From: Minisyncoccota bacterium
GTDB lineage: Bacteria > Patescibacteriota > Minisyncoccia > Phycocordibacterales > UBA9973
Direction of reading: 5' to 3'
NCBI GenBank assembly: GCA_041662525.1
Contig: JBAZSF010000001.1
Location: 41,383 to 105,382, forward strand
DNA length: 64,000 bases
Part shown: piece by piece, positions 1-64,000 of the stretch
Layout of the letters: each line of letters opens with the position of its first letter
How positions within the stretch are numbered: position 1 is the first letter of the stretch
Notes under the pieces: generated by a model
Database searches by the model: none
What the model was told of the DNA's origin: nothing
The model's input: the letters and a program-made list of their open reading frames with translations, nothing else
Program-made: the position numbers and the translations under genes

Positions 1-1
1 G

Positions 2-919
2 CTTATTTTTATTATACTTTTATTTATTACTTTCTATTTGAAATTTAAATATCAAAATTGGAAAATCTCCCATCAGTATTTAGGTATTGTTTTATTTTTG
101 AGCGGACTGCATATGTTTTTTGTGCCTAGTGATATTTCAAATAATACTATTTTAAAATACTACATGCTGGGATTATTTATTTTAGGTGCGTACTCTTTTT
201 TCTACAGAACTATTTTTAGAGTTTATAAAAAAGAGGAATATAAATACAAATTAGAAGAAGTAAAAAAAGTAAATGACAATATTGCTGAATTGAGACTCTC
301 TCCTTTGTCTAAAAAGTTAGAATTTTTACCTGGACAATTTGTTTTTTTGAGATTTGAAAACAAGAATATTCTTTCCGAATCACATCCTTTTTCTATTACT
401 TCTTCCACTGAAGATGAAGAGTTACTTTTAAGCATAAAAATATTGGGTGATTATACGTCTATGATTTATTTATTAAAACCTGGAGCTATTTGTAATATCG
501 AAGGGCCTTTTGGAGCTTTTTCTTACCTTAAAGCAAATTCAAAAAGACAGATTTGGGTTGCTGGAGGTATAGGCATTACACCGTTTTTAAGCATGGCTAG
601 AGAGCTCAATTTGAACAAGATGAGTAATAATGACTATGTTGTAGATCTTTATCATGTTGTTAACAATAGTACCGAAGCTGTTTTTGTGAATGAATTAATG
701 GAGATTTCAAAAAATAATGCTAATTTTAAATTCCACCAGTATTTTTCTGATGATAGTGGACGTATTTCAGCTGATTTTATTTTTCAAAATAGTCAGAATA
801 TTAAAGATGCTGAAATATTTTTATGCGGACCGGTTGGTTTTATGAAAAGTTTAAGGGATCAATTTGTAAAGTTAGGTTTTATTAAAAGTAAAATTTATTC
901 AGAAGAATTTAGTCTTTAA
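2..919 (+). CDS. NOX/ferric-reductase-like FAD/NAD(P)-binding oxidoreductase, 5'-partial (reading frame open to the window edge; ORF-track start at 38 is a TTG)
   Basis: HPFSITS FAD-binding motif and GGIGITPF NAD(P)-binding Gly-rich motif, typical of ferredoxin-reductase-type FAD/NAD domains of FRE/NOX enzymes. The upstream in-frame codons are hydrophobic (LIFIILLFITFY) with no stop, consistent with a truncated transmembrane heme domain. Confidence 0.6.
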   Translation, partial: LIFIILLFITFYLKFKYQNWKISHQYLGIVLFLSGLHMFFVPSDISNNTILKYYMLGLFILGAYSFFYRTIFRVYKKEEYKYKLEEVKKVNDNIAELRLSPLSKKLEFLPGQFVFLRFENKNILSESHPFSITSSTEDEELLLSIKILGDYTSMIYLLKPGAICNIEGPFGAFSYLKANSKRQIWVAGGIGITPFLSMARELNLNKMSNNDYVVDLYHVVNNSTEAVFVNELMEISKNNANFKFHQYFSDDSGRISADFIFQNSQNIKDAEIFLCGPVGFMKSLRDQFVKLGFIKSKIYSEEFSL

Positions 920-936
920 GGTTTTATTAAAATAAT

Positions 937-1821
937 ATGAAAAAATATATCACTGTATCTTTATTTGTTTTCTGGGCTATCATCGTTGCGGTACTTGTGG
1001 CTGGTTTGATTTCCCGTAATGACAATCAAATATTACTAGAACCAGATGTTAATGGAACTAATCAACCTGATAATATCACTGGAGTTAGCCCCAATACTTC
1101 TCCCTTAGTATTATCTATGACCGAACTTGTGAAGCATAATTCTAGCCAAAGCTGTTGGCTCCTAATTTCTGGCAAAATTTATAATGTTACCACTTATTTA
1201 AATCAGCACCCAGGTAATGCCAGCACGATTTTACCGACTTGTGGTAAAGATGCTACTGTAGCATACGATACCAAGGGCAGGCCAAACGGTAGCCCACATT
1301 CCAATAATGCAGAGACCTTGCTCGCGAATTATTTTATAGGTAATTTAAATCAAACTTTAAAAACTGGAACGAATCCAAATACTTCAACAAATACAAATCC
1401 TACTACAAACAAACCAACTACTCCTGTAGTTACACCAACTCCTGTACCTGTCACTCCTGCTCCGACACCCAATCCGACACTTGCTCTCACTATGGCTGAA
1501 CTCGCCAAACATAACTCAAGACAAAGTTGTTGGCTTCTCGTTTCGGGTAAAATTTACGATGTTACTACTTATTTAAATCAGCATCCGGCTGGCGCTAGTA
1601 CGATCTTGCAGACATGTGGCACAGATGCAACAGTGGCGTATAGTACTAGAGGTGGTAATGGCACACACTCGTCTTCTGCCAATGCACTTCTAGCTAATTT
1701 CTTTATTGGCAATCTAAATCAAACAGTTACTACTAGTCCAAACAATCCAACTACTCCGCCCACATCAAATCCAAATCCGACTACATCTAATTCAAGGGAT
1801 GATGACGATGATGACGATTAG
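937..1821 (+). CDS. N-terminally membrane-anchored protein with two tandem cytochrome b5-like heme-binding domains, Thr/Pro-rich linkers and a poly-Asp C-terminus
   Basis: Two ~80-aa repeats (WLLISGKIYNVTTYLNQHPGNASTILPTCGKDATVAY and WLLVSGKIYDVTTYLNQHPAGASTILQTCGTDATVAY) match the b5 core W-x-I-I-x-G-K-V-Y-D-V-T-x-F-x-x-x-HPGG ... AGxDAT, with a second His after each. N-terminal hydrophobic helix; TNPTTNKPTTPVVTPTPVPVTPAPTPNPT linker; tail SRDDDDDDD. Confidence 0.6.
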   Translation: MKKYITVSLFVFWAIIVAVLVAGLISRNDNQILLEPDVNGTNQPDNITGVSPNTSPLVLSMTELVKHNSSQSCWLLISGKIYNVTTYLNQHPGNASTILPTCGKDATVAYDTKGRPNGSPHSNNAETLLANYFIGNLNQTLKTGTNPNTSTNTNPTTNKPTTPVVTPTPVPVTPAPTPNPTLALTMAELAKHNSRQSCWLLVSGKIYDVTTYLNQHPAGASTILQTCGTDATVAYSTRGGNGTHSSSANALLANFFIGNLNQTVTTSPNNPTTPPTSNPNPTTSNSRDDDDDDD

Positions 1822-1869
1822 TTAACTAAATTATTTTGAAAAAAAATTAGTACAGGGTATACTGAATTC

Positions 1870-2955
1870 ATGCATGATTTAGCTTTGTATCGTAAATATA
1901 GACCTAAAACTTTTGATGAAGTTTTAGGTCAAGACCATATTGTGAAAGTACTAGAAAGCTCTATAGAAACAGATAAAGTTTCTCATGCGTATCTTTTTGT
2001 CGGTTCACGTGGTACTGGTAAGACTTCTGTGGCTAGGATTTTTGCGACCAGTATTGGAGTATCTGTAAATGATCTTTATGAAATAGATGCAGCTTCTAAT
2101 AGGGGGATAGAGGATATGAAGGAATTACGTGATGGTGTGCGGGTATTACCTTTTGATTCAAAATATAAAATTTACATCATAGACGAGGTACACATGCTTT
2201 CCAAGGATGCTTGGGGTGCATTATTGAAAACTTTAGAAGAACCACCCAAACATGTTATTTTTATTTTAGCTACGACCGAACTTCACAAGGTTCCTGAAAC
2301 AATTATTTCTCGTTGTCAGGTTTTTACCTTTAAAAAAGCTTCTGAAGCAGTATGTAGGAAAATGTTGCTCGACGTCGCAAAGTCCGAAGGATTTGAATTA
2401 GACACTGGGGGTGCAGAACTTTTAGCTATTTTAGCTGATGGATCATTTAGAGATGCATTAGGAGAATTACAGAAAATTCTCAACTTTATAGGTAGAGATA
2501 AAAAAACCCGCCTAGACCCGCTTCGACGCGAGGCGAGCTCGGCGAGGCTGGTAAAAAGAGAAGATGTAGAAAAAATAACTGGCGCGCCGAAAACAACTCT
2601 GGTGAATGATTTTATTTCTGCGATTGCAGAGAAAAATTTAGAGAAAGGAATATCTACTGTACGAATTGCTTCAGAAATGAATTTAGATATGAAATTATAT
2701 TTCAAACTTATAATTCAAAAATTACGTATGGCGATAATTTTACGCTATGCACCTAAATTAGAAAAGGAGATGACAGGGAATTTAGGAGAGCCGGATTTAG
2801 AATTTTTGAAAGAATTAATTAAAAAAGACAAAGAGGGAATGCTCCGCTCAGGAACATTGGCTATCCTTTTGGAAGCTTATCAAGATATGGACAATGCATT
2901 TGTCACCGAATTACCGTTAGAACTTGCTTTAGTGGAGATAATAAATAAAGAGTAA
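1870..2955 (+). CDS. dnaX: DNA polymerase III subunit gamma/tau (short form)
   Basis: N-terminus YRPKTFDEVLGQDHIV...LFVGSRGTGKTS (Walker A) and DEVHMLS box are classic DnaX. Confidence 0.9.
   Translation: MHDLALYRKYRPKTFDEVLGQDHIVKVLESSIETDKVSHAYLFVGSRGTGKTSVARIFATSIGVSVNDLYEIDAASNRGIEDMKELRDGVRVLPFDSKYKIYIIDEVHMLSKDAWGALLKTLEEPPKHVIFILATTELHKVPETIISRCQVFTFKKASEAVCRKMLLDVAKSEGFELDTGGAELLAILADGSFRDALGELQKILNFIGRDKKTRLDPLRREASSARLVKREDVEKITGAPKTTLVNDFISAIAEKNLEKGISTVRIASEMNLDMKLYFKLIIQKLRMAIILRYAPKLEKEMTGNLGEPDLEFLKELIKKDKEGMLRSGTLAILLEAYQDMDNAFVTELPLELALVEIINKE
2506..2552. repeat. GC-rich palindromic element inserted in frame in dnaX
   Basis: 47-nt segment cccgcctagacccgcttcgacgcgaggcgagctcggcgaggctgg sits in otherwise ~30% GC coding sequence and encodes TRLDPLRREASSARLV. 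It shares AAACCCGCCT(A/C)GA and TCGACGCGAGGCG with the guaA element at 26404. Confidence 0.6.
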
Positions 2956-2961
2956 AATTTA

Positions 2962-3564
2962 TTATTGGTTGTTTTTGTATTTTCTAATTAAGAATAAAAT
3001 AATGGCCATTATTGAAGCCCCTATTACTGTCATTATCATGTCTTTTTGCCCGTCAAAAAGGTCTGTTGAGCCATAAAATGAAGCCGCCAGGACAGGATTG
3101 ACTGTCAGAGCAGCGATCAATTCAAAAATCTCATAAAGCCCTGAAAGCGCAAACATGGTGGAGAGGGTAATATAATAATTCCATCCGTTTTCTTTTTCAT
3201 AATTTTTATTGAAATGCGATACAATCTCTTGCATTGGGTAAAACACTAAAAAGCCAAAAGAAAAATGAACCAGTTTGTCATACATATTTATTGATGATCC
3301 GAACAGTCGCCCTATTTCATATCCGAAAGGCACCTGTGTCACTCCATAATGGGAGGTTATTAAGGGCAGCACAATATACACAAGCAAGAAAGTATAAGAA
3401 ATATTTGAGAGTTTTTTATAGCGTTCTAAAATAAAAAGTGCCACTATCGCCAATACTACTGGGATATTCTCCAGCGCCCAATAAGACAAAGATGGGGGAT
3501 TAATTCCCGACCAAATGAAAACTATAATAAAAATTACTAACAAAAATAATTTATATTTATTCAT
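2962..3564 (-). CDS. polytopic membrane protein, function unknown
   Basis: 200 aa with multiple hydrophobic helices; clean ORF convergent with dnaX. Confidence 0.5.
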   Translation of the reverse strand: MNKYKLFLLVIFIIVFIWSGINPPSLSYWALENIPVVLAIVALFILERYKKLSNISYTFLLVYIVLPLITSHYGVTQVPFGYEIGRLFGSSINMYDKLVHFSFGFLVFYPMQEIVSHFNKNYEKENGWNYYITLSTMFALSGLYEIFELIAALTVNPVLAASFYGSTDLFDGQKDMIMTVIGASIMAIILFLIRKYKNNQ

Positions 3565-3655
3565 ATCATTATTACCACGAAGTGCATAATATCTAATTAT
3601 ACTATGATTTTTAATTTTTTAAAAATGGCTTTAATGTCTGGTCTGGGTGCATAAT

Positions 3656-4111
3656 CTATCTGCCTACTATATATACTACTAGTAAAATAAGAGCTCCCCA
3701 CCATAAAATGTCGGATATGATAAAACTGATTATGATTTTATTTTGCCACGAAGAAGGTAAAAGTTCTTTTGAGCGTCCGTCTTTTTCGCGTTGCAGTAAA
3801 AATGGACTGACTTTAAAAGAAAGAAAATAGCCGTTGATTATTAACCCCAAAGCCATAAAAGCATGAATCATCGGTATGCCGGCAAACATAGAATCACGAT
3901 AAAGTATAATGCCACCAATAATTGCCAAAGTGACGCCTGTCCAAATTAAAGGCTTTGTCACTTTGTGGGTTCTTGTAGTCGCTTCCGTCCAATAAGAAGA
4001 TTTTCTCCCCAAGAAGCCATGAATATCTATTACAGTGACGGCCCCAAGACCAATAACAAAACCAGATATAAAAATAAATAATCCTAAAAAATCTAATGTT
4101 ATATATTCCAT
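3656..4111 (-). CDS. membrane protein, unknown function
   Basis: 151 aa with 4 predicted TM helices. Confidence 0.4.
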   Translation of the reverse strand: MEYITLDFLGLFIFISGFVIGLGAVTVIDIHGFLGRKSSYWTEATTRTHKVTKPLIWTGVTLAIIGGIILYRDSMFAGIPMIHAFMALGLIINGYFLSFKVSPFLLQREKDGRSKELLPSSWQNKIIISFIISDILWWGALILLVVYIVGR

Positions 4112-4136
4112 AGTTTATGAAAAGATTATATCATTT

Positions 4137-4385
4137 CTAACCCGTAGCGAGCACCACCCAAATAGCAACAAAGGCGAGAAAGACAACTGTGCCGATGACT
4201 ACTTGATATTTAGCAACTCGTCTTGTCACAAAAAGAATAGTAGTTGCCATGACTACCCAAAATACCCAAGCGAAGACGAATTCGTTCCAATTCCAATTCC
4301 AGCCTTCAACAAATTGATTTCCCAACAATGGAATAATTAGTGCTACTGTTGCCCAGCCCATAATTTTAAAAATCGAGTTCTTCAT
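4137..4385 (-). CDS. small membrane protein, unknown function
   Basis: 82 aa with 2-3 hydrophobic helices; follows the previous ORF on the same strand. Confidence 0.35.
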   Translation of the reverse strand: MKNSIFKIMGWATVALIIPLLGNQFVEGWNWNWNEFVFAWVFWVVMATTILFVTRRVAKYQVVIGTVVFLAFVAIWVVLATG

Positions 4386-4487
4386 ATATTTATTTTATCA
4401 TAGTAAGGGTTCTTTGAGTGATTTTAGTATAGCAAATTGAAGCGCCTCAGTCGCCCTAGTGCCGTAAACTGTAGAAGTTTGAACTTG

Positions 4488-4496
4488 TGATAGAAT
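4488..4496 (+). promoter_or_regulatory. extended -10 (TGaTAGAAT) ending 6 nt before the msrB ATG; likely leaderless transcript
   Basis: tgatagaat at 4488-4496, ATG at 4503, no Shine-Dalgarno sequence. Confidence 0.4.
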
Positions 4497-4502
4497 TTAA
4501 AT

Positions 4503-4860
4503 ATGAAAGAACTAACTGAGGAAGAAAAAAGAGTAATAATAAACAAAGGCACAGAAGTACCGTTTACAGGTGAGTATGTTAACAATAAAGCAACCGGCGT
4601 TTATGTTTGTCGACAATGCGGGAATCCACTTTATAATTCCAAGGATAAATTTGAATCCAATTGTGGCTGGCCTTCTTTTGATGATGAGATACCTGGAGCA
4701 GTGCATAAGACTTTGGATGCCGATGGGAGTACGCACAGAGATAACTTGCACAAACTGCGGAGCACATTTGGGGCATTTGTTTATTGGTGAGCATTTAACT
4801 CCTAAAAACAAAAGATACTGCGTGAACTCTATTTCAATGAAATTTATACCCGGAAAATAG
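4503..4860 (+). pseudogene. msrB: peptide-methionine (R)-S-oxide reductase MsrB, disrupted by a +1 frameshift near 4727
   Basis: Frame 1 encodes the MsrB N-terminal half (PFTGEY...CRQCGNPLY...[10 protein letters not shown]...KTLDADGS). Frame 2 encodes the C-terminal half ([33 protein letters not shown]). Joining them needs removal of one nucleotide around agtAcgc. Confidence 0.6.
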
Positions 4861-4882
4861 TTTAATAAATTATTTTAAAAAT

Positions 4883-5371
4883 ATGATTAAAAAAATAGTA
4901 TTGGCGGGAGGATGTTTCTGGGGTCTTCAAGACTTGATAAGAAAACAAGCAGGCGTGGTGAAAACGCAGGTGGGCTATACAGGAGGAAAAGTTAAAAATG
5001 CAACATATGAAAATCATGAGGGGCATGCCGAGGCGGTAGAGATAGAATATGATACCGAAAAAACTTCTTATAAAAAAATGCTAGATTTTTTCTTTCAAAT
5101 ACACAATCCTACGACTATAAATCAGCAAGGGAATGATCGAGGAACTTCGTATCGTTCAGCAATATTTTACGGCAATGAGGAAGAAAAAAAGAAAGCAGAA
5201 AATTTCATAGATATCGTAAATAAATCAAAACGTTGGAAAGACCCTGTGGTTACAACACTGGAACCACTCTCTGATTTTTATCAAGCAGAAGAATACCATC
5301 AAGATTATCTACAGAAAAACCCAGGTGGCTATACTTGTCATGCTATTTATTTTGATAGTTATTTAAAATAG
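4883..5371 (+). CDS. msrA: peptide-methionine (S)-S-oxide reductase MsrA
   Basis: GCFWG active-site motif at the N-terminus; typical MsrA length. Confidence 0.9.
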
Positions 5372-5407
5372 ATAAAACAATTAATAAAATAACAAAGAAA
5401 AAATATA

Positions 5408-5509
5408 TGAAAGACGAAGGCTATAAAAATACTTTCCCTCACATTCGTTCGGGACCTTCGTCACTAATATTCGGGCCGAAGGCCCTGAGGAGCCTTAAGG
5501 CGACGAAGG
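5408..5509. other. GC-rich structured region 3' of tRNA-Gln (minus strand): nested hairpins including GGGCC-UUCG-GCCC and three copies of the complementary 8-mers GACGAAGG/CCTTCGTC
   Basis: gacgaagg at 5411, ccttcgtc at ~5447, gacgaagg at ~5502, gggccgaaggccc at ~5470. On the minus strand this is followed by a T-run, so it probably acts as the tRNA terminator. Confidence 0.4.
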
Positions 5510-5581
5510 GCTGGGAGACTAGGAATCGAACCTAGATTAAAGGCTTCAAAGGCCTCTGTCCTACCGTTAGACGATCTCCCA
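5510..5581 (-). tRNA. tRNA-Gln (anticodon UUG)
   Basis: Reverse complement folds as a cloverleaf: acceptor TGGGAGA/TCTCCCA, D-arm GTC-TAACGGTAG-GAC, anticodon stem GAGGC/GCCTT with loop CTTTGAA (UUG), T-arm CTAGG-TTCGATT-CCTAG, discriminator G. Confidence 0.8.
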
Positions 5582-5597
5582 ATGTTTACGTTTTGAT

Positions 5598-5840
5598 CTA
5601 ATTAAACAGTTTTTTAAGAAATTTTCTTCCAGAAGCTGATTTTAAATACTTTTCACGCTTTCTGGCTTCTTTTAGACTATCATATTTTTCATTATATATC
5701 ATTGTCCAAGGACAATGACGTTTTGTGTAAAAACTCTTTCCAGAATTATGTTCTGCTAACCTACGATTTAAATTGTTTGTTATACCTACATAACTTTTCA
5801 AGGAAACTGTACTTTTTAATATATAAAGAAAATAATTCAT
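5598..5840 (-). CDS. GIY-YIG nuclease family protein (UPF0213/YhbQ-like)
   Basis: YILKS...YVGITNNLNRRLAEHN is the GIY-YIG motif; 80 aa. Confidence 0.8.
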   Translation of the reverse strand: MNYFLYILKSTVSLKSYVGITNNLNRRLAEHNSGKSFYTKRHCPWTMIYNEKYDSLKEARKREKYLKSASGRKFLKKLFN

Positions 5841-5854
5841 TACATAGAGTATTA

Positions 5855-5896
5855 GACGACCTGCCTCGCCTTGATGCGAGTCAAGGCGGGTCTCCC
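5855..5896. repeat. GC-rich hairpin (CGCCTTGA-tgcgag-TCAAGGCG core), a member of the GC-rich palindrome family
   Basis: gacgacctgcctcgccttgatgcgagtcaaggcgggtctccc lies in the AT-rich promoter region between the GIY-YIG and ogt genes. Confidence 0.5.
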
Positions 5897-5983
5897 AATA
5901 TCTTTAAAACACATAATTTATAACATAAATCTTAACAAAAATCTATATTATTTGGTATGATGACTGAGACTAAATAAATTATT

Positions 5984-6277
5984 ATGGAAAAAATTAATAT
6001 AGTAAAATTAAAAGGTACACCTTTTCAGAAAAAGGTTTGGGTAGCTTTAACAAAAATAAAAAAGGGAAGTACTATTACGTATAAAGAACTAGCAAAAAAG
6101 ATAGGCAGACCCAGAGCCGTAAGAGCAGTAGGGAATGCTGTTGGGAAGAATCCTATACTTGTTATTATTCCTTGCCATAGAGTAGTCCGAAGTGATGGAA
6201 CCCTTGGTGGATATTCCGGTAGTGGTGGTATTAAAACAAAACGCGCCTTGCTTATCAAAGAAGGAGTAAAATTATAG
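5984..6277 (+). CDS. ogt: methylated-DNA--protein-cysteine methyltransferase (MGMT/Ogt DNA-binding/active-site domain)
   Basis: PCHRVV active-site motif (Cys acceptor) and HTH region YKELAKKIGRPRAVRAVGNA. Confidence 0.85.
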   Translation: MEKINIVKLKGTPFQKKVWVALTKIKKGSTITYKELAKKIGRPRAVRAVGNAVGKNPILVIIPCHRVVRSDGTLGGYSGSGGIKTKRALLIKEGVKL

Positions 6278-6296
6278 CTTACAACACATAATAGTA

Positions 6297-6512
6297 ATGT
6301 GGTTAGCTGGTGATTATCATCATAAATGTTATAATTTCATTATGACTAAAACAATAATAAACAATCAGGATTTTTTGGGGACTTTGTGGATGATAGGGTG
6401 GCTTTTTTCTATAGGTTTCCTTCGGCTTTCTTTTTGGAAAGGCGTTCTAGCTTTAATAGTTTGGCCTTATTATCTTGGGGTAAAATTTAGAAAAGATCCT
6501 GAAATTAAATAA
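6297..6512 (+). CDS. small hypothetical membrane protein (true start possibly at the internal Met, 6345)
   Basis: 71-aa ORF with one or two hydrophobic segments; weak support. Confidence 0.25.
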   Translation: MWLAGDYHHKCYNFIMTKTIINNQDFLGTLWMIGWLFSIGFLRLSFWKGVLALIVWPYYLGVKFRKDPEIK

Positions 6513-6520
6513 AAAAATTT

Positions 6521-7111
6521 ATGGAACCAAAAAATACAGTACCTCATAAGGGGAAAAGATTAATTATAACCGGCATTCCAACTATTGGTAAAACAACCTT
6601 GGCAAAACGCCTAGCAGAAGCAACTGGAGGAATTTATGTTTCTGCAGACGATATTCGTCATGAACTTCGACCAGACCCAAAATATACTGACGCTACAAAT
6701 TTTTGGAAAAATAAAAATAAAAGAACCTATTATATAAAAACATCTTATAGTCAACAATGGAAAAATATTGTTTCTCAATCTGAAAAATTATGGGAGGGGA
6801 TGTTGAACAAAATAAATAGTTATAAAGATGAAGAAAAACCAGTTATTTTTGAAGGGGTTAGTTTTTTACCACATTTAGTACACAAAGATTTGAATATTCC
6901 TTGCATGGTGATAGCTGGAGCAACGCTTGAAGAAGTTGTAGAAAAAAATAAAGATAAACCAATTTGGGAAAATACAGAACTAGAATTACAATCCGCCGCT
7001 TTTTTCTTGGGCGACCAGCCATATTTTAAAGCAGAAGCTGAAAAATATAACTATCCCGTATTTACCAATAATGACATAGCTTTCAAGGAAGCTCTTAAAA
7101 TTTTAGAATAA
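6521..7111 (+). CDS. P-loop NTPase / small-molecule kinase-like protein
   Basis: Walker A GIPTIGKTTLAKRLAE near the N-terminus; 196 aa. Confidence 0.5.
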   Translation: MEPKNTVPHKGKRLIITGIPTIGKTTLAKRLAEATGGIYVSADDIRHELRPDPKYTDATNFWKNKNKRTYYIKTSYSQQWKNIVSQSEKLWEGMLNKINSYKDEEKPVIFEGVSFLPHLVHKDLNIPCMVIAGATLEEVVEKNKDKPIWENTELELQSAAFFLGDQPYFKAEAEKYNYPVFTNNDIAFKEALKILE

Positions 7112-7446
7112 TGGCAACCATAGAAGATTTTGAAAAATTAGACATTCGGGTTGGGAAAATTATTGAGGTAAATGATTACCCAGAAGCCAGAAAACCTGGA
7201 TATAAGTTGAAAATAGATTTTGGTCCTGATGTTGGAATCAAGAATTCATTTTCTCAAATAGCTATTTTTTATGATAAAGAAGAATTGATAGGGAAGCTTG
7301 TCTTGGGTATTTTAAATTTTCCTATTAGAAAAATTGGTCCTTTTGAATCAGAAGTGTTAACTCTCGGTGTGCCTGACGAAGAAGGCAAAGTTGTTTTATT
7401 GGTACCAGACAAGAATAATGCAGTTGTTGGCGGAAAGCTGTATTAG
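7111..7446 (+). CDS. csaA: tRNA-binding protein (CsaA / EMAP-II-like OB-fold domain)
   Basis: LDIRVGKIIEV...KPGYKLKIDFG matches the tRNA-binding domain consensus (DLRVGKI...KL...IDVG). Start codon overlaps the previous stop (ATAATGG). Confidence 0.8.
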   Translation: MATIEDFEKLDIRVGKIIEVNDYPEARKPGYKLKIDFGPDVGIKNSFSQIAIFYDKEELIGKLVLGILNFPIRKIGPFESEVLTLGVPDEEGKVVLLVPDKNNAVVGGKLY

Positions 7447-7463
7447 TTTTAATTAAAATAAAA

Positions 7464-7501
7464 AAGAGGCTGTTGGCGAAAAAATCCGCTAACAGCCTCT
7501 T
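7464..7501. terminator. bidirectional rho-independent terminator between csaA (+) and cysE (-)
   Basis: aagaggctgttggcg-aaaaaatc-cgctaacagcctctt hairpin flanked by A-run upstream and T-rich downstream. Confidence 0.7.
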
Positions 7502-7513
7502 GATTTGATTGTG

Positions 7514-8035
7514 CTACACCTCCTTTCTATTTTTTCCGACAATTCTATCCAGCACGCCAACTGTCGTTGAATCATCAAGAACGTTCTTTAGAACAACAGC
7601 ATTAGCTCCTATTTTTACGTTAGAGCCAATTTTGATATTACCAAGGATTTTTGCTCCGGCTCCAACTTCAACATTATTGCCAAGAGTAGGATGCCTTTTA
7701 CCCTTTTCCTTCCCAGTTCCACCAAGGGTCGCTCCTTGATAAAGAAGACAATTATCTCCTATCTCGGCGGTTTCTCCTATGACCACACCCATTCCGTGGT
7801 CAATTACAAGCCCAACGCCTATCTTTGCCGCAGGATGAATTTCTATCCCAGTAAAAAATCTAACTAACTGGGACAGAATTCTTGCGCTTAGCTTCCAGTT
7901 TTTCATCCAAAGCCAGTGTGCAACGCGATGCCCAAGTATCGCATGTAATCCTGGGTAACATAGCAATACTTCTAAAACCGTCCGAGCTGCTGGATCCCTC
8001 TCAAAAATTGCACTTATATCCTTTGGTAATCTCAT
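7514..8035 (-). CDS. cysE: serine O-acetyltransferase
   Basis: N-terminal SAT region ([22 protein letters not shown]) plus hexapeptide repeats with IHPAAKIG...[18 protein letters not shown]. Confidence 0.85.
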
Positions 8036-8308
8036 ACTCTTAGTCCTCCCTTTATTTATTTATCAATTTACAAATTATATTTCTTAAAAAGAAACACCAG
8101 TCTTTTTAAAAGGCTGGTGTTTGGATTGTAGTTTTTAGAGATTATATTTACAGTTCAAAAATCAGCCTTTTAAATTAAAAGCTGAACAACAACAAACAAA
8201 CATAGTTGTGGAAGAAAAACTCTTTTGTATTACTTCTTCATTCATGATCAATGTATAGCATTTATCAAATTATATGTAAAGTGTTTCTGTTGGTGTTATA
8301 ATTAATTT

Positions 8309-9523
8309 ATGGAAAATAATGATTATAATATATGGCTTGAAGGAATAGAACGCGTAAAATATCCGCGAGATGTTTTGCCTGATGAGATAGAGACTTTAAT
8401 CGTGGGCGGAGGTATTACTGGAATAACTTGCGCATATTTACTGGCCAAAGATGGAAGACAAGTAGTTTTACTAGAAAAAAGAAAATTGGGAGAATGGATA
8501 ACCTACTGCACTACAGGTTTTTTGACGCAAGTGATAGACACAGATCCAGTTAGATTAATAAAATTATTCGGGGAAGAAAAAGCTCGTCTCATTTTCGCCT
8601 CACATCTAGAGGCCATAAATAATATAGAGAATATAATAAAATCTGAAATGATTGAATGCGAATTTAAACGTTGCAGTGATTATGTTTATGCCAACAGTAA
8701 AAAAGAAGAGAAAAAGCTTATAAAAATGGCAGAAACCTTCAAAAAGTTGAACGTAAAATGCGAATATAAAAAAGATAATAATTTAAACTTCTCCAAGTTT
8801 GGTTATATTGAAATGCCCAACCAGGCAAAATTTCACGTGATGAAATATCTAACTGCTTTGGCTAAAATAGCGAACGAACATGGCGCGATAATAGCTGAAG
8901 ACACAGAAGTTTTGAGCTTAAATGATAAAAAGGATTTTGTGGAGGTTGTAGTAAAAGATGTCGGAACCATAAAAGCCCGAAAAGTTTTTTCAGCCACCCA
9001 TAACCCTTTTGGGAAGCCATCTCATCTAATACATAAAATAAATACATATCGCACCTATGTTCTAGAATATAATATTCCGGTAAATTCTATTGTTGAGGCC
9101 ACCTATGAGGACAGTTTAAAACCATATCATTATTTTAGAATTGACCCGAAAAATGGTTTTGATAGAATGATTATCGGCGGTGCAGATCACTTAAATGTGA
9201 TTCAGATGAACAGGGAATTAAATTTCGAGACAATGAGAAATTATGTAAAAGAAATATTCAGAAAGACGTTTGAATATTCAGGCCTTGAAGAGATGCGCCA
9301 TTGGTCCGGAGTTATATTAGAGCCAGTCGATGGAATTGCTTTTCTAGGGGAATTAAAAGATAGTAATATTTTCCAAGCTTTTGCTTTTTCAGGAAATGGG
9401 ATGACTTATAGTTACATCGCTAGTAAAATCTTTTTTGATAAACTAACTTCACAAAAAAATATTTATACAGAAATTTATGATATCAAACGTAAAATTTCAT
9501 GGAGAGCAAATATCTTTGGTTAA
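8309..9523 (+). CDS. FAD-dependent oxidoreductase (DAO / glycine-oxidase-like family)
   Basis: N-terminal dinucleotide fold LIVGGGITGITCAYLLAKDGRQVVLLEK; ~400 aa. Confidence 0.7.
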   Translation: MENNDYNIWLEGIERVKYPRDVLPDEIETLIVGGGITGITCAYLLAKDGRQVVLLEKRKLGEWITYCTTGFLTQVIDTDPVRLIKLFGEEKARLIFASHLEAINNIENIIKSEMIECEFKRCSDYVYANSKKEEKKLIKMAETFKKLNVKCEYKKDNNLNFSKFGYIEMPNQAKFHVMKYLTALAKIANEHGAIIAEDTEVLSLNDKKDFVEVVVKDVGTIKARKVFSATHNPFGKPSHLIHKINTYRTYVLEYNIPVNSIVEATYEDSLKPYHYFRIDPKNGFDRMIIGGADHLNVIQMNRELNFETMRNYVKEIFRKTFEYSGLEEMRHWSGVILEPVDGIAFLGELKDSNIFQAFAFSGNGMTYSYIASKIFFDKLTSQKNIYTEIYDIKRKISWRANIFG

Positions 9524-9540
9524 AATTACGAAACTTGTTG

Positions 9541-9825
9541 CAGGCGTACTTTTTAGAAAGCCTTGCGCAGGCGGACGCGCCGAGCAGTTCGCTGGCGAAG
9601 CTTCGCCAGATAGATTGCTTTATAAAAAGTTATGCCAAGAAAGAGTTTCGTAATTAGATCTGAATTAAGAAACATAAACTTTTCTTCGGTACAGATTTTT
9701 TGAAGCTTAAAAAATCCTGCACGCCCCGCCAAAGGCGAGGCTCCGCCCAAAGGCGGGCCGAGGGAAGTTCTCGGCTCGACAGCCTACGAAACCCCGCAAA
9801 AAGTTATGTTTCTTAATTCAGGATG
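9541..9825. repeat. composite GC-rich structured element: 18-bp perfect palindrome (9592-9609), 18-bp terminal inverted repeats CTGAATTAAGAAACATAA (9660-9677 / 9804-9821) enclosing GC-rich hairpins, and direct repeat AAAAAGTTATG (9624 / 9798)
   Basis: ctggcgaagcttcgccag is a perfect palindrome. gatctgaattaagaaacataa and its reverse complement (ttatgtttcttaattcagga) flank a core containing ccgcccaaaggcgg and ccgagggaagttctcgg hairpins. The local GC content is far above the genome background. Confidence 0.55.
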
Positions 9826-9838
9826 TTATACTTAAAAA

Positions 9839-10927
9839 ATGTTTTTCATAGACCCCATTCGTAATTTTTATGGCAGGTTTGAACGGCCCATTTCATCTAT
9901 ATCCCTTGTTGGGGGTTTCGTTTTTGATGCTCTCACGCTCAAGCGCTTGGATACCCTTTGGGAGAATTTATGGGTTTTAGGTCACCTTCTTATTGTTGGA
10001 ATTTTTATTACTTTAATTCATCTGCACGAAAACGAAGTTGGTGGTGAAAAAAATCCTCAAAAAGCGCATTTCTGGTATGTGAATATTTTACAGTTTTTCT
10101 TTGGGGGAATTCTCTCGACTTATTTAGTTTTCTATTTTCGTAGTGCCGATATCTTTGTCACTTGGCCTTTTATTGTTCTCCTTGTTGGTGCTTTTATCGC
10201 CAATGAATCTTTAAAACGACATTACATCAGGCTTAGTTTTCAAATAAGCTTATTTTTTCTTTCGATTTACTCATTTGCCATTTTTTTAGTACCTGTAATT
10301 TTACACAAGATTGGCACCTGGGTATTTCTACTTTCAGGATTTCTTAGTTTAATTTTTATTGTCCTATTTCTTAAAATCTTATTTCACTTTATCAAAGATA
10401 AATTTAAAGAGAGTAAAAGATTGATAATTTCTTTAATTTTGGGGATTTTTATTTTAATTAATTTTCTATATTTTACCAATTTAATTCCTCCGATTCCTTT
10501 GTCTTTAAAAGATGCGGGGATGTATCACTCAATCCAAAAAAATACAGAAGGGAACTACGATATTACTTTTGAAGATTATGGCTGGAAAGGATACTTCAAT
10601 TTATATCCAGGATTTAAACAAGTTTCTGGAGAGCCCGTTTATGCTTTTAGCGCTATTTTCTCTCCAAAAAAACTAAACCTCACAATCATTCACGAATGGC
10701 AACATTATGATGAAAATGAAAAGAACTGGGTGACTGAAAGAATAATAAATCTACCCGTCATAGGCGGGCGAGATGGTGGTTTCCGTACTTATTCTATGCG
10801 TTACAACTTAGCCCTAGGAAAATGGAGGGTAAATGTAAAAACCCAACAAGGTCAAACTATTGGGGTTTTAAGATTTAAAATTATAGAAGCAGATACAGAA
10901 CCTATGCTTACTGCTGGGGTAAAATAG
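9839..10927 (+). CDS. polytopic membrane protein with extracytoplasmic C-terminal domain, function unknown
   Basis: 362 aa; ~6 TM helices in the first 220 aa, then a soluble domain. Confidence 0.5.
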   Translation: MFFIDPIRNFYGRFERPISSISLVGGFVFDALTLKRLDTLWENLWVLGHLLIVGIFITLIHLHENEVGGEKNPQKAHFWYVNILQFFFGGILSTYLVFYFRSADIFVTWPFIVLLVGAFIANESLKRHYIRLSFQISLFFLSIYSFAIFLVPVILHKIGTWVFLLSGFLSLIFIVLFLKILFHFIKDKFKESKRLIISLILGIFILINFLYFTNLIPPIPLSLKDAGMYHSIQKNTEGNYDITFEDYGWKGYFNLYPGFKQVSGEPVYAFSAIFSPKKLNLTIIHEWQHYDENEKNWVTERIINLPVIGGRDGGFRTYSMRYNLALGKWRVNVKTQQGQTIGVLRFKIIEADTEPMLTAGVK

Positions 10928-10933
10928 AAAAAA

Positions 10934-11503
10934 TTATTTATTGATTTCTTCCAAAAGACTTTCGGTATTTTGTCCTACATAGAGAATCGTTTTAAGATTT
11001 GAACATTTTTGAGGATCAAGATTTTCAAAATGACGAGCTACATCATCAATAAAAATTACTTTCTCATTCTTGTTTTCTAAACATATTTTTTCTACAGCAT
11101 CTTTTTTACTTTCTCCTCTTATGTGAATTTCAGAAAATAAAGAAGCAAGTCCGCTTCTTTCTACTTTGTCTTTTTGATGTTCGTATCCTCCATAAGTTAC
11201 TAAATAACAATTTTCTTTTCCAAATTTTTGCACAAGATTCACCAATTCAGTATTAATAAAATTAGGACACTCGCTCATTATTTCTTCGTGTAATTCAACA
11301 GGATTAATATCTTTCTTATTTTCAAGATTTATTAGTTCAGATATAAAATCTTTTAAAGAAAATTCTCCACCTCGTACTTTTTTATAATATGCTTCTGCTG
11401 TGTCATAAGGTATGCCTGCTTTATCTAAGCAGGAATATATCCGCTTTTTTAGTTTTTCACTATTGTAAAATAACACGTCATCAAAATCAAAAATAAATTT
11501 CAT
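10934..11503 (-). CDS. HAD-superfamily-like hydrolase
   Basis: FDFDDVLF (motif I, DxDx[TV]) and VIFIDDV (motif IV). Confidence 0.5.
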   Translation of the reverse strand: MKFIFDFDDVLFYNSEKLKKRIYSCLDKAGIPYDTAEAYYKKVRGGEFSLKDFISELINLENKKDINPVELHEEIMSECPNFINTELVNLVQKFGKENCYLVTYGGYEHQKDKVERSGLASLFSEIHIRGESKKDAVEKICLENKNEKVIFIDDVARHFENLDPQKCSNLKTILYVGQNTESLLEEINK

Positions 11504-11589
11504 CCCAGTACTAAAATTTTAATTAATAATCTTTATCCTTATGTCCCATAATCAAAAATTTAGTACGGGACAGGTATATTTAATATAGC

Positions 11590-11640
11590 ACAAAAAAAAC
11601 AAGCCCACTTACAACAACATAGTCGTGTAAGCAGGCTTGT
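11590..11640 (-). terminator. rho-independent terminator after the pfkB-family gene
   Basis: Minus-strand hairpin acaagcctgcttac-loop-gtaagtgggcttgt followed by an 8-T run (plus strand caaaaaaaac). Confidence 0.7.
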
Positions 11641-11668
11641 GATATTAATGATATTTTGAATCTATATT

Positions 11669-12595
11669 TTACCTTAACTGATGGCGTGAAGGGCCATTCC
11701 CTCCGCCTGCCATTGTGATTTTCTTTCCCGCGACTCGTGCCGCGAAATTAATCACCCCCATAAATTGTTTTAACTGAATAGTCAAAACGGATTCTCTAAG
11801 CCTAACAAGCTCAGAGATCATTGCTCCGAGGAACCAATCCCCGGCACCTGTCTCAAATCTACCGCCTGAAAAACTGACGGGTTTAAACGAAATACGGTAA
11901 TTAGAGAAGGAAAATATGCCTCCTTCTTTGTCATGAGTTACCACAACAATCTTGGGGCCACATTTGTGTATTTGTGAGAACCCCATCCCTGTTTCTTCAA
12001 ACTCGCGCTTATTCAGCACAAGTAGATCCACCAAGGGCAGGATCTTTTTAAACTCTTTGTTTGCACAAAGAGTGTCTTTCGCGTTCAGAACACGAAAGCC
12101 TTTCTTTACCTTTGCCTGAGACAGAAGTGCCTTAGCAAATAGTATTTCTACAGCTCTGAGACCGGTAATGACGACGAAGGTCTGCGGACCAATACCTATT
12201 TCCGGTCCAGCAAGAATCCGTAATGCCTGAGGCAGCTCAGAGTGTACAATGTCTCCCTTTTTGCCCCAAACCTCGTCATTACTTTCCCCAATAACGGGAA
12301 TGATGGCGTGGTTGGTCTCACTGAGGATCGGAATTGCGGTGAAAGGCACTTTGCCTTTCAAGACAGCGCTTCTCAAAAGAACATCTGCAACATCTTCTTT
12401 TTCATAAGCTGAAACAAGACCAAGAAGATGAGGACATCCGCCTAAACACTTAATTGCTGTAGCTGTGTTGCCCGATGATCCACTCAGGCAACAAGTCATA
12501 CACTTCAAAACCTTCTTTGGTCCTGGTGTATTTTCAATCACCAGTTCCATCTCGGGATTTACCGAAACCCCAATCACTGCATCAAATTTTTTCAT
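11669..12595 (-). CDS. PfkB-family carbohydrate/nucleoside kinase (ribokinase-like)
   Basis: C-terminal TGAGDWFLGAM (PfkB signature 2). Start moved to the ATG at 12595, which is preceded by AAAGGAGG; the ORF-track start at 12619 is a TTG. Confidence 0.75.
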   Translation of the reverse strand: MKKFDAVIGVSVNPEMELVIENTPGPKKVLKCMTCCLSGSSGNTATAIKCLGGCPHLLGLVSAYEKEDVADVLLRSAVLKGKVPFTAIPILSETNHAIIPVIGESNDEVWGKKGDIVHSELPQALRILAGPEIGIGPQTFVVITGLRAVEILFAKALLSQAKVKKGFRVLNAKDTLCANKEFKKILPLVDLLVLNKREFEETGMGFSQIHKCGPKIVVVTHDKEGGIFSFSNYRISFKPVSFSGGRFETGAGDWFLGAMISELVRLRESVLTIQLKQFMGVINFAARVAGKKITMAGGGNGPSRHQLR

Positions 12596-12796
12596 AACCT
12601 TTCCTCCTTTATCTTTCAACCACCAAGGGTGGCCGTTTTTATTTTGTACTCAAGCAACAAGTATAGAAATCTAATTCTAGAATAATAAAAATACAATTAT
12701 CCTGTCAAATATGTAGAAAATTTACTTTAAATTTTAGTATAAAAACCTAATAAATAAAGGTTTTAAGTGATATATTAATAAACTGTAGATGAAAAA

Positions 12797-12825
12797 TTGA
12801 CAAATTAGTCATAAAAATATAGTAT
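12797..12825 (+). promoter_or_regulatory. sigma70-like promoter TTGACA-17-TAGTAT ending 8 nt before the trmB ATG (leaderless)
   Basis: ttgacaaattagtcataaaaatatagtat at 12797-12825; ATG at 12834, no SD. Confidence 0.5.
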
Positions 12826-12833
12826 TCAAATAT

Positions 12834-13595
12834 ATGCAAATTCAAGTTGTCTTAAAAAATTTTGGTCTTTCAGAAAAAGAAATAGCAGTGTATTTGGCTT
12901 TAATAGAGCTCGGGTCTTCTTCAGTGCGAACTATATCCCAAAAAGCAAAAATAAATCGTGGTACTACTTATGATATTTTAAAATCCTTGATCAATCTTGG
13001 TATCATTTCCTATTACAATAAAGAATCAAAACAATATTTTATCGCTGAACGGCCGGAGACCTTGCTCGCAGTGATAGATAAAAAACAAGAAGAATTAAAA
13101 GAGGTTAAAGAAAATATTGAAGAAAACCTGCCTCTTTTTAAAACCATCTTTGAAAAACAAGGAGGTAAGCCAGTGGTGAAATTGTATGAGGGATTGATAG
13201 GTATCAGGCATATCTTGGAGGATGTATTGAAAAGTATGGATAGAGTAAAAGATAAGACTTACTATGTCTATTCTTCTTCAACGGTAAGAAAAAATGTGCA
13301 TCAGGCGATGAAAGATTTTAGTAAAAAAAGAATAAGGAGAAAAATCAAGGTAAAGACTATTGCTCTAGGTGAAGGAGGCGATACGGTGGGTCTTGATGAA
13401 AGAAAATGGATGGAATTACCAAATATGAAAGGGCAAGAAAATTTACGCTCTACGTATGAAATAATTTATGGCGGGAATAAAGTAGCGCATATCAGCCTCG
13501 ACAATGCAGAAAATCCAGTCGGGGTAGTGATAGAAAATCAAGAAATTTATCATACGCAAAAATTAATCTTTGAATATAATTGGAAAAAGTTGTAA
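12834..13595 (+). CDS. TrmB-family transcriptional regulator
   Basis: N-terminal winged HTH (LSEKEIAVYLALIELGSSSVRTISQKAKINRGTTYDILKSL) plus C-terminal TrmB-type domain; 253 aa. Confidence 0.7.
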   Translation: MQIQVVLKNFGLSEKEIAVYLALIELGSSSVRTISQKAKINRGTTYDILKSLINLGIISYYNKESKQYFIAERPETLLAVIDKKQEELKEVKENIEENLPLFKTIFEKQGGKPVVKLYEGLIGIRHILEDVLKSMDRVKDKTYYVYSSSTVRKNVHQAMKDFSKKRIRRKIKVKTIALGEGGDTVGLDERKWMELPNMKGQENLRSTYEIIYGGNKVAHISLDNAENPVGVVIENQEIYHTQKLIFEYNWKKL

Positions 13596-13602
13596 AAAAA
13601 AA

Positions 13603-13627
13603 TTAGGGAAAGCAGAGCTCTCCCTAA
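13603..13627. terminator. terminator hairpin between convergent genes
   Basis: ttagggaaagcagagctctccctaa followed by cgagtatctttttt. Confidence 0.6.
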
Positions 13628-13644
13628 CGAGTATCTTTTTTCTA

Positions 13645-13899
13645 TTATTTTTTATTCTTTTTTTGCATTCTCTTCCATCGAGAAATTGCTCTTTGGGCCG
13701 CTGTTTCCTCAGAGAGGTAAACCGACCCCTCTGACTCCTTGTTTGTTTTAGGTACCAGGAAAGAAATCCTGACCCCTTTTATTGTCCTGGTTATTTTTAC
13801 TCCAGGTAGAACTCTCATAGCCTCCTTGGTTGCAGAACCCAATCTGAATAAATCTGTTTTCATAAAGAACCTCCTTCTAGATTTTTTAAAACCATACAA
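13645..13899 (-). CDS. small basic hypothetical protein
   Basis: 84-aa ORF with a K/R-rich C-terminus; no recognisable motif. Confidence 0.3.
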   Translation of the reverse strand: MYGFKKSRRRFFMKTDLFRLGSATKEAMRVLPGVKITRTIKGVRISFLVPKTNKESEGSVYLSEETAAQRAISRWKRMQKKNKK

Positions 13900-13979
13900 T
13901 AACTTTAAATAAAAAGCAATAGCTAATAAATTATTCGTATTTATTTGTATTTGATTTTCCTATAAGGTAATATGTATTT

Positions 13980-16967
13980 ATGATTTCCCGAATATATGTA
14001 GCGTCCAAAGGAAAAGCTGACTTTATTAACTCTTACTTAATTTCCCATAAGTTGGGGAATGACAAAATCCTGAAAATCGCGGAAGCTCTAACAAACCCTA
14101 TCCTTGAAGAATTTTCTATAAATAAATTCCCAGCGACAGCTAAATTTTCTTATGCCATAGAAATAGGTTTCAAGCCAGGAGTCACAGACAATGTCGGGCA
14201 TACTGTGGAGGAAACTATTATGGACTTATTGCATATTGCTCCGGACGTTGGACGTCGGGGATTCGGACGTCCAACGTCCGGAGCTGATTTAGCAGTTTAT
14301 ACTTCTAAAATTTATTTAGTTTCTAATTCTAAAACAGAAGAGGTTGAGAAGATAGCTCTCTCGCTACATAATCCTCTGATTGAGCGTTCACATATCATAA
14401 GTATTTCTGATTTAAAAAAGAAAGGTTTACCATTAGAAGTTCCTAAAGTCATTTTGAAAAAGGCTACCCCAGTCATAAATGTCTCTCTTGATGTATCTGA
14501 CGAAGAACTTATAAAAATCGGTAGTGGAGGAATAATGGATGATAAGACAAAAGAAAGACGCGGTCCTTTGGCTCTTGATTTAGCGTCAATGAAAGTAATC
14601 CAAGAACATTTCAAAAAATTGAAAAGGGAGCCGACTGATATTGAGCTAGAATCTTTGGCACAAACTTGGTCTGAGCATTGCAAACATACTATTTTTGCAA
14701 ATCCTATCGATGACATCAAAGACGGTTTATATAAAACATATATAAAAGGCGCAACGAATTTAATTCGCAAACAAAAAGGAGCAAAAGATTTTTGTGTTTC
14801 TGTATTTAGTGATAATTCTGGAGGAATTATTTTTGATAAGGATTATTTAATTACTCATAAAGTAGAAACACACAATAGTCCTTCAGCTCTAGATCCATTT
14901 GGTGGAGCCATCACTGGCATCGTAGGTGTAAACCGGGACACAATAGGCTTCGGACTAGGCGCTAAACCGGTAGCTAATCTTTATGGTTTTTGCTTCGGTA
15001 ACCCTGAAGATAAAAGATCACTCTTTCGTGATAAAAATCTAACTCAAAAAATGCTTTCACCGAAAAGAATTATGGAGGGTGTAGTAAAAGGAATAAATGT
15101 TGGTGGAAATTGTTCTGGTATACCGACTCTTTCTGGTTTCGTTCGTTATGATGATAGATATAGAGGAAAGCCTTTGGTTTTTGCTGGTACGGTAGGGTTG
15201 ATTCCAAGAAATTTACCAGCCTCACCGAGTCTAGGCGGGCCCACCTTGGAAGGAAAAAAAAGGCTTTCACATCTCAAAAAAGCGCAAAACGGAGATTATG
15301 TCGTAGTTGTCGGAGGGAGAGTAGGTCTAGATGGTATTCATGGGGCGACTTTTTCTTCAGTGGTGATGGATTCAAGTTCTCCGGCGACTGCAGTGCAAAT
15401 CGGTGACCCAATAACTCAGAAAAAATTAAGTGATGCATTAATCAAAGAAGCGCGAGATCTGAATTTATATAACAGCATCACAGACAATGGCGCTGGAGGA
15501 ATTTCTTGTTCAGTTGCTGAAATGGCAAAAGAATGTGGCGGTGCAAAAGTTTCTTTAGAAAAAGTTCCATTAAAATACCCCGATCTTCGTCCATGGGAAA
15601 TTTGGATTTCAGAATCACAGGAACGTATGACTTTATCTGTGCCAAAGAAAAAATGGAATTTATTTAAAGAATTAATGGAAAAGAGAGGAGTAGAAGCTAC
15701 TATCATTGGAGAATTCACAAATTCTGGTAAATGTATTGTGGAATATTCTAATAAAAAAATCATGGATATTCCTATGGATTTTTTGCATGATGGTTTGCCG
15801 GAACAGCATTTATATACAAAACCCATTCAATTCACCTCTCCCCAAACCCCTCTCCATTATTTAGATAATGGAGAGGGGAAAGCAAGGGGTGAGGATTATA
15901 CGAAAGCCTTAGAAAAATTACTCGGTAGTAAAAATATCAGTGGATTTTCTTTTATTTCAGAGCAGTATGATCACGAAGTTCAAGGATCTTCTGTTTTAAA
16001 ACCACTCTCTGGACGAGGTCGTATCAATACCGATGCACAAGTTTTTCAGCCTGTTTTAAATTCAAACAAAGGAGTCATTCTATCTTCGAGCACTTATCCT
16101 TCATATGGAGACATTAGTACTTATCATATGGCCGCCTGCGCTATCGATAATGCTATTAGAAATACTCTTTGCGCTGGTGGAACACTTACACACTTAGCAA
16201 TTTTGGACAATTTCTGCTGGTGTTCATCCTATGATCAAACACGTTTAGCACAGCTCGTAGATTCAGTAAAAGCTTGTTACGACTATGCCGTCGGTTATGG
16301 AACACCCTTTATTTCTGGTAAGGATAGTATGTTTAATGACTTTAGGGGTTACGATAGTGACGGTAACCATGTGACTGTTTCTATCCCACCGACACTTCTT
16401 ATTTCAACGATTAGTGTTATGCCCGATTTAAATAAAACTGTTTCTCCAGAATTTAAAAATATAGGTGATATAATTTATTTATTAGGAGAAACAAATGATG
16501 AACTCGGAGGAGGAGAATATCTTAAAATGCTTGGAGCTATTGGCAACATTGTGCCCAAAGTAAATTTAAAAAAGAATATCAAAACTTATCGCGCCCTAGA
16601 AAAAGCAATTCAAAAAGAATTAATAGTTTCGGCAATGTCTGTTAATTCTGGCGGGCTGGCTATAGCACTCGCCAAAGCATGCGTAGGAGGAATGGTTGGA
16701 TGTAATGTTTCCCTTGACCCCATAGGCAAGATCTATGGGGTAGATGTAAAACTTTTCTCTGAAAGTCAGGGAAGGATTTTAGTTTCTGTAAATCCTAAAA
16801 ATATTTTAGGATTTGAAAAATTAATGAAGAATATTTTTTATGCCAAGTTGGGCAAAGTGGCCAAAGATAGTAAATTTGTTATTACGGATGGAAATAAAAA
16901 GATAATTGAAACAAGTGTAAAAAAATTGCACGATGCTTATCATAAATTTTCTAACTCACAAAAATGA
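13980..16967 (+). CDS. purL: phosphoribosylformylglycinamidine synthase subunit PurL with ~180-aa N-terminal (PurS-like) extension
   Basis: REPTDIELESLAQTWSEHCKHTIF and THNSPSALDPFGGAITGIVGVNRD motifs. The FGAM-synthetase core starts at about residue 215. No glutaminase domain (a separate purQ follows). Confidence 0.9.
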   Translation: MISRIYVASKGKADFINSYLISHKLGNDKILKIAEALTNPILEEFSINKFPATAKFSYAIEIGFKPGVTDNVGHTVEETIMDLLHIAPDVGRRGFGRPTSGADLAVYTSKIYLVSNSKTEEVEKIALSLHNPLIERSHIISISDLKKKGLPLEVPKVILKKATPVINVSLDVSDEELIKIGSGGIMDDKTKERRGPLALDLASMKVIQEHFKKLKREPTDIELESLAQTWSEHCKHTIFANPIDDIKDGLYKTYIKGATNLIRKQKGAKDFCVSVFSDNSGGIIFDKDYLITHKVETHNSPSALDPFGGAITGIVGVNRDTIGFGLGAKPVANLYGFCFGNPEDKRSLFRDKNLTQKMLSPKRIMEGVVKGINVGGNCSGIPTLSGFVRYDDRYRGKPLVFAGTVGLIPRNLPASPSLGGPTLEGKKRLSHLKKAQNGDYVVVVGGRVGLDGIHGATFSSVVMDSSSPATAVQIGDPITQKKLSDALIKEARDLNLYNSITDNGAGGISCSVAEMAKECGGAKVSLEKVPLKYPDLRPWEIWISESQERMTLSVPKKKWNLFKELMEKRGVEATIIGEFTNSGKCIVEYSNKKIMDIPMDFLHDGLPEQHLYTKPIQFTSPQTPLHYLDNGEGKARGEDYTKALEKLLGSKNISGFSFISEQYDHEVQGSSVLKPLSGRGRINTDAQVFQPVLNSNKGVILSSSTYPSYGDISTYHMAACAIDNAIRNTLCAGGTLTHLAILDNFCWCSSYDQTRLAQLVDSVKACYDYAVGYGTPFISGKDSMFNDFRGYDSDGNHVTVSIPPTLLISTISVMPDLNKTVSPEFKNIGDIIYLLGETNDELGGGEYLKMLGAIGNIVPKVNLKKNIKTYRALEKAIQKELIVSAMSVNSGGLAIALAKACVGGMVGCNVSLDPIGKIYGVDVKLFSESQGRILVSVNPKNILGFEKLMKNIFYAKLGKVAKDSKFVITDGNKKIIETSVKKLHDAYHKFSNSQK
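14238..14284. repeat. 47-nt perfect GC-rich palindrome inserted in frame in purL
   Basis: gctccggacgttggacgtc-ggggattcg-gacgtccaacgtccggagc has a 19-bp perfect stem and encodes APDVGRRGFGRPTSGA within the N-terminal domain. Confidence 0.7.
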
Positions 16968-18748
16968 AAACAGAAACTAAACCACATTCGACAGGCTCAG
17001 TGTCTACAACCTGCCAAAACTGTAAAGAAGACTTCGTTATTGAACCGGAGGATTTTAATTTCTACGAAAAAATGAAAGTTCCAGCTCCGACTTTTTGCCC
17101 TCTTTGTCGAGCAGAGAGGAGGTTTGCTTTTAGAAACGAACGTAAACTTTTTAAGGTAAAAGATACTTTTACTGGTAAAGAAATTTTTTCATTATACCCA
17201 GAAGAAAGTGGCAGAAAAATTATTACTCAAGAAGAGTGGTATGGGGATGGCTGGGATGCGATGGAATATGCCCGCGAATATGATTTTTCTCGACCGTTTT
17301 TCGAGCAATTTTTTGAACTTCAAAGAGAAGTGCCTATTTACAATCTAAATGTACAAAGAATGATTAATAGTCCATATTCTGGAAACGCTACAGCGTTAAA
17401 AAACTGTTACCTCTGTTTTCATTCTAATTATACTGAAGATAGTATGTATGGCAGTGCGAATGATCATTGCAAAGATTGCGTGGATAATTCTCACATTCAA
17501 TATTCAGAACGATGTTATGAATGTTTTTGGTTAGAAAAATGTTATCAATGTTATTTTTCTATAATGTGTGGAGAATCACACAATCTTTTTTTATGTCGTA
17601 ATTGTTTAGGATGCAATGATTGTTTTGGCTGCGCAAATTTACGCAAATCCTCTTACTGTATTTTCAATAAGCAATATTCTAAAGAAAATTATTTTAAAGA
17701 AATAGAAAGTATGAAATTGAATACTATTTTCGGCTTAAAAAAAATGCGAGGTAAAGCTAGAGCCTTTTGGTTAACTCAGCCAACAAAATCTCAACATGGT
17801 CTTAAAAATTTAAATTCAACAGGTTCTCATGTTACACATTGTAAAAATGTGAATGATAGTTTTTTGATCAGAGGAAGTGAAAATATGCGTTACTGCCAAC
17901 ATATGCAAGTACCTGCGAATAAAGATTGCTATGATGTTTCTAATTGGGGAGAAAATACAGAACTTTCTTATGAGACTTTAGTGTGTGGTGAAAATGCCTA
18001 CAACATGAAATTTAGTTTCAATTGCTGGCCGACATGCACGGACAGTGAATACTGCATGGATCTCTTTAGTTGCTCAGATTGTTTTGGCTGTGTGGGTTTA
18101 AAGAAAAAACAATATTGTATTTTCAATAAACAATATACTAAAGAAGAATACTATCAGATAATAGAAAAAATTAAAAAACAAATGGATGATATTCCTTATA
18201 CTGACAAGCAAGGTCTTATTTATAAGTACGGAGAATTTTTCCCAATAGAATTTTCTCAGTCTGGATATAATAATACTGTCGCAATTCAACATTTCCCACT
18301 TACGAAAACAGAAGCAGAAAAAAAGGGATACCTATGGGTAGAAGCGCCCCAGAGTGAATATAGAATTACTATTAAATCATCCGAACTTCCGAATTCTATT
18401 CCTGAAGAAAATGAAATTTTAAAAGAAATTATAGAATGCGAGAATTGTAAAAAAGCTTATCGGATAATGGAAAATGAATTAATTTTTTTGCGTAAAGAAA
18501 ATCTGCCTCTGCCTGATTTGTGTCATGATTGCAGATATGATAGAAGAATAAAGGATAGACTATCGATCAGATCGTATGACCAATCTTGCATGTGCGGAGG
18601 AACTTTAGACGAAACTGGAATTTATAAAAATACCGTTAAACATCTCCATGCAGATGAACCGTGCGGAGAGAAATTTAAAACTGGACACGCTCCAGAAAAT
18701 AAAGAGATAGTTTATTGTGAAAAATGTTATCAACAAGAAGTTTACTAG
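16964..18748 (+). CDS. cysteine-rich multi-zinc-ribbon-like protein of unknown function (594 aa); paralog of 47951..49681
   Basis: ATGA start/stop overlap with purL. About 50 Cys arranged mostly as CxxC pairs. N- and C-terminal C-x2-C...CP-x-CR ribbons; two internal ~170-aa repeats ending YCIFNKQY(S/T)KEEY; CRNCLGCNDCFGC run. Confidence 0.75.
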   Translation: MKTETKPHSTGSVSTTCQNCKEDFVIEPEDFNFYEKMKVPAPTFCPLCRAERRFAFRNERKLFKVKDTFTGKEIFSLYPEESGRKIITQEEWYGDGWDAMEYAREYDFSRPFFEQFFELQREVPIYNLNVQRMINSPYSGNATALKNCYLCFHSNYTEDSMYGSANDHCKDCVDNSHIQYSERCYECFWLEKCYQCYFSIMCGESHNLFLCRNCLGCNDCFGCANLRKSSYCIFNKQYSKENYFKEIESMKLNTIFGLKKMRGKARAFWLTQPTKSQHGLKNLNSTGSHVTHCKNVNDSFLIRGSENMRYCQHMQVPANKDCYDVSNWGENTELSYETLVCGENAYNMKFSFNCWPTCTDSEYCMDLFSCSDCFGCVGLKKKQYCIFNKQYTKEEYYQIIEKIKKQMDDIPYTDKQGLIYKYGEFFPIEFSQSGYNNTVAIQHFPLTKTEAEKKGYLWVEAPQSEYRITIKSSELPNSIPEENEILKEIIECENCKKAYRIMENELIFLRKENLPLPDLCHDCRYDRRIKDRLSIRSYDQSCMCGGTLDETGIYKNTVKHLHADEPCGEKFKTGHAPENKEIVYCEKCYQQEVY

Positions 18749-18795
18749 CGTCGCGCTTTGATGGACGATTGCGCGACATGATTTCGTAAAATCAA
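18749..18795. repeat. conserved hairpin element GTCGCGC-(14)-GCGCGAC + CATGATTTCGTAAAATCAA immediately 5' of the purQ ATG; homolog at 33583
   Basis: Near-identical 45-nt element also precedes mrdA, with a compensatory T-A to C-G change in the stem. Confidence 0.65.
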
Positions 18796-19551
18796 ATGAA
18801 AAAAATAAAACCAAAAATAATAATAATGTCGGGATATGGACTTAATTGTGAAGAAGAAACAAAGTTTGCTTTTGAAAAAGTCGGAGGGCTTGCAGACATT
18901 GTACACATTAATGACTTAATTACTAAACCTAAAATACTTTCGGAATATAAAATATTAGTTTTCCCAGGGGGATTTTCTTTTGGAGATGATACTGGTAGTG
19001 GAAAAGCGTATGCAAATAAATTTAAAAATCATTTAGCGAAAGAATTAACTGAATTTCTATCACGTGATACTCTTACTATTGGAATCTGTAATGGATTTCA
19101 AATAATAACTAATCTAGGAATTTTACCCGGAGGGCTTACTTATAATAAAAATGGGCAATATATAGATAGATGGGTTGACTTAGAAGCAAAAGGAAACAGT
19201 CCTTGGCTCCAAGGGGTTAAAAAAATATCACTACCTATAGCGCACGGTGAAGGACACTACGTAATTTCTCAAAAAGAATACCTAAAAATGAAACAAAATA
19301 AGGAAATTGCTTTTATTTATACAAATGGAGAAATATGTAAGTTTCAAAACCTCGAGAAAAATCCAAACGGATCAGAACATGACATTGCGGGAGTTTTAGC
19401 ATATAATGGCAGAGTGCTCGGCATGATGCCACATCCAGAAAGAGCCATGTTTTCACATCAAAGTCCTACGTGGCAACTAAATAAAAAGGTTTCAAAAGAT
19501 GGAGTAGGATTACAGATTTTTAAAAACGGTATTAATTATTTTAAAAAATAA
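18796..19551 (+). CDS. purQ: phosphoribosylformylglycinamidine synthase subunit PurQ (glutaminase)
   Basis: GICNGFQI catalytic Cys; HGEGHY...MMPHPER triad region. Confidence 0.9.
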   Translation: MKKIKPKIIIMSGYGLNCEEETKFAFEKVGGLADIVHINDLITKPKILSEYKILVFPGGFSFGDDTGSGKAYANKFKNHLAKELTEFLSRDTLTIGICNGFQIITNLGILPGGLTYNKNGQYIDRWVDLEAKGNSPWLQGVKKISLPIAHGEGHYVISQKEYLKMKQNKEIAFIYTNGEICKFQNLEKNPNGSEHDIAGVLAYNGRVLGMMPHPERAMFSHQSPTWQLNKKVSKDGVGLQIFKNGINYFKK

Positions 19552-19553
19552 AA

Positions 19554-20951
19554 ATGAGTGAGCTAAAAGAAAAATGTGGGATCGTAGGAATATACGGCAA
19601 GAATTTGCCTATTTCCAGATTGGCATTTTTTGCTTTATTTGCACTACAACATAGGGGGCAAGAAGCATCAGGAATTACTACAAATGATGGTAAAAAATTT
19701 CGTACCCACAAAGGCGCAGGACTCGTATCTCAGGTGTACACAGAAAAAACAATAAAAAAATTGACGGGACATATCGCTATTGGGCACAACAGATATTCTA
19801 CTTCAAAAGGCGGAGCCTTAAATCACGCTCAACCAGTTGTAAATAACGATAAATCTTTTGCCCTAGCGCACAATGGTAATTTACCAAGCACAAAAGCATT
19901 AGAAAATTTTCTTTCTTCAAAAAAAGTATTGAAAAAAGACCGTAATGATTCGGAACTCATGGCTGATGCGATTGATTTTTATATCAAAGAAGGTAATTCA
20001 ATTTCAAAATCTGTAGAAAAATCTTTTCCTTTATTTACTGGGGCTTTTTCATTAGTAATGATGACTAAGGATACCTTGGTCGCTGTGCGTGATGCTTATG
20101 GAATGCGCCCACTTGCCATAGGCAAGCTGGAAAAAGGTTATGTTGTTGCTTCAGAAACATGCGCTCTACAAACTGTCGGTGCAATATTTTTGAGAGAAGT
20201 AAAACCCGGAGAAATGATTGTTATAAATAAGAATGGTCTAAAAAGTATCCAATTAGCACCACCCAATCCGAAGCACGACATATTTGAATATGTTTATTTC
20301 GCTAGACCGGACAGTGTACTAAATGGTAAATTGATTTATGAAGTAAGGAGAAATTTTGGGAAAGTTCTCGCTCAAGAATTTAAGAAGAAAGTTGATATTA
20401 TCGTACCTGTCCCTGATACAGCTATGCCGGTAGCTATAGGATATAGTCAGACTTCAGGTATTCCAATGGAAATGGCTTTAGTGAAAAATCGCTATGTCCA
20501 TAGAACTTTTATCGAACCTGATCAAAAATCCAGGCGGAATAGTGTGGCGCTCAAACTCATACCTCTACCTCAAATTTTGAAAGGTAAAAAAATAATAGTA
20601 ATAGATGATTCTATTGTAAGGGGACACACTTGCAGAAAATTAGTTAAAACACTTTTTAAATCAGGCGCCAAAGAAGTGCATCTTTTGATTTCTTCTCCAC
20701 CAGTCCGCTTTCCAGATTTTTACGGTATGGATACTCCAAATCAAGATGAATTAATTGCGTCTTATAAAACTATAGAAGAAGTTCGTAAATTCATGGGTGC
20801 TACATCACTGCACTATCTTTCACTCGATGGATTGATAAAGGCCATTGGTCTACCAAAAGATAAATTATCTACTTCCTGCTTTACAGGTATTTATCCTATA
20901 GATTTAAAAGAACGCAGAGAGGAAGTGGATTATAATATTTCAAAGGAATAA
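19554..20951 (+). CDS. purF: amidophosphoribosyltransferase
   Basis: N-terminal MxxxCGIVGIYG (Ntn Cys) and PRTase domain; 465 aa. Confidence 0.9.
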   Translation: MSELKEKCGIVGIYGKNLPISRLAFFALFALQHRGQEASGITTNDGKKFRTHKGAGLVSQVYTEKTIKKLTGHIAIGHNRYSTSKGGALNHAQPVVNNDKSFALAHNGNLPSTKALENFLSSKKVLKKDRNDSELMADAIDFYIKEGNSISKSVEKSFPLFTGAFSLVMMTKDTLVAVRDAYGMRPLAIGKLEKGYVVASETCALQTVGAIFLREVKPGEMIVINKNGLKSIQLAPPNPKHDIFEYVYFARPDSVLNGKLIYEVRRNFGKVLAQEFKKKVDIIVPVPDTAMPVAIGYSQTSGIPMEMALVKNRYVHRTFIEPDQKSRRNSVALKLIPLPQILKGKKIIVIDDSIVRGHTCRKLVKTLFKSGAKEVHLLISSPPVRFPDFYGMDTPNQDELIASYKTIEEVRKFMGATSLHYLSLDGLIKAIGLPKDKLSTSCFTGIYPIDLKERREEVDYNISKE

Positions 20952-20964
20952 AAATAGTATCAGC

Positions 20965-21585
20965 ATGAAAAAAAAATTAGCAATATTAATTTCGAATGCT
21001 GGTACCGGCACTAACCTAAAAGCCATTATCGATGGAATTAATTCTGGGGTAATTAATGCCGAAATTTGCGCAGTTATTTCAGATACTGTAAATGCAAAAG
21101 GTCTAGAACACGCTAGAGCAAATAATTTAAAAGTCGAAATTTGTGAAAATAAAGAAAACCTATTGCCACTTTTGCAAAAATTAAATCCCAGTGAAGACTT
21201 AATGTATATTTGTTTAGCAGGTTGGAAACAAATTATCACAGATGAGGTGATTCTTGCTTTTCCAAATAAGATTTTAAACCTACACCCTGGATTAATCCCT
21301 GATACAACTAATGAAAATGTTAAAAATCCAGACGGAACGGAAGCCCTGTGGAATAAAGGCATGATGACCAATAAAGCAATTAAAAATTTCTTTGATCTAA
21401 AAGCTACTTTTGCTGGTTCAAGTATTCATTTTTTAACCTTAAATTTTGATTTTGGGCTAGTTTTAGGAAGAACTTTTGAGAAAATTGAAGAGGATGACGA
21501 TGTTGAGTCATTGTATTCAAGATTAAAGGCAAAAGAGAATCATTTGTATATAGAAGTTTTAGAAAAATTGTGTCAAAATGAATAA
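20965..21585 (+). CDS. purN: phosphoribosylglycinamide formyltransferase
   Basis: LAILISNAGTGTNLKAII ... NLHPGLIPD motif. Confidence 0.85.
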   Translation: MKKKLAILISNAGTGTNLKAIIDGINSGVINAEICAVISDTVNAKGLEHARANNLKVEICENKENLLPLLQKLNPSEDLMYICLAGWKQIITDEVILAFPNKILNLHPGLIPDTTNENVKNPDGTEALWNKGMMTNKAIKNFFDLKATFAGSSIHFLTLNFDFGLVLGRTFEKIEEDDDVESLYSRLKAKENHLYIEVLEKLCQNE

Positions 21586-22870
21586 CATGCAAAAAATATT
21601 AATAATTGGGGCTGGAGGAAGAGAGCATGCAATCGGATGGAAAGTAGCACAATCGCGGAACGCTGGGCAGATTTTTTTTGCTCCTGGAAATGGTGGCACA
21701 AGTAATATTGGAATTAATGTAGACCTAAAGGCAACTGATATTTCAGGGCTGTTAGAATTTGCCAAAAAAGAAAAAATTGATTTAACCTTGGCTTTACCCG
21801 ATGATCCGCTTGCTCTTGGTATCGTGGATGAATTTAAAAAAAATAATTTGCGTATTTTCGGTCCGACAAAACAAGCTAGTAAAATCGAATGGTCAAAAGC
21901 TTTTTCAAAAGATTTTATGCATCGACATAATTTGCCGACAGCGAAATTTGAAATATTTGATAATTTTGAAAAAGCAAAAGAATATGTTTCAAAACAATCT
22001 TTACCTATAGTTATCAAAGCAAGCGGTTTAGCTTTAGGTAAAGGTGTAATAATTTGCCAAAACTTAGAGGAAGCAAATGAGGCCCTAGAAAATATGTTTA
22101 TAAAAAAAGTTTTTGGGGATGCTGGTAATGAGGTGGTGGTAGAAGAGTTCCTCATTGGTCCAGAAATTTCTATTCATGCATTTTCAGATGAGAAAAATTA
22201 TAAAATGTTTCCGACTTCTCAGGATCATAAAAAGATAGGGGAAAATGATACTGGACTGAATACTGGCGGAATGGGTACGATAGCCCCACTTCCTTTTGTA
22301 ACAAATGAACTTTTAGAAAAGATTGAAAAAGATATTGTTGTTCCGACCGTGCATTCAATGGAGAAAGACGGAAATCCTTTTTTAGGTGTGATATACCCAG
22401 GACTAATACTCACAAAAGATGGTCCTAAGATTCTTGAATATAATGCGCGTTTTGGTGATCCAGAAACTCAAACTTATATGAGACTTTTAGATACAGATAT
22501 TTTGGATATTTTCAATTCATGTATTGATGGAAAACTTGATCAAATAGAAATAAATTGGAGCAAAAAATCTGCTTGCACCATAGTATTAGCTTCTGGAGGG
22601 TATCCAGAAAATTACGATAAAGGGAAGATAATTTCAGGAATTTCTGAAGCAGAAATGCAACCTGATATCGTTGTTTTTCATGCTGGTACAAAAATAAAAA
22701 ATGACGAACTTGTCACTAGTGGCGGGCGAGTACTAGGAATTACCGCCACAGGAGATACCCTAGAAGAAGCCCTTGCAAAAGCTTATAAAGCCATAGAAAA
22801 AATTTCATTTGAAGGAATGCAATATAGAAAAGACATCGGCCAGGGTGCATTAAAAATAAAAAATATTTAA
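21578..22870 (+). CDS. purD: phosphoribosylamine--glycine ligase
   Basis: ILIIGAGGREHAIGWKVAQS N-terminus and ATP-grasp core; 8-nt overlap with purN. Confidence 0.9.
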   Translation: MNNMQKILIIGAGGREHAIGWKVAQSRNAGQIFFAPGNGGTSNIGINVDLKATDISGLLEFAKKEKIDLTLALPDDPLALGIVDEFKKNNLRIFGPTKQASKIEWSKAFSKDFMHRHNLPTAKFEIFDNFEKAKEYVSKQSLPIVIKASGLALGKGVIICQNLEEANEALENMFIKKVFGDAGNEVVVEEFLIGPEISIHAFSDEKNYKMFPTSQDHKKIGENDTGLNTGGMGTIAPLPFVTNELLEKIEKDIVVPTVHSMEKDGNPFLGVIYPGLILTKDGPKILEYNARFGDPETQTYMRLLDTDILDIFNSCIDGKLDQIEINWSKKSACTIVLASGGYPENYDKGKIISGISEAEMQPDIVVFHAGTKIKNDELVTSGGRVLGITATGDTLEEALAKAYKAIEKISFEGMQYRKDIGQGALKIKNI

Positions 22871-24204
22871 TTATCCCAATTGAAGAATTGCTCTCTGTCT
22901 GGGCCGGTGCCGACGGAGATAATTTTTACATTCAGATCAGAGAGTTTATTTTTAATGTATTTTAAATAAGAAACAAGCTCTTTGGAAACTTTCTTTTTGT
23001 TATTTACTCCAGAATTTTTTTCTCCCCAACCATGAATATTTTCGGTCATCACATCTGTAACTTCATTTAAGTAAAGTGGAAATTCTTTTAGAATTTTTGT
23101 TTTGTTTTTCTCTTTAACTTTATACCCAGTCACTACTTTTATTTTATCACTCAAGCAAATATCAGCTTTATTAATGAAAATTCTATTGGCCCCCGATAGG
23201 GTAATAGCGTAACGCAAAGCAAATAAATCAAGCCAACCGCACATTCGTGGTCGTCCAGTCGTCGCTCCAAATTCTTGTCCTGCGTCTTGGAAAAGTTTTT
23301 CCAGAGCCGGATCTTTTATTCTAGCAGGAAAGCTTCCACCGCCTACTTTTGTCGTATAAGCTTTTATTACGCCATATATATTCCGTAAATAAGTATGAGG
23401 TACACCCAAGCCCAAGCAAACATTGGCTGGTAGGGTATTACTACTGGTGACATTAGGATAATCACCAAAATCAATATCCAGCATCACCGCCTGCGCACCT
23501 TCCGCTAAAATGTTTTTTCCTTCTTTTAATCTTTTTTGTATCAAAGATGCTAAGTCACAAATCTTCAATTTTTTAATTTCTTTTACTGCATTCAACCATT
23601 TTTCTTTAGCTTCTTTTATTTTTTTTATATCAATTTCAAAACCATATTTTTCTTTATACATATTTAAAAGATTCATATGAAATTCTGACAAAATAAACTC
23701 TTTCTTTTCAAAATCTGACAACAATATATCACCGATTAAAAACCCTCTCCTGTTTCGCACATCACCATAAGCAGGACCTATACCCCTAGATGTCGTACCT
23801 ACCTTGGTCCCCAGCTTGCCTCGGCGATGTTCTTCTGCTTGATCTAAAAAAGGATGTAAGTATGAAACTAACTTTGCCCGATTGGAAATAAAAAGACGGG
23901 GGGAGACATTGAACCCTAAATTTTTTAATTGCGATATTTCTGAAACTAAAGACAGGGCATCAACTACGACACCATTGCCAATATATAATTCTATATTTTT
24001 ATGAAGACAACCAGAAGGGATAATATGTCCGATAAAAGTGGTATTGCCTAATTTTAAAGTATGTCCTGCATTGGCTCCTCCTTGAAAACGTGCAACTCCA
24101 GAATAAATACCGTGGGATAAAAGTTGATCTATGTTTTTACCTTTTCCTTCATCTCCCCACTGAAGACCCACGACAACATCAATAAAACCATTTTTTTTAT
24201 TCAT
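22867..24204 (-). CDS. purA: adenylosuccinate synthetase
   Basis: VVVGLQWGDEGKGK P-loop and GNTTFIGHIIP motifs. Confidence 0.9.
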   Translation of the reverse strand: MNKKNGFIDVVVGLQWGDEGKGKNIDQLLSHGIYSGVARFQGGANAGHTLKLGNTTFIGHIIPSGCLHKNIELYIGNGVVVDALSLVSEISQLKNLGFNVSPRLFISNRAKLVSYLHPFLDQAEEHRRGKLGTKVGTTSRGIGPAYGDVRNRRGFLIGDILLSDFEKKEFILSEFHMNLLNMYKEKYGFEIDIKKIKEAKEKWLNAVKEIKKLKICDLASLIQKRLKEGKNILAEGAQAVMLDIDFGDYPNVTSSNTLPANVCLGLGVPHTYLRNIYGVIKAYTTKVGGGSFPARIKDPALEKLFQDAGQEFGATTGRPRMCGWLDLFALRYAITLSGANRIFINKADICLSDKIKVVTGYKVKEKNKTKILKEFPLYLNEVTDVMTENIHGWGEKNSGVNNKKKVSKELVSYLKYIKNKLSDLNVKIISVGTGPDREQFFNWDN

Positions 24205-24215
24205 AAAAAAATAAA

Positions 24216-25730
24216 TTACTGTCCAATACTATAGTTAGGGGACTCTTTAGTAATTGCAACATCATGAGGATGGCTTTCTTTTATGCCGGAATTAGTAATT
24301 TTAACAAATCTTGCATTATCTTGAAGAGTTTTTATGTTGGGTGTTCCACAATACCCCATACCAGCTCGAAGACCTCCGACGAGCTGATAAATCACTTCTG
24401 ATAAAACACCCTTAAAAGAAACTCTACCGACTATCCCTTCCGGTACAAGTTTTTTAATATCTTCTTCCATGTCTTGAAAATATCTGTCTTTAGAGCCGAG
24501 CTGCATAGCTTCAATAGAACCCATACCACGATAAGTTTTATATTTTCTAGATTCAAAAATAATTATTTCACCAGGAGATTCTTCAACTCCAGCAAAGAGG
24601 GAACCAGCCATTACAGAACTAGCTCCGGCGGCTATAGCTTTAGTAATATCTCCCGTATATCTAATACCTCCATCAGCAATAATAGGTACGCCAGAACCTT
24701 TTATGGCTTCCGCCACCTCATACACTGCAGAAAATTGAGGATAACCTACGCCAGTGATTATTCGAGTAGTACAAATCGATCCTGGCCCAATACCGACTTT
24801 TACGGCATCTGCTCCAGCTTTCACTAAAGCCAAAGCTGCATCTGCTGTAGCAATATTTCCCGCGATTACTTCTAATTGAGGAAATACTTTTTTTATTTTT
24901 TTTAACATTTCGATCACCCCTTTTGAATGACCATGAGCAGTATCAATAGCCACCACATCTACTCCATTTTGCACTAATGCTTGGACTCTTTCCAAGGTGT
25001 CATTTGATATCCCAACTGCCGCACCCACACGCAGACGACCTAAATTATCTCTAGAAGATTTCGGACGAGATTTTACTTTCATAATATCTTTGTAGGTAAT
25101 GAGACCGATAAGTTTATTTTTACTATCAACTAGTGGTAATTTTTCAACTTTGTATTCTGTTAATATCTTTTCAGCTTCTTTTAGATCGGTACGAATATTT
25201 CCAGTTATTAAATTTTCTTTAGTCATTATTTCACCTACCGAAAGTTCTAAATTTTTCTGAAATCGAAGATCCCGATTAGTTAAAATTCCTTTTAATTCCA
25301 TATTTTCATCAACAATTGGAATTCCACCGATCTTATTTTCTTCCATAATAGAAAGAGCTTCGCTCAATAAAGATTCTTCTGTTAGGGTTATGGGGTCATG
25401 GATCATTCCACTTTCGGAACGCTTAACCTTACGCACCTCGGCTGCCTGTTTTTCAATATTCATATTCTTATGAATAATTCCTATGCCTCCTTCTTGGGCC
25501 ATCGCTATAGCCATCGCACTTTCAGTGACCATATCCATGGCGGCAGAGACAAGAGGAACACTAAGTGTTATTTTTTTAGTCAGCTTTGAAGAAATATCAA
25601 CGTCACGAGGTAAAGTTTCGGAGTATTGTGGCACAAGCAAGACATCATCATAAGCCAAACCTTCTTTGAAGTTTTCGTTAAATTTTTTATTTCTATTTAT
25701 TACTTTATTTATTTTTACTTTCAAAGCCAT
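24216..25730 (-). CDS. guaB: IMP dehydrogenase
   Basis: [11 protein letters not shown], tandem CBS domains, catalytic loop [11 protein letters not shown]. Confidence 0.9.
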
Positions 25731-25746
25731 AATATATCGTGTATAC

Positions 25747-27321
25747 TACCATATTATGAATGATATACAAATACTTGTTGTGGACTATGGGTCGCAATAT
25801 ACACTAGTTATCGGCAGAACTCTACGCGAGCTTGGTGTGCGAAGCATAATATTACCTCCAAATAAAGCAGACCAGTGGCTAAAAAATAATACTCCAAAGG
25901 CAGTTATCCTCTCTGGTAGTAATTGGAGCGTACACAACGAAGGAGCACCAAGTATTCCTCAGGCACTCGATACTACTGGTAGAAAATATTTAATTTTAGG
26001 AATTTGTTATGGTATGCAACTTCTAGCGCACAAGAATGGTGGCAAAGTAGAACGACCACTCGATCATCGTGAATATGGACCAGCCATGGTTACCTTAAAC
26101 ACCTTGCATCCGCTTTTTAAGGGAATTTCTAAAAAAACCCAAGTCTGGGCAAGTCACGGGGATACTGTAACCAAGCTTCCAAAAGATTTTGTTTCCATAG
26201 CTACGTCCGGCGGAAATGCTGCCATGAGCGACAAAACTAATAGTGTTCTAGGAATTCAATTTCATCCAGAAGTTGTGGACACCAATGAAGGTAAAAAAAT
26301 ATTACAGAATTTTTTGAATATGGCTAATTGTAAAAAAGATTGGAATCCCATAAATTTGATTCACGAAATTCAAAAAGAAGTTTTAGAAATTGTAGGAGAA
26401 AAACCCGCCTCGACTCGCGGAGGCTCGTCGACGCGAGGCGGGGATAAAGTTATTTTAGGAGTTTCAGGCGGAGTGGATTCTACTACTTTAGCTGCTGTCT
26501 TGGCTCCAGTCTTAGGGAGTAGGCTCGTTTGTGTGGCTATAGACACTGGAGGATTAAGACAAAATGAATTAGTAGAATTAAAAAATAATAGTAAAAACGC
26601 TGGCATAAAAAATCTTATAATAATTTCTGCTGAAACTGAATTTATAAAAAATATTGAAAAAACTATTGACGGAGAAGAGAAGAGAGCAAAATTTCGTACT
26701 GTTTATAAAAAAATATTTGAAGAACAAATAAAAAAAACGGGTGCAAAGTTTATAGTGCAAGGTACTTTGGCAACAGATATCATTGAAAGCGGTAAAGCAG
26801 GAGAGTCAGCCATGATAAAAACTCACCACAACGTAGGCCTTAACTGGAAAGTAGAGGATTTACATCCTTTTCGCAACTTATTTAAATATGAAGTTCGAGA
26901 ACTTGCTCGTGCACTCAAACTTCCAAAAGCTATCTCTGAGCGGAATCCTTTTCCAGGTCCTGGTTTATTTTTAAGAATTGTTGGTACACCGGTCTCAAAA
27001 GAAAAACTGGACCTCGTACGAGAAGCAGACAAAACCGTAGCGAATATATTAAAAAAATATGATGTTGCTAAAGACATTTCCCAACTCATCGTCGCCCTTC
27101 TCGGTGTCAATTCTGTCGGCGTAAAAGGTGATGAACGGGTTTATGGTCACTCCTTGGCTATCCGTGCCGTACAAACAGTAGATTTTATGACAGCTAAAGG
27201 TTATTATTTTTCGGAAGAAATTATAAATGAAATCACCAACTCTCTCACAAAACACAAAAACATAGTTCGTGTATTTTTTGATATGACTCCAAAACCTCCG
27301 GCCACAACAGAGTTTGAGTAA
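25747..27321 (+). CDS. guaA: GMP synthase (glutamine-hydrolysing)
   Basis: ILVVDYGSQYT GATase start, SGGVDSTTLA PP-loop. Start chosen at Met 25747 rather than the ORF-track 25666, which would overlap guaB. Confidence 0.9.
   Translation, partial: YHIMNDIQILVVDYGSQYTLVIGRTLRELGVRSIILPPNKADQWLKNNTPKAVILSGSNWSVHNEGAPSIPQALDTTGRKYLILGICYGMQLLAHKNGGKVERPLDHREYGPAMVTLNTLHPLFKGISKKTQVWASHGDTVTKLPKDFVSIATSGGNAAMSDKTNSVLGIQFHPEVVDTNEGKKILQNFLNMANCKKDWNPINLIHEIQKEVLEIVGEKPASTRGGSSTRGGDKVILGVSGGVDSTTLAAVLAPVLGSRLVCVAIDTGGLRQNELVELKNNSKNAGIKNLIIISAETEFIKNIEKTIDGEEKRAKFRTVYKKIFEEQIKKTGAKFIVQGTLATDIIESGKAGESAMIKTHHNVGLNWKVEDLHPFRNLFKYEVRELARALKLPKAISERNPFPGPGLFLRIVGTPVSKEKLDLVREADKTVANILKKYDVAKDISQLIVALLGVNSVGVKGDERVYGHSLAIRAVQTVDFMTAKGYYFSEEIINEITNSLTKHKNIVRVFFDMTPKPPATTEFE
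26404..26442. repeat. GC-rich palindromic element inserted in frame in guaA
   Basis: cccgcctcg-actcgcggaggctcgtcgacg-cgaggcggg (9-bp outer stem) encoding KPASTRGGSSTRGGDK. It lies between the GATase and ATP-PPase domains and is related to the dnaX element. Confidence 0.65.
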
Positions 27322-27352
27322 TATGCTATAATTTCTTTTCAAATATAAATTC

Positions 27353-28852
27353 ATGAATAAAAAAATAACAAAAAAAATTCAAAGTGCACTTATTTCAGTT
27401 TTTAATAAAGATGGGCTTGAAGAAATCATTAAACTTCTTGCTAAACATAATGTAAAAATTATTTCTACCGGTGGTACTGCAGAATTTATTCGTAAACTTA
27501 ACGTATCAGTGACTGAAGTAGAAGAAATCACAAATTACCCTGCTTTATTTGGAGGTAGAGTAAAAACACTTCAACCGCAAATTTTCGGTGGGATTTTAAA
27601 TCGCCGAGATAATATAAATGATCAGAAAGAAAAAGCAGAACACAAAATAGAAGACATAGATTTAGTAATCGTAGATCTATATCCATTTGAAGAAACCCTT
27701 GCAAGTGGTGCAAGTGAAGAAGAAATTATCGAAAAAATAGATATCGGTGGAATATCTTTAATCCGCGCGGCTGCCAAAAATTTTAATGATGTTGTAGTTA
27801 TTCCTTCAAAGAATCAATATAAGGAGCTTAAGCAGATATTAAAGAATGGTAATGAAACTAGTTTAGAAGAACGCAAAAAATTTGCCGGTGATGCATTTGA
27901 AATTACAAGTATTTACGACAAAGCTATTCGCGGATATTTTCAGGGGACAAAATTGCGTTATGGAGAAAATCCACATCAAAAAGCAGAATTTATAGGGATT
28001 TTAGAGGAAAGCTTCACCCAACTTCATGGCAAAGAACTTTCTTATAATAATCTCATAGATACAGAATCAGCTATCATGGCCGTATATGATTTTAAAGATC
28101 CGGCTTTCGCTATTGTGAAGCATATGAATACTTGCGGTCTGGCTGTTAGAGAAGAAGGCCATTTATTCGAGGCATACGAGGCAGCTTATAATGCAGACCC
28201 GCTCTCAGCTTTTGGTGGGATACTCGCAGCCAATAGAATCATCGAAGAAGATATTGCGAAACTTATAAAAGAACAAAAACTTTTTGTAGAAGTGATCATT
28301 GCGCCAGACTTTTCAAAAGAAGCTCTAAGTATATTAATGGAGAAAAAAGATTGTAGAATTTTAAAATGGAAAAATCCAATACTTTCACAAAAACAAAACC
28401 GCACTTGTTTTACAGGAATTCTTTCACAAGACCGAGACACTCACATAGAAACTGAAACAGATCTTAAAGTAGTCACTAAACGTGAACCAACAGAACAAGA
28501 AAAAAAAGATTTACTCATGGCCGCGGTAGTGACTAAGCATTTAAAATCTAATTCTATAGCTTTAGTTAAAGATGAAACACTTATCTCTATGGGTTGCGGG
28601 CAAACATCTCGTATTGATGCATTGACACAAGCTGTAGACAAAGCCAAAAAATTTAATTTTTCCTTAAAAGGTGCAGTGATGTCCTCAGAAGCATTTTTTC
28701 CTTTTCCTGATTGTATAGAGTTGGCGGGAGAAGAGGGTATAACTGCGGTAATTCATCCTGGAGGTTCAAAAAACGACCAAACTTCGATAGATATGGCTGA
28801 TAAATATAATATAGCAATGGCAACAACTGGTTTTCGGCATTTTAAACATTAA
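27353..28852 (+). CDS. purH: bifunctional AICAR transformylase / IMP cyclohydrolase
   Basis: N-terminal MGS-like domain (ALISVFNKDGL...ISTGGTA) plus AICARFT domain; 499 aa. Confidence 0.9.
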   Translation: MNKKITKKIQSALISVFNKDGLEEIIKLLAKHNVKIISTGGTAEFIRKLNVSVTEVEEITNYPALFGGRVKTLQPQIFGGILNRRDNINDQKEKAEHKIEDIDLVIVDLYPFEETLASGASEEEIIEKIDIGGISLIRAAAKNFNDVVVIPSKNQYKELKQILKNGNETSLEERKKFAGDAFEITSIYDKAIRGYFQGTKLRYGENPHQKAEFIGILEESFTQLHGKELSYNNLIDTESAIMAVYDFKDPAFAIVKHMNTCGLAVREEGHLFEAYEAAYNADPLSAFGGILAANRIIEEDIAKLIKEQKLFVEVIIAPDFSKEALSILMEKKDCRILKWKNPILSQKQNRTCFTGILSQDRDTHIETETDLKVVTKREPTEQEKKDLLMAAVVTKHLKSNSIALVKDETLISMGCGQTSRIDALTQAVDKAKKFNFSLKGAVMSSEAFFPFPDCIELAGEEGITAVIHPGGSKNDQTSIDMADKYNIAMATTGFRHFKH

Positions 28853-28863
28853 TTATTGTAAGA

Positions 28864-28892
28864 TTGACAGTTTATTCTAGGATATGTATATT
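28864..28892 (+). promoter_or_regulatory. near-consensus sigma70 promoter TTGACA-17-TATATT
   Basis: ttgacagtttattctaggatatgtatatt upstream of ORF 28978, which has the strong SD AGGGAGG. Confidence 0.5.
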
Positions 28893-28977
28893 GTAAATGA
28901 ATACATTAAGGGTACATTGCTGGGGTTTGCTAAAACAAATCCTTTTGACAAACAATATTTAACCAGGGAGGTTTCAG

Positions 28978-29358
28978 ATGAAAGATCAGATGGAAAATGA
29001 AGGTTATTCTTATTTTAAGCATACCTCAATACGTGAGTTATGCAATTTACTGGCAGTAAACGATGAAATGCCGATTCTCGACAAATCTTTGATGATACTA
29101 TTTTCTTCAGTATCAACGAGTAGCCTAGATTCGGATTTTGGAATACTCCTTAACCTTCACAAAAAATGCAAAAAGCATTTTGAAAAACTTTTAGGAATGA
29201 GAGGATCATTCTTCGAAGGTTTTATTTTGTTTATCAAATCAGAAAAGGAGGGAATGCTCGTCGGCATAGGAACCGATGAGAGGTTCTATGCTATTGCAGC
29301 ATGGGATAGCTATGAGTGTGATCTCTGGGAACCAGAAGAGATCATACACTATAATTAA
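28978..29358 (+). CDS. hypothetical protein (126 aa)
   Basis: Own promoter and SD, and terminated by a hairpin; no recognisable motif. Confidence 0.45.
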   Translation: MKDQMENEGYSYFKHTSIRELCNLLAVNDEMPILDKSLMILFSSVSTSSLDSDFGILLNLHKKCKKHFEKLLGMRGSFFEGFILFIKSEKEGMLVGIGTDERFYAIAAWDSYECDLWEPEEIIHYN

Positions 29359-29378
29359 TAACAGGTGAGACTATCGAA

Positions 29379-29424
29379 AGGCCAGCATGCTCCGGGAGGA
29401 AGTGTGCTGGCCTAATTTGTTTTA
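29379..29424 (+). terminator. rho-independent terminator
   Basis: aggccagca-(17)-tgctggcct followed by aatttgtttta. Confidence 0.6.
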
Positions 29425-29449
29425 TATTAAAAAAATGATAAGATAAAAT

Positions 29450-29968
29450 ATGGAAAAAAAATCTATTGTCGGCATAGTGATGGGGTCAGACTCAGATTTG
29501 GAGGTAATGGCAGAAACAGCGAAAGTTCTCGAAGAATTTAATGTACCCTATGAAATGACTGTGGCTTCTGCACACCGCAGCCCTGAATTAGTGCACAAAT
29601 ACACAACTAGTGCAAAAGCTCGAGGACTCAAAATGATCATAGCTGGAGCAGGAGGGGCAGCACATCTAGCAGGGGTTATTGCATCCCTCACAACCCTGCC
29701 TGTTGTTGGTGTACCTATTAAAACAAAAAATTTAGACGGCCTTGATTCAATTCTTTCTACTATCAATATGCCTCCAGGAATTCCAGTCGCAACCGTAGGG
29801 ATTAATTCTGCCAAAAATGCTGGGTTGTTAGCTGTTACCATCCTTGCCCTAAATGATAAAAATTTAGAAAAGAAATTAGTTACCTATAAAAATAAAATGA
29901 AGATTGAGGTTAAAATAAAAGGAGAAAAACTTTTAAAAATTGGATATAAAAAATATTTAAATAAATAA
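29450..29968 (+). CDS. purE: 5-(carboxyamino)imidazole ribonucleotide mutase
   Basis: VGIVMGSDSDL...ASAHRSPE...IAGAGGAAHLAG. Confidence 0.9.
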   Translation: MEKKSIVGIVMGSDSDLEVMAETAKVLEEFNVPYEMTVASAHRSPELVHKYTTSAKARGLKMIIAGAGGAAHLAGVIASLTTLPVVGVPIKTKNLDGLDSILSTINMPPGIPVATVGINSAKNAGLLAVTILALNDKNLEKKLVTYKNKMKIEVKIKGEKLLKIGYKKYLNK

Positions 29969-29969
29969 A

Positions 29970-31010
29970 ATGAGTGACTTGTATAAACAAGCTGGTGTAG
30001 ATATTGAAGCTGGTAATGAAGTCGTAAAACGAATAAAAAAAAGTGTGGCAAGCACTCACACTGATGCAGTGCTTACAAATATTGGGCACTTCGGTGGACT
30101 CTATGATTTAGGAGAAATTTTAAAGAATTACAAACACCCAATTTTAGTACAAAGTATTGACGGTGTAGGAACAAAACTCTTGATAGCTAAAATGGCCAAT
30201 AGATATGACTCCGTAGGGGAAGATATCGTCGGACACAGTTGTGGAGACATCTTAGCTATGGGTGCAAAGCCCATCACATTTTTAGACTATGTTGCTAATG
30301 AAAAACTCATTCCTGAAGAAATGGAGCAAATGGTTTCTGGCATGGCAAAAGCTTGCAGAGAAGCTGGAATAGCGATTATCGGCGGCGAAACCGCTGAAAT
30401 GCCAGGAGTGTATATGAAAGGAGAGCACGATATCGCTGGATGTATTACTGGCATAGTAGAAAAAGATAAAATAATAACTGGAGAAAAAATTAAAGAGGGA
30501 AATGTTATTCTCGGTCTTGCTTCATCAGGATTACACACAAATGGATTTTCATTAGCGAGAAAATTAATTTTTGAAAAAGCAGGACATTCTGTAGACGAAA
30601 AAATTCCTGAACTTGATATGACAGTAGGAGAGGCGCTTCTGCAAGTTCATACTAACTACACAAAACCAATACTAGAAATACTCGATTCGGGAATTGAAAT
30701 AAGGGGCATTGCGCACATAACCGGTGGAGGATTCATCGAAAATATTCCCCGCATTCTTCCTAACAGCTTGGACGCAGAAATAAAAAAAGATTCATGGCCC
30801 ATACTTCCAATTTTCTCTTTTATGCAAAGAATTGATAATATTAGTGAGCAAGAAATGTATACAGCATTCAACATGGGAATCGGAATGGTTTTGGTTTCTC
30901 CAATGTTAGAAAAAACAAAAATTGAAGAAATTTTTAAAAAATATCCAGATTTTAAAATTTACGAAATTGGTAAAATTATTAAAGGGGAAGGCAAGGTACA
31001 ATTAATATAA
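29970..31010 (+). CDS. purM: phosphoribosylformylglycinamidine cyclo-ligase (AIR synthetase)
   Basis: YKQAGVDIEAGNEVVKRIK N-terminus; PurM fold length. Confidence 0.9.
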   Translation: MSDLYKQAGVDIEAGNEVVKRIKKSVASTHTDAVLTNIGHFGGLYDLGEILKNYKHPILVQSIDGVGTKLLIAKMANRYDSVGEDIVGHSCGDILAMGAKPITFLDYVANEKLIPEEMEQMVSGMAKACREAGIAIIGGETAEMPGVYMKGEHDIAGCITGIVEKDKIITGEKIKEGNVILGLASSGLHTNGFSLARKLIFEKAGHSVDEKIPELDMTVGEALLQVHTNYTKPILEILDSGIEIRGIAHITGGGFIENIPRILPNSLDAEIKKDSWPILPIFSFMQRIDNISEQEMYTAFNMGIGMVLVSPMLEKTKIEEIFKKYPDFKIYEIGKIIKGEGKVQLI

Positions 31011-31024
31011 TTATTTTTAATAAA

Positions 31025-31960
31025 ATGAATATTTTAGAAAAAACAGATTTTAAAAATTTAGGTGAAAAATATATTGGCAAAGTCAGAGACGTATATACTC
31101 AAGATGATAAGGTTATTTTAATTTCTACTGACAGGTATTCGGCTTTTGATCGCAACTTGGCACTTATACCTTGTAAGGGGCAAGTACTTACACAAGTAAG
31201 TAAATTTTGGTTTGAAAATACGAAAGATATTGTGAAAAATCATGTTCTAGATTTCCCTGATCCAAATGTGGTTGTGGGTAAAAAATGTAAAGCAATTCCA
31301 GTAGAATTTGTAGTGCGAGGTTATATCACAGGGGTTACAAGTACATCTCTTTGGACGCATTACATGGAAGGTAAAAGAGATTTTGGTAATTTTGTCTTAC
31401 CTGATGGACTTAAAAAAAATCAAAAGCTAGAAGAACCTGTTTTTACCCCGACAACAAAAGATGAACATGATAGACCGATAACTCCAAAAGAAATTGTAGC
31501 TGAAGGGATACTTTCAGAAAAAATGATAGTGGAATTAGAAAGAATTGCTAAAGCTTTATTCAATCGAGGACAAGAAGTTGCTCTTGCTCACGGACTCATT
31601 TTAGTAGATACAAAATATGAATTCGGCTTAGATGAAAATAATGAAATAATATTGATAGATGAAATCCATACTCCAGATTCTTCTAGATATTGGCAAGCAG
31701 ATTCTTATCAAACTAAAATAGACCAAGGATTGGAACCAGAAAATTTTGATAAAGAATTTTTACGATTATGGTTTAAGAAAAATTGCGACCCTTATAAAGA
31801 CAAAGTCCTACCAGAAGCGCCAATTGATATGGTAAAAGAATTGTCTAGCCGATATATCCGAATTTGCGAACAAATTACTGGTATTCCTTTTAAAGTTGAA
31901 ATAGGAAACATAGAAAAAAGAATAGAAAATAATATTAAAAAATATAATTATGATAAATAA
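31025..31960 (+). CDS. purC: phosphoribosylaminoimidazole-succinocarboxamide synthase (long form)
   Basis: GKVRDVY...STDRYSAFDR SAICAR synthetase motifs; 311 aa. Confidence 0.85.
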   Translation: MNILEKTDFKNLGEKYIGKVRDVYTQDDKVILISTDRYSAFDRNLALIPCKGQVLTQVSKFWFENTKDIVKNHVLDFPDPNVVVGKKCKAIPVEFVVRGYITGVTSTSLWTHYMEGKRDFGNFVLPDGLKKNQKLEEPVFTPTTKDEHDRPITPKEIVAEGILSEKMIVELERIAKALFNRGQEVALAHGLILVDTKYEFGLDENNEIILIDEIHTPDSSRYWQADSYQTKIDQGLEPENFDKEFLRLWFKKNCDPYKDKVLPEAPIDMVKELSSRYIRICEQITGIPFKVEIGNIEKRIENNIKKYNYDK

Positions 31961-33311
31961 CGCAATAAACCCATTAGACGGAAGATACTTTGATAAAACT
32001 CGAGCTATCGCTCAATATTTTTCTGAGGAAGCTTTAATGAAATACAGAGTAATGGTGGAAGTTGAATATTTGATTGCTTTGTCAGAAAAAAAAATATTCC
32101 GCAAATTTACCCCAAGTGAAATAAAAATAATAAAAAATCTTTATGAAAAATTTGACGAAGTCTCCTATGGTGAAATTAAAAAAATAGAGACAACAACTAA
32201 TCATGACGTCAAAGCAGTTGAATATTTTATTAAGGAAAAGTTATCAGAAACATCTCTAAAAGATAGTATTGAGTGGGTGCATTTTGCTTTAACCTCAGAA
32301 GATACAAATAATTTGGCTTATGGATTGATTCTAAGTGAAGTTACTGCAAATATTTTGACGCCTAAATTAAAAGAAGTCAATCATGAGCTGAAGCTTTTAG
32401 TTAAACGTTATAAGGATTTACCTATGCTCGCACGCACCCACGGACAACCAGCCAGCCCTACGACTTTCGGTAAAGAAATGAATGTGTTTGCTTGTAGACT
32501 TGAACGAGGATTAGATCATTTACTCGGACAAAAAATTATGGTTAAACTTAATGGTGCTTCTGGAAATTATAACGCACACATAGTGGCTTTTCCTAAAATT
32601 GACTGGTTAAAATTTTCTAAAAATTTTGTTATTAATTTAAATAAAAATTTAATATTCAAATTAGAATTAAATGAAGCAACAACCCAAATCGAACCCCATG
32701 ACTCTTATATTGAACTCTTTGATCGTTTTAAAAGGATGAATAATATGCTCATTGATCTCAATCAAGACATGTGGAGATATATTTCTGATAATTGGATAAC
32801 TCAAAAAGCAAAGGAAGGAGAGGTAGGTTCTTCTACTATGCCACATAAAATAAATCCAATCGATTTTGAAAACAGCGAAGGAAACCTTGGTCTAGCAAAC
32901 GCACTTTTTGAATTTTTTGCTAGAAAATTGCCGATTTCACGTCTTCAACGAGACCTTTCGGATTCTACTGTAGAACGCGCTTTTGGCACGGCTTTCGGAC
33001 ATTCATATCTAGCTTACACTTCACTTCTTAAGGGATTAAGTAAAATTAGTGTGAATGAAATAAAGATAAAAGAAGATTTAAATAATCATCCAGAAGTAAT
33101 TGCTGAAGCTATCCAAACCATTTTGCGACGAGAAAAAGTAACTATGCCATATGAAAAATTAAAAGAATTGACTCGTGACAAACAAGTAACATTAATAGAC
33201 ATTCACAACTTTATAAAATCTCTAAACGTAGATGACAAAATAAAAAAGGAATTATTGACAATCACTCCAGAAAATTATATCGGTCTTGCTTCAAAACTCG
33301 CTTCCAAGTAA
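31950..33311 (+). CDS. purB: adenylosuccinate lyase
   Basis: PLDGRYFDKT N-terminus; fumarase/ASL signature-region GSSTMPHKINPIDFEN. Confidence 0.9.
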   Translation: MINNAINPLDGRYFDKTRAIAQYFSEEALMKYRVMVEVEYLIALSEKKIFRKFTPSEIKIIKNLYEKFDEVSYGEIKKIETTTNHDVKAVEYFIKEKLSETSLKDSIEWVHFALTSEDTNNLAYGLILSEVTANILTPKLKEVNHELKLLVKRYKDLPMLARTHGQPASPTTFGKEMNVFACRLERGLDHLLGQKIMVKLNGASGNYNAHIVAFPKIDWLKFSKNFVINLNKNLIFKLELNEATTQIEPHDSYIELFDRFKRMNNMLIDLNQDMWRYISDNWITQKAKEGEVGSSTMPHKINPIDFENSEGNLGLANALFEFFARKLPISRLQRDLSDSTVERAFGTAFGHSYLAYTSLLKGLSKISVNEIKIKEDLNNHPEVIAEAIQTILRREKVTMPYEKLKELTRDKQVTLIDIHNFIKSLNVDDKIKKELLTITPENYIGLASKLASK

Positions 33312-33320
33312 GATAGGGGG

Positions 33321-33593
33321 ATGGTATACCGTATATTAGCTTCCGTTTTACTTTTATTTTCAATACTTTTTATGCCTTTATGGGTGTCAGCTATTTTGGC
33401 ACTTGGAGGTATGGTTTATTTTAATATTTTTTGGGAAGCAGTCCCGCTATTTCTTTTGTCAGACTTACTTTATGGGGTAAAAGAAATAAAATTTAATAAT
33501 ATAATTTTTATTTCTTTTATTGCATCAATTATTATCCTAATAATCATAGAAATTATAAAAAAGAAACTTAAATTTTACCCAAGCCGCGCTTAA
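33321..33593 (+). CDS. small membrane protein, unknown
   Basis: 90 aa with 3 hydrophobic helices. Confidence 0.35.
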   Translation: MVYRILASVLLLFSILFMPLWVSAILALGGMVYFNIFWEAVPLFLLSDLLYGVKEIKFNNIIFISFIASIIILIIIEIIKKKLKFYPSRA

Positions 33594-33628
33594 AGGACGA
33601 TTGCGCGGCATGATTTCGCTAAATCAAC
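33583..33628. repeat. conserved hairpin element GCCGCGC-(13)-GCGCGGC + CATGATTTCGCTAAATCAA immediately 5' of the mrdA ATG; homolog of 18749
   Basis: Left arm overlaps the last codons and stop of the upstream ORF; the 3' tail is identical to the purQ copy apart from 2 nt. Confidence 0.65.
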
Positions 33629-35356
33629 ATGATAACAAGAATAATTAAAAAGAATAAATTAAAACACAAGAATTCCTTTGTAGAGCCCGATGAAATTTTT
33701 CTGGATTCAAAAAATTTACAAAATTTTGATCGTCAGCAATTTGAAGGAAGAATCGAACGCCCAATTTTAAAAAAAACTATTCTGATGTTGGGTATTTTGT
33801 TTTTATTTTTTACTGGAATTTTCGGGGCTCGTCTTGCTTATCTTCAAATTCAAAAAGGCCAAGCATATTTCAACCGAAGCCAAAATAATATGTTAGAAAA
33901 AACTATTATATTTACTGGTAGAGGTATTATTTACGACCGGAATAAAAAAGAACTAGTGTGGAATAAAAAAGAAAACCCAGGAACTGATGTGCTCAGAGAG
34001 AGTTCAGTTTCTCGTCCTCCCACTCGTGCATATTTATCACCAGGATTCTCACATCTTTTGGGTTATGTGAGTTATCCATCAAAAGACGATTCAGGTAACT
34101 ATTGGCAAGGTGAATTCATAGGCAAAGATGGATTAGAGAAAGAATATAATGATTTACTTAAAGGAGAAAACGGAGCAAAAATAATTGAAACAGATGCCTT
34201 AAAAAAAATATATTCAGAAAATATTGTAAATGCTCCGAAGCAGGGAAATGATCTAGTGACGACGATTGATGCCCGGGTGCAAGGAGAATTATTTAATCTT
34301 ATTAAAAATCTTTCAACTGATAGAACTTTTAATGGTGGGGGAGGAGTAATAATGGATGCTACAAATGGAGAGATAATAACTACTACGAGTTTTCCTGAAT
34401 ATAATTCCGAAATTCTTTCATTTGGAAAAGATGTATCGACTATTAATAGCTATCTCACTGACAAAAGAAAAGTTTTTGTAGATAAAAATATTTCAGGACT
34501 TTATACTCCTGGATCAATCGTAAAGCCCTTTTTTGCTTTAGGGGCTCTGACAGAAGGTGTAATTGATCCCTATAAAAAAATACTTTCTACAGGTTCTATT
34601 TCTATTCCTAACCCTTACTTAAAAGATCAAAAAACTATTTTTAAAGATTGGCAAGTAAATGGCTGGACAAATATGATGGAGGCAATAGCAGTATCTTCAG
34701 ATATTTATTTTTATGAAATTGGAGGAGGATTTGAAGACCAAAAAGGACTTGGTATAGCAAATATAGAAAAATATGCCAAACTTTTTGGCTTTGGAGATAA
34801 AACTGGAGTTGACCTTCCCGACGAAAAAAAGGGAACAATCCCAAGCCCAGAATGGAAAGCGTTAAACTTTAAAAATGATCCTTGGCGTGTTGGGGACACT
34901 TATCATACTGCCATCGGACAATATGGTTTCCAAGTAACTCCAATGGAAATGGCTCGAGCGGTAGGAGCTATTGCAAACAATGGAAAATTATTAACTCCAC
35001 ACTTGATATTAAATGATACTGTAAAAGAAAATCAAAATACTATAATAAATTTAAATAAAGAATATTTTGACACTATCCACCTTGGTATGAGAATGGCTGT
35101 AACTTCTGGAACTGCTGTCTCACTAAATATACCCTATGTACAAGTCGCTGCTAAAACTGGTACAGCCCAAGTTGGTCTAGCAAAAAATAAAGTGAACTCT
35201 TGGGTCATCGGTTTTTTCCCATACGATAATCCTAAATACGCTTTTGCAATAATGATGGAAGCAGGACCATCTTCTACTGGAACTGGTGCAGCTGCTTCTA
35301 TTATGCGTCAACTTTTAGATTGGATGTTCATCAATACTCCAGAGTACTTTAAATAA
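33629..35356 (+). CDS. mrdA: penicillin-binding protein 2 (peptidoglycan D,D-transpeptidase)
   Basis: SIVKPF (SxxK), SSD (SxN) and KTGTAQV (KTG) motifs; N-terminal TM anchor. Confidence 0.85.
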   Translation: MITRIIKKNKLKHKNSFVEPDEIFLDSKNLQNFDRQQFEGRIERPILKKTILMLGILFLFFTGIFGARLAYLQIQKGQAYFNRSQNNMLEKTIIFTGRGIIYDRNKKELVWNKKENPGTDVLRESSVSRPPTRAYLSPGFSHLLGYVSYPSKDDSGNYWQGEFIGKDGLEKEYNDLLKGENGAKIIETDALKKIYSENIVNAPKQGNDLVTTIDARVQGELFNLIKNLSTDRTFNGGGGVIMDATNGEIITTTSFPEYNSEILSFGKDVSTINSYLTDKRKVFVDKNISGLYTPGSIVKPFFALGALTEGVIDPYKKILSTGSISIPNPYLKDQKTIFKDWQVNGWTNMMEAIAVSSDIYFYEIGGGFEDQKGLGIANIEKYAKLFGFGDKTGVDLPDEKKGTIPSPEWKALNFKNDPWRVGDTYHTAIGQYGFQVTPMEMARAVGAIANNGKLLTPHLILNDTVKENQNTIINLNKEYFDTIHLGMRMAVTSGTAVSLNIPYVQVAAKTGTAQVGLAKNKVNSWVIGFFPYDNPKYAFAIMMEAGPSSTGTGAAASIMRQLLDWMFINTPEYFK

Positions 35357-35391
35357 TTAGATTTTTCATAGTTTATTGTTATAATATAACA

Positions 35392-36411
35392 ATGTTCTCT
35401 TGGCTTAAAAAACACTTCATTCCACACGAAGGAAATGAACATCGTCCACATATTTTGCGTAGCGGTAGTATTCGCAATATCGTTATTGTTATTATTTTCT
35501 TAGAAATAATAACTTTTCTTTTACCGACATTTACTCATTTAAATACAACTGTAAATATGGCGGCTGTTTTGCCAGCAGTCTTGGCTGATCTTACTAATAC
35601 TGAACGACAATCCCAAAATCTTCCAACTCTTACCGTTAACCCGGTCTTAAACAAAGCGGCAGAAATGAAAGCGACAGACATGGCAACAAAGAGTTACTTT
35701 GCTCACACTAGCCCGGAAGGAAAAACTCCTTGGTATTGGCTCACTCAAGTGGAATATAAATACCAATACGCTGGTGAAAATCTAGCTATTAATTTTAGTG
35801 ATTCAAAAGATGTGACAAATGCTTGGATGGCAAGTCCTACCCATAAAGCAAATATCGTGAAAGGAAACTATACAGAAATAGGCACCGGTATTGCTAGAGG
35901 TATCTATGAAGGTAGGGAAACAATATTTGTAGCACAAGTGTATGCAAATCCTTTACCTGTATCTAACGTAGTAGCGCAAATTGAACCTGAAAAAATAATA
36001 ACTAAGCCTGTGAATACAACACCCAAGGTCGTCGTCACAAAAGAACCAGAAAATGTTCTTGGAGTAGAGATCACCACCCCTAGCGAAACCCCAGCAAAAA
36101 CAGGGGAAGTAACTAATACAGAAAATATCCAAAACATTCCTTCTAACCCAATTCAAAATCCTACCTTCTGGCAAAAATTGATTTCTTCTCCTCGAAACAA
36201 TATGAACATAATTCTTTATATTATTTTTGGAATAGTTTTTATTGCTTTGCTTTTCTATATTCTTCTAAAAATAAAAAATTATCATATTGACCTAATAACA
36301 AATGGATTAATAGTTTTGTCTATCATTGGAGTAATTTTTATTTTTAATTATTATTTAACCCATCACAATATGGTCATCACTCAAAGTTTAGATTATTCAA
36401 GTGAGTCTTAG
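35392..36411 (+). CDS. CAP (SCP/PR-1-like) domain protein with N- and C-terminal TM segments
   Basis: YFAHTSPEG...GENLAINFSD...NAWMASPTHKANI...GNYTEIG resembles CAP signatures; hydrophobic segments at both ends. Confidence 0.6.
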   Translation: MFSWLKKHFIPHEGNEHRPHILRSGSIRNIVIVIIFLEIITFLLPTFTHLNTTVNMAAVLPAVLADLTNTERQSQNLPTLTVNPVLNKAAEMKATDMATKSYFAHTSPEGKTPWYWLTQVEYKYQYAGENLAINFSDSKDVTNAWMASPTHKANIVKGNYTEIGTGIARGIYEGRETIFVAQVYANPLPVSNVVAQIEPEKIITKPVNTTPKVVVTKEPENVLGVEITTPSETPAKTGEVTNTENIQNIPSNPIQNPTFWQKLISSPRNNMNIILYIIFGIVFIALLFYILLKIKNYHIDLITNGLIVLSIIGVIFIFNYYLTHHNMVITQSLDYSSES

Positions 36412-36437
36412 AGATTATTGTGATATAATTAATATAA

Positions 36438-37214
36438 ATGAAGAAATATATCATTACATTATTTATTCTTTTTGTTTTACTGGTCTTATCTTTGTTTTTT
36501 TACTACAAATTTGACCCATCTTTGTTCACAAGGCTTTCTTTTTATATGAGTCTGGCGAATCCTTCTATGCGCATAGTGAAGGTCCAAGAGGGTCTGCGTA
36601 AAGAAGAAGTAGCGCAAGTAATAGCGAACAAGCTCAACTGGGATGTACAAGAAAAAGAGGATTTTATAAATAACGCAAGTGTAGAAGGGTATTATTTTCC
36701 AAAAACTTACTTAATTTATAAAGATGATGATCCTTCTGCAGTCAAAGCGACTATGCTTGATGAATTTAACAAACAAGTAAATACAATAAAAAAACCAAAA
36801 TCAAAACAGATAATAAATGAAGATACTGCTATTAAAATTGCTTCCATTATTCAGCGTGAAGCAGCCGGTAAAAAAGATATGAATTTAATTTCAGGAATAA
36901 TTTGGAATCGTATTTTTAATGGAATGAAATTGCAAATAGACGCAACTCTTCAATACGCTAAAGGAAGTGAAGAAGATGGTTGGTGGCAACGAGTTAATTC
37001 TGAAGATAAAAAAATAGAATCTACTTATAACACTTACCTTTATGCTGGATTACCGCCTGGGCCTATCGCAAACCCCGGACTAGCTGCTATCTCTGCCGCT
37101 TATAATCCACAAAAAACAAAGTGCCTTTTTTACTTGCATGACAAAAAAAGAAAGATCCACTGTGCAGCGACCTACGAGGAACACAAAAAAAATATAGAGA
37201 TTTATCTCAAATAA
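36438..37214 (+). CDS. mltG: endolytic murein transglycosylase MltG (YceG-like)
   Basis: ASIIQREA...YNTYLYAGLPPGPIANPG; N-terminal TM. Confidence 0.85.
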   Translation: MKKYIITLFILFVLLVLSLFFYYKFDPSLFTRLSFYMSLANPSMRIVKVQEGLRKEEVAQVIANKLNWDVQEKEDFINNASVEGYYFPKTYLIYKDDDPSAVKATMLDEFNKQVNTIKKPKSKQIINEDTAIKIASIIQREAAGKKDMNLISGIIWNRIFNGMKLQIDATLQYAKGSEEDGWWQRVNSEDKKIESTYNTYLYAGLPPGPIANPGLAAISAAYNPQKTKCLFYLHDKKRKIHCAATYEEHKKNIEIYLK

Positions 37215-37268
37215 AAGATAAGGTAACTAAACTTGCATATATCCGTCTTTTATTGATACAATATACCT

Positions 37269-37508
37269 ATGCAAAAAGCACGTATATTTTTAGTTTTGGG
37301 TATTTGGATAGCAGTATTGCCATATTTAGGTTTCCCATATTCTTGGAAAGATGTTTTGACAACTCTTTCCGGAATTGGACTTATTTGTGCAAGCTATATG
37401 ATGTACAAAGAATCTAAACTAAAGGAAGTTCAAAAAGAAAAAACTTTTGATAATTTTAGAGAGAATGATTTCAAAGAAGAACCTGAAGAAGAAAAATATA
37501 ACACATAA
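37269..37508 (+). CDS. small membrane protein, unknown
   Basis: 79 aa with 2 TM helices and an acidic tail. Confidence 0.3.
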   Translation: MQKARIFLVLGIWIAVLPYLGFPYSWKDVLTTLSGIGLICASYMMYKESKLKEVQKEKTFDNFRENDFKEEPEEEKYNT

Positions 37509-37512
37509 TCTA

Positions 37513-38751
37513 ATGCAAAAATTTTCTGATTTTTTAAACACAAAACGTATCGCTGCTACTATTTTGATAGTTTTTTTATTTATTGCTACTTTTATCGGAG
37601 GTGTGTACGTTGGTGATTCTAATCGACCCGAGATAGATAAAGTTTTAGGTATTTCAAATAAAGAAACACAAGTTATAACAACAACAGATTTTTCTCCATT
37701 TTGGAAAGTTTGGAATACCATTAATGAGAAAAATCCGTCTGCAAGCGGGGTAACTGACCAAGACAGGGTATATGGAGCTATCGAAGGGCTTGTAAGCTCA
37801 TTAAACGACCCGTATAGCGTATTTTTTAACCCAGACGAGACGAAGTCTTTCGAAGAAGAAATATCCGGCAATTTTGACGGTATTGGTATGGAGGTCGGAA
37901 TAAAAGACAAAATCCTTACTGTTATCGCTTCACTCAAAGATACTCCGGCTTATCGAGCAAATATAAAATCTGGTGATAAAATTCTTAAAATTGATACTAC
38001 TGTCACCACAGACTTAAGTATTGAAAAAGCAATTAAGTTAATACGTGGACCAAAAGGAACGACTGTCACACTTACAATTTTTAGAGAGGGAAGTCAAAAG
38101 CCAGAAGAAATAAAAATAGTACGAGACACTATAAATATACCGACATTAGATACGGAATTGAGAAAAGATGGAATTTTTGTAATTAAACTCTATAGTTTTT
38201 CTGCTAATTCTGCTAATCTTTTTCGTAATGCGATGAAGCAATTTGCAGAATCTGGATCTGATAAACTTTTACTTGATTTGAGAGGGAATCCTGGAGGCTA
38301 CTTGGATGCATCTGTGGATATGGCAAGCTGGTTCTTACCAGAAGGAAAGACAGTCGTAACTGAAGACTATGGTAATAGTAAAAAAGAAAAAATATTTAGA
38401 AGTAAGGGTTATAATATTTTTAATGATAAATTAAAATTTGTCATTTTAATTGATGATGGTTCCGCTTCAGCTTCTGAAATTCTCGCAGGTGCCATGCAAG
38501 ACAACGAGAAGGCAAAATTAGTAGGAAGCCAAAGTTTCGGTAAAGGATCAGTACAGGAAGTCATCGACATAACTCCAGATACGATTTTAAAAATAACAGT
38601 AGCAAAATGGCTAACACCTAACGGAAATTCTATTTCCGAAAAAGGATTAACACCAGATTATCCTGTAGAAATTACTCAAAAAGATTTAGATGCAAAAACA
38701 GATCCACAATTAAACAAAGCAGTAGAATTATTACTAGCACCTATCAACTAG
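37513..38751 (+). CDS. ctpA: carboxyl-terminal processing protease (S41)
   Basis: PDZ region plus LDLRGNPGGYL and ILIDDGSASASEI motifs. Start set at Met 37513 rather than 37447, which overlaps the previous ORF. Confidence 0.85.
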   Translation: MQKFSDFLNTKRIAATILIVFLFIATFIGGVYVGDSNRPEIDKVLGISNKETQVITTTDFSPFWKVWNTINEKNPSASGVTDQDRVYGAIEGLVSSLNDPYSVFFNPDETKSFEEEISGNFDGIGMEVGIKDKILTVIASLKDTPAYRANIKSGDKILKIDTTVTTDLSIEKAIKLIRGPKGTTVTLTIFREGSQKPEEIKIVRDTINIPTLDTELRKDGIFVIKLYSFSANSANLFRNAMKQFAESGSDKLLLDLRGNPGGYLDASVDMASWFLPEGKTVVTEDYGNSKKEKIFRSKGYNIFNDKLKFVILIDDGSASASEILAGAMQDNEKAKLVGSQSFGKGSVQEVIDITPDTILKITVAKWLTPNGNSISEKGLTPDYPVEITQKDLDAKTDPQLNKAVELLLAPIN

Positions 38752-38764
38752 AAACTGATTATCT

Positions 38765-39208
38765 ATGAAAGTTATATTTTTAAAAGATGTGCCTAGGGTA
38801 GGGAAAAGACACGATACAAAAGAAGTAAACGACGGCTATGCCCTCAATTTTCTAATTCCTAGAAAGTTTGCTGAAATGGCGACTCCAAATGCTCTTGCCT
38901 TACTAGAAACAAAAAAGAAAAATATTAAAATAGAAAGAGAAATGCAAGAAGATCTTTTGCTAAAAAATTTGGAAAATATAAAAGAAAAAATCGTCACAAT
39001 AAAAGCCAAAGCAGATGAAAAAGGACATTTATTCTCTGGGATAAAAAATAAAGAGATTATAAAAGAGATGAAAGCTCAACACAATGCTGAAATCAGTGAA
39101 GAATCTATTGTTTTAGAAAAACCAATTAAAGAAATAGGGGAGTTTGAAATCCAAATTTCCATGAAAGACAAAAAATCTTCTTTTAAGCTAAAAGTAGAGA
39201 GAGCTTAA
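38765..39208 (+). CDS. rplI: 50S ribosomal protein L9
   Basis: [33 protein letters not shown]-terminus. Confidence 0.9.
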
Positions 39209-39480
39209 ATTACTACATTTACAACCTTTTTAACTGCTGTTTTGCCGTTAAAAGATGTTTTTCGTTTAGAGCCGAATTTAACTATGCCGTCTTTGAGAGC
39301 AAAAAGAGTGTGGTCTTTACCAGCAGAAACATTTGTACCAGCCATAATAGCTGTGCCACGCTGACGAACGATAATAGAGCCAGATTGAGCCTTTTGGCCG
39401 TCAGTAAGCTTTATTCCAAGGTATTGTGGATTAGAATCTCTTAAGTTTTTCGCGGTTCCACCCGCCTTTCTATGTGCCAT
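39205..39480 (-). CDS. rpmA: 50S ribosomal protein L27
   Basis: [24 protein letters not shown]...IIVRQRGT. Confidence 0.9.
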
Positions 39481-39546
39481 TTGATGTTATTTTATTTAAT
39501 GCTAAAATTCATTTGTAATTGAATTACCACAAGTATATATAATTTT

Positions 39547-39915
39547 ATGGAAAAAATCAAGCAATTTATAAATGAAACAATTCAAAGTGAAAAAGGAAAG
39601 GATGTTTTAGTAGTTATTATTGTTATTTTAGTTGGCTTGATATCATTTGAACTAGGTAGACTATCTAAGGAAAATGACCAAGGGGGCCTTAAAATCGAAT
39701 ATACAGACCCAAATCTCACTCAAACGGCTAATATAATCTCTACGGTTACTAATAACAAAACAGGAAAAAATTTCTTTGCCTCCAGTAAGGGAAGTAAATA
39801 TTATTCTCTAGGATGCTCTGCTGGTAAAACTATTAAACAAGAAAACAGAGTTTACTTTGCAACAGGGGAAGAAGCAGAAGTGGCTGGATATACACTTTCT
39901 AGCTCGTGTAGGTAA
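39547..39915 (+). CDS. membrane-anchored protein with Ada-N-terminal-like (metal-binding-domain-like) fold lacking two of the four Cys
   Basis: YYSLGCSAGKTIKQENRVYFATGEEAEVAGYTLSSSCR resembles the Ada_Zn_binding pattern (C...ENRVFF...EA..AGYRPC.C) but only 2 Cys are present. Confidence 0.35.
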   Translation: MEKIKQFINETIQSEKGKDVLVVIIVILVGLISFELGRLSKENDQGGLKIEYTDPNLTQTANIISTVTNNKTGKNFFASSKGSKYYSLGCSAGKTIKQENRVYFATGEEAEVAGYTLSSSCR

Positions 39916-39952
39916 TATATATGAGTGTCGCACAATATATGTTTGGGTAGTA

Positions 39953-40153
39953 TTACTTAACACTATTAAAGAGATCCTTGAACCAATTTAATGCTTCCTT
40001 AAGCCAATTGATAATTTCAATCCAAGTAAGATTAAAATAACTTAAAATACCAGTTATTGTAAGATTAAAATATCTCATTAAAAGTAAAGCTAAAACAATA
40101 AGAATAATAATTTGCAAAAATCCACTTTGTTTATTTTTTATTTCATTTTTCAT
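39953..40153 (-). CDS. small membrane protein, unknown
   Basis: 66 aa with 2 TM helices. Confidence 0.3.
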   Translation of the reverse strand: MKNEIKNKQSGFLQIIILIVLALLLMRYFNLTITGILSYFNLTWIEIINWLKEALNWFKDLFNSVK

Positions 40154-40176
40154 ACTTATATTTTACCACACTAAAT

Positions 40177-41478
40177 TTATTTAAACATACTTGAATTCGT
40201 TGGTGGTAAATAATACATCGGGTCAAGATAAGCATTTATAGGTGCTAAGGGTTGAGTCAATGATTTTCCAGGGCAAGACTTGCTAGGAAGGTTCTTTACT
40301 TCGGCTGCATTAGGAGCATAAACAGACACATGCAAATGTGGACCTGTGGAATAACCTGTATTGCCACTATAAGCCACTACTGTGCCTCTCTCTACTCTTT
40401 CCCCCACTCTCGCTTTAACTAAAGACAAATGCCCAAAAGCACCAGAAAGACCATTATCATATTTAATAAAAACAAATTTTCCAAAAGAAGCACCCGGGCA
40501 TTGAACATCAGTATCTCCTACGCCAGCCACAATACCAGAAGCCATAGCTTTAACCGGTGTACCTACTGAGGCGCGAAAATCTACTCCACCATGAGAGCCA
40601 GATACATAAAGTCTTTTGGAATCCACTGTTTTGCCAAAAAGTTGAGTTATCAATACGTAATCAAGTGGCCAAGAAAATACTCCGGCATCAGGTAATTTCG
40701 AGGGATCTAAAATATATTTTAATTGAGATTCATAATCTCGAAGCTCTTTTTCAATTGCATTCTTTTGGGCAAGTCTATCTTTTAAAAGTTTTTGATAATT
40801 AGCTTCATTATTTTTTGTTTGTGATAAAAGTTTATTCTTTTCTTTTGTATTTTGCGCCACTATTTTTTGCTGATCAGAAAGTTGTATTTTGAGTTTTGAA
40901 AGTTCATTTTTTGTATCGATAGTCACCTTCCTTGTATCCTCTAAAACACCTTTTGTCTGTTTTAGTATAATTATATCTGCCCTCATTCTTTCACGAACAG
41001 TAATTATGTTATCTACATCATCCCAAACCACAGCTAAATCATTATTGGATAATATGTTTTCTATTAAACTGGTCTGCTCAATTTCATTCATGTTTTCAAT
41101 TTCAAGTTTAATAGATTCTATGTTATTTGTTATAGAATCTTCTTTATTGTTTATATCTGAACTTAAATTTTGTATTGTAAAATTTGTTTTATCGATTTTT
41201 TTTTGAGTAATAGTGATGTCTGCATCTAATTTTTTTTTAGTTAAATCAAGCGCTTTCAAAGAACCATTTAAGGAACTTTTTTGTTGCCCTAAACTATTAA
41301 GCTGTACTTGATAGTTAGCTATTTCTTTTTCTAATTGTAGAATATCAGCATTTTTTTGACTTATTTGGTTTTGAATTTCAGTAGCTGTTTGCGCATAAGA
41401 AAAAGCAAAAGGAGCTAAAAGCAAAATTATTAACAACAGTGTACTAAGCTGCTTTTTGTAATCGTGATATGGTTTCAT
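40177..41478 (-). CDS. M23 family metallopeptidase with N-terminal coiled-coil (EnvC/NlpD-like)
   Basis: Long coiled-coil then LytM motifs HGGVDF...GHLS...GNTGYSTGPHLH. Confidence 0.8.
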   Translation of the reverse strand: MKPYHDYKKQLSTLLLIILLLAPFAFSYAQTATEIQNQISQKNADILQLEKEIANYQVQLNSLGQQKSSLNGSLKALDLTKKKLDADITITQKKIDKTNFTIQNLSSDINNKEDSITNNIESIKLEIENMNEIEQTSLIENILSNNDLAVVWDDVDNIITVRERMRADIIILKQTKGVLEDTRKVTIDTKNELSKLKIQLSDQQKIVAQNTKEKNKLLSQTKNNEANYQKLLKDRLAQKNAIEKELRDYESQLKYILDPSKLPDAGVFSWPLDYVLITQLFGKTVDSKRLYVSGSHGGVDFRASVGTPVKAMASGIVAGVGDTDVQCPGASFGKFVFIKYDNGLSGAFGHLSLVKARVGERVERGTVVAYSGNTGYSTGPHLHVSVYAPNAAEVKNLPSKSCPGKSLTQPLAPINAYLDPMYYLPPTNSSMFK

Positions 41479-42889
41479 TTTTTCCTAAAATTTCCGCTAT
41501 GATAAATGGATCTGGTGATTTATCTAATCCTGACAAGGCAAAACGCACAGGGTGCAATAACTCTCCCCTGCTGTCTAATTTATCGGCTATTAACATTAAA
41601 GCATTTTTAATATTTTCTATTTTAAAATCTTTTTCAGTCAATCCGTCTAGCGTTTTTATTGCTAGCTGTAAATTTTCAGATATTTTTTCAGGCGAAGTAT
41701 TTTTAAAAATTAGTTTTTCTTTAGGGTAACTTGGCTGTTTAAAGAATAAATCTAGCTCCCCTCTCGTAGCCATGTCTTTTACATCCCCCCATTTTGAAAT
41801 TCGTTCTAAAATAATAGGAACGAGTTTTGGATTACGCATTTCTTTAGGTAGCCATTCTAGAATATTTTTTTCTACTTCATCGTAAGAAAGTAATTTTATA
41901 TGCTCTTTATTTAGCCAATTTAATTTATCATCACTCCATTGCGCTCCAGAACGCTGAATTTTAGTTAGATCAAAGATATTAATTAATTCTTCTCTTGTAT
42001 ACACTTCTTTTTCTCCACCTGGATTAAAACCAAGAAATGCTAAATAATTTATCATTGCATCAGGTAAATATCCTTCTTTTTCATAATCTAAAACATCTTT
42101 CGCGCCGTCACGTTTGCCGAGTTTTTTGTTTCCATCCGCACCCATTATCGGAGGAGTCGTCACGAAATATGGAGGGGTAACACCGAGTGCTTCATAAACA
42201 GACAAAAACTTCGGGGTTGAAGATATAAATTCTTGTCCTCGTACCACATGAGTCACCTTCATTTCTATGTCATCCACAATATGCGCGAAGTTGTACGTAG
42301 GATATCCATCGCTTTTTATTAAAATAAAATCATCTAATGCTTCTGGTCCAGCAGAGAGCTCTCCCCATACAATATCATTCCAAATTGTTTGTTTTAGTTC
42401 TACTACCTTGAATCGAAGTGGCGTAGACCCATCCCACACAGATGGATTTTCTGGCCCGCCTAGACTCGCACTAGTCGAGGCTGGTCTATGCTCTCGATAC
42501 AAAAATGGTTTTTTATCCGCCTCAGCTTCTTGCCTAAATTTTCCTATTTCCTCTTCTGTATAAGGATCTGCATATGCCAAGCCTTTTTTTATTAAAATTT
42601 CAGCATATTTTTTATATAATTCTAATCTCTCTGATTGAATATAAGGCGCACAAGGTCCACCGATATCTGGTCCTTGATCCCAATTCAAACCAAGCCATTT
42701 TAATGATTTTTGAATATGCTCTATAGAGCCTGCCACTTCCCTTTCCTTATCAGTGTCCTCGATTCGTAAGATAAATTGACCATTGTTTTTTCTAGCCAAA
42801 AGCCACGCATAAAGCGCAGTTCTTACTCCCCCCACATGCATAAAACCTGTCGGGCTAGGCGCAAATCTTGTTACTACTTTCTTTTCCAT
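41444..42889 (-). CDS. gltX: glutamate--tRNA ligase
   Basis: VVTRFAPSPTGFMHVGGVRTALYAW (HIGH region). Confidence 0.9.
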   Translation of the reverse strand: MEKKVVTRFAPSPTGFMHVGGVRTALYAWLLARKNNGQFILRIEDTDKEREVAGSIEHIQKSLKWLGLNWDQGPDIGGPCAPYIQSERLELYKKYAEILIKKGLAYADPYTEEEIGKFRQEAEADKKPFLYREHRPASTSASLGGPENPSVWDGSTPLRFKVVELKQTIWNDIVWGELSAGPEALDDFILIKSDGYPTYNFAHIVDDIEMKVTHVVRGQEFISSTPKFLSVYEALGVTPPYFVTTPPIMGADGNKKLGKRDGAKDVLDYEKEGYLPDAMINYLAFLGFNPGGEKEVYTREELINIFDLTKIQRSGAQWSDDKLNWLNKEHIKLLSYDEVEKNILEWLPKEMRNPKLVPIILERISKWGDVKDMATRGELDLFFKQPSYPKEKLIFKNTSPEKISENLQLAIKTLDGLTEKDFKIENIKNALMLIADKLDSRGELLHPVRFALSGLDKSPDPFIIAEILGKNETISRLQKAA

Positions 42890-42905
42890 TACTGTATTTT
42901 AACAT

Positions 42906-44036
42906 CTATTCCTCATGACTCAAAGCTATATCCACTAGTTCTCGAGCTATTTTTTCAGCAGCGCCTTCTTTGTTGAAAGCTTTTGCATTTTGTGTCATTT
43001 TTTCATAACTTACCTTGTCTTCTATTATTCTTTCAATTTCTAAACTTAAAATATTAGCTGTCATATTATCTTCTTCAATAACACTACAAGCTCCAGCTCG
43101 TGCATAACTAAAAGCATTTTTTCTTGAGTGATCAGCATTTGAATTCTTAAAAGGAACTAAGATTGACGGCACACCCCAAGAAGCTATTTCAAATAAAGTT
43201 GATCCAGCACGAGAAACAATAATAGTAGCAACACCTGCCGTCATTTTCATTTGTAAAGAATTTAAAAATGGAAAAGGTAAATATCTTGCCTTGTTCTTAT
43301 TCTCTGCTAATATAACTTCCGCTTCTCCAGAAACTGTTTTAAATTTTTGAACTCCAGTTTGGTGAACAATTTGATAATTTTTTATTAATATTGGTAATGC
43401 ATCCAAAACAACATTATTTATAAGTTCTGCTCCTTGAGAGCCACCAAGTATAACAATAATAGGTATTTCTTCTTCTAATTTTAAATATTTTAATGCTTCT
43501 TTTTGTGGTGATTTATGCTCTATTTCAGTCCTTATGGGTTGTCCTGTCCAAGCGACAATTTCCTTTGGAAAAAAAACAGCAGCCTCAGCAAAAGACACAG
43601 CAACTTTTTTAGCAAAATGTCCTGCCCAAAGATTCACTCGTCCAGGAGCAGAATCTGATTCATGAATTAAAACAGGGATACGTAAAATTCTAGCTGCGAA
43701 AATCGTCGGAAAAGAGGCATATCCTCCTTTGCCAAAAACAACATCTGGATAAATTGAAAATAATTTAAAAATTGCATTAATAATACCAAAAAAAATTTTG
43801 AAAATATCAATAAAATTTTGAAATGAAAAATAAGTACGCATTTTCCCAGATACTATTTTTTCATACAAAAGTTCATTTTCAACAAGTATTTTTTTATCAT
43901 AAGGACTATCAGAAAAATAATAAAGTTTCGCTCCTACGATATGTTCCTGGTCTATTATTTTATTAACTTTTTGGGCAATAGCAATAAGTGGATAAAAATG
44001 TCCACCCGTCCCACCACCCGTAAAAACTATTTTCAT
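42906..44036 (-). CDS. murG: UDP-N-acetylglucosamine--N-acetylmuramyl-(pentapeptide) pyrophosphoryl-undecaprenol N-acetylglucosamine transferase
   Basis: MKIVFTGGGTGGHFYP N-terminus. Confidence 0.9.
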   Translation of the reverse strand: MKIVFTGGGTGGHFYPLIAIAQKVNKIIDQEHIVGAKLYYFSDSPYDKKILVENELLYEKIVSGKMRTYFSFQNFIDIFKIFFGIINAIFKLFSIYPDVVFGKGGYASFPTIFAARILRIPVLIHESDSAPGRVNLWAGHFAKKVAVSFAEAAVFFPKEIVAWTGQPIRTEIEHKSPQKEALKYLKLEEEIPIIVILGGSQGAELINNVVLDALPILIKNYQIVHQTGVQKFKTVSGEAEVILAENKNKARYLPFPFLNSLQMKMTAGVATIIVSRAGSTLFEIASWGVPSILVPFKNSNADHSRKNAFSYARAGACSVIEEDNMTANILSLEIERIIEDKVSYEKMTQNAKAFNKEGAAEKIARELVDIALSHEE

Positions 44037-44155
44037 CCCGTTAGAAGCAGATCGCGATCAACTCGCGTATCTGATGTTTTAAGTTATTAATTTTTTCTAT
44101 GTTTAATTTCATGTTTTGTTTATTTTTAAATTGCGATCGCGGCTTCTAACGGGAT
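44035..44155. repeat. 121-nt inverted-repeat element (termini ATCCCGTTAGAAGC ... GCTTCTAACGGGAT) exactly filling the ftsW-stop/murG-start junction
   Basis: Imperfect ~23-bp terminal inverted repeat around a ~75-nt AT-rich interior. Outer bases include the murG start codon and abut the ftsW stop. Confidence 0.7.
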
Positions 44156-45258
44156 TAATTATTTTTACGCTGAAATCTAGATATATTAAGCACAATACCC
44201 ATTGCCATCATGAAAACCATAAGTGAAGTACCTCCTTGACTCATGAAAACTAACGGCACTCCTGTCAATGGAAAAACACCAATTACAGAAGCGATATGCA
44301 TAAATGATTGTGCTGTAATTAGTATAACAATTCCATAAACTAAAAGTCCACTAAAAGCATCTGGAGAGCGATTAGCGATACGAAAACCACGTAAAATAAA
44401 AAACAAATAAAGAAATATTGTAATTATTGACCCAACAAAGCCCAATTCTTCACCCAAGACAGCAAAAATAGAGTCACCTTGTGGCTCAGGAAGATAACTA
44501 AATTTTTGAATACTTTGACCAAATCCACGTCCAAAAATACCACCTGATCCCAAAGCAATAAGCGATTGTTGAATTTGATAAGAAGACCCTTGCGCATCTC
44601 CCGATGGATTAATAAAAGTTTTTACTCTTTCTTGTAAGTATGGCTTAAAAAAAACTAGAGTTCCGAGTAGTAGAACTACTCCAAAGATTGTACCAAAAAT
44701 ATACTTTAAGGGAACACTAGAAATAAAAAGCATCGAGATTCCAGTAATAGAAATAAGAATAAAACTTTTTGTATCTGGTTGTTTTAATAAAACAAAAGCA
44801 ATAACTGTAATCATTATTAAAAATGGTAAAATTCCAAATCTAAAATCCTGCACTTTATTTTTTACCCACGACAACCAAGCTGCAAAATAAATAATAAAGC
44901 CAAATTTTAAAAATTCTACTGGTTGAAATTGAAAGGTTCCGATTTGTATCCACCTAGACGCTCCTCCATGACTCCATCCAAGAGTTGGAATAAAAACCGC
45001 GGCAGTTAATAATATGGACCCTAAAAAAAATAAAAAGGAAAATTTACGCCAAAATTTATAATTTATTTTAGAACAAAAATACATACCTAAAAATCCAAGA
45101 CCAAGACCGAGGACCAATTGACTAAAAAGCACTGAATAAAATATTTTTTCATTTTTTGCCAAAATTCCCAAAGAGGCCGAAATAAACATAGCCACTCCAA
45201 GGGCTAATAAAATAAATATAATTATAAGAAAAAATTTATCTACTTTTTTTTCTTTCAT
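44155..45258 (-). CDS. ftsW: SEDS-family peptidoglycan glycosyltransferase FtsW/RodA
   Basis: 10-TM SEDS topology with conserved SQGGTS motif. Confidence 0.85.
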   Translation of the reverse strand: MKEKKVDKFFLIIIFILLALGVAMFISASLGILAKNEKIFYSVLFSQLVLGLGLGFLGMYFCSKINYKFWRKFSFLFFLGSILLTAAVFIPTLGWSHGGASRWIQIGTFQFQPVEFLKFGFIIYFAAWLSWVKNKVQDFRFGILPFLIMITVIAFVLLKQPDTKSFILISITGISMLFISSVPLKYIFGTIFGVVLLLGTLVFFKPYLQERVKTFINPSGDAQGSSYQIQQSLIALGSGGIFGRGFGQSIQKFSYLPEPQGDSIFAVLGEELGFVGSIITIFLYLFFILRGFRIANRSPDAFSGLLVYGIVILITAQSFMHIASVIGVFPLTGVPLVFMSQGGTSLMVFMMAMGIVLNISRFQRKNN

Positions 45259-45379
45259 CCCGTTAGAGGTAGGAAATGCTCTGCATTTCCGTAGTTATAT
45301 TACTTATAATTAAAATTTTCAACATTAATTGTTTTTCTATATTATTTAAAATAATAAACTATACAACCTCTAACGGGAT
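45257..45379. repeat. 123-nt inverted-repeat element (termini ATCCCGTTAGAGGT ... ACCTCTAACGGGAT, 14-bp perfect) filling the mraY-stop/ftsW-start junction; second copy of the 44035 family
   Basis: Shares the 11-nt terminus ATCCCGTTAGA with the 44035 element. Contains an inner 8-bp hairpin ggaaatgc-tct-gcatttcc. The right arm ends at the AT of the ftsW start codon. Confidence 0.7.
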
Positions 45380-45382
45380 TCA

Positions 45383-46438
45383 TTACCTACTCACTATTGC
45401 TAAAATCACACCTACAATAGCAAATACAATTGAAAGAATCCAAAAACGCATTGTCACTTTATAAGATGGCCAACCAAGTGCTTCAAAATGATGATGAATA
45501 GGTGCTAATTTAAACAATCGTTTTCCTCCCCTTATTTTTTTTGAACATATCTGTAAAACGACAGAACCAGATGAAATCACAAGAGGTAGGGCAATAATGG
45601 GAAGAATTAAAACTGAATCAGTTAAAAATGCAAATGTCGCCAAAGTAATAGTTAGACCCATAATACCAGTCTCTCCCATATAAAATCTAGCAGGCGGAAT
45701 ATTAAACCAAAGAAATGCAAGAATCGCTCCAGTGATAACTCCTGAAAAAGCAGCGAGATCTATTTGATTATTGGCAAAAGCTATCGCCGAATAAGCGGCA
45801 AAAATGGACGCAAGTACTCCCCCTGAAAGTCCGTCTATACCATCGATTACTCCGCCAGAAAAAGTCGCTACTGCCACTATTATAAAAAATGGAATTATAA
45901 AAATACCTAAGTAAATATTTCCTGCAAACGGGATATGAATCGATGTCATACCTAGTTTATAAAAAAACCAAAACCCTATAAAAAGAGAAATAAGAGTCAC
46001 AAGAAAAACTTTCCATTTGCGCCATGATTTATCATCCCGAGCAAATTTTCCCGCACCATAAATTTGAATAAGATCATCCCAAAGCCCTAGCAATGAGCCT
46101 AAAAGGAGTGTAAAAAAAGGTATTAGAGTTTGGTTACGACTCAAGAAAGTCATTTTTTCTGTACTAATTGATGGAAAAAAATTTGATGCTAGAAAAAAAA
46201 GGATTGTAGTAAAAAGAACAGAAACCCAGATTATTATTCCACCAACACGGGGTGTTTTTAATTCTTCTTTTTCATTATGTACTTTATGAAAATCAGATGC
46301 AGACGTACCAATATTCCTAGAATATTTTTTCCACATTTTATATTTATAAAAAAAATGAGTAGCAAATGGAGTAAGCAAAAGACCTAAGAAAAAAGCAAAT
46401 GTTGTCGGCACAAAAATTTTAACTAAATTTAAAAGCAT
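45383..46438 (-). CDS. mraY: phospho-N-acetylmuramoyl-pentapeptide transferase
   Basis: LLGLWDDL and polytopic MraY topology. Confidence 0.9.
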   Translation of the reverse strand: MLLNLVKIFVPTTFAFFLGLLLTPFATHFFYKYKMWKKYSRNIGTSASDFHKVHNEKEELKTPRVGGIIIWVSVLFTTILFFLASNFFPSISTEKMTFLSRNQTLIPFFTLLLGSLLGLWDDLIQIYGAGKFARDDKSWRKWKVFLVTLISLFIGFWFFYKLGMTSIHIPFAGNIYLGIFIIPFFIIVAVATFSGGVIDGIDGLSGGVLASIFAAYSAIAFANNQIDLAAFSGVITGAILAFLWFNIPPARFYMGETGIMGLTITLATFAFLTDSVLILPIIALPLVISSGSVVLQICSKKIRGGKRLFKLAPIHHHFEALGWPSYKVTMRFWILSIVFAIVGVILAIVSR

Positions 46439-46473
46439 TGATTTATTATAGCAATAAATGCTATCGTTCTCAA

Positions 46474-47310
46474 ATGAACAGAATCAATTTGAAACTTATA
46501 TTTGCCTTAATTTTATTGGTTTTTGTATCTCTACCAATATTCACCTCCTCTCTCTTAAATTTTGAAAAAGAAAGAATAAAAGAATTAAATTATCAAAAAC
46601 TTTTACAAGAAGAATTGGTTCGAAAGGAAGCTCAAGAAAAAATAGAAGAAAAAAATTATTTAATGGGTAATTTTGATCCTAGCACTAGAAAAGATTTTGT
46701 TTTAATACCCATAGAATACACGACCAATAAAAGTAAGATGTATTTAAGAAAAGAAACCTTGGAAGCCTTTTTAAAAATGCGAGATGCCGCTCTAAAAGAT
46801 AAGATAGATTTAAAAATAGCTTCCGCGACTAGGAATTTTGATTATCAAAAAGATTTTTGGAATAAAATATGGACTGGGGCCATATTTTTAAATAAAGAAA
46901 ATTTATCAAAAAGCATACCCAACAATCAAGAAAGATTTAAAAAAATATTAGAGTATGTCGCTGTTCCGGGTACATCTCGTCATCACTTCGGCACAGATAT
47001 AGACCTAAATGGTGGAAATATTTATTATTTTAATTCTGAAGTAGGTAAAAAAGAATATGCATGGCTTGTAAAAAATGCCCCGCTTTTTGGCTTTTGTCAA
47101 CCATATAATTTAAAAGAAAATAATAGGATAACAGGTTTTAATGAAGAAAAATGGCATTGGTCTTATCTACCTCTTGCAAAAAAATTTATGGAAGAATATA
47201 AAGATCTAGTGAAAAATGAAGATATAGAAGGATTTTTAGGAGATGAAAATGTATCTGGAGAGGATCTAATAAATAATTATGTGCTCAGTATAAATCCTAT
47301 CTGTCTTTAA
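46474..47310 (+). CDS. D-alanyl-D-alanine carboxypeptidase-like (peptidase M15B/VanY family), secreted
   Basis: VPGTSRHHFGTDIDL...WHWSY (LAS metallopeptidase H-x-D / EWWH-like motifs). Start moved to Met 46474 (signal peptide MNRINLKLIFALILLVFVS) to avoid overlap with the mraY start. Confidence 0.7.
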   Translation: MNRINLKLIFALILLVFVSLPIFTSSLLNFEKERIKELNYQKLLQEELVRKEAQEKIEEKNYLMGNFDPSTRKDFVLIPIEYTTNKSKMYLRKETLEAFLKMRDAALKDKIDLKIASATRNFDYQKDFWNKIWTGAIFLNKENLSKSIPNNQERFKKILEYVAVPGTSRHHFGTDIDLNGGNIYYFNSEVGKKEYAWLVKNAPLFGFCQPYNLKENNRITGFNEEKWHWSYLPLAKKFMEEYKDLVKNEDIEGFLGDENVSGEDLINNYVLSINPICL

Positions 47311-47924
47311 CTTTTAAAATATTTTTTATAAAGACCATACTCTGACAATACCTCTCGCAAAGTTAAAGTTACTACAATAGAAATAATTATAGCTAAATTT
47401 ATGTTTACAAACATAAGAAAATAGAACGTAACAGCGCCTGCAAAAACTGCCATAATATAACCAGATTTTTTATGAAAAGCGAAAGGCGCATCCCCCATCA
47501 CCGCATCCCGAAGAACCCCACCACCAAAACCAGTAATCATCCCCATAAAAATACAAGCGAGAGTAGTCATAATTCCATAACCGTTATTATGAAATAAATA
47601 ATTATAAGTTATGGAAGTTCCAATAATCGCAAAAGCGGCCAAACCGACTGAATCCAGAAAACGAAAAAAAGTAAACCATCTTTTAAAAACATGCGGTACC
47701 AAATAAGTCGCAATTCCACCGGCTATCGCAAGCAAAAGATAATTTGGATCTTTGAGATAAAAAAGTGGTGTACGCCCGATGACTAAATCACGAAAGGTTC
47801 CCCCGCCCACCGCCGTAATCACACCCAAAAGCACTACCCCAAAAACATTTAGCTCCCGTCCTCGCGCTTTAAATGCTCCCGCCACCGCAAAAGCTAATGT
47901 TCCAATGAGATCAAGAATATACAT
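47307..47924 (-). CDS. UPF0126 / TRIC-like membrane protein (YadS/YicG family)
   Basis: Two internal repeats each with GGGxxRD (AVGGGTFRDL, GFGGGVLRDA). Confidence 0.7.
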   Translation of the reverse strand: MYILDLIGTLAFAVAGAFKARGRELNVFGVVLLGVITAVGGGTFRDLVIGRTPLFYLKDPNYLLLAIAGGIATYLVPHVFKRWFTFFRFLDSVGLAAFAIIGTSITYNYLFHNNGYGIMTTLACIFMGMITGFGGGVLRDAVMGDAPFAFHKKSGYIMAVFAGAVTFYFLMFVNINLAIIISIVVTLTLREVLSEYGLYKKYFKS

Positions 47925-47950
47925 AAATTTATTTTAACACATTGTATAAA

Positions 47951-49681
47951 TTAATAAACTTCTTGTTGGTAACACTTCTCGCAATAAACAATCTCTGGCC
48001 TTTCTGGGGCATAACTGGTCTCAAATTCTACTTCACATTTTTTGGTGCCGTGCGTATGATTTTCTTTATTGCACATACACTCTCTGCGCCAGAGTTTGCT
48101 GGGTCCTCTATTTTTAAAACGTTTAAGATGACGGCACTCAGGACAGTTACGTGGTATTGGTATTTGCATTCTTTTATAAAAAGCTAACTCATCTACAATA
48201 ACTCGATAATTTTTATTGCATTCCATGCATGCAAAAACCTCCTTATTTACATCAAAATCAGAAGATAATTCTAAAATGGAATCTGGGAAAGTTTTCCAAT
48301 CAATAGTTTCCTTGCCATATGTCCCACGCGGAGTATCTTCCCATTTGAAACCCTGCGCTAATGCTTCTTCTTTTGTTAGTGGAAATTCGTCCATAACCGA
48401 AGACTCATTATAGCCAAACGGAGATAATTCTTTTGGAAAAAAATCTCCGTAAATCCCCTCTTGTTTCATTTTTTCTACAATTTCTGCTTGGAGTTTTTCA
48501 TATTCTTCTTTAGAATACTGTTTATTTAAAATACAATAAGAACCTTTTATTAAACCAACACATCCAAAACAATTATTAGAATTCGGGCAATTTAAACAAT
48601 ATTCCATAAATTGTGAGCCCCAGCAATATTGAGAGCAAGTAACATTTGATGCTTCAAGCCCGGTATTTAGAGTATTATAAATCAATTCTGCCGTGCGCCC
48701 TGCAGTATTGCAATCCATACAATCTTTTGCCCCGCGCCAAACATGCATGGAATAAGCATTGTCTTCTGCGTCATAAGAATGAAAACACTGACGATTATTT
48801 TTGACGTTCGTCATATAATTTCCCGTAGAATTTACGGCATTAAAAATTTCAGCAAATTTTCTAGGTTTGTCTTTTATAAAATTTTGAAATTCTTTTTTAA
48901 AATTTTTCATACCCGAATGTGTGTCTAATTTAAAAGATTTTAATTTATTTTCATATTCTTCTTTGGTGTATGGTTCATCAAAAATACAATACTTTTGTCC
49001 CCGTAAATTTATACAACCCAAACAATTTGAGCAATTTCGGCAATCAAGAAGAAAGGAACTGTCAAGACAGCTATGGCATCCTTTGGAAAATCGTAAATTA
49101 TTACAGTCATAACAATCATCAACTTCGTACGATAGTTCTACTTTATTCGTAAAAGAACAATCGACTAGATCTTTTGAAAGCTGAATCCAATAACAATTGA
49201 TGCAATTCTCATTATTTGAGCTTTCTATGATCACATAACAGTTTTTATTATCAGCCGTATAATTTAAGTAATAACAATTTACATTTCTTAAGCCAGTCAA
49301 AGCTGGTTTTGGAACTTTTTTCCAAAGTTCACTAAACTGCTTAAAGAAAGATTCATTAGAATTATAATTTTGAGCATATTTATTAGCATTTAGGTCATCA
49401 CCATACCAACAATTAGAACACCAACTAGGGTAAGTTTTATTTGGACTAAAAATTGAAATTGTATCTTTTTTACAATTATCACAAATACGCTTGTAAAAAC
49501 ATCTTTCATTTTTAAAACAAAGTCGAAGTTGCATTCGACATTCTGGACAATTTTTAGGTGGCAATACTCCAATCTTTTCATAAAATCCAAAATCATCCGG
49601 CTCAATCGTGAAGTTTTTTTGACAACTTTGGCAAGTAGTAGGCACTGAGTCTTGCGAATGTGTTTTAGTTTGTACTTCCAT
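47951..49681 (-). CDS. cysteine-rich multi-zinc-ribbon-like protein of unknown function (576 aa); paralog of 16964..18748
   Basis: Same architecture as 16964..18748 and an identical C-terminal EIVYCEKCYQQEVY; 17-nt overlap with scpB. Confidence 0.75.
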   Translation of the reverse strand: MEVQTKTHSQDSVPTTCQSCQKNFTIEPDDFGFYEKIGVLPPKNCPECRMQLRLCFKNERCFYKRICDNCKKDTISIFSPNKTYPSWCSNCWYGDDLNANKYAQNYNSNESFFKQFSELWKKVPKPALTGLRNVNCYYLNYTADNKNCYVIIESSNNENCINCYWIQLSKDLVDCSFTNKVELSYEVDDCYDCNNLRFSKGCHSCLDSSFLLDCRNCSNCLGCINLRGQKYCIFDEPYTKEEYENKLKSFKLDTHSGMKNFKKEFQNFIKDKPRKFAEIFNAVNSTGNYMTNVKNNRQCFHSYDAEDNAYSMHVWRGAKDCMDCNTAGRTAELIYNTLNTGLEASNVTCSQYCWGSQFMEYCLNCPNSNNCFGCVGLIKGSYCILNKQYSKEEYEKLQAEIVEKMKQEGIYGDFFPKELSPFGYNESSVMDEFPLTKEEALAQGFKWEDTPRGTYGKETIDWKTFPDSILELSSDFDVNKEVFACMECNKNYRVIVDELAFYKRMQIPIPRNCPECRHLKRFKNRGPSKLWRRECMCNKENHTHGTKKCEVEFETSYAPERPEIVYCEKCYQQEVY

Positions 49682-50258
49682 TTTCTTCTTTTAATTCCCC
49701 CACCTCCGCAGATAAATCTTCTAAATTTTTAGCTGCAATATTAATAGAGTTATTAACTTCATCATAGCCTGGCAATTCTTCCACTGATCTTACTCCCATA
49801 AAAGATAGCAACTCAAAACTTGGTTTATAAATAAATTTCCGACTATCTTTCATATCTGTTGTTTTCTCTACAAGCCCTCGAATAGACAAAGCGCGTAAAG
49901 TGAAACTGGAATTTACCCCTCTTATATAATCAATCTCCGCTCTACTTACGCCATTTTTATAAAGAATAATAGAAAGTGTTTCCAAGCTCGCTTTAGAAAG
50001 CTCTTTATTCAACTCTTCTTTTTGCAAGTTTTCTATAAGTTCACTACATTCTGGAGCCGTGCCAAGCATAACATCATCTTCTTTCTCTATCACAACCACA
50101 CCTCTTTCTTTAAAACTTTCTTTCAATTTTTCTATTGCCTCGTTTATTTCTATCTGTCCCACTTTAAAAACTTCAGAAAGTTTCTTTCGTGACATTGGTT
50201 CTCCTTTCCAAAATAATATTGCTTCTATTTTCGATTCTAAATTTTTGTCTAAATTCAT
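49665..50258 (-). CDS. scpB: segregation and condensation protein B
   Basis: IEAILFWKGEPMSRKKL N-terminal winged-helix; 4-nt overlap with scpA. Confidence 0.85.
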   Translation of the reverse strand: MNLDKNLESKIEAILFWKGEPMSRKKLSEVFKVGQIEINEAIEKLKESFKERGVVVIEKEDDVMLGTAPECSELIENLQKEELNKELSKASLETLSIILYKNGVSRAEIDYIRGVNSSFTLRALSIRGLVEKTTDMKDSRKFIYKPSFELLSFMGVRSVEELPGYDEVNNSINIAAKNLEDLSAEVGELKEENGSTN

Positions 50259-50983
50259 AAAATTTGTTTTTCCATAATAATATCCCCTCCATCAGTTTCT
50301 TGGATTGCATCAAGTATCCCTTTCCTCACAAGTTCTAGCATAGCAAGAAAACCAACAATGACAATTACTTTTTCTTCACGGGTGACTTGTTTTCCACCAC
50401 CTGTAAAATCTTTAAAATTCATCTTAATAGAATTTTGTATCCTCTCTGTTAATTTATCTATCATTTCTTCGAGACTAATAACTTTTCGTACTTCTACTTT
50501 TGGTAAAAATACCTTTTGAGGCATGGCACCTACAACATCTCGAGCAAAAACCATCATAGAATCCTTAGTGATTTGTTCGTCCGGTAAAAATACTAAAACA
50601 TTATTTTTCTTCTCTAGTGGCGCGAAAATTATTTTCTGACCAAAATTATCTTTTATATTTCCGCCAAGTTTTGTAAAAAGCTCATAAAGACGAAGTCTCT
50701 CTTCTAGATTTTTTATATCTCCCTCTTCTTCATTTGTCAGATCTAAATTTGGCAATAATGATTTTGATTTGATTAAAAGTAAAGTAGATGCCACAACAAC
50801 AAAACTTGAAATATCTGAATAATGCAATCCACCTAATTTATTCATATAATTCAAATAATCTTCAGTCACTGCAGAAAGAGACACATCACTTATATGGAGT
50901 TTTCTTTTTTCGATTAATGTTAAAAGTAAACCAAATGGCCCCTCAAAACCAGTCATTTTTATTGTATAATTTTCTGTTCCCAC
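50255..50983 (-). CDS. scpA: segregation and condensation protein A
   Basis: FEGPFGLLLTLIEKRKLHISDVSLSAVTEDYL N-terminus. Confidence 0.85.
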   Translation of the reverse strand: MGTENYTIKMTGFEGPFGLLLTLIEKRKLHISDVSLSAVTEDYLNYMNKLGGLHYSDISSFVVVASTLLLIKSKSLLPNLDLTNEEEGDIKNLEERLRLYELFTKLGGNIKDNFGQKIIFAPLEKKNNVLVFLPDEQITKDSMMVFARDVVGAMPQKVFLPKVEVRKVISLEEMIDKLTERIQNSIKMNFKDFTGGGKQVTREEKVIVIVGFLAMLELVRKGILDAIQETDGGDIIMEKQIL

Positions 50984-51020
50984 CTTTATATAATATAACT
51001 ATTTTTAAATTTTAGCTAAT

Positions 51021-51884
51021 TTAAGCAATTTTAATCGTTAAAAGCATTAAGCCAATAATAATAAAAATAAATGAAATAATTTTGATTAACAAATGCTTCT
51101 CGTGAAAATATTTATTTCCTGAAATAATTGCTAATAAAACAGAAAAAGCTCTTTTTCCACTGGTAATTATAGAAGCAGGAGCATAAGCATATGCAATACC
51201 TAAAATAGCTCCCCCGGCTGCATTTGAAATCGATTGAATAAAAAAATTTTTCTTCAGAAGATAAATCAGTGGATTTTCTTTAAATTTCCACATAGACATA
51301 ATAAATAAAAAAATAATTAGAAAAATATGAGTGATGATCTGTTGGGCTTCGACAGAGTTATAATGTGTAATACAGTATTTATAAATAGAGATAGTTGCCA
51401 CAGCATTAATTGTAGAAAAAATAACATATCCAATTCCTTTTTTATTGATACCATGATTAAAAAGTAAAATAATGAGACCTAAAATTATTACTGAAATTCC
51501 AAATAAATTAAAAAAGTTTATCTCATATCCTAGAATAGTGTCTACTACGAGCAAAAGTGGTATTGTGCCGATCATTAAAAATCCAAAAGTACTACGATCA
51601 GCCTCAACTATCGCATGTAATGTACTATAAGTTTGCATAATTTCTAAAATTATTAATAAGGAAAGAATTGGTATTGACGCAGGATTAAATATAAAACTAT
51701 TTTTTATAATAGCGAGAATAATAAATATAAATAAAACCCAAAAAGAATTTAAAAAACCAAAAGTATAAATATTTTCTTTTTTGTTTAAAACTTCCCACTT
51801 TCCAAAAGATGAAGATATTTCATTCAAAAAAGTCCCTACAGCAGTTAAAATTATGCCGATCATATTAGGAAATATATTCCTCAA
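51021..51884 (-). CDS. 10-TM membrane protein (DMT-superfamily-like), unknown substrate
   Basis: 287 aa with about 10 hydrophobic helices in two halves. Confidence 0.45.
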   Translation of the reverse strand: MRNIFPNMIGIILTAVGTFLNEISSSFGKWEVLNKKENIYTFGFLNSFWVLFIFIILAIIKNSFIFNPASIPILSLLIILEIMQTYSTLHAIVEADRSTFGFLMIGTIPLLLVVDTILGYEINFFNLFGISVIILGLIILLFNHGINKKGIGYVIFSTINAVATISIYKYCITHYNSVEAQQIITHIFLIIFLFIMSMWKFKENPLIYLLKKNFFIQSISNAAGGAILGIAYAYAPASIITSGKRAFSVLLAIISGNKYFHEKHLLIKIISFIFIIIGLMLLTIKIA

Positions 51885-53292
51885 TAAATTTATATAAAAG
51901 TCTTACTGGGGTACCGAGGGCGCCCGTAGCTAGATTTTCCCCTGCCATAGGTGTCATCCTTGGAGCGATGTCTAAGTGCGCCCATTTTGGTATTTTCCCC
52001 TCTTCTTTTTTATTTTTAATAAATTGATATAAGAAAATTGCTCCGTAAATCGCTCCGCCGTAACGAGAATCTTTATTATGAACATTTGTGAAGTCTCCCA
52101 AAGATCCCTTTATCTCATTTTCATATTCTTCCCACATAGGTAAACGCCAAACATAATCTCCAGTTTTTTCTCCTGTTTCTTCAAGTTTTTTTGCCAATCC
52201 ATCATCATTTGTAAAAATAGCTGAAGCTCTCTCTCCGAGCGCTACTGCAGCGGCCCCAGTCAAAGTCGCAATATCTATTATCACTTCTCCATTATATTTC
52301 TCAGCATAAGTCAATGCATCTGCGAGAATCACCCTTCCTTCTGCATCAGTATTCAAAACTTCAATTGTAATGCCTGACATTGAACGAATCACATCCCCTG
52401 GTCTATAACTTTTTCCTGACGTCATATTTTCTACAGCAGGAATAAGACCAATCACATTCTTTTTTAATTTCATTTTTGCAACTAAAGCAATCGTGTGAAT
52501 CACCGCACTTCCACCGGACATATCCATATTCATACCAAGAAGTGAAGATGAAGGTTTCAAATTTATTCCCCCCGCATCAAAAGTCACTCCTTTACCGACA
52601 AGCACAATCGGCTTTTCACCTTTCTTGCCACCCCAATATTCCATAATAATAAATTTTGATTCTTCGTCTGACCCTCGTCCGACGGAAAGAATGGCTTGCA
52701 TTTTTAGATGCTCCATTTCTTTTTCCCCTAGCACAGTAACTTTGACGGGAAAATTTTTTACTGCTTCCTTCGCTTCTTTGGCTAAAATTTGTGGAGTCAT
52801 ATCACCGCCAGGCATATTGGAAAGAGAACGTGTTTTATTTACCACTTCAGCTATTACACTGCCTTTTAGAATAGCTTTTTCTGTTTCCTTACTAGCACCA
52901 GAAATAATAACTTCTTTTATAAGATTAAATCCTTCTTTTGGTGCCGTCTTGTAATAATTAAATTCATAATTGGCAAAATCAAGCTGAGAACCAATTATTT
53001 CTCCTAATTCTACATTAGAAAGTTTTATATTTTTAAATACAAGATCATTAAAATTAAAAGCTATTTTTTCTGTTTTGACGTTTTTTGCCATTACAATTAT
53101 CTTGCGTACAAGCAAAAAAAGCTTCCGTAAATTCATTTTTTCCTCCTTGTCGCATTTTAAATAAAGAGTTTTTACTCCGTTTTCCTTCACTATTTCATCT
53201 TTATTTTTAGAATGAATAGAAACAAAAAGAACCTCCCCTTTTATGTCTTTTACGTTATCTTTAAAAGTAATTTTCATTGATATATTATACAC
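51865..53292 (-). CDS. pepA: leucyl aminopeptidase (M17)
   Basis: NTDAEGRVILADALTYA signature. Confidence 0.9.
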   Translation of the reverse strand: MYNISMKITFKDNVKDIKGEVLFVSIHSKNKDEIVKENGVKTLYLKCDKEEKMNLRKLFLLVRKIIVMAKNVKTEKIAFNFNDLVFKNIKLSNVELGEIIGSQLDFANYEFNYYKTAPKEGFNLIKEVIISGASKETEKAILKGSVIAEVVNKTRSLSNMPGGDMTPQILAKEAKEAVKNFPVKVTVLGEKEMEHLKMQAILSVGRGSDEESKFIIMEYWGGKKGEKPIVLVGKGVTFDAGGINLKPSSSLLGMNMDMSGGSAVIHTIALVAKMKLKKNVIGLIPAVENMTSGKSYRPGDVIRSMSGITIEVLNTDAEGRVILADALTYAEKYNGEVIIDIATLTGAAAVALGERASAIFTNDDGLAKKLEETGEKTGDYVWRLPMWEEYENEIKGSLGDFTNVHNKDSRYGGAIYGAIFLYQFIKNKKEEGKIPKWAHLDIAPRMTPMAGENLATGALGTPVRLLYKFIEEYIS

Positions 53293-53375
53293 TTTTTACA
53301 GAAAAATTCAAAAAACTACTTTACGCCGAGCTTGCTCTAGCATGAAGTTATCCACATCCATATTCTCTACTTTAC

Positions 53376-53404
53376 TTGACTAAAGTACTTTACTTTGATA
53401 AAGT
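53376..53404 (+). promoter_or_regulatory. promoter TTGACT-17-TAAAGT with a 10-bp palindrome AAAGTACTTT in the spacer and flanking ACTTTAC/GTAAAGT inverted repeats (candidate autoregulatory operator)
   Basis: ctactttacttgactaaagtactttactttgataaagtag; -10 ends 6 nt before the ATG of the TrpR-like gene (leaderless). Confidence 0.45.
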
Positions 53405-53410
53405 AGCTGT

Positions 53411-53806
53411 ATGAGTAAAGGAATGAATAAAAATACATCAATCAATACAGTTAAACTAATCCAAGAAATTGGACCAAAAATGAATTGGGGTGACAAAAAA
53501 AATAGGCAATTTGTTGAAGCTATTTTAACTTTAAAAAACACAAATGAAACTGAGCGTTTTCTGCGTGACTTGATGACTGAAAGTGAAATAAAAGAATTTG
53601 CTAATCGCCTAGAAGCTGCTCGCCTGCTCTCAATAGATATTCAATATAATGCAATTATTGAGAGCACTGGTCTTTCTTCTGCGACTATCGCTCGAATAGC
53701 AAAATGGTTAAAAGGTTCACTAGGTGGATATCGTTTAATTTTATCTCGTTTATCAAATCACCATCACAACTCTTCCAAACTTAGGAAAGGGTTGCTTTTA
53801 AGCTGA
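53411..53806 (+). CDS. TrpR-like protein, YerC/YecD family
   Basis: FLRDLMTESEIKEFANRLEAARLL...STGLSSATIARIAKWLKGSLGGY matches the YerC/YecD (Trp-repressor-like) fold family. Confidence 0.75.
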   Translation: MSKGMNKNTSINTVKLIQEIGPKMNWGDKKNRQFVEAILTLKNTNETERFLRDLMTESEIKEFANRLEAARLLSIDIQYNAIIESTGLSSATIARIAKWLKGSLGGYRLILSRLSNHHHNSSKLRKGLLLS

Positions 53807-53836
53807 TAATATTTTTGTAAATTATTTTTTGAAACT

Positions 53837-53878
53837 AACCCCTTCCTAAGTTTGTTTAGGAAGGGGTTTTGCGTTTTC
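53837..53878 (+). terminator. rho-independent terminator
   Basis: aaccccttcctaa-gtttgt-ttaggaaggggtt then ttgcgtttt. Confidence 0.8.
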
Positions 53879-53939
53879 CTTTGAAACGCCATGGTTGCCC
53901 TCCATTAGGGGTAAATTTGTTCTTTGAAAGGAGAAAATT

Positions 53940-54113
53940 ATGGATGGTCGTATTTGGTGTCCTAATTGTCGTAAGTTGAATTTCGTTAAAATTTTAAAAC
54001 GAATGACAACAGAAGAAGGTGAAGAAATTTTTATTTTTAAAACAAAAACAATTAAAACAAAATACAAATGCACTACGTGTAAACACAAATGGACTGACAT
54101 AGAAAAATTTTAG
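53940..54113 (+). CDS. small zinc-ribbon protein (57 aa), not on the ORF track
   Basis: SD GGAG 8 nt upstream; MDGRIWCPNCRKL...KYKCTTCKHKWTD has two CxxC pairs; own terminator downstream. Confidence 0.45.
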   Translation: MDGRIWCPNCRKLNFVKILKRMTTEEGEEIFIFKTKTIKTKYKCTTCKHKWTDIEKF

Positions 54114-54137
54114 CATCGCGTCTCATAAGCGCAACAA

Positions 54138-54177
54138 AAGGGCTGCTCGTAAACGAGCAGCCCTTTACTATTTTTAT
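54138..54177. terminator. terminator hairpin (bidirectional position)
   Basis: aaagggctgctcg-taaa-cgagcagcccttt followed by actattttta. Confidence 0.75.
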
Positions 54178-55097
54178 TAAATTACGTTTTCCTGACTTTC
54201 TCGGAGTCTCGCAATTTTATAAATACTAAAGACGAGGATAATGGCAGCGAGCCATTGGGTAAAGGAAAGTACAGTATGGTTTACAATAAAATCCAATAGG
54301 ATAGCTACGAAAGGAAAAGTTAATTCTAAAATAGTAGAAATATGAACTGGGGTTTTTGCTAATCCTTTATAATAAATAAGCAAGGCAACCATACCCGTAG
54401 AAACAGCTATAAGTGCTAAAAGACTGAATTGAGAGAGGGTTGGTACCGCCAAAACGCCACCACTTCGGCCAAACAAAATCAGCAAAGGCAGAGCAATAAT
54501 TAATGTAAATAAAAATCTATAAAAAGTACTGACTTTAAAGTCTACTTTTCCTAAAAGCATTTTGGAAAATGTGGTAGAAGAGCCCCAAGCGAATGCTGCG
54601 CCTAGCGCATATAGTGCAGCAATTATTGTCCCCTCTCCAGTTTGTAAATTTACAACACCATTAGAAAAGGTAACGAAGTATGCAGAAATTATTGCGAGCA
54701 ATGCCCACTTTATATATCTTTTATCAAATTTTTCTTTCAAGAAAATCGTAGCGGTAGTGATAGCAAATATTGGCTGAAGTTTTTGCAAAAGAAATACTAC
54801 GGAGATGGTGATGAAATGGACCTTCCCCAGAGCTGTCGTAAACCAAAGCGTGCCTAAGAGTCCACTCAAAAATGCTATTAAAACAATGAGCCACCATTCT
54901 CGTGAGGTGAGCTTGGTTTGTAAAATATATTTAAAAACAAATGGAGATAGAATAATCAAACCAATCAAATGCTCGAAGAAAATAATAGTAATCGGTGGCA
55001 GAGAATACAAATGCTGGCGGATAAGCCCGTCAAAAGCCCACAAGGTCGCAGCAATAAGAATAAAAACAGGACCGCTATATTTAAAATCTTTTAACAT
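54177..55097 (-). CDS. EamA/DMT-family transporter
   Basis: 10 TM helices in two EamA-like halves; 306 aa. Confidence 0.7.
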   Translation of the reverse strand: MLKDFKYSGPVFILIAATLWAFDGLIRQHLYSLPPITIIFFEHLIGLIILSPFVFKYILQTKLTSREWWLIVLIAFLSGLLGTLWFTTALGKVHFITISVVFLLQKLQPIFAITTATIFLKEKFDKRYIKWALLAIISAYFVTFSNGVVNLQTGEGTIIAALYALGAAFAWGSSTTFSKMLLGKVDFKVSTFYRFLFTLIIALPLLILFGRSGGVLAVPTLSQFSLLALIAVSTGMVALLIYYKGLAKTPVHISTILELTFPFVAILLDFIVNHTVLSFTQWLAAIILVFSIYKIARLRESQENVI

Positions 55098-55420
55098 AAA
55101 TTTATATCTTTTTTTATTTGATTAATTAATTCTTCTTCCGTATCAAAATGTTTATATTCTCTCAAAAATTTTTTAATTATGAGTTTTACCTCTTTCCCAT
55201 AAGCATCTCCATCATAACCTATTAAATGTGCGTCAATTTTATTATTAGGTCCTATTGCAATGCCAGCTCGGTATAAAACATTATCTAAAAACGCTTCACC
55301 AGCATATACCCCAACTGGTGGAAATTCTTTTAATTGTGTTTCTAGGTTCACTGTTGGGAAACCAAGCTTCTTTCCATACCCATCACCTTTGATTACTTTT
55401 CCGGAAATTATATATTGCAT
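55091..55420 (-). CDS. riboflavin kinase (monofunctional, RibF C-terminal-domain-like)
   Basis: GKVIKGDGYGKKLGFPTVNL matches the riboflavin kinase G-x-V-x-x-G-x-x-x-G-R-x-LGFPTAN motif. Confidence 0.75.
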   Translation of the reverse strand: MQYIISGKVIKGDGYGKKLGFPTVNLETQLKEFPPVGVYAGEAFLDNVLYRAGIAIGPNNKIDAHLIGYDGDAYGKEVKLIIKKFLREYKHFDTEEELINQIKKDINLC

Positions 55421-55433
55421 TAAATTTTATTTT

Positions 55434-56783
55434 TTAAAATCCTTCTTCGTTCAACCTTTCATCTATTCTATTCATGTCTCTAGGAAACATACATGCTTCA
55501 CGAATATTTTTAAGTCCCAAAAGTTGCATAGTTATGCGCTCTGCTCCAAAAGAAAATCCTCCTTCTGGTGGAACCCCATATTTAAAAGCTTCAAGAAACA
55601 TTTTAATTTTATTTGGATCCATTTCCCAAAGTTTTACATGTTCGACAAGTTGTTCATAATTATTTATTCTGCGTCCACCAGAGAGCCATTCCACTCCACG
55701 ACATATCAGATCCATGCCTTCATTGTATTCTGGTTCGTCTGGATTTGGATAAACATAAAATGGTTTTTTGCGCGTAGGATATCCATAAATAAAAACGAAA
55801 TCGGAACCTGTCTCTTCTTTAATTATTTCAGAAATTTCTCTTTCATCTTGCGGATTGGTATCTTTTTCTCCTCGAACATCGCGACCAGATTTTTCAAAAA
55901 TTTTCTGTTGGACTTCTCTCAAAGAGAGAGACGGGGTTTTATCTAACATTATTGGAAGTGTAACATTCAATAATTTCAAATGTTCAGCATTTTTTATCTC
56001 TACTTGTTTTAAAATATATTTAAAAGTTTCTTCCGCCACGTCGCGTACATCAGTCCATGATTCTATAAAACCCATTTCAGCGTCTAGGCAAACAATCTCT
56101 GTCAAATGTCTGGTGGTCGATGAAGGCTCCGCGCGAAAAACCTTATTTACTGTAAAGCATCTCTCAAAAGCGGACATCACAATTTGCTTATAAAGTTGCG
56201 GGGATTGAGACAAATAAGCTTTCTTTCCGAAATAATCAAACTGAAAAACTTCTGCCCCACCCTCAGCCGCCGCCGGAGTGATGGAAGGCGCTTGAAATTC
56301 AAAAAACATATTTTGTTTCATAAATTCTCTAAAAGAATCAATAATCGTTTCTTGGATTTTAAAAATTGCTTGCACTTTTGGCTGTCTTAAAACCAATGCT
56401 CTATTGTCTAATTCGGTGGTAAGTTCTAAGTTATATCCATCAAGCGACATATCAAAAGGAAGCGCTTCTGCTTTTGCTAATACTTCAATCCCTACCACTT
56501 CCATCTCTACTTCCCCATTCAAAACTCCCGCTTTTATATTTTTTTCTGGACGTTTATTTACAATACCGGTAATTTTTAAAACCCATTCAGGACGAATTGT
56601 TTTTGCTACTTCTATCGCCTCAATATGGTTTGGTAAAGTAACACACTGCACTCGTCCAGTCATGTCTCGCATATCAAAAAAAACCATCTTCCCTTGATCC
56701 CGCCTGACATCTACCCAGCCGGCAATAATTATTTCCTTGCCAATATGATCTTTTAAATCTTTAATATATACTCGATTTTGCAT
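55434..56783 (-). CDS. aspS: class IIb aspartyl/asparaginyl-tRNA synthetase (archaeal/eukaryal-type AspRS or AsnRS)
   Basis: OB-fold N-terminus, motif 2 FRAEPSSTTRHLTE, motif 3 GGFSFGAERI; 449 aa. Confidence 0.85.
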   Translation of the reverse strand: MQNRVYIKDLKDHIGKEIIIAGWVDVRRDQGKMVFFDMRDMTGRVQCVTLPNHIEAIEVAKTIRPEWVLKITGIVNKRPEKNIKAGVLNGEVEMEVVGIEVLAKAEALPFDMSLDGYNLELTTELDNRALVLRQPKVQAIFKIQETIIDSFREFMKQNMFFEFQAPSITPAAAEGGAEVFQFDYFGKKAYLSQSPQLYKQIVMSAFERCFTVNKVFRAEPSSTTRHLTEIVCLDAEMGFIESWTDVRDVAEETFKYILKQVEIKNAEHLKLLNVTLPIMLDKTPSLSLREVQQKIFEKSGRDVRGEKDTNPQDEREISEIIKEETGSDFVFIYGYPTRKKPFYVYPNPDEPEYNEGMDLICRGVEWLSGGRRINNYEQLVEHVKLWEMDPNKIKMFLEAFKYGVPPEGGFSFGAERITMQLLGLKNIREACMFPRDMNRIDERLNEEGF

Positions 56784-56808
56784 AAAATTATTCTAACATA
56801 AATGACTT

Positions 56809-57828
56809 CTATTTCCCATTATGCCAAAGCTCGGTGACAGAATTGCCATTGTGTAAATTATCTATTACTTGCGCAATTAATTTCGCCGTAGAAATTACTT
56901 CCAAATTTTTTATTTTTTTTCGTACCTCTTCTCCTAGACAAGAATCCGTAAACCAAATACCAGAAAAATCTGCTTTGTTTAAATTCTCTATCGCATTACC
57001 AGAAAGCACAGCATGAGTGGTTGTAAAATAAACATCTTTTGCTCCGTTTTCTTTTAAAGTTTTGAGGGCTTTGATAGCTGTCCCACAAGTATCAGCCATA
57101 TCGTCCGGCATGATTATATTATATCCCCTCGGGTCCCCAATCACTTCCATGATTTCATTATGATTAGCTTTTTTAGGATCGCGAAATTTATTTATAATTA
57201 CAATATTGCCCGGAATTCCGAGTTGTTGCGCTAATCTTCTACAAGAAGGTGCCGCTCCTAAATCAGGCGCAACAATTTTAAATTTCTTCAAATCAAATTT
57301 CTTTGAACGAATGTGATTTAAAATAAGCGAATCTGTATTCACGTCCACCATAGGAATGGTTAGGGCGTGAGCGTTGTAGCTCGAAGGATTATGTAATTTC
57401 AAAACTACTATTCTGTGTGCCCCCGCCATCTGAAACCGCATTGGAATTTTTTGGGAAAGTACTGGCTCTCTGTGATTAGAAGATTCATCTTGTCTGGCAT
57501 AAGGCAAACATGGCATGACTACTGTTACTCGAAAAGGTTCGCCTTGTTTTAGAGCGAGAATCAAAGACTCGCATTCATCTAAATCATAAGAAAGTTTTTC
57601 TTTCTCGCCAAAACGAGGCTGGGAAATTATATAGACATCTCTATCTCGGACGGACTCTGTGTGATGCACTAAAAATTCTCCATTGCTGAATATTTTGTAA
57701 AAAAAGGGGTCTAATTTAGTTTTTAATAATTTAGCGACTTTTAAGGCAAGATCTTGATGGGTACCGCTAGCGTTTCCAAATAATTTTAAAGGGTAAGGGT
57801 TAAGGTTTGTCTGTTTTTGATTTTTCAT
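56809..57828 (-). CDS. prs: ribose-phosphate pyrophosphokinase
   Basis: PRPP-binding loop DDMADTCGTAIKA and N-terminal FSNGEF...VRDRDVYII. Confidence 0.85.
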   Translation of the reverse strand: MKNQKQTNLNPYPLKLFGNASGTHQDLALKVAKLLKTKLDPFFYKIFSNGEFLVHHTESVRDRDVYIISQPRFGEKEKLSYDLDECESLILALKQGEPFRVTVVMPCLPYARQDESSNHREPVLSQKIPMRFQMAGAHRIVVLKLHNPSSYNAHALTIPMVDVNTDSLILNHIRSKKFDLKKFKIVAPDLGAAPSCRRLAQQLGIPGNIVIINKFRDPKKANHNEIMEVIGDPRGYNIIMPDDMADTCGTAIKALKTLKENGAKDVYFTTTHAVLSGNAIENLNKADFSGIWFTDSCLGEEVRKKIKNLEVISTAKLIAQVIDNLHNGNSVTELWHNGK

Positions 57829-57893
57829 TACAAAAGTATTTTATCATAAGGATAAATAAAACAAAAACTTGCAAAAATACCGACGAGGACTTG

Positions 57894-57919
57894 ACCCCGT
57901 CGCTCGCGAGCGATGGGGT
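57894..57919. repeat. 26-nt GC-rich palindrome ACCCCGTCGCTCG-CGAGCGATGGGGT upstream of prs
   Basis: 13-bp stem with one G-U position; abuts a TTGACT -35 box. Confidence 0.5.
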
Positions 57920-58104
57920 TGACTTAAAAAAATTTTCATATATTATATTCTTAATGCAATCAAATATAGGTTTTAACAATTATTTCTTCTTTTTTAGCTT
58001 CTGGACCAAAGGTTCCAGAGTTCATTTCTGATATTGTTAAAATCATTCTAAACAAACATAACAATACAAGAAACGAGCCCTGGAACGGGCTCGTTTCTCT
58101 TTTC
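57919..58104 (+). promoter_or_regulatory. candidate promoter (TTGACT-16-TATTAT), ~150-nt leader with internal hairpin, and intrinsic terminator (58071-58104) upstream of the tandem paralog genes: attenuator-like leader or small RNA
   Basis: Terminator aaacgagccc-tggaa-cgggctcgttt + ctctttt. Upstream GGTTCCAG (58011) can pair with the CTGGAAC in the terminator (possible antiterminator). Confidence 0.35.
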
Positions 58105-58184
58105 AAGAGGAAATTTTCTTTGAAATCAAAATAAAAACAGCTATCTTTGATAGTTGAAAAGATAGAGAGAAAGGAGAAAGGAAA

Positions 58185-58613
58185 ATGACTCAAAAAGAAA
58201 AACAAAAAATAGTTTTTCGTAGTCTTCATGTGAATTTTGGCGACATGGTCGTCACTATTCACGAAATGAGTAGAGGGGGTGTCCTCTACTATTTTTTCAA
58301 CAATTTCGGAAGGTTTAAAGAAATATCTTTTCCGTCAGAAGAAGAGGTAGAGGAATTTTGTCAGGAACACCCTGATAAATTAGCTCCTAAGCTTTTTTCA
58401 ACCTTTTTTCTGTGCAAAAGAGAAAAAAGGTTTATCGTTATTAGGGTGGTAGTAAAAGATTTCCAAAAAATTGATCTGGAGGAGATTTCTCTAAGATCAA
58501 AGGAAGAATGGAGCCCTTGGCATAGGGTGGTAGTAGTGGTGCCACCAAAGAAATCTACAAAACAACAAACAGCTGTATTAGTAGCTACAAAAAACAAAGG
58601 GGGTAGTAAATAA
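58185..58613 (+). CDS. hypothetical protein (142 aa), tandem paralog A
   Basis: Strong SD AAAGGAG; shares FC-x-(E/D)HP(D/N)KLA, FFLCK and EWSP(W/L)H(R/W)VVVV(V/L)PP with the next gene. Confidence 0.5.
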   Translation: MTQKEKQKIVFRSLHVNFGDMVVTIHEMSRGGVLYYFFNNFGRFKEISFPSEEEVEEFCQEHPDKLAPKLFSTFFLCKREKRFIVIRVVVKDFQKIDLEEISLRSKEEWSPWHRVVVVVPPKKSTKQQTAVLVATKNKGGSK

Positions 58614-58614
58614 A

Positions 58615-59061
58615 ATGAAGAAAAAAGATAATTTTTATTTTTCAAAGGTAGGGTCGTTACTTGCAGTTAGAAAAAATAGCGTGCTTCGTAAAGCATACGA
58701 GAATTTATTCAACAGAAGTCCGCAAGTTATTTTTCGTGACCAGCATGTAGCTGGTTACGAAATGAGAGAAAGAGGCACTCTCGAAAATTTTTTCTCTAGC
58801 CTTGATCTCGGAAAAATTGAAAACCTTTGTTTCGAATTACGAAGCGAGATTGACGATTTTTGTCGAGACCACCCCAACAAATTGGCGAGGAATCGTCGTT
58901 ACACTTTTTTCCTCTGCAAAGAGGGGGGAAGTATAACAGTCATTCGCATCTGCGTGAATGACTACTCAGAACTCATTATTGATGAGTTTCCTATAAATTA
59001 TGGACTTGAGTGGAGTCCGTTGCATTGGGTGGTTGTTGTATTACCGCCCGAAAAGAAATAG
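58615..59061 (+). CDS. hypothetical protein (148 aa), tandem paralog B
   Basis: Starts 1 nt after the paralog A stop; same motif set. Confidence 0.5.
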   Translation: MKKKDNFYFSKVGSLLAVRKNSVLRKAYENLFNRSPQVIFRDQHVAGYEMRERGTLENFFSSLDLGKIENLCFELRSEIDDFCRDHPNKLARNRRYTFFLCKEGGSITVIRICVNDYSELIIDEFPINYGLEWSPLHWVVVVLPPEKK

Positions 59062-59080
59062 AAATATCGCTTTATCAATC

Positions 59081-59126
59081 ATGCCGCCCAGAGGTCTTCG
59101 ACCAAAAGGCGGCATTCTTATTTTAT
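59081..59126. terminator. terminator between the convergent paralog pair and trpA
   Basis: atgccgcc-(19)-ggcggcat followed by tcttatttta. Confidence 0.6.
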
Positions 59127-59909
59127 AACTTTATACATAAATTTATTAGCCTCTGATACGATTTCAGAATTTTTACTTTTTCTTATAACATCAATTATTG
59201 CACTTCCAATAATTCCTATTTCTGAATATCTTTTTATTAATTTTAAATCTTTTGATGAAGAAATACCAAAACCAACAGCAAGTGGAATTGAGGACCCACC
59301 TCTTACTCGCTCCAAATATAAACTAATATCTTTTGCAAATTTTTTACCTGTTCCTGTGGTTCCTTGCCTCGATGTGCAATAAATAAAACCACTCGCCAAT
59401 TTTTTAATTTCTTGAAGTCGATTATCTTCTATTGCCGGAGAAATTACATAAATAAGATGCACTCTTGCTTTTGTGGCATAATTTTGTAATGTTTTACACT
59501 CTTCTGTGTCATAAGGAAGGTCGGGAACAATCAGCCCAGAAACTCCAGAATCTTTACAAGCAACACAAAAACGCTCAATACCCATATGAATTAAAATATT
59601 TGCGTATGTCATTAAAACTACAGGTGTTTTAAGATTTTTACTCACAAATTTTGCCAACTCAAAACTATCTTTAATTCTTGTACCCGCATCAAGAGATTTC
59701 TGGCAAGCCTCAACGATTAATGTGCCGTCAGCCATTGGATCAGAAAAAGGGATTTGAATTTCTATAATATTTGCCCCGCCTTTTACTAAAGCTTTAGCAA
59801 TTCTTTTTGAAAGTGAAAATGTTGGGTAACCCGTCACCAAATGTGCCATTACTCCAATTCTTTTTCTCTCTTTAATTTTTTCTATAACGATATCAATTTT
59901 ATTTTTCAT
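59118..59909 (-). CDS. trpA: tryptophan synthase alpha chain
   Basis: TIM-barrel TrpA with conserved YxNP-like region (YANILIH...GVSGLIVPDLP) and C-terminal GFGISS. Confidence 0.85.
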   Translation of the reverse strand: MKNKIDIVIEKIKERKRIGVMAHLVTGYPTFSLSKRIAKALVKGGANIIEIQIPFSDPMADGTLIVEACQKSLDAGTRIKDSFELAKFVSKNLKTPVVLMTYANILIHMGIERFCVACKDSGVSGLIVPDLPYDTEECKTLQNYATKARVHLIYVISPAIEDNRLQEIKKLASGFIYCTSRQGTTGTGKKFAKDISLYLERVRGGSSIPLAVGFGISSSKDLKLIKRYSEIGIIGSAIIDVIRKSKNSEIVSEANKFMYKVIK

Positions 59910-61131
59910 ATCTTTTTATTTCTTCAACGAGAAACTTTTTAAATTCTTTATTATTAATAAAACGAGTAATGTTAAAAAGATCTTTATCTCCTCTTCCTGA
60001 CACATTCACAACCACAATTTTCTTTTTTGATAATGTTGGTAAAATTTTAAAAGCAGAAGCAAGTGCATGGGAAGACTCAAGAGCTGGAATAATTCCTTCA
60101 TATTTAGCCGTTATTTGAAAAGCTTCTATGGCTTCCTTGTCAGATGCAGATTGAAGCTCTATCCTTTTGTTTTTATAAAATTCTACAAGTTCAGGGCCCA
60201 TCCCTGGATAATCAAGACCAGCTGCAATACTATCTGTCGGAGCAATGTGTCCTTCTTTCGTTTGAAGAAACAATGATTTATATCCTTGAAAAATCCCCAA
60301 ACTTCCATTTTCTTTTCTTATTGCATTTTCTCCTATCTTTTTCCCAACTCCCCCTGCTTCTACACCAACAAGCCTGACATTTCTATTTTTTATAAAATCA
60401 TAAAATGCTCCAATCGCATTACTACCACCACCCACACAAGCAAATACAAAATCTGGAAGTTTTTGTTCTTTTTTTTCTAACTGTTTTTTAATTTCTTTTC
60501 CAATAATTGACTGAAAAGTTCGATTCATAATAGGATATGGGTGAGGACCAAGCACAGAACCAATCACATAATAACTTTCATCAGAATTTCCCATCCAATA
60601 TTTAAGCGCCTCATTTACAGCATCTTTTAAAGTCTTACTACCCGAAGAAACACTTATTACTTCAGCTCCCAATTGCTCCATCCAAAAAACATTTGGTCTT
60701 TGACGAGCAATGTCTTTTTCGCCCATAAAAATTTTACATTTAAAACCAAATTTTGCTGCAATAGTCGCAGTAGCTACTCCATGTTGGCCAGCACCTGTTT
60801 CTGCAATAAGTTCTTTTTTGCCAAGTCTTTTAGCAATAAGCGCCTGTCCAATACAATGAGTAATCTTGTGAGCACCTGTATGATTTGCTCCCTCATTTTT
60901 AAAATATAATTTTGCCCCTCCAAAATGTTTTGTAAGATTTTCTGCATAAATCAGAGGGGTGGGGCGCCCACTATATGAATCTAGAAGTTCAAAAAATTCT
61001 TTCTGAAATTTTTTATCTTTCATAGCTTTTTTAAATTCAGTTTCTATTTCCTTAAGCGCATGAACAAGCATTTCTGGTATGTAAGCTCCACCATATTGAC
61101 CAAAGTATCCATTTTTTGTTTTTGTTTTCAT
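59899..61131 (-). CDS. trpB: tryptophan synthase beta chain
   Basis: GQYGGAYIPE, HTGAHKI (PLP Lys), GAGQHGVATA motifs. Confidence 0.9.
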   Translation of the reverse strand: MKTKTKNGYFGQYGGAYIPEMLVHALKEIETEFKKAMKDKKFQKEFFELLDSYSGRPTPLIYAENLTKHFGGAKLYFKNEGANHTGAHKITHCIGQALIAKRLGKKELIAETGAGQHGVATATIAAKFGFKCKIFMGEKDIARQRPNVFWMEQLGAEVISVSSGSKTLKDAVNEALKYWMGNSDESYYVIGSVLGPHPYPIMNRTFQSIIGKEIKKQLEKKEQKLPDFVFACVGGGSNAIGAFYDFIKNRNVRLVGVEAGGVGKKIGENAIRKENGSLGIFQGYKSLFLQTKEGHIAPTDSIAAGLDYPGMGPELVEFYKNKRIELQSASDKEAIEAFQITAKYEGIIPALESSHALASAFKILPTLSKKKIVVVNVSGRGDKDLFNITRFINNKEFKKFLVEEIKRYEK

Positions 61132-61190
61132 ATTAAAAATTAGTTATTAATAATTTAAGCCAGCAGTGGTCCTCTCGGGCACTGCTGGCT
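61132..61190 (-). terminator. intrinsic terminator / attenuator hairpin immediately upstream of trpB
   Basis: Minus-strand agccagcagtg-(11)-cactgctggct, an 11-bp perfect stem, followed by a U-rich tract (ttaaattattaataactaattttt). Confidence 0.65.
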
Positions 61191-61198
61191 AACATCGA

Positions 61199-61414
61199 TC
61201 ACAACCCTATTATGCTACCCCAGCCATCTCTGGGACGCTCTATTGTCATACGAGTCTGTGGTTCTTTGTCCAAAGATTCACGTATGACCAAAGAGATATT
61301 GCATGTTTTGCAAAAACCCAACCAAACCTTAGGCATATCCTCAATAAAGACAACTCTGCTCTTACATTTTGGACATATTTTTACCGGAAGTTGAATTCTT
61401 TCTTCAAGCAACAT
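61199..61414 (-). CDS. small zinc-ribbon protein (71 aa) encoded in the trpB leader
   Basis: SD AAAGGAGG; ICPKCKSR...FCKTCNIS has two CxxC pairs. Confidence 0.45.
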   Translation of the reverse strand: MLLEERIQLPVKICPKCKSRVVFIEDMPKVWLGFCKTCNISLVIRESLDKEPQTRMTIERPRDGWGSIIGL

Positions 61415-61665
61415 AAAGACCTCCTTTCAAAGAACAAAATCAGCGCTTTTTATTGCGCTGTTTAATGGATTGCTTTTTTAGATTATATATAAAAGAAATC
61501 AACAGAATAGCGCAAAAACGTTTACCTTTGCGCCCCACCAAGAATTTAATTTATAAATTTCTTGTTTTTTATTTTGTTGATTTTTACTCAATATCATCAT
61601 ACTAGTATGCTAGTATATATAAAAAATAAAAGCAAGTATATAAATAATATAACTGTGGAAAACTT
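61415..61665 (-). promoter_or_regulatory. trp leader region: candidate promoter overlapped by palindrome ATACTAGTAT-gc-TAGTATAT (61598-61618), then two hairpins with U-rich tails before the leader ORF
   Basis: ACTAGT core as in the E. coli trp operator; hairpins gcgcaaa-(10)-tttgcgc and cagcgc-aataaaaa-gcgctg on the minus strand. Confidence 0.45.
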
Positions 61666-61962
61666 TTATTTCAAAACTTTTAAAGCTCGTCTGAGCCCTC
61701 CTTCTTTTTTGCGCATTTCACGAGATCCACGAGTAACTGTTGCTACTCCTAAATGTAAAGCTTCAGCGATAGCCTGATGATGCTCCCCTTCTGCTAGGCG
61801 CTTTACTATTTGCCACCTTACTCCAATATTATCGAACTCTCTCGGTGTTAAAATATCTTTCACAAAATCACCCAAAAGAGCTTTATCTTTGGAGATTTTA
61901 TGAATCACTTCAATTACTTCTTTTTTATATTGTTCTGAATTATTTTTCATACTAGTATACAT
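61666..61962 (-). CDS. TrpR-like protein, YerC/YecD family (second copy)
   Basis: ILTPREFDNIGVRWQIVKRLAEGEHHQAIAEALHLGVATVTRGSRE: HTH of the YerC/YecD family. The start overlaps the trpS end, and that overlap contains ATACTAGTATAC. Confidence 0.75.
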   Translation of the reverse strand: MYTSMKNNSEQYKKEVIEVIHKISKDKALLGDFVKDILTPREFDNIGVRWQIVKRLAEGEHHQAIAEALHLGVATVTRGSREMRKKEGGLRRALKVLK

Positions 61963-62923
61963 TCACCCCGATCTTTTCTCGCACTTCGGTCATTTTTTTA
62001 GAAGCGACGATTTTTGCTTTTTCGCCACCAGCTTTTAAGATTTCAAGGGCTTTAGGTATATCTTTTTCAAATTCTTTTCTCTTCTCTCGAAGTGGTGCTA
62101 TAAATTTTTCTAAATCTTCTATCAGCATTTCTTTCAGTTCCTTATACTTACCAGCTTTTTCTGCGTAAATCTTTTTTAGCTCTTCTTCTGAACGAAAGAG
62201 TTTGTGAATAGCATAAACATTTTGTGGAATTCCCCCACTAGAATCCGTCACAATGCTCATCACGCATTTTTTTATTTCTTCATATTCTGCAAAAAGCGGA
62301 ATGGTGTTACCATAACTTTTACTCATCTTTCTGCCATCTGTTCCAGGCACAATTGCTACTTCTTTCATAATCATTGGCTCTGGCAATTTGAAAGTCTGAC
62401 TTTCTGTCTGATTCCCTTCCCCATAAATATTATTAAATTTCTCGGCTATATCACGAGCAATCTCTACATGCTGTTTTTGATCAGCTCCCACCGGTACAAG
62501 ATCAGGACTATACATCAAAATATCAGCCGCCATTAAAACCGGATAATTAAAAGTACCTACATCGATTTCTTTATTCTTTGCCTCTGCATCTTTAAAAGCA
62601 TGCGCTCGCATTAGAAATGGCATGGTGGTAATGGTGTCGAAAATCCAGGCAAGCTCTGTGTGTTCAGAAATATCACTTTGCTTGAAAAATGTCACTTTTT
62701 TGGGATCAAGACCAATGGTTAAATAATCAAGCAAAACATTTTTTATATTTTCCTTCATTTCCTTAGGATTACGAAGAGAATGCAAAGCATGATAATCGGC
62801 TATAAAAACAAAGCCGTCATGCTCATTTTGCAGGTCCACGAATTGCTTCATCGCCCCAAAATAGTTGCCAATATGTGGCTTTCCTGAAGGCTGAACTCCT
62901 GATAAGAATATTTTTTTAGACAT
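61952..62923 (-). CDS. trpS: tryptophan--tRNA ligase
   Basis: GVQPSGKPHIGNYFGA (HIGH-like) and KMSKS. Confidence 0.9.
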   Translation of the reverse strand: MSKKIFLSGVQPSGKPHIGNYFGAMKQFVDLQNEHDGFVFIADYHALHSLRNPKEMKENIKNVLLDYLTIGLDPKKVTFFKQSDISEHTELAWIFDTITTMPFLMRAHAFKDAEAKNKEIDVGTFNYPVLMAADILMYSPDLVPVGADQKQHVEIARDIAEKFNNIYGEGNQTESQTFKLPEPMIMKEVAIVPGTDGRKMSKSYGNTIPLFAEYEEIKKCVMSIVTDSSGGIPQNVYAIHKLFRSEEELKKIYAEKAGKYKELKEMLIEDLEKFIAPLREKRKEFEKDIPKALEILKAGGEKAKIVASKKMTEVREKIGVNVY

Positions 62924-62980
62924 ATTTATATATTATCATAATTGTCCACATTTTAATAACATCTTTGCTAACTTTTAGGC

Positions 62981-63008
62981 TTTGCTATTCATTCAATTGT
63001 GCTAGAAT
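62981..63008 (+). promoter_or_regulatory. promoter TTTGCT-16-TGcTAGAAT (extended -10) ending 6 nt before the dnaB ATG (leaderless)
   Basis: tttgctattcattcaattgtgctagaat; ATG at 63015. Confidence 0.4.
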
Positions 63009-63014
63009 GACGTA

Positions 63015-64000
63015 ATGGTTAAGGTAATAAAAAATAATAATCTACGCATCCCCCCACAAAGCATCCCTTCTGAACAGGCAGTTCTCGGTTCTATAATGCT
63101 CCGCAAAGATGCGATGCATGAAGTAGAAGACATGGTCACACCGGACTCTTTTTATGTTGAAAAACATAAAAAAATTTTTCAGGCGATGCTTGATTTGTCG
63201 GCAAAAAATGAACCGATCGACATGCTTTCCCTCTCTACAAAATTAAAAGAACAAAAACTCCTCGAAGGAGTCGGTGGTAACCAATATTTAGCTGAAATTG
63301 TAAACGTTGTTCCTTCGAGTACTAACATCAAACATTATGCTGATATTGTCCAAAAAAAATATGTTCTGCGAAGTTTGATAGAGGCAGCAGACTATGTATC
63401 TGAACTTGCTTTTGAAGAAGGAGATGACCACATGGATGACATTTTAGATATGGCGGAAAAGAGAATTTTCGGTGTAGTTTCATCTCCGAAAAATCAAAAA
63501 TATGTGAACTTAAAAGATGCCTTGCCAGAAGCCTATGAGCGTTTGGAAAAATTACACGAAACTAAAGGTATGCTTCGAGGGTTAGCCACTGGATTTAAAG
63601 ATTTAGACAGCATGCTCTCTGGGTTGCAAAAATCAGACTTGGTTATCTTGGCAGCTAGACCAAGTATGGGTAAGACTACTCTCGCCTTAGACATAGCCCG
63701 CATGTCTGGAGTATTACATGAAAAATCTATTTTAATATTTTCCTTAGAAATGTCTTCTCAACAATTAGTGGACAGAATGCTCTCTGCTGAAAGCCGAGTG
63801 AATGCTTGGAATCTGCGTACAGGGCATTTGTCTTCTGATCGAGATTTTTCTCAATTGCGAGACTCGTTAGATAAACTCGCTAAAGCAAAAATCTATATTG
63901 ATGATCAACCTGGAAATTCTATTGTTAAAATGAAAGCTCTTTCTCGCAGACTCAAAGCAGAAAAAGGACTCGATCTCATTGTGGTGGATTATTTACAGCT
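63015..64000 (+). CDS. dnaB: replicative DNA helicase, 3'-partial (runs off the window end)
   Basis: N-terminal PPQSIPSEQAVLGSIML, then Walker A ILAARPSMGKTTLALD and LFSLEMS. Confidence 0.9.
   Translation, partial: MVKVIKNNNLRIPPQSIPSEQAVLGSIMLRKDAMHEVEDMVTPDSFYVEKHKKIFQAMLDLSAKNEPIDMLSLSTKLKEQKLLEGVGGNQYLAEIVNVVPSSTNIKHYADIVQKKYVLRSLIEAADYVSELAFEEGDDHMDDILDMAEKRIFGVVSSPKNQKYVNLKDALPEAYERLEKLHETKGMLRGLATGFKDLDSMLSGLQKSDLVILAARPSMGKTTLALDIARMSGVLHEKSILIFSLEMSSQQLVDRMLSAESRVNAWNLRTGHLSSDRDFSQLRDSLDKLAKAKIYIDDQPGNSIVKMKALSRRLKAEKGLDLIVVDYLQ

Follow-up and report, generated by a model that had tools for sequence, protein, structure and literature searches.

A conserved gene pair of a NOX-like transmembrane reductase and a membrane-anchored cytochrome b5 protein, a putative electron-export module

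SpNOX of Streptococcus pneumoniae (PDB 8QQ7, 8QT6) is the closest described relative of the reductase reported here. Its outer haem is solvent-exposed, it reduces cytochrome c without an intermediary and at a higher rate than O2, and its authors propose a yet-unnamed protein acceptor; O2 is perhaps not the real acceptor of bacterial NOX homologues, for which a protein acceptor is likely (PMC5676040; PMC11564096). For the second protein, the reference is the cytochrome b5 of Ectothiorhodospira vacuolata (PDB 1CXY), a protein with a signal peptide and a disulfide (PMC8877833). As for the pairing of both protein types, genes of PF00173 and PF01794 are no more than 10 kb apart in 185 of 1427 pFre-containing CPR genomes, and a membrane complex without an assigned function was proposed for these CPR pFre/cytb5 proteins (bioRxiv 10.1101/2021.11.17.468889). 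A literature search for CPR, Patescibacteria or Parcubacteria with a ferric reductase or b5 yielded only this 2021 preprint. Since it already contains the pFre/cytb5 co-localisation in CPR, priority of the present work is limited in that respect. What appears to be new is that the b5 protein is read as extracytoplasmic, that the pair is linked to the question of the SpNOX protein acceptor, and that the anchor helix and the acidic C-terminus of the b5 protein are conserved.

The locus is found at the start of a 64-kb stretch of DNA (hereafter the window, to which all coordinates refer unless a locus is named). The first gene has the following features:

2..919, + strand: 3' part of an SpNOX-like flavocytochrome of the NOX/ferric-reductase family (residues 137-441 of 441)
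71..112, + strand: bis-histidyl motif H160-x12-H173 in TM5, predicted to ligate the inner and the outer haem b
383..403, + strand: FAD-binding motif HPFSITS, fitting H[PSA]F[TS][LIMV] (motif definition: PMC5676040)
563..586, + strand: GGIGITPF motif in the translation, containing GIGITP (motif definition: PMC5676040)
908..910, + strand: Phe F439 at the C-terminus (third-last residue), an invariant column in homologues

Translation in the frame of nt 2 gives 305 residues up to the stop codon TAA at 917-919. The frame is already open at nt 2. The gene runs off the window edge and starts outside it, and not at the TTG at position 38 that the mechanical ORF list gives. The window portion comprises the end of TM4, helices TM5 and TM6, and the FAD/NAD(P)H dehydrogenase domain on the cytoplasmic side. 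A full-length copy of 441 aa (P0001), 100% identical to the window part, is encoded by the whole gene at locus L002 (964-2289). A preliminary description of the window had assigned the first ORF to the FRE/NOX enzymes by the motifs HPFSITS and GGIGITPF, an assignment borne out by Pfam matches to FAD_binding_8 (1.5e-13), NAD_binding_1 (2.2e-9) and NAD_binding_6 (9.7e-9); within the former motif, H264, P265 and F266 are invariant among the reductase homologues. It had also predicted a transmembrane haem domain upstream. P0001 indeed has the Ferric_reduct domain PF01794 (E 9.9e-13, 48.7 bits vs a cut-off of 28), and its AF2 model consists of six long helices followed by a dehydrogenase fold. The haem histidines, H87-x13-H101 in TM3 and H160-x12-H173 in TM5, are invariant in 24 homologues. 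The predicted upstream position is correct for H87 and H101, but not for the TM5 pair, the codons of which (71-73 and 110-112) are already within the window.

By sequence, the best PDB match of the reductase is SpNOX (8qt6, E 1e-34), and Foldseek aligns the P0001 model with full-length SpNOX at a TM-score of 0.77/0.84. The TM5 histidines align with H129 and H142 of SpNOX (residue roles: PMC11564096). Judged by its equal distance from the C-terminus, F439 would be the positional equivalent of F397, the flavin-stacking residue of SpNOX (PMC11564096). Hydropathy and the charge distribution (16 K/R on the inside loops vs 4 on the outside loops) predict that the N-terminus is inside and the dehydrogenase domain in the cytoplasm. 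The protein has all sequence features of the long form of bacterial NOX as defined by Hajjar et al. (2017; PMC5676040), among them the His-X12/14-His pairs in TM3 and TM5 with a distance of at least 20 residues between them, HPFSI (383-397) and GIGITP. Its role as an oxidase is only putative, and it is more safely called a ‘NOX-like transmembrane reductase’.

The second gene and the spacer preceding it have the following features:

920..936, + strand: intergenic spacer of 17 nt (from the sequence)
937..1821, + strand: membrane-anchored protein of 294 aa with two cytochrome b5 domains (Pfam, AF2, Foldseek)
955..1011, + strand: single N-terminal hydrophobic helix, residues 7-25, following MKK (hydropathy 2.88; AF2 helix 2-28)
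1105..1353, + strand: b5 domain 1, residues 57-139, axial H91 (HPGN) and H121, Cys pair C73/C102
1354..1485, + strand: linker of 44 residues, Thr/Pro/Asn-rich (75% T/P/N/S; pLDDT <50)
1486..1722, + strand: b5 domain 2, residues 184-262, axial H216 (HPAG) and H244, Cys pair C198/C227
1723..1818, + strand: Thr/Pro-rich spacer, then the acidic end SRDDDDDDD (homologue comparison)

The b5 gene had been placed 18 nt downstream of the reductase gene; it is indeed close, with an actual gap of 17 nt. Two tandem b5 domains had been proposed for its product, and Pfam identifies Cyt-b5 (PF00173) twice (E 1.3e-41, 140.9 bits vs a cut-off of 23.7), with HPGN at 1207-1218 and HPAG at 1582-1593, each followed by a second His (H121, codon 1297-1299; H244, codon 1666-1668). 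The AF2 model has a pLDDT of 77 overall and >90 in both b5 cores. Its best Foldseek match is 1CXY (TM 0.90, 40% identity), with >50 b5 structures matched at a probability of 1.00. The axial ligands also withstand the comparison with 32 homologues, H91, H121 and H216 being invariant and H244 being present in 30 of them. The ‘AGxDAT block’ previously noted in each domain is present as well, although its letters read CG[KT]DAT. Its Cys is half of a Cys pair that is invariant in both domains across the 32 homologues. When domain 1 is compared to 1CXY by phmmer (6.2e-17), both Cys align with those of 1CXY.

The N-terminal anchor, the Thr/Pro-rich linkers and the SRDDDDDDD tail of the preliminary description were all retrieved at their given positions. 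The anchor helix (conserved sequence SLFIFW...AGL) is unusually conserved, its value of 0.72 being on a par with that of the b5 cores (0.68), versus 0.30-0.37 for the linkers. The latter consist of 75-96% T/P/N/S, and the one at 1354..1485 differs in length and sequence among homologues. The N-terminal helix is predicted to be a signal-anchor that would place the remainder of the protein outside the cell, and its high conservation argues for retention as an anchor over cleavage. An outward-facing b5 protein, as was initially suggested, is supported by the helix after MKK, by the positive-inside charges, by the Thr/Pro-rich linkers and by the alignment of the Cys pair with the one in 1CXY.

Relatives of this protein carry one to four b5 domains strung on (TP)n linkers. 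In the protein itself, domain 2 is 73% identical to domain 1. More generally, the identity of b5 domains within one protein is 0.69, versus 0.57 for positionally equivalent domains of different proteins. No signal of positional specialisation of domains 1 and 2 was found, the between-protein identities being 0.57 (domain 1 to domain 1) and 0.56 (domain 1 to domain 2). This variable domain count and within-protein likeness fit interchangeable relay beads. A different use of the b5 domains would be the capture of haem for a haem-auxotrophic symbiont, the reductase shifting the redox state of the haem iron for capture or release. CPR bacteria are not known to synthesise haem yet encode haem proteins, which would suit such a role. 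Redox-dependent haem affinity has been raised for related MAPR-like CPR proteins (bioRxiv 10.1101/2021.11.17.468889). However, the canonical tight bis-His b5 site, typical of electron carriers, is kept, no haem transporter is a conserved neighbour among the 125 flanking genes listed, and haem-prototrophic Gammaproteobacteria own the same pair, making haem acquisition a highly improbable function.

The Asp7 tail exemplifies a C-terminal motif that is family-wide and approximates to R/G-(D/E)n-[FWY]-(D/E)-DD. An acidic run, usually ending in DD, closes almost all of 120 b5 homologues. The motif is also present in the Pacearchaeota versions, and the module, its acidic tail included, seems to have been transferred between Paceibacteria and Pacearchaeota. 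As a general or sorting tag of the organism's proteins the tail was rejected, as no other of the 221 ORFs in the window (64 kb) ends in this way. It is missing from the Saccharibacteria and gammaproteobacterial versions, which retain the gene pair; it is therefore dispensable for the core function and cannot be essential to the pair.

The tail is of importance for one alternative, assimilatory ferric reduction as by Fre1 of yeast, in which the b5 domains would be the site of Fe(III)-chelate reduction and the poly-Asp would gather Fe3+ or bind mineral. This alternative shares the electron path of the reading we favour (see below), and names a specific acceptor and purpose. It draws on the FRE/NOX family membership of the reductase, on the conservation of the tail in Paceibacteria and Pacearchaeota and on a TonB-dependent receptor gene two genes upstream in another pair-containing locus (L165). 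[quoted passage not shown] We thus consider assimilatory ferric reduction unlikely.

Next, the conservation of the gene pair was analysed. A terminator scan of the spacer (920..936) gave no terminator-like site, and in many related loci both ORFs abut or overlap; the two genes are probably co-transcribed. Among the matches listed, a NOX gene adjoins the b5 gene in 58 of the 70 evaluable b5 loci, and in 55 of those 58 it is directly upstream on the same strand. Starting from the reductase, 24 of 80 NOX-like loci among the matches listed have a b5 gene as their immediate downstream neighbour in the same orientation, a count that concerns the broad NOX family, sampled at distant relatives (42% identity or less), and not the close subfamily of Paceibacteria. 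Nineteen of these 24 reach E<=1e-8, again among the matches listed. In this broad sample, about two thirds of the NOX-like loci have no recognisable b5 neighbour, while some have very divergent b5-like proteins: compared to the b5 profile, the downstream protein of L007 is b5-like (82%), that of L026 is doubtful (21%) and that of L013 is not a b5. The pairs span CPR bacteria, DPANN archaea and Gammaproteobacteria with a GC content of 57-61%, with L165 as a further example. Labels of ‘Gammaproteobacteria’ or ‘Pseudomonadales’ on binchicken MAGs with a GC content of ~40% were set aside because those sequences cluster with CPR. NOX-b5 adjacency is thus strongly conserved across many lineages, which supports the two-gene module suggested initially.

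No third conserved partner was found, as no Pfam family exceeds five occurrences in the 125 flanking genes, among the matches listed. Iron transporters, Mo-enzymes, two-component systems and desaturases were sought as recurrent neighbours that could reveal the terminal acceptor, and none was retrieved among these 125 genes. Without a recurrent third family, the NOX-b5 pair behaves as a complete mobile unit. The local context is of a housekeeping nature, with a parB-like gene upstream (L002) and dnaX downstream, and no other b5-like gene is present within ~10 kb downstream.

These neighbourhoods bear on the possibility that the pair supplies electrons to a dedicated extracytoplasmic enzyme encoded elsewhere, comparable to MsrQ and MsrP or to the eukaryotic b5 that serves desaturases and hydroxylases. 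Eukaryotic b5 is a redox donor to enzymes. Within the FRD proteins, MsrQ acts in the same manner (PMC5676040). However, no candidate client recurs in the 125 flanking genes listed and the context is that of parB and dnaX. CPR genomes are also not known to encode many extracytoplasmic redox enzymes, and a dedicated client enzyme is considered very unlikely.

Genes for oxidative repair, msrB and msrA, are located 2.7-3.5 kb downstream, msrB being frameshifted. In the case of E. vacuolata itself, the proposal that its b558 gene lies beside a NOX-like gene was dismissed, since the 98%-identical P0241 is flanked by genes for a HicB-like protein and a glutathione peroxidase (L164); the 56%-identical relative P0242, however, does follow a NOX gene (L165).

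Another explanation is that the reductase is a true NADPH oxidase, either consuming or converting O2 at the surface of an oxygen-sensitive cell or producing superoxide/H2O2 as a signal or weapon, with the b5 protein modulating, buffering or extending this activity. SpNOX as the closest relative does reduce O2 in vitro (PMC5676040), and both the msr genes and the glutathione peroxidase gene adjoining the E. vacuolata-type b5 gene would be in line with such chemistry. However, msrA/B is not a conserved neighbour among the 125 flanking genes listed, and the frameshift in the local msrB weakens the connection further. In addition, NOX enzymes reduce O2 without an extra cytochrome, and bis-His b5 haems are poor O2 reductants. 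SpNOX moreover lacks the canonical O2-reaction centre of eukaryotic NOX (His/Arg near the outer haem) and its authors doubt O2 as the physiological acceptor (PMC11564096). Altogether, an oxidase function seems rather unlikely.

The reading we favour, and consider likely though by no means certain, is that the pair forms a self-contained NAD(P)H-driven transmembrane electron-export module ending in tethered external b5 domains. The domain content, ligands, topology signals and conserved pairing on which it builds are directly visible in the sequences. From these we infer haem loading, electron transfer from NOX to b5, a complex held by the anchor helix and a terminal acceptor. In the proposed mechanism, NAD(P)H would reduce FAD in the cytoplasmic domain of the SpNOX-type flavocytochrome, after which electrons would cross the membrane via two stacked b haems, the inner one bound by H87/H160 and the outer one by H101/H173. 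The b5 protein would be held in the same membrane by its conserved N-terminal helix, which, given its conservation, probably packs against the reductase. Its two equivalent b5 domains, predicted to be disulfide-stabilised, would be displayed outside the cell on flexible Thr/Pro tethers, where they would serve the exposed outer haem as its dedicated protein acceptor. From there, single electrons may be passed on to an external acceptor, for which no gene lies beside the module; complexes of Fe(III) or other metals, compounds of the quinone or humic type, O2 and a host surface are candidates. A Paceibacterota cell that ferments and is poor in respiration might benefit by re-oxidising NAD(P)H, by reducing extracellular iron, or by both. 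Some points count against electron export through b5. SpNOX-type enzymes can reduce O2 unaided, so that the b5 protein is not strictly needed for turnover. The E. vacuolata-type gene (P0241), representing the best-studied bacterial b5, is not beside a NOX gene, and a recognisable b5 neighbour is lacking at about two thirds of the NOX-like loci sampled. CPR bacteria are generally regarded as unable to make haem, so that the three to four haems per complex must be scavenged.

A broader version, which we put forward only tentatively and regard as doubtful, would have many ultra-small CPR bacteria and DPANN archaea rely on the pair as their main device for membrane redox chemistry, exporting electrons over b5 beads, and would make b5 proteins the acceptor class sought in the SpNOX field. 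If true, b5 beads of variable copy number, and not multihaem c-type cytochromes, would form an NAD(P)H-powered extracellular electron-export chain, and organisms without a respiratory chain would dump fermentative reducing power on minerals, dissolved acceptors or the host surface. A co-inherited b5 protein, predicted to be exported and tethered to the same membrane, is in any case a concrete candidate acceptor for a bacterial NOX, and the pair offers a possible functional context for the exported bacterial cytochrome b5, the role of which has been unexplained since 1999 (PMC8877833). A widespread two-gene exit route for NAD(P)H electrons would alter models of redox balance, iron acquisition, host dependence and haem supply in CPR and DPANN organisms. 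To our knowledge, these are usually described as being without electron-transport chains.

When compared to known systems, a possible functional analogy is found in the flavin-based extracellular electron transfer of Listeria (Ndh2/EetAB/PplA), which is NADH-driven and uses a surface-tethered carrier on the single membrane of a fermentative monoderm. The proteins are unrelated, with quinone and flavins instead of haems, and homology is not claimed. Another comparable arrangement is MsrQ-MsrP (YedZ/YedY of E. coli), in which a membrane haem protein of the FRD family feeds an extracytoplasmic partner from the same operon (PMC5676040; PMC11564096). MsrQ, however, has no fused dehydrogenase domain and receives electrons from quinol or Fre, whereas the reductase of this locus has an FAD/NAD domain; furthermore, the MsrQ partner is a molybdoenzyme and not a cytochrome, and no Mo-enzyme is near this locus. 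The pair thus falls outside the MsrQ-MsrP type, which may serve as a working analogy only.

With its genes 17 nt apart, the locus does fall in the broad class of PF00173 near PF01794 described for CPR pFre/cytb5. The clusters of the preprint are built around a MAPR-like Tyr-ligated cytb5MY, together with a two-component system and two atypical proteins resembling b5; all of these are missing here. An arrangement with cytb5MY, CBLA/CBLB or a two-component system was accordingly discarded for this locus, where the b5 protein is His/His-ligated and the neighbours are the parB-like gene and dnaX; a two-component system is absent from the gene lists of L001, L002 and the window and is not recurrent in the neighbour census. 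Moreover, the preprint reports co-localisation to be absent outside CPR, whereas it is seen here in DPANN archaea and high-GC Gammaproteobacteria, and it makes no mention of export, disulfides or SpNOX (bioRxiv 10.1101/2021.11.17.468889).

The periplasmic cytochrome b558 of E. vacuolata (1CXY) resembles the b5 domains as their best PDB match, in its Cys pair and in being exported, and gammaproteobacterial relatives (~50-56% identity) are encoded directly downstream of NOX-like genes. The E. vacuolata protein differs in having only one domain, which is soluble, and a signal peptide that can be cleaved, while the protein described here has two domains, a conserved anchor helix that looks uncleaved, Thr/Pro linkers and an acidic tail. 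SpNOX, finally, shares with the reductase the single chain of a 6-TM bis-haem part and an FAD/NAD(P)H domain, and its four His, FAD and NAD motifs and C-terminal Phe are all matched in P0001. Its short outer loops imply an exposed outer haem. The two proteins differ in sequence (~24% identity) and in the C-loop, which is ~14 residues longer in P0001. Above all, S. pneumoniae has no known partner protein for SpNOX, whereas here a b5 gene is located 17 nt downstream and is co-inherited with the reductase.

Translation and Pfam searches confirm the preliminary description of the locus, since motifs, domains and coordinates all check. It had reported a flavoenzyme fragment with FAD and NAD motifs followed by a 294-aa protein with an N-terminal anchor, two b5 domains and Thr/Pro-rich linkers. 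Only two details needed correction: the block given as AGxDAT reads CG[KT]DAT, and the genes are 17 nt apart instead of 18. The features of the locus are as follows.

2 to 919 (TAA at 917-919), + strand: NOX-like reductase fragment (ORF1), an uninterrupted frame of 305 residues
71-73 and 110-112, + strand: TM5 His pair H160/H173 of the reductase
383-403, + strand: HPFSITS motif of ORF1 (translation)
563-586, + strand: GGIGITPF motif of ORF1 (translation)
824-832, + strand: CGP motif of ORF1 (translation)
937 (ATG) to 1821, + strand: b5 protein (ORF2), 294 codons, with two Cyt-b5 domains (PF00173, E 1.3e-41)

ORF1 ends in ...EEFSL and matches FAD_binding_8 (1.5e-13), NAD_binding_1 (2.2e-9), NAD_binding_6 (9.7e-9) and also FAD_binding_6. 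Public-database proteins identical to the pair are assigned to a Candidatus Paceibacterota MAG and carry the generic NCBI labels 'ferric reductase-like transmembrane domain-containing protein' and 'cytochrome b5 domain-containing protein'. The G+C content of the window is 30-38%.

The missing 5' end was sought by an exact-protein-sequence look-up and a homologue search. A b5 gene identical to ORF2 is found on three other contigs, one of which (L002) carries the entire upstream gene. The 441-aa full-length protein (P0001) is 100% identical across the window fragment and contains a Ferric_reduct transmembrane domain (PF01794, 9.9e-13). Four histidines (H87/H101 and H160/H173) are invariant among 24 aligned homologues, down to 41% identity, and their x13 and x12 spacings exactly match the bis-histidyl pattern used as a NOX-defining criterion (PMC5676040). 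Among PDB entries, full-length Streptococcus pneumoniae NOX (SpNOX; 8QT6/8QQ7, E 1e-34) matches best, and against it the AF2 model (pLDDT 88) has TM-scores of 0.77/0.84. The heme-binding domain expected upstream of the fragment, with its His-bearing helices, is thus present. From hydropathy and charge distribution (16 loop K/R predicted inside vs 4 outside), the topology is the usual N-in arrangement, and the dehydrogenase domain is predicted to be cytoplasmic.

ORF2 has a single hydrophobic helix (residues 7-25; hydropathy and AF2) preceded by MKK, and two b5 cores of about 80 residues (57-139 and 184-262; AF2 pLDDT >90) separated by disordered linkers of 75-96% T/P/N/S. In an alignment of 32 two-domain homologues the axial His ligands of the repeats are kept (H91, H121 and H216 invariant, H244 in 30/32), and a Cys pair is invariant in each domain. 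The closest solved relative is 1CXY from Ectothiorhodospira vacuolata, which comes first in the sequence comparison (6.2e-17, with both Cys aligned) as well as in the fold comparison (TM 0.90, 40% identity). Compared to eukaryotic b5, this protein has a disulfide and a signal peptide; it is taken as periplasmic, its function not being known (PMC8877833). Together, anchor, linkers and Cys pair suggest that the b5 domains of ORF2 lie outside the cytoplasmic membrane. The E. vacuolata b558 gene was itself predicted to lie beside a NOX gene, which was rejected: a gene 98% identical to 1CXY (L164, 1126-2095) is not near a NOX-like gene and has a glutathione peroxidase gene downstream in the same orientation, a possible different context for this type of b5. 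A 56%-identical relative lies directly 3' of a NOX-like gene.

To what extent the neighbourhood is conserved was assessed from both sides. GTDB species genomes were scanned with the NOX alignment, and among the matches listed, 24 of 80 broadly distributed loci (19 at E<=1e-8) have a b5 ORF directly downstream on the same strand; these are distant relatives (<=42% identity), and the fraction applies to the broad family, not to Paceibacteria. Reciprocally, metagenomes were scanned with the b5 alignment. Among the 80 loci listed, 55 have NOX immediately preceding b5 on the same strand and 3 have it adjacent in another arrangement, while 12 have room but no adjacent NOX; NOX therefore adjoins b5 in 58/70 evaluable loci, the other 10 lacking room to judge. 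Many pairs abut or overlap. The 24 b5-linked NOX loci include Paceibacterota, Saccharibacteria, other CPR and DPANN archaea (L004, L016, L028), as well as Porticoccaceae, Cellvibrionaceae and Halopseudomonas (three loci, 57-61% G+C). In Pfam searches, the b5 domains of loci L065 and L078 score E 3e-20 and 2e-13. A rough NJ tree puts most b5-linked reductases into one CPR/DPANN-rich clade and the gammaproteobacterial trio into a separate one. As the NOX of Pacearchaeota L004 and L016 is nearest to that of the window and the b5 proteins paired with it likewise end in a poly-acidic tail, inter-domain transfer of the entire unit between Paceibacteria and Pacearchaeota is suggested.

The window pair is flanked by a parB-like gene and dnaX, with a promoter-like site ahead of dnaX, and a scan between the NOX and b5 genes retrieved no terminator. 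A Pfam census of 125 genes flanking NOX-b5 pairs found no family in more than 5. Since the pairing recurs across lineages while flanking families are not conserved, the pair behaves as a self-contained, mobile two-gene unit.

An acidic run, typically R/G-(D/E)n-[FWY]-(D/E)-DD, closes nearly all of 120 b5-protein homologues. It is present in Pacearchaeota versions, absent in those of Saccharibacteria and Gammaproteobacteria, and found in no ORF of the 64-kb window besides ORF2; it is not noise. Conservation of the anchor helix (SLFIFW...AGL) matches that of the b5 cores (0.72 vs 0.68) and is far above that of the linkers (0.30-0.37), suggesting a specific intramembrane contact. In relatives the number of b5 domains, strung on (TP)n linkers, ranges from one to four, and some of these proteins have Ig-like domains. 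Domains within one protein are more alike (mean identity 0.69) than same-position domains between proteins (0.57), which would indicate repeated duplication or homogenisation and functional equivalence.

In SpNOX, FAD takes up hydride from NAD(P)H, and single electrons move on via the inner (H69/H129) and outer haem (H83/H142). The latter is exposed to solvent to an unusual degree and reduces cytochrome c directly and faster than O2, and no canonical O2 site was found. The authors suggest a protein acceptor, by analogy with MsrQ-MsrP (PMC11564096, PMC5676040). Because the locus encodes exactly such a candidate, ORF2, a comparable path is proposed: electrons would pass from NAD(P)H to FAD in the cytoplasmic domain, then to haem(H87/H160) and haem(H101/H173), and from there to the tethered b5 domain(s) and an external acceptor. 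The carrier would be kept close to the reductase by the anchor helix, and thanks to the flexible linkers its b5 domains could ferry electrons off the membrane. This core path is considered reasonably probable. Counting against it, SpNOX-type enzymes need no partner for turnover, and the organism is a presumed haem auxotroph that would need a source of haem. The absence of a conserved client gene from the neighbourhoods favours a small molecule, a mineral, O2 or an acceptor encoded elsewhere. The exported electrons might serve dissimilatory dumping of reducing power, iron assimilation or O2 scavenging.

Also counting against the proposed path, about two thirds of the NOX-like genes in the broad sample, among the matches listed, have neighbours other than b5. 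Exported or membrane proteins found 3' are PepSY_2 (Sulfitobacter L071, 5272-5688), DUF2271 (Vulcaniibacterium L075, 5228-5695) and a cytochrome b561 (Saprospiraceae L042, 5152-5679); these NOX-like genes, from Proteobacteria and Bacteroidota, fall outside the CPR/DPANN clade. Each subfamily may have its own outside partner. Some Saccharibacteria/CPR NOX genes are followed by anchored proteins without Pfam match (L007, 5349-6119; L026, 5330-6046), with a b5-like core, a Cys pair and altered haem-ligand motifs (hhalign 82% and 21%, respectively), possibly the atypical 'cytb5-like' proteins of a 2021 preprint. Some CPR b5 arrays (L114, 3090-4169; L122, 3210-4829; P0181) are fused to an N-terminal multi-TM part of ~110 residues without Pfam match, having two His 14 residues apart in one helix (e.g. 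WHTVIVPVVFVPLVYVH). As these loci have no adjacent NOX gene, the fused domain may offer a different membrane haem entry point.

Elsewhere in the window (+ strand), msrB is split over two frames (4503-4790, SelR profile 1-80; 4570-4860, SelR 75-116), which implies a putative 1-nt frameshift near 4725-4735; the 95-aa gene call recurs on L001, an independent ENA contig. The msrA just downstream in the window (4883-5371) is intact. Two Cys-rich paralogues of ~580-600 aa with many CxxC pairs (16955-18748, +; 47951-49690, -) share 38% identity (E 5e-124) and the C-terminal ending ...VYCEKCYQQEVY; neither has a Pfam match.

The gene pair is not a new discovery, as a 2021 preprint on MAPR origins already described 185 CPR genomes with PF00173 and PF01794 genes no more than 10 kb apart, proposing a membrane complex of unknown role and stating that the association is absent outside CPR (bioRxiv 10.1101/2021.11.17.468889). 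That preprint is silent on export, disulfides, DPANN and SpNOX, and its clusters have cytb5MY and two-component genes, whereas the window locus has neither. No b5 partner is named in the NOX papers or in that on the FRD superfamily. What the literature searched does not contain is that the pair also occurs in archaea and Gammaproteobacteria, that the anchor and the acidic terminus are conserved, that the number of b5 beads varies and, as an interpretation, that a NOX-type reductase has a b5 acceptor of its own outside the cytoplasm. In kind, the window pair would belong with the FRD-family systems that pass electrons through the membrane to their own partner outside.

What the first reader, a model, noticed from the sequence alone, without database searches (positions are those of the whole stretch)
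2506..2552. Related GC-rich palindromic elements inserted in frame in dnaX (2506-2552) and guaA (26404-26442)
Seen: both elements begin AAACCCGCCT(A/C)GA and share the core TCGACGCGAGGCG. The guaA copy forms a 9-bp outer stem (cccgcctcg ... cgaggcggg). They add hydrophilic Arg/Ser/Gly-rich peptides (TRLDPLRREASSARLV in DnaX; KPASTRGGSSTRGGDK between the GATase and ATP-pyrophosphatase domains of GuaA) without breaking the frame. Together with the purL palindrome, that makes three essential genes carrying GC-rich palindromic inserts within 25 kb. This strongly suggests a genome-wide RPE-like repeat family.
Basis: partly seen in the sequence, partly recalled or inferred. Interest (0 to 1): 0.8.

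Follow-up and report, generated by a model that had tools for sequence, protein, structure and literature searches.

The report
Mobile GC-rich hairpin repeats inside essential genes
A 24-45-base GC-rich repeat has been inserted in frame into essential genes (dnaX, guaA, purL, gltX) of an AT-rich Patescibacteria genome and recurs in over a hundred metagenome contigs, making it a miniature counterpart of the Rickettsia palindromic elements that I could not find described for this phylum.

Summary
Both elements sit where stated, share the stated words, and are exact insertions relative to close orthologs: 39 nt in guaA, and 24 nt plus a nested 21 nt in dnaX. An independent assembly is identical.

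They belong to one family with a 24-nt core, CCCGCCTWGACTCGGCGAGGCWGG. The 64-kb window holds five copies against 0.00 expected: dnaX, purL, guaA, gltX and one intergenic.

About half of those copies lie inside long ORFs such as rpoB, rpoC, topA, gap and RNase J. They occur in every stop-free frame, and 94% have lengths divisible by three. There is no target-site duplication. AlphaFold models place the GuaA and DnaX inserts in low-confidence linker coils.

Best reading: a non-autonomous, RPE-like selfish repeat that survives only where its peptide is tolerated. It is not an RPE, REP or classical MITE by membership tests.

Unexpected lead: the intergenic copy interrupts a duplicated 5' fragment of tRNA-Gln, upstream of an 80-aa GIY-YIG nuclease gene. 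All six GIY-YIG homolog loci chosen blind to hairpins show the same layout. The mobilising mechanism remains unknown.

The parts
2507..2551 (+). dnaX copy, 45 nt (15 codons, T213-L227). An A-variant 24-mer (2507-2517 plus 2539-2551) with a nested 21-nt C-variant-like piece, CCGCTTCGACGCGAGGCGAGC (2518-2538).
   Evidence: Empty site in L204; plain 24-mer in L013. The AF2 model has pLDDT below 50 at residues 212-223.
26404..26442 (+). guaA copy, 39 nt (13 codons, P217-G229). C-variant: a 24-mer, CCCGCCTCGACTCGCGGAGGCTCG, plus a 15-nt second arm, TCGACGCGAGGCGGG, giving a perfect 9-bp outer stem.
   Evidence: Empty site in L001. The AF2 model has pLDDT below 50 at residues 217-227.
15216..15239 (-). 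purL copy, an A-variant 24-mer (CCCGCCTAGACTCGGTGAGGCTGG on the minus strand), read on the gene strand as PASPSLGG.
   Evidence: Absent from L004 purL.
42455..42484 (+). gltX copy, an A-variant 30-mer (CCCGCCTAGACTCGCACTAGTCGAGGCTGG). The gene is on the minus strand and the peptide is PASTSASLGG.
   Evidence: The same site is occupied in the syntenic relative L171, with a different loop. No empty-site ortholog was obtained.
5860..5890 (-). Intergenic copy, a T-variant 31-mer (CCCGCCTTGACTCGCATCAAGGCGAGGCAGG). It lies between nucleotides 8 and 9 of a duplicated 5' fragment of tRNA-Gln: TTGGGAGA at 5898-5891 and TCGTCTAA at 5859-5852.
5598..5840 (-). 80-aa stand-alone GIY-YIG nuclease ORF, starting 19 nt downstream of the intergenic copy.
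   Evidence: Pfam PF01541, E=2e-16. Homolog loci.
5508..5582 (-). Intact tRNA-Gln(UUG), whose first 16 nt are duplicated upstream of the GIY-YIG ORF.
1870..2955 (+). dnaX, the short gamma/tau clamp-loader subunit (361 aa); host gene.
25756..27321 (+). guaA, GMP synthase (521 aa from the ATG at 25756); host gene.
13980..16967 (+). purL, FGAM synthase subunit (995 aa); host of one family-1 copy and two palindromes of other families.
41444..42889 (-). gltX, glutamyl-tRNA synthetase (481 aa); host gene.

Best explanation
These are copies of a short, non-autonomous, selfish DNA repeat, called family 1 here.

Anatomy. The core is a 24-nt GC-rich near-palindrome, CCCGCCTWGACTCGGCGAGGCWGG. Variants of 27-45 nt carry longer loops, an extra arm or nested copies. 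The repeat spreads at the DNA level in Patescibacteria genomes.

How it behaves. Insertion is precise, leaves no target-site duplication, and can hit coding and non-coding DNA, including other copies. The genomes are about 90% coding (my own estimate, not measured here), so the copies that persist are those selection tolerates: intergenic ones, and in-frame, stop-free ones in surface loops and interdomain linkers. There they are translated as short Pro/Ala/Ser/Gly/Arg-rich coils, as in the DnaX lid-domain III linker and the GuaA GATase-ATP-pyrophosphatase linker. The dominant sizes of 24 and 30 nt are multiples of three, which suits the element to gene-dense genomes.

Shown: family membership, insertion polymorphism, frame and length filtering, loop location, lack of target-site duplication, nested and tandem copies.

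Inferred: mobility itself, since no transposition event or enzyme was observed, and that the inserts are translated and neutral to slightly deleterious.

The enzyme is unknown. The only recurrent protein partner found is a small GIY-YIG nuclease at tRNA-Gln (see the rival and novel readings).
For: 1. The window has 5 copies against 0.00 expected. There are none in 1.01 Mb of non-Patescibacteria control loci and none in 86 kb from the closest relatives. That indicates a lineage-specific expansion.
2. Filled and empty sites match exactly: guaA +39 nt, dnaX +24 nt then +21 nt nested, and purL.
Of these, 64 lie inside long ORFs for unrelated housekeeping proteins: GAPDH, RNase J, GatA, RpoB, RpoC, TopA, RNase R, GltX, UvrD, TsaD and others.
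4. Length is a multiple of 3 in 59/63 ORF copies against 42/60 non-ORF copies (Fisher p=8e-4). All stop-free frames are used, and frames with TAG are never used. The PASPS(Q/L)GG frame is strongly preferred (31/63; T-variant chi-square p=3e-9). This is the signature of translation plus peptide-level filtering.
5. There is no target-site duplication and no flank consensus beyond a G at -1.
6. Nested copies (dnaX; L209, L215, L216) and tandem copies (L134, L092, L180) exist.
7. The DnaX and GuaA sites are hit by several unrelated GC-palindrome families in different lineages, and family-1-bearing DnaX sequences are scattered over the tree.
8. AF2 models put the inserts in coils with pLDDT below 50, between well-predicted domains.
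9. Two further palindrome families in purL also recur in relatives. This multi-family situation resembles the ten RPE families (PMC10969869).
Against: 1. No transposase, recombinase or autonomous parent element was found in the window or next to the intergenic copies.
2. In 8 orthologous pairs the flanks are only 63-83% identical, yet all 176 arm positions are identical and changes are confined to the loop. Plain junk DNA should drift. This needs ongoing re-insertion at hot spots, gene conversion, or selection on the sequence.
3. The bare 24-mer is not a stable single-strand hairpin (-3.5 kcal/mol, z about -0.3), so 'hairpin element' fits only the longer variants.
4. Translation of the inserts is inferred from frame statistics, not observed.
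5. Only about 68 kb of this genome was seen, so the genome-wide copy number is unknown.
Confidence: 0.7

Rival explanations
1. GIY-YIG-linked system. The hairpins are the dispersed cis-partners of the small stand-alone GIY-YIG nuclease encoded beside tRNA-Gln, either mobilised by it or captured when breaks it makes are repaired. This would be analogous to REPINs and their RAYT transposase, but built on a different nuclease fold. It names a possible enzyme for the best explanation and does not exclude that explanation.
For: - In the window the only intergenic copy lies 19 nt upstream of the GIY-YIG ORF, inside a duplicated tRNA-Gln 5' fragment.
- Six of six homolog loci picked from a protein search without regard to hairpins show the same layout: a pseudo-5'-tRNA-Gln interrupted by one or two family-1 hairpins at tRNA positions 8|9, 11|12 or 19|20, then GIY-YIG, then an intact tRNA-Gln. 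The loci are L206, L209, L211, L214, L215 and L216 (63-82% identity).
- The layout also appears in L141, L134 and L176, in decayed form in L179, L198 and L007, and with a diverged copy in L094.
- The closest relative (L204/L001 contig) lacks the cassette at its tRNA-Gln and shows 0 family-1 copies in 43 kb.
- Absence of target-site duplication fits break repair or capture better than DDE transposition.
- Free-standing GIY-YIG homing endonucleases next to tRNA genes are known, for example T4 SegB (PMC2330249 abstract).
Against: - The protein is only the 80-aa catalytic domain, with no DNA-binding domain.
- L013's genome has family-1 copies, but the one tRNA-Gln seen there lacks the cassette.
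- In the window the copy beside the nuclease gene is a T-variant, whereas the dispersed copies are A- and C-variants.
- The hairpins may sit in the pseudo-fragment simply because it is a neutral or positively selected place to be disrupted, for example for immunity of a homing-endonuclease target. In that case the link says nothing about mobilisation.
- No biochemical activity is known.
Confidence: 0.2
2. Host-useful sequence motif. The repeat is kept by selection for a cellular role: a binding site for a nucleoid or regulatory protein, a DNA-uptake signal for these naturally competent bacteria, or an mRNA hairpin that pauses ribosomes at domain boundaries.
For: - The arms are perfectly conserved (176/176) in orthologous copies whose flanks diverged 17-37%.
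- The same 24-mer occurs in contigs from 28% to 58% GC.
- There are two or three 'dialects' (A, T and C variants).
- Unrelated palindromes recur at the same interdomain linkers.
Against: - Close relatives do without them: empty guaA, dnaX and purL sites, and 0 copies in 86 kb.
- Density of about 1 per 13 kb is far below known uptake sequences, which run at about 1 per kb (own knowledge).
- Copies arise as insertions rather than by point mutation.
- Both orientations and all frames occur in ORFs, which argues against an mRNA-strand-specific role.
- Distribution on the DnaX tree is patchy.
Confidence: 0.12
3. The inserts are not translated. They would be removed or bypassed at the RNA or ribosome level, like the mitochondrial 'byp' elements or the phage T4 gene 60 gap.
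For: They are GC-rich hairpins within AT-rich coding sequence, which resembles byps and mitochondrial GC clusters (own knowledge).
Against: - 94% of ORF copies have lengths divisible by three, against 70% outside ORFs.
- Stop-containing frames are never used.
- One benign peptide frame is strongly preferred.

None of this would be needed if the sequence were skipped. The element has no matching take-off and landing codons.
Confidence: 0.03
4. Artefact or ancestral sequence. The segments would be assembly chimeras, or the residues would be ancestral and lost in relatives.
For: None beyond the composition contrast with the surrounding sequence.
Against: - An identical independent assembly exists.
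- Identical DnaX and GuaA proteins are recorded from several sources.
- The element is found in more than 118 contigs from many studies.
- Solved GuaA structures and most of the 120 homologs lack the segment.
- The same sequence sits in unrelated genes and in different frames.
Confidence: 0.01

Closest known systems
Rickettsia palindromic elements (RPE-1 to RPE-10; Ogata et al. 2000, 2002, as summarised in PMC10969869)
   Same: Both are dispersed palindromic repeats in a small, AT-rich, gene-dense genome. A large fraction is inserted in frame in unrelated housekeeping genes, and the peptides lie in positions compatible with the protein fold. Several families coexist, and no transposase is known.
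   Different: - Size: 24-45 nt here against roughly 100-150 bp.
- Host: Patescibacteria rather than Rickettsia.
- The same element is shared by contigs of very different GC content.
- All stop-free frames in both orientations are used.
- The same linker sites are hit recurrently.
- There is a link to a GIY-YIG/tRNA-Gln module.
- No sequence comparison with RPE consensus sequences was made.
REP/REPIN elements and their RAYT transposases
   Same: They share the 20-40-nt imperfect-palindrome size class, strong sequence conservation of the arms, tandem and inverted arrangements, and a possible single-copy nuclease gene flanked by the repeat.
   Different: - REPs are extragenic and carry a GTAG or CGTC head (PMC3733652 abstract). 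Family 1 has neither head, and half of its copies are intragenic.
- The neighbouring gene here is a GIY-YIG nuclease and not an IS200/IS605-type Y1 transposase.
Bacterial MITEs (Correia, ERIC, Nezha and others)
   Same: Both are non-autonomous short repeats with inverted ends, occasionally fused in frame to ORFs (PMC10969869).
   Different: Family 1 has no target-site duplication, no parent IS with matching ends was found, and it is several-fold shorter.
Mitochondrial GC clusters, double-hairpin elements and 'byp' elements of fungi (own knowledge: de Zamaroczy and Bernardi; Paquin et al. 2000; Lang et al. 2014)
   Same: These are also short GC-rich hairpins that invade AT-rich, gene-dense genomes, including coding regions, and they also form nested insertions.
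   Different: They are organellar. Byps break the frame and are bypassed, whereas these inserts keep the frame.
Free-standing GIY-YIG homing endonucleases such as phage T4 SegB in the tRNA gene cluster (PMC2330249)
   Same: Both are small GIY-YIG genes lodged beside tRNA genes, with presence/absence polymorphism between relatives.
   Different: The ORF here is 80 aa, the catalytic domain only. It always comes with a duplicated tRNA-Gln 5' fragment split by family-1 hairpins. No cleavage activity or homing has been shown.

Membership tests
Rickettsia palindromic elements (RPE) | Repeat of roughly 100-150 bp found in Rickettsia genomes. | tested here: not met
   Copies are 24-45 nt. The host is Patescibacteria (Paceibacteria/Nomurabacteria-like), judged by the source names of the closest proteins.
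Rickettsia palindromic elements (RPE) | In-frame insertion into unrelated protein-coding genes, at positions compatible with the fold. | tested here: met
   AF2 low-confidence linker coils.
Rickettsia palindromic elements (RPE) | Sequence similarity to an RPE family consensus. | not tested
The size difference makes homology unlikely.
REP / REPIN-RAYT | Conserved GTAG or CGTC tetranucleotide head next to the palindrome. | tested here: not met
   The core CCCGCCTWGACTCGGCGAGGCWGG and its reverse complement contain neither tetranucleotide at an end. The defining feature is taken from the PMC3733652 abstract.
REP / REPIN-RAYT | Extragenic location. | tested here: not met
   64 of 124 metagenome copies and 4 of 5 window copies lie inside long ORFs.
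REP / REPIN-RAYT | A RAYT (Y1 HUH transposase) gene flanked by the repeats. | tested here: inconclusive
   No such domain appeared among the 130 ORFs next to intergenic copies or in the annotated parts of the window. Whole genomes were not available.
Classical MITE | Target-site duplication flanking terminal inverted repeats. | tested here: not met
   Exact empty and filled sites show no duplication. Flank statistics match the shuffled control.
Classical MITE | A parent IS with the same termini. | tested here: inconclusive
   None was seen in about 1 Mb of fetched Patescibacteria-like loci. This is not an exhaustive search.
DNA uptake sequences (USS/DUS) | Very high density (about 1 per kb) throughout the genomes of a clade. 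| tested here: not met
   About 1 per 13 kb in the window, and 0 in 86 kb of close relatives.
Translational bypass elements (byps, T4 gene 60 type) | The insert is not decoded, so frame and stop codons are irrelevant. | tested here: not met
   Lengths divisible by three are enriched in ORFs and frames containing stops are avoided.
Free-standing GIY-YIG homing endonuclease (for ORF 5598-5840) | GIY-YIG catalytic domain. | tested here: met
   Pfam PF01541, E=2e-16, covering positions 2-74 of the 78-position profile.
Free-standing GIY-YIG homing endonuclease (for ORF 5598-5840) | A separate DNA-binding domain and demonstrated site-specific cleavage with homing. | tested here: not met
   The protein is 80 aa, the catalytic domain only. 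Cleavage and homing cannot be tested with these tools.

The most novel reading that the evidence does not exclude
Family-1 hairpins and the 80-aa GIY-YIG nuclease at tRNA-Gln form one system, a REPIN/RAYT-like partnership built on a GIY-YIG fold.

The nuclease gene would sit in a cassette that duplicated the 5' part of tRNA-Gln. The duplicated target is always broken up by hairpins, at tRNA positions 8|9, 11|12 and 19|20. Hairpins would be inserted genome-wide, without target-site duplication, at breaks made or processed by this nuclease, including inside essential genes.

That would be a new mechanism of repeat dispersal, and a source of in-frame protein loops across Patescibacteria.
Probability: 0.2. 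Interest if true: 0.85.

Novelty: new variant of a known kind. Interest (0 to 1): 0.66.

Why it matters
In-frame 'protein-coding palindromes' have been treated as a peculiarity of Rickettsia. Here the same outcome appears in the candidate phyla radiation, with an element five times shorter. This suggests a general consequence of selfish repeats colonising tiny, gene-dense, AT-rich genomes.

Practical consequences:
- These inserts explain many length differences and odd Pro/Ala/Ser/Gly/Arg-rich loops in Patescibacteria proteins.
- They can mislead alignments and phylogenies.
- They mark permissive sites in essential enzymes.

The strict conservation of the arms, together with the invariant pseudo-tRNA-Gln/hairpin/GIY-YIG module, gives a concrete and testable handle on how such orphan repeats move. 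That question is still open for RPEs 25 years after their description.

Tried and rejected
- Rfam: a gathering-threshold scan of the whole window and a permissive scan of 9450-9900 found only tRNA-Gln. The element is not a curated RNA family.
- Viral-contig scan with the family pattern: 0 hits, so there is no evidence for a phage vector.
- Genome-contig scan with DnaX: swamped by generic AAA+ motifs. The 71 non-Patescibacteria loci were reused as a negative control.
- Pfam on 130 ORFs beside intergenic copies: no transposase or recombinase. GIY-YIG was the top family, but with only 3 hits.
- Flanks: tests for target-site duplication and for flanking palindromy (insertion into hairpin loops) gave no signal beyond a weak trend in non-ORF copies, 5% against 2%.
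- Linked A/T positions: positions 8 and 22 are always A..T or T..A (122/123). I first read this as base-pair covariation. MFE folds do not consistently pair them, and two states are equally explained by two subfamilies, so I do not count it as structural evidence.
- GltX against PDB: the insert falls in a variable region that aligns without a gap, so insertion status for gltX rests on family membership and on L171 only.
- Literature searches: no description of these elements or of the GIY-YIG/pseudo-tRNA-Gln module. The library is limited to open-access papers.
Full report
**Setting.** The window is 34% GC. Its DnaX and GuaA proteins are closest to proteins whose sources name them as Candidatus Paceibacterota, Nomurabacteria or Parcubacteria, so this is a Patescibacteria (CPR) genome. 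An independently assembled ENA contig (L205, 30 kb) matches the window base for base over 13 kb. The segments are therefore not assembly chimeras.

**Check of the observation.**
- The two start words are exact.
- The 13-mer TCGACGCGAGGCG occurs only at these two places, and 0 of 100 shuffles give two hits.
- The guaA copy folds into the described 9-bp outer stem (z about -3).
- The dnaX copy does not fold better than shuffled sequence, so it is not itself a good palindrome.

**They are insertions.**
- GuaA: two solved GuaA structures lack 14 residues exactly here. In an alignment of 120 homologs, the five closest relatives without an insert read ...IVG-EKEKVILGVSGGVDS. At the DNA level, L001 reads GAGAAA|GAAAAA where the window has 39 extra bases.
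- DnaX: the common state is LNFSKSKKIKRED. L204 reads AAAAAAA|TAAAAAG. L013 has an exact 24-nt insert, CCCGCCTAGACTCGGCGAGGCTGG, at that point. The window has the same 24-mer with 21 further bases (CCGCTTCGACGCGAGGCGAGC) nested after CCTAGAC.
- Neither site shows a target-site duplication.

**One family, five copies.** Reading the other GC-rich islands showed the same ends elsewhere:
- in purL (15216-15239, minus strand);
- in gltX (42455-42484);
- in an intergenic copy (5860-5890, minus strand).

The pattern CCCGCCTNGAC..GAGGCWSG matches five times against 0.00 expected. It does not occur in 1.01 Mb of non-Patescibacteria control loci, nor in 86 kb from the closest relatives. A further 4.5 kb of the same genome added no copy.

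That variant is also seen in L007, L211 and L214. The guaA copy carries the arm appended, and the dnaX copy carries it within the nested piece.

**Distribution.** The fetched loci hold 124 copies, on contigs of 28-58% GC plus one 72% GC contig that looks like a chance hit. I did not determine the taxonomy of these contigs, apart from a few that overlap named Paceibacterota assemblies.
- Sixty-four copies lie well inside long ORFs. The hosts include GAPDH, RNase J, GatA, P-type ATPases, RpoB, RpoC, topoisomerase I, RNase R, GltX, UvrD, TsaD, MnmA and PheT.
- Element length is a multiple of three in 59/63 ORF copies against 42/60 elsewhere (p=8e-4).
- All stop-free frames of both orientations occur. 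The two frames that contain TAG in the A-variant are never used.
- One frame (PASPSQGG/PASPSLGG) accounts for half of the ORF copies. The orientation opposite to the gene is favoured 46:17.

These are the marks of a DNA-level insertion process followed by selection on the translated peptide. They argue against RNA-level removal.

**Where the peptides sit.**
- GuaA: the AlphaFold2 model (mean pLDDT 75) has one low-confidence coil at 217-227, between helix 198-213 and the first strand of the ATP-pyrophosphatase domain. The insert is P217-G229.
- DnaX: the model (mean pLDDT 80) has a low-confidence coil at 212-223, between the lid domain and domain III. The insert is T213-L227.

**Hot spots and turnover.** Other lineages carry unrelated GC-rich palindromes at these same two linker sites.
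- In GuaA: KPARRGG, KPARNA..SVAGG and TSPQPSPDRRGRKGEV.
- In DnaX: HPSLRPPLDKGRVGVGS and KKTPNQSKLGTGQV.

On a DnaX tree with the site masked, the nine family-1 carriers are scattered, each next to sequences without the insert or with another family (single-protein NJ tree, low resolution).

purL carries two more palindromes, at 14238-14284 and about 15833-15895. Their arms recur in L171, L204, L002 and L006. Relatives carry still other in-frame palindromes in purine genes. So several families coexist, as in Rickettsia (PMC10969869).

**An observation that plain junk DNA does not explain.** In eight orthologous pairs of copies the 150-nt flanks are 63-83% identical, yet all 176 arm positions are identical. 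Differences are confined to the loop. Possible causes are repeated insertion at the same sites, gene conversion among copies, or selection on the sequence, for example recognition by an enzyme. I cannot separate these.

The bare 24-mer is only a weak hairpin (-3.5 kcal/mol). The 28-39-nt variants fold at -6 to -15 kcal/mol.

**The GIY-YIG/tRNA-Gln module.** On the minus strand the intergenic copy reads TTGGGAGA[hairpin]TCGTCTAA. An 80-aa GIY-YIG ORF follows 11 nt later, and 17 nt after its stop comes the intact tRNA-Gln, which begins TTGGGAGATCGTCTAA. The hairpin therefore splits a duplicate of the first 16 nt of the tRNA between positions 8 and 9.

The same layout is present in L141, L134 (three tandem hairpins) and L176, which involves another tRNA. 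It appears in decayed form in L179, L198 and L007.

Those loci had been found through the hairpin, so I ran an unbiased test. I searched for homologs of the protein and fetched six loci at 63-82% identity without regard to hairpins. All six show the layout: a pseudo-5'-tRNA-Gln of 16-38 nt matching the adjacent tRNA, one or two family-1 hairpins at positions 8|9, 11|12 or 19|20, then GIY-YIG, then the intact tRNA-Gln. A second GIY-YIG gene often follows.

Relatives L204, L013 and L006 have the tRNA-Gln without the cassette.

Two readings are open:
- The nuclease is the enzyme behind hairpin dispersal, a REPIN/RAYT-like partnership.
- The pseudo-fragment is a place where disruption by any available hairpin is neutral or favoured, for example to protect a homing-endonuclease target.

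T4 SegB is a precedent for a free-standing GIY-YIG homing endonuclease in a tRNA cluster (PMC2330249). This protein, however, is a bare catalytic domain.

**Comparison with known systems.** The element works like an RPE but fails RPE membership on size and host.
- It fails REP membership: no GTAG/CGTC head, half of the copies are intragenic, and no RAYT was seen.
- It fails MITE membership: no target-site duplication and no parent IS.
- It fails the uptake-sequence profile on density.
- It fails the bypass-element profile on frame statistics.

Searches of the open-access library found no description of these elements, or of the tRNA-Gln module, in Patescibacteria. Absence from that library is not proof of novelty.

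**Verdict.** I rate it a new variant of a known kind: in-frame selfish palindromic repeats. It has an unexplained conservation pattern and a reproducible association with a GIY-YIG nuclease cassette that could make the mobility mechanism testable.

Noticed in passing
window 5508-5898 (minus strand); also L141, L134, L176, L206, L209, L211, L214, L215, L216: A conserved module: a duplicated 5' fragment of tRNA-Gln split by family-1 hairpins, then an 80-aa GIY-YIG ORF, then an intact tRNA-Gln. It is often next to dnaX and is often followed by a second GIY-YIG gene. The closest relatives (L204, L013) lack it.
   Followed up: yes
window 14238-14284 and about 15833-15895 (purL): Two further in-frame GC-rich palindromes of other families: GCTCCGGACGTTGGACGTC...GACGTCCAACGTCCGGAGC, and CACCTCTCCCCAAACCCCTCTCC...GGAGAGGGG..GGGGTGAGG. 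Their arms recur in L171, L204, L002 and L006. L004 has a shorter, different palindrome at the first site.
   Followed up: partly
window 5430-5505: A cluster of GC-rich hairpins directly after the 3' end of tRNA-Gln (CTTCGTCGCC...GGCGACGAAGG, with GGGCCGAAGGCCC inside). In L206, L209, L211 and L214 the equivalent hairpin region precedes a second GIY-YIG gene that is missing here.
   Followed up: partly
window 9555-9800: A GC-rich, strongly structured intergenic stretch containing GGCGAGGCT and CCGCCCAAAGGCGGG. A 17-19-nt inverted repeat brackets its GC-rich core (9660-9678 / 9803-9821). There was no Rfam match even at a permissive threshold. It could be an unknown RNA or a pile-up of hairpin repeats.
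   Followed up: partly
window 18758-18795 and 33590-33627: A 38-nt direct repeat, 87% identical (TTGATGGACGATTGCGCGACATGATTTCGTAAAATCAA), lying immediately upstream of the ORFs that start at 18796 and 33629. It may be a shared regulatory or leader motif.
   Followed up: no
window 17615-18184 and 18672-18747 versus 47952-48577: Internal direct repeats in the ORF 16964-18748, plus inverted similarity (74-76%) to the ORF 47951-49681. These look like paralogous genes with repeated Cys-rich modules.
   Followed up: no
L004:12161-12211 (purH of a relative); L002:2401-2421 and 2725-2751: Unrelated perfect or near-perfect palindromes inserted in frame in purine-synthesis genes of close relatives. One is a 51-nt palindrome, GCCAAAGATGCCCTTTGACAT/ATGTCAAAGGGCATCTTTGGC. 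The phenomenon is therefore not limited to family 1.
   Followed up: partly
L176:780-800 region: The tRNA downstream of this GIY-YIG cassette looks like tRNA-His. It departs from tRNA sequence right after the anticodon loop, and ARAGORN does not call it. It may be an intron-containing tRNA, as described for Patescibacteria in PMC13011429.
   Followed up: no
protein list: Most homologs of the small GIY-YIG protein sit on very short contigs of 0.5-3 kb. That is expected if these loci are repeated or polymorphic and break assemblies.
   Followed up: no

Follow-up and report, generated by a model that had tools for sequence, protein, structure and literature searches.

Introduction

The genomes of CPR bacteria (Patescibacteria) are very small and are usually called streamlined. 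Classical MITEs end at defined positions, duplicate their target site to a fixed length (TA in the case of Correia) and are accompanied by a related insertion sequence. Integron attC sites are defined by RYYYAAC and GTTRRRY core sites, are arranged in cassette arrays, need an integrase and are poorly conserved in sequence. For the RPEs, the palindromic repeats of Rickettsia, we know of no transposase. RPEs are non-coding palindromic repeats of 100-150 nt that fall into several diverged subfamilies in the reduced Rickettsia genome, and they insert in intergenic DNA as well as in-frame in housekeeping genes, where they add a peptide and the protein is not destroyed (PMC10969869). In-place inversion has been reported for Correia elements, and clustering and nesting of different repeat types for pneumococcus (PMC10969869). 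Our full-text literature searches returned no descriptions of palindromic repeats or MITEs in CPR/Patescibacteria.

Here, we analyzed a 315-nt non-coding stretch between two genes within a 64-kb stretch of DNA, hereafter the window. Judged by its genes and relatives, the window comes from a Candidatus Paceibacterota (CPR) bacterium. The original prediction viewed most of this stretch (9541-9825) as one composite element, either a MITE-like insertion or a structured non-coding RNA. Our analysis indicates that the region is very probably made up of short palindromic repeats, nested and clustered, which are non-coding and non-autonomous and belong to a superfamily dispersed in Candidatus Paceibacterota (CPR) genomes. 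The sequences used for comparison, designated by L numbers, were metagenome assemblies throughout.

Results

Architecture of the spacer

The spacer separates a gene for an FAD-dependent oxidoreductase (8309-9523, + strand; Pfam DAO) from a gene for a DUF2914 membrane protein (9839-10927, + strand), both lying outside the elements. The window has a GC content of 34%, and the region 9541-9825 is its sole stretch exceeding 58% GC when scanned in 80-nt windows. The region has a calculated folding energy of -124.4 kcal/mol, corresponding to z-scores against shuffled sequence of -8.5 (+ strand) and -6.8 (minus strand). Repeat analysis and folding resolved two tandem modules, each closed by a stem: an A-type palindromic element of ~130 nt on the + strand (9524-9655) and a B-type palindromic element that runs convergently to it on the minus strand (9660-9821). 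A GC-rich twin-hairpin insertion of 45 nt (9720-9764) is nested in B. The modules are bordered by two short + strand segments that are common to the related locus L038: the segment between the end of the homology to L004 and element A (9494-9523), which encodes a replaced C-terminal tail of the oxidoreductase, and the spacer from B to the DUF2914 start codon (9822-9838). The final ~10 codons of the oxidoreductase gene (KISWRANIFG) are unlike those of L004, where the oxidoreductase gene overlaps the next gene.

Every repeat and hairpin described in the original prediction was found at its position, but their grouping into units had to be revised. The 18-nt inverted repeat CTGAATTAAGAAACATAA (9660-9677) has its exact reverse complement at 9804-9821, and the pairing reaches 24 nt with one bulge (9660-9683/9798-9821). 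The perfect 18-nt palindrome CTGGCGAAGCTTCGCCAG (9592-9609) and the hairpins ccgcccaaaggcgg (9743-9756) and ccgagggaagttctcgg (9758-9774) are likewise present. The 11-nt direct repeat AAAAAGTTATG does occur at 9624 and 9798, but it does not flank the inverted repeats: the copy at 9624 is part of module A's 3' arm, and that at 9798 is part of module B's inverted repeat. What had been read as a target-site duplication is the conserved inner closing stem common to A and B. The upstream stem-closed module, with arms at 9524-9554 and 9625-9655, had been overlooked, and the 18-nt palindrome belongs to it. Instead of one element with 18-bp terminal repeats, the region thus contains three units, namely A, an inverted B and the GC twin hairpin within B. 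The elements (~130 nt for A, ~100-160 nt for B) contain only spurious ORFs that span two units. The 65-aa minus-strand ORF at 9553-9750, already called improbable in the original prediction, is one of these and is spurious because it spans two different repeat units.

Fold and conservation of the A-type element

The A-type element has a conserved core (9531-9648) enclosed by the outer arms AATTACG (9524-9530) and CGTAATT (9649-9655). It is predicted to fold into a long closing stem leading to a three-way junction, in which the window copy pairs the arms 9524-9536 and 9643-9655. The covariance model built for A (R1) scored 156.8 bits on the + strand of the window versus 35.5 bits on the minus strand. 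The P2 hairpin (9563-9587, + strand), UUGC-GCA-GGCG-GACG-CGCC-GA-GCAG, includes an internal loop and carries the superfamily core GGCNGNNGNGCCGAG at 9570-9584. The P3 hairpin (9592-9609, + strand) is identical with the 18-nt palindrome. The junction strands on either side of P3, UUCG (9588-9591, + strand) and AUAGAUU (9610-9616, + strand), are invariant in all 17 aligned copies.

The alignment of the A copies agrees closely with this fold: 95.7% of the cells are paired, and sliding the partners by 1-3 columns lowers the figure to 34-50%. Changes on both sides were found for 21 of the 45 pairs, compared with 11.9±1.3 in shuffles. In P3, five of the seven pairs are changed on both sides (e.g., GGCG/CGCC versus CCGC/GCGG), and covarying pairs of P2 include columns 46:67 (GC in 10 copies, UA in 7) and 55:60 (CG in 7, UA in 7, GC in 3). 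The mean entropy of unpaired columns was 0.173 versus 0.395 for paired ones, that is, the paired positions vary more. The P2 tip is replaced by a long extension in 3-4 copies. G·U cells outnumber A·C cells by 49 to 8, from which it follows that selection acts on the fold of one strand only, which in the window is the + strand. Judged from the alignments, the compensatory changes and the one-strand excess of G·U show a single-stranded fold to be under selection, and the strong, strand-specific covariation bears out the original view that a real, conserved structure exists at this locus.

The B-type element, its nested insertion and its relation to A

The B-type element, read on the minus strand, uses the 18/24-nt inverted repeat as its closing stem and contains a P2 core, GGCTGTCGAGCCGAG, at 9770-9784 (minus strand) and an AU-rich P3 hairpin at 9692-9719. 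Against the window, the corresponding model (R2) scored 116.6 bits for the minus strand and 21.6 bits for the + strand. The window copy could be aligned with five other B copies, among them the orthologous one in L038 (at 9865-9981 there), and all six have the three-way architecture and show compensatory changes; the count of G·U against A·C cells is 17:0. The 45-nt insertion at 9720-9764, CACGCCCCGCCAAAGGCGAGGCTCCGCCCAAAGGCGGGCCGAGGG, is missing in five of the five other B copies, including the L038 orthologue. Both the GC island and the two GC-rich hairpins reported earlier stem from this insertion, and the proposed GC-rich "multi-helix junction" is largely this insertion and not a shared part of B. 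The arms of the elements are 24-31 nt long and 74-92% complementary, and they are kept across copies while the outermost bases vary.

The two element types recognize each other in model searches. R1 also matches B on the minus strand (9665-9817, 20.2 bits), and R2 also detects A copies on the strand on which A is folded. The motif GGCNGNNGNGCCGAG occurs only twice in the window, in A on the + strand and in B on the minus strand, with 0.06 matches expected. Moreover, the copy in L044 is a chimera of A-type arms and a B-type interior; it occupies a spacer with dnaA on one side and, on the other, a short ORF that precedes the gene for the RNase P protein. The mutual detection, the common core and this chimera identify A and B as modular members of one superfamily. 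On sequence grounds, A and B are diverged members of this superfamily with a common AU-rich closing stem, three-way junction and GGCNGNNGNGCCGAG.

Dispersal of the elements

The translated spurious minus-strand ORF served as the probe for the metagenome search and led to 22 contigs. Their loci match 9522-9656 at 83-96% identity over 110-134 nt, the flanks are unrelated, and the element occurs in either orientation. The neighbors of A, named by eye from their translations, are housekeeping genes such as those for DnaE (DNA polymerase III alpha), release factors (RF1), ribosomal proteins (L31), FtsZ, UvrD, ribonucleotide reductase and others. The distance of A elements to the nearest gene end is 0-40 nt, all orientations occur, and five of the copies are antisense to both neighbors, which are unrelated housekeeping genes. 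None of the genes next to the A copies has an orthologue in the window. Together with B-type copies in several relatives, we counted more than 35 copies in more than 30 contigs. Loci of at most 64 kb are the basis from which we extrapolate to copies per genome. Two copies each were present at seven loci with lengths of 2-21 kb (L024, L028, L029, L034, L038, L040 and L045), and none at four related ones with lengths of 7-21 kb. The 64 kb of the window contain one A and one B only, as found by blast, by pattern searches with 3 mismatches and by both covariance models. The inverted repeat CTGAATTAAGAAACATAA matched only its own two arms in the 64 kb at up to 3 mismatches. A weak match at 29374-29417 was dismissed as an ordinary terminator-like hairpin.

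Comparison with close relatives revealed the insertions directly. In L004, whose DUF2914 protein is 87% identical, there is no spacer, and the oxidoreductase and DUF2914 genes overlap. The closer relative L038/L039 (90% identical), seen in two independent assemblies, has a 142-nt spacer with B only, shorter than the B of the window; the flanks of this spacer and the altered tail of the oxidoreductase agree with those of the window. Relative to L038, the window has gained module A beside B and the 45-nt piece at 9720-9764 inside B. The stretch is hence absent from one relative and partly present in another, which is evidence for insertion. The original suggestion of a MITE-like insertion was right in that this is inserted DNA and consists of small palindromic repeats, non-coding and found again in many other genomes; it did not hold as regards a single element.

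Similar differences were seen at other junctions. The junction between purQ and purF, names inferred from Pfam matches to GATase_5 and GATase_6/7, is empty in the window (19552-19553, 2 nt between the genes) and in L041, and it is filled by B-type elements in opposite orientations in L038 (minus strand) and L040 (+ strand). Between genes resembling UMP kinase and methionine aminopeptidase (assigned by eye from translations), L016 and L020 carry A in opposite orientations; the A elements are 93.8% identical and the flanks 69.6%. The non-orthologous B copies of L038 and L040 are 92% identical, compared with 76-84% for the surrounding genes. Within these assemblies, the units are thus shown to be gained or lost between close relatives and to recur at unrelated sites in both orientations.

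Insertions within genes

The DUF2914 gene of L040 contains a complete B-type element in-frame, so that the predicted protein has 391 aa versus 362 (+29 aa); the inserted peptide reads ...SRNITFRRGFEADEPRTSGFFKLQKIRTEEKFMF... Twin hairpins of the form TCCGCC-NNN-GGCGGA, similar to the one nested in the window's B, are found as 30-nt in-frame gene insertions in L033 and in L041, in the latter within the DUF2914 gene. In L034, the PcrA/UvrD gene encodes 40 aa at a place occupied by 7 in the solved PcrA structure, a gain of ~33 aa, and the insert coincides exactly with a family match at 4146-4280 (44 bits) containing GGCTGAGGAGCCGAG. At several loci, the upstream gene takes its last codons from the element, or a start codon called too far out draws the element into an ORF. 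These predicted reading frames show that the repeats can sit in-frame inside genes and are tolerated there, the genes staying intact.

Ends and target sites

The elements have the conserved ends GAAAC...GTTTC, and the next 3-13 bp vary between copies yet stay complementary. At several sites, the outer bases are inverted copies of the native flanking sequence, as in L040 (AGTTATTTTAC...GTAAAATAACT) and L038 (AAATACTTTAC...GTAAAGTATTT); in L016, 11 bp are inverted, covering the region around the start codon of the methionine aminopeptidase gene. Some of the target sites are AT-rich quasi-palindromes, such as TTATTTT-AA-AAAATAA in the window and TAAATTTA elsewhere. A consistent target-site duplication was absent from four comparisons of filled and empty sites, in which the junctions are blurred by ~10-25% divergence. 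These comparisons gave at most AT-rich palindromic duplications of 2-5 bp (AATTA; AT) with inconsistent lengths, and the flanks were more often inverted copies of each other than duplicated. Pfam searches of 64 ORFs from the window, each 90 aa or longer, detected no transposase, integrase, reverse transcriptase or HUH enzyme, nor did we see one beside any copy examined, and no autonomous element with the same arms appeared among these ORFs or in the neighborhoods of the copies.

Searches against known families

Rfam models applied to the whole window at gathering thresholds detected one tRNA only, and at E<=10 the region 9450-9900 gave just two chance microRNA matches; no known RNA was recognized at the elements of four related loci either. 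Phage, plasmid and viral collections yielded nothing beyond chance AT-rich matches of 18-23 nt. A five-frame chimeric translation of A, used as a query against the protein database, had no match, and this result is uninformative. The in-frame B peptide retrieved only 11 short spurious ORFs; entry P0021 contains this query exactly and was missed, so the index is insensitive to such short queries.

Several known families were considered and rejected on individual features. The CAGG...AGCAG motif reminiscent of signal recognition particle RNA has its GG paired with CC in a covarying hairpin, and Rfam was silent. A hammerhead ribozyme was suggested by CUGACGA, which is present in some copies only and lies within the covarying tip of P2 (CGGACGC in the window); the hammerhead invariants CUGANGA and GAAA are missing from the junction strands (C, UUCG and AUAGAUU). 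Integron attC sites were discarded on account of the absent defining core sites and cassette array: the ends are GAAAC...GTTTC plus variable bases, the copies are isolated, and no integrase was detected among the 64 ORFs of the window searched against Pfam. IS200/IS605 and REP/RAYT elements were rejected likewise, the 5' flanks of 17 copies having no common motif and the same 64 ORFs no match to a Y1/HUH enzyme.

Discussion

The arrangement in the window can be explained by successive insertions. A B-type element would have entered the oxidoreductase/DUF2914 junction first, on the minus strand. In the lineage of the window, the 45-nt GC-rich twin hairpin would then have been inserted into B and an A-type element beside B on the + strand, each of these before or after the other. 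In single-stranded form, every unit presumably adopts a structure with a three-way junction on a long, AU-rich closing stem, a one-strand fold that selection appears to have preserved. Our best guess is that the folded single strand, either ssDNA or a transcript, is the form recognized by the copying machinery. The random orientation with respect to host genes argues against a cis-acting RNA role and is compatible with an ssDNA or RNA intermediate.

The outermost pairs of the stem are probably built in part from flanking DNA. The likely cause is that the long hairpin promotes template switching during replication, which would extend the quasi-palindrome; the perfection of quasi-palindromes by template switching is a well-established process. 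Insertion into AT-rich palindromic DNA may thus be followed or accompanied by template-switch perfection of the long hairpin. In-place flipping of an element could occur via template switching or by recombination between its arms.

We weighed four other explanations against this reading. The units might be genes for a family of small structured RNAs, trans-acting or protein-bound, that were multiplied by duplication, with the three-way junction and its invariant strands as functional RNA. The strong covariation, the strand-specific excess of G·U over A·C and the higher conservation of unpaired junction columns than of paired ones (0.173 versus 0.395) would all be expected of such RNAs, and the P2-tip extensions in 3-4 copies recall the variable stems of real RNAs. 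However, the orientation is random (among co-directional gene pairs, ~7 A copies are sense and 5 antisense, and 2 B copies sense and 4 antisense), copies abut or overlap coding regions and occur in-frame inside ORFs, no conserved promoter or terminator surrounds them, Rfam is silent, and the element is wholly missing in the close relatives L004, L041, L042 and L043. We therefore consider RNA genes unlikely, and the narrower original proposal of a single structured ncRNA gene lacks support in a sequence with no Rfam match whose flanking genes and orientation vary and of which some copies lie inside genes. Co-option by the host, as a terminator, RNA stabilizer or insulator that replaces translational coupling between the oxidoreductase and DUF2914 genes, seems to us very unlikely. 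Elements do directly follow stop codons at many loci, and in L019, L023 and L037 an A-run before and a T-run after the stem resemble two-way terminators; MITEs elsewhere in bacteria affect mRNA stability and termination (PMC10969869). In the window, however, no T-run follows A or B, a terminator scan was blank at their ends, and B is antisense. Furthermore, the insertion is recent and missing in relatives, and therefore it cannot be required.

The position directly upstream of the DUF2914 gene and the high degree of structure could also point to a cis-regulatory leader or riboswitch controlling that gene. The comparative data refute this, leaving it next to no probability: the DUF2914 genes of L004, L040, L041, L042 and L043 have no such leader, the same elements stand before or after unrelated genes in either orientation, and half of the structure (B) is on the opposite strand. 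Similarly, the repeats behind the idea of one classical MITE do exist, namely terminal inverted repeats of 18 bp and AAAAAGTTATG as the supposed 11-bp target-site duplication. The 11-mer at 9798 is nonetheless part of the inverted repeat and that at 9624 part of another element, both are the conserved inner stem of all family members, and L038 has B without the upstream copy. These observations refute the single MITE, which we regard as hardly conceivable. The reading as a nested cluster of dispersed palindromic repeats accounts for the locus better than any of these explanations.

An invariant junction and a strand-specific fold are needless for a purely selfish dsDNA transposon, and a function of the A and B units at the level of the host or of RNA is therefore possible. 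A more speculative idea, to which we assign only an outside chance, is that the three-way junction (UUCG, AUAGAUU and the GCA/GA loop of P2) with its fold selected on one strand in whatever genomic context, is the active part of a new self-propagating nucleic acid, an RNA or ssDNA that recruits a host enzyme or is self-catalytic and copies itself into AT-rich palindromic sites, or else that the units are a widespread, protein-binding small RNA of CPR bacteria that is also mobile.

As dispersed repeats, the elements would be selfish DNA that remodels CPR genomes: they nest, flip, reshape gene ends and enter essential genes, as in the DNA-repair helicase and the membrane protein. In this, the CPR bacteria parallel Rickettsia, another lineage with reduced genomes. 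The repeats also cause spurious small ORFs and over-extended gene starts in annotation, may break or mis-join metagenome assemblies, and could serve as markers for strain-level population studies. Their strand-specific fold, supported by covariation, offers a defined target for tracing the mobilizing machinery.

Comparison with known systems

Among the described systems, attC sites resemble the elements as imperfect palindromes of 60-140 nt that act as folded single strands and conserve structure more than stem sequence. The CPR elements differ from them in being 83-96% identical, whereas attC sites are poorly conserved. With REP/BIME, IS200/IS605 and RAYT systems they would share a hairpin of one strand as the recognized form, as well as the apparent lack of a target-site duplication, and the GC twin hairpins nested in B are comparable to REP doublets in size. 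In contrast to these systems, there is no conserved tetranucleotide 5' of the hairpins, no TnpA or RAYT was detected among the window ORFs searched, and the three-way junction is unlike REP. The likeness to Correia of Neisseria and ERIC of enterobacteria is considerable, for these are also small and AT-rich, have imperfect long inverted arms, lie in intergenic DNA near gene ends and have transcripts that fold into stable stem-loops. The CPR units are small and non-coding, possess terminal inverted repeats and occur in many dispersed copies with insertion polymorphism, as expected of MITEs. They deviate from classical MITEs in that their ends are fuzzy and the conserved part is the interior junction, not the termini.

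The RPEs offer a close parallel, being small, non-coding and palindromic like A and B; the in-frame cases in CPR bacteria are the B-type element in DUF2914 of L040 and the related element in PcrA/UvrD of L034. The host phylum is unrelated, the likeness proposed is one of behavior and functional class, and most of the CPR copies seen are intergenic rather than intragenic. The CPR elements are further set apart by a documented three-way junction with invariant strands and strand-specific covariation; we know of no comparable analysis of junction and covariation for RPEs. Given the behavior typical of RPEs and MITEs, the lack of an Rfam match, the disagreement with the motifs of other families and the lack of a previous description in CPR bacteria, A, the inverted B and the nested twin hairpin very likely represent a new family within an established class of elements, MITE/RPE-like palindromic elements of CPR bacteria.

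Variant and chimeric elements

In four copies of the palindromic A-type element (L026 609-786, L033 1599-1783, L036 2974-3151 and L024 1174-1334), the tip of P2, one of the two hairpins of the three-way junction, was swapped for an AU-rich extension of ~50-60 nt, GGAGATTAGAAAATAAAG...CTATTATTTTCTTGAT. These copies are a subfamily in which the variable arm has expanded. A chimeric element that combines A-type arms with a B-type interior was located at L044 9975-10114. On one side of it lies dnaA and on the other a short ORF that precedes the RNase P protein gene; this spacer is probably the region of the replication origin. Another diverged subtype, GAACCCTTGGGAGGAGCGACGGCGACGGACAGAG..., was found on the minus strand at L029 1212-1335, where the element provides the last ~20 codons of an upstream ORF of 344 aa, presumably an Lrp/AsnC-type regulator.

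Placement and orientation of the repeats

In the metagenome locus L045, a B-type element (7956-8079) separates the smpB stop codon from the tmRNA gene (8084-8482; Rfam RF00023, 117.9 bits), wedged exactly between the two. The second copy at this locus (4802-4929) has an antisense orientation relative to both neighbouring genes. The C-terminus of the oxidoreductase reads ...KRKISWRANIFG in the window (gene at 8309-9523) and in its relative L038, the new tail in the window being encoded by ~30 nt (9494-9523). In the relative L004, the oxidoreductase (3001-4197) ends in ...KRNVFHTPNS, and the gene overlaps the start of the DUF2914 gene.

The loci L016 and L020 share a site at which the orientations are opposite. 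A 12-nt fragment at L020 ~437-450, GAAACTCTTTCT, which is the exact complement of the A 3' end, lies immediately upstream of a complete A element, and L016 carries the A element inverted at the site of this fragment. The fragment looks like either the remnant of an opposite-orientation copy or the product of a template switch.

Annotation artefacts and neighbouring features

Gene callers place short ORFs of 37-62 aa inside the repeats, such as 9477-9653 (+) and 9553-9750 (-) in the window and the database proteins P0121-P0131, and also push the starts of downstream genes into the repeats, as in starts reading LLYKK.... These ORFs and extended starts are annotation artefacts, usable as handles to find further copies.

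The only nuclease-like gene near the window repeats is a small stand-alone ORF with a GIY-YIG nuclease domain (80 aa, ~5598-5840, minus strand), which adjoins the tRNA at 5511-5581 and was also found in the relative L042; we found no link between this ORF and the repeats. Within the purine-synthesis gene cluster of the window, a GC-rich hairpin is followed by a T-run (AAAGGCCAGCATGC...GTGCTGGCCTAATTTGTTTT, 29374-29417). We rejected this ordinary structure as a relative of the repeats, and it is probably an intrinsic terminator.

Twin GC-rich hairpins

The third type of repeat is tiny: GC-rich twin hairpins, TCCGCC-NNN-GGCGGA twice, spanning 30 nt. A 45-nt version (9720-9764) is nested in the window B element, and a single hairpin lies at L028 ~1445-1465, within a B element, in the loop of hairpin P3. 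An FtsQ-like gene, named by a faint match to Pfam POTRA_1, has another copy at its end (L041 2852-2880). Two copies are in-frame insertions of exactly 10 codons: one in the DUF2914 gene (L041 10609-10638), encoding SALGGSASGG, and one in the UvrC gene (L033 681-710), encoding SARGGSAFGG, the latter corresponding to a gap in the solved UvrC structure 3c65.
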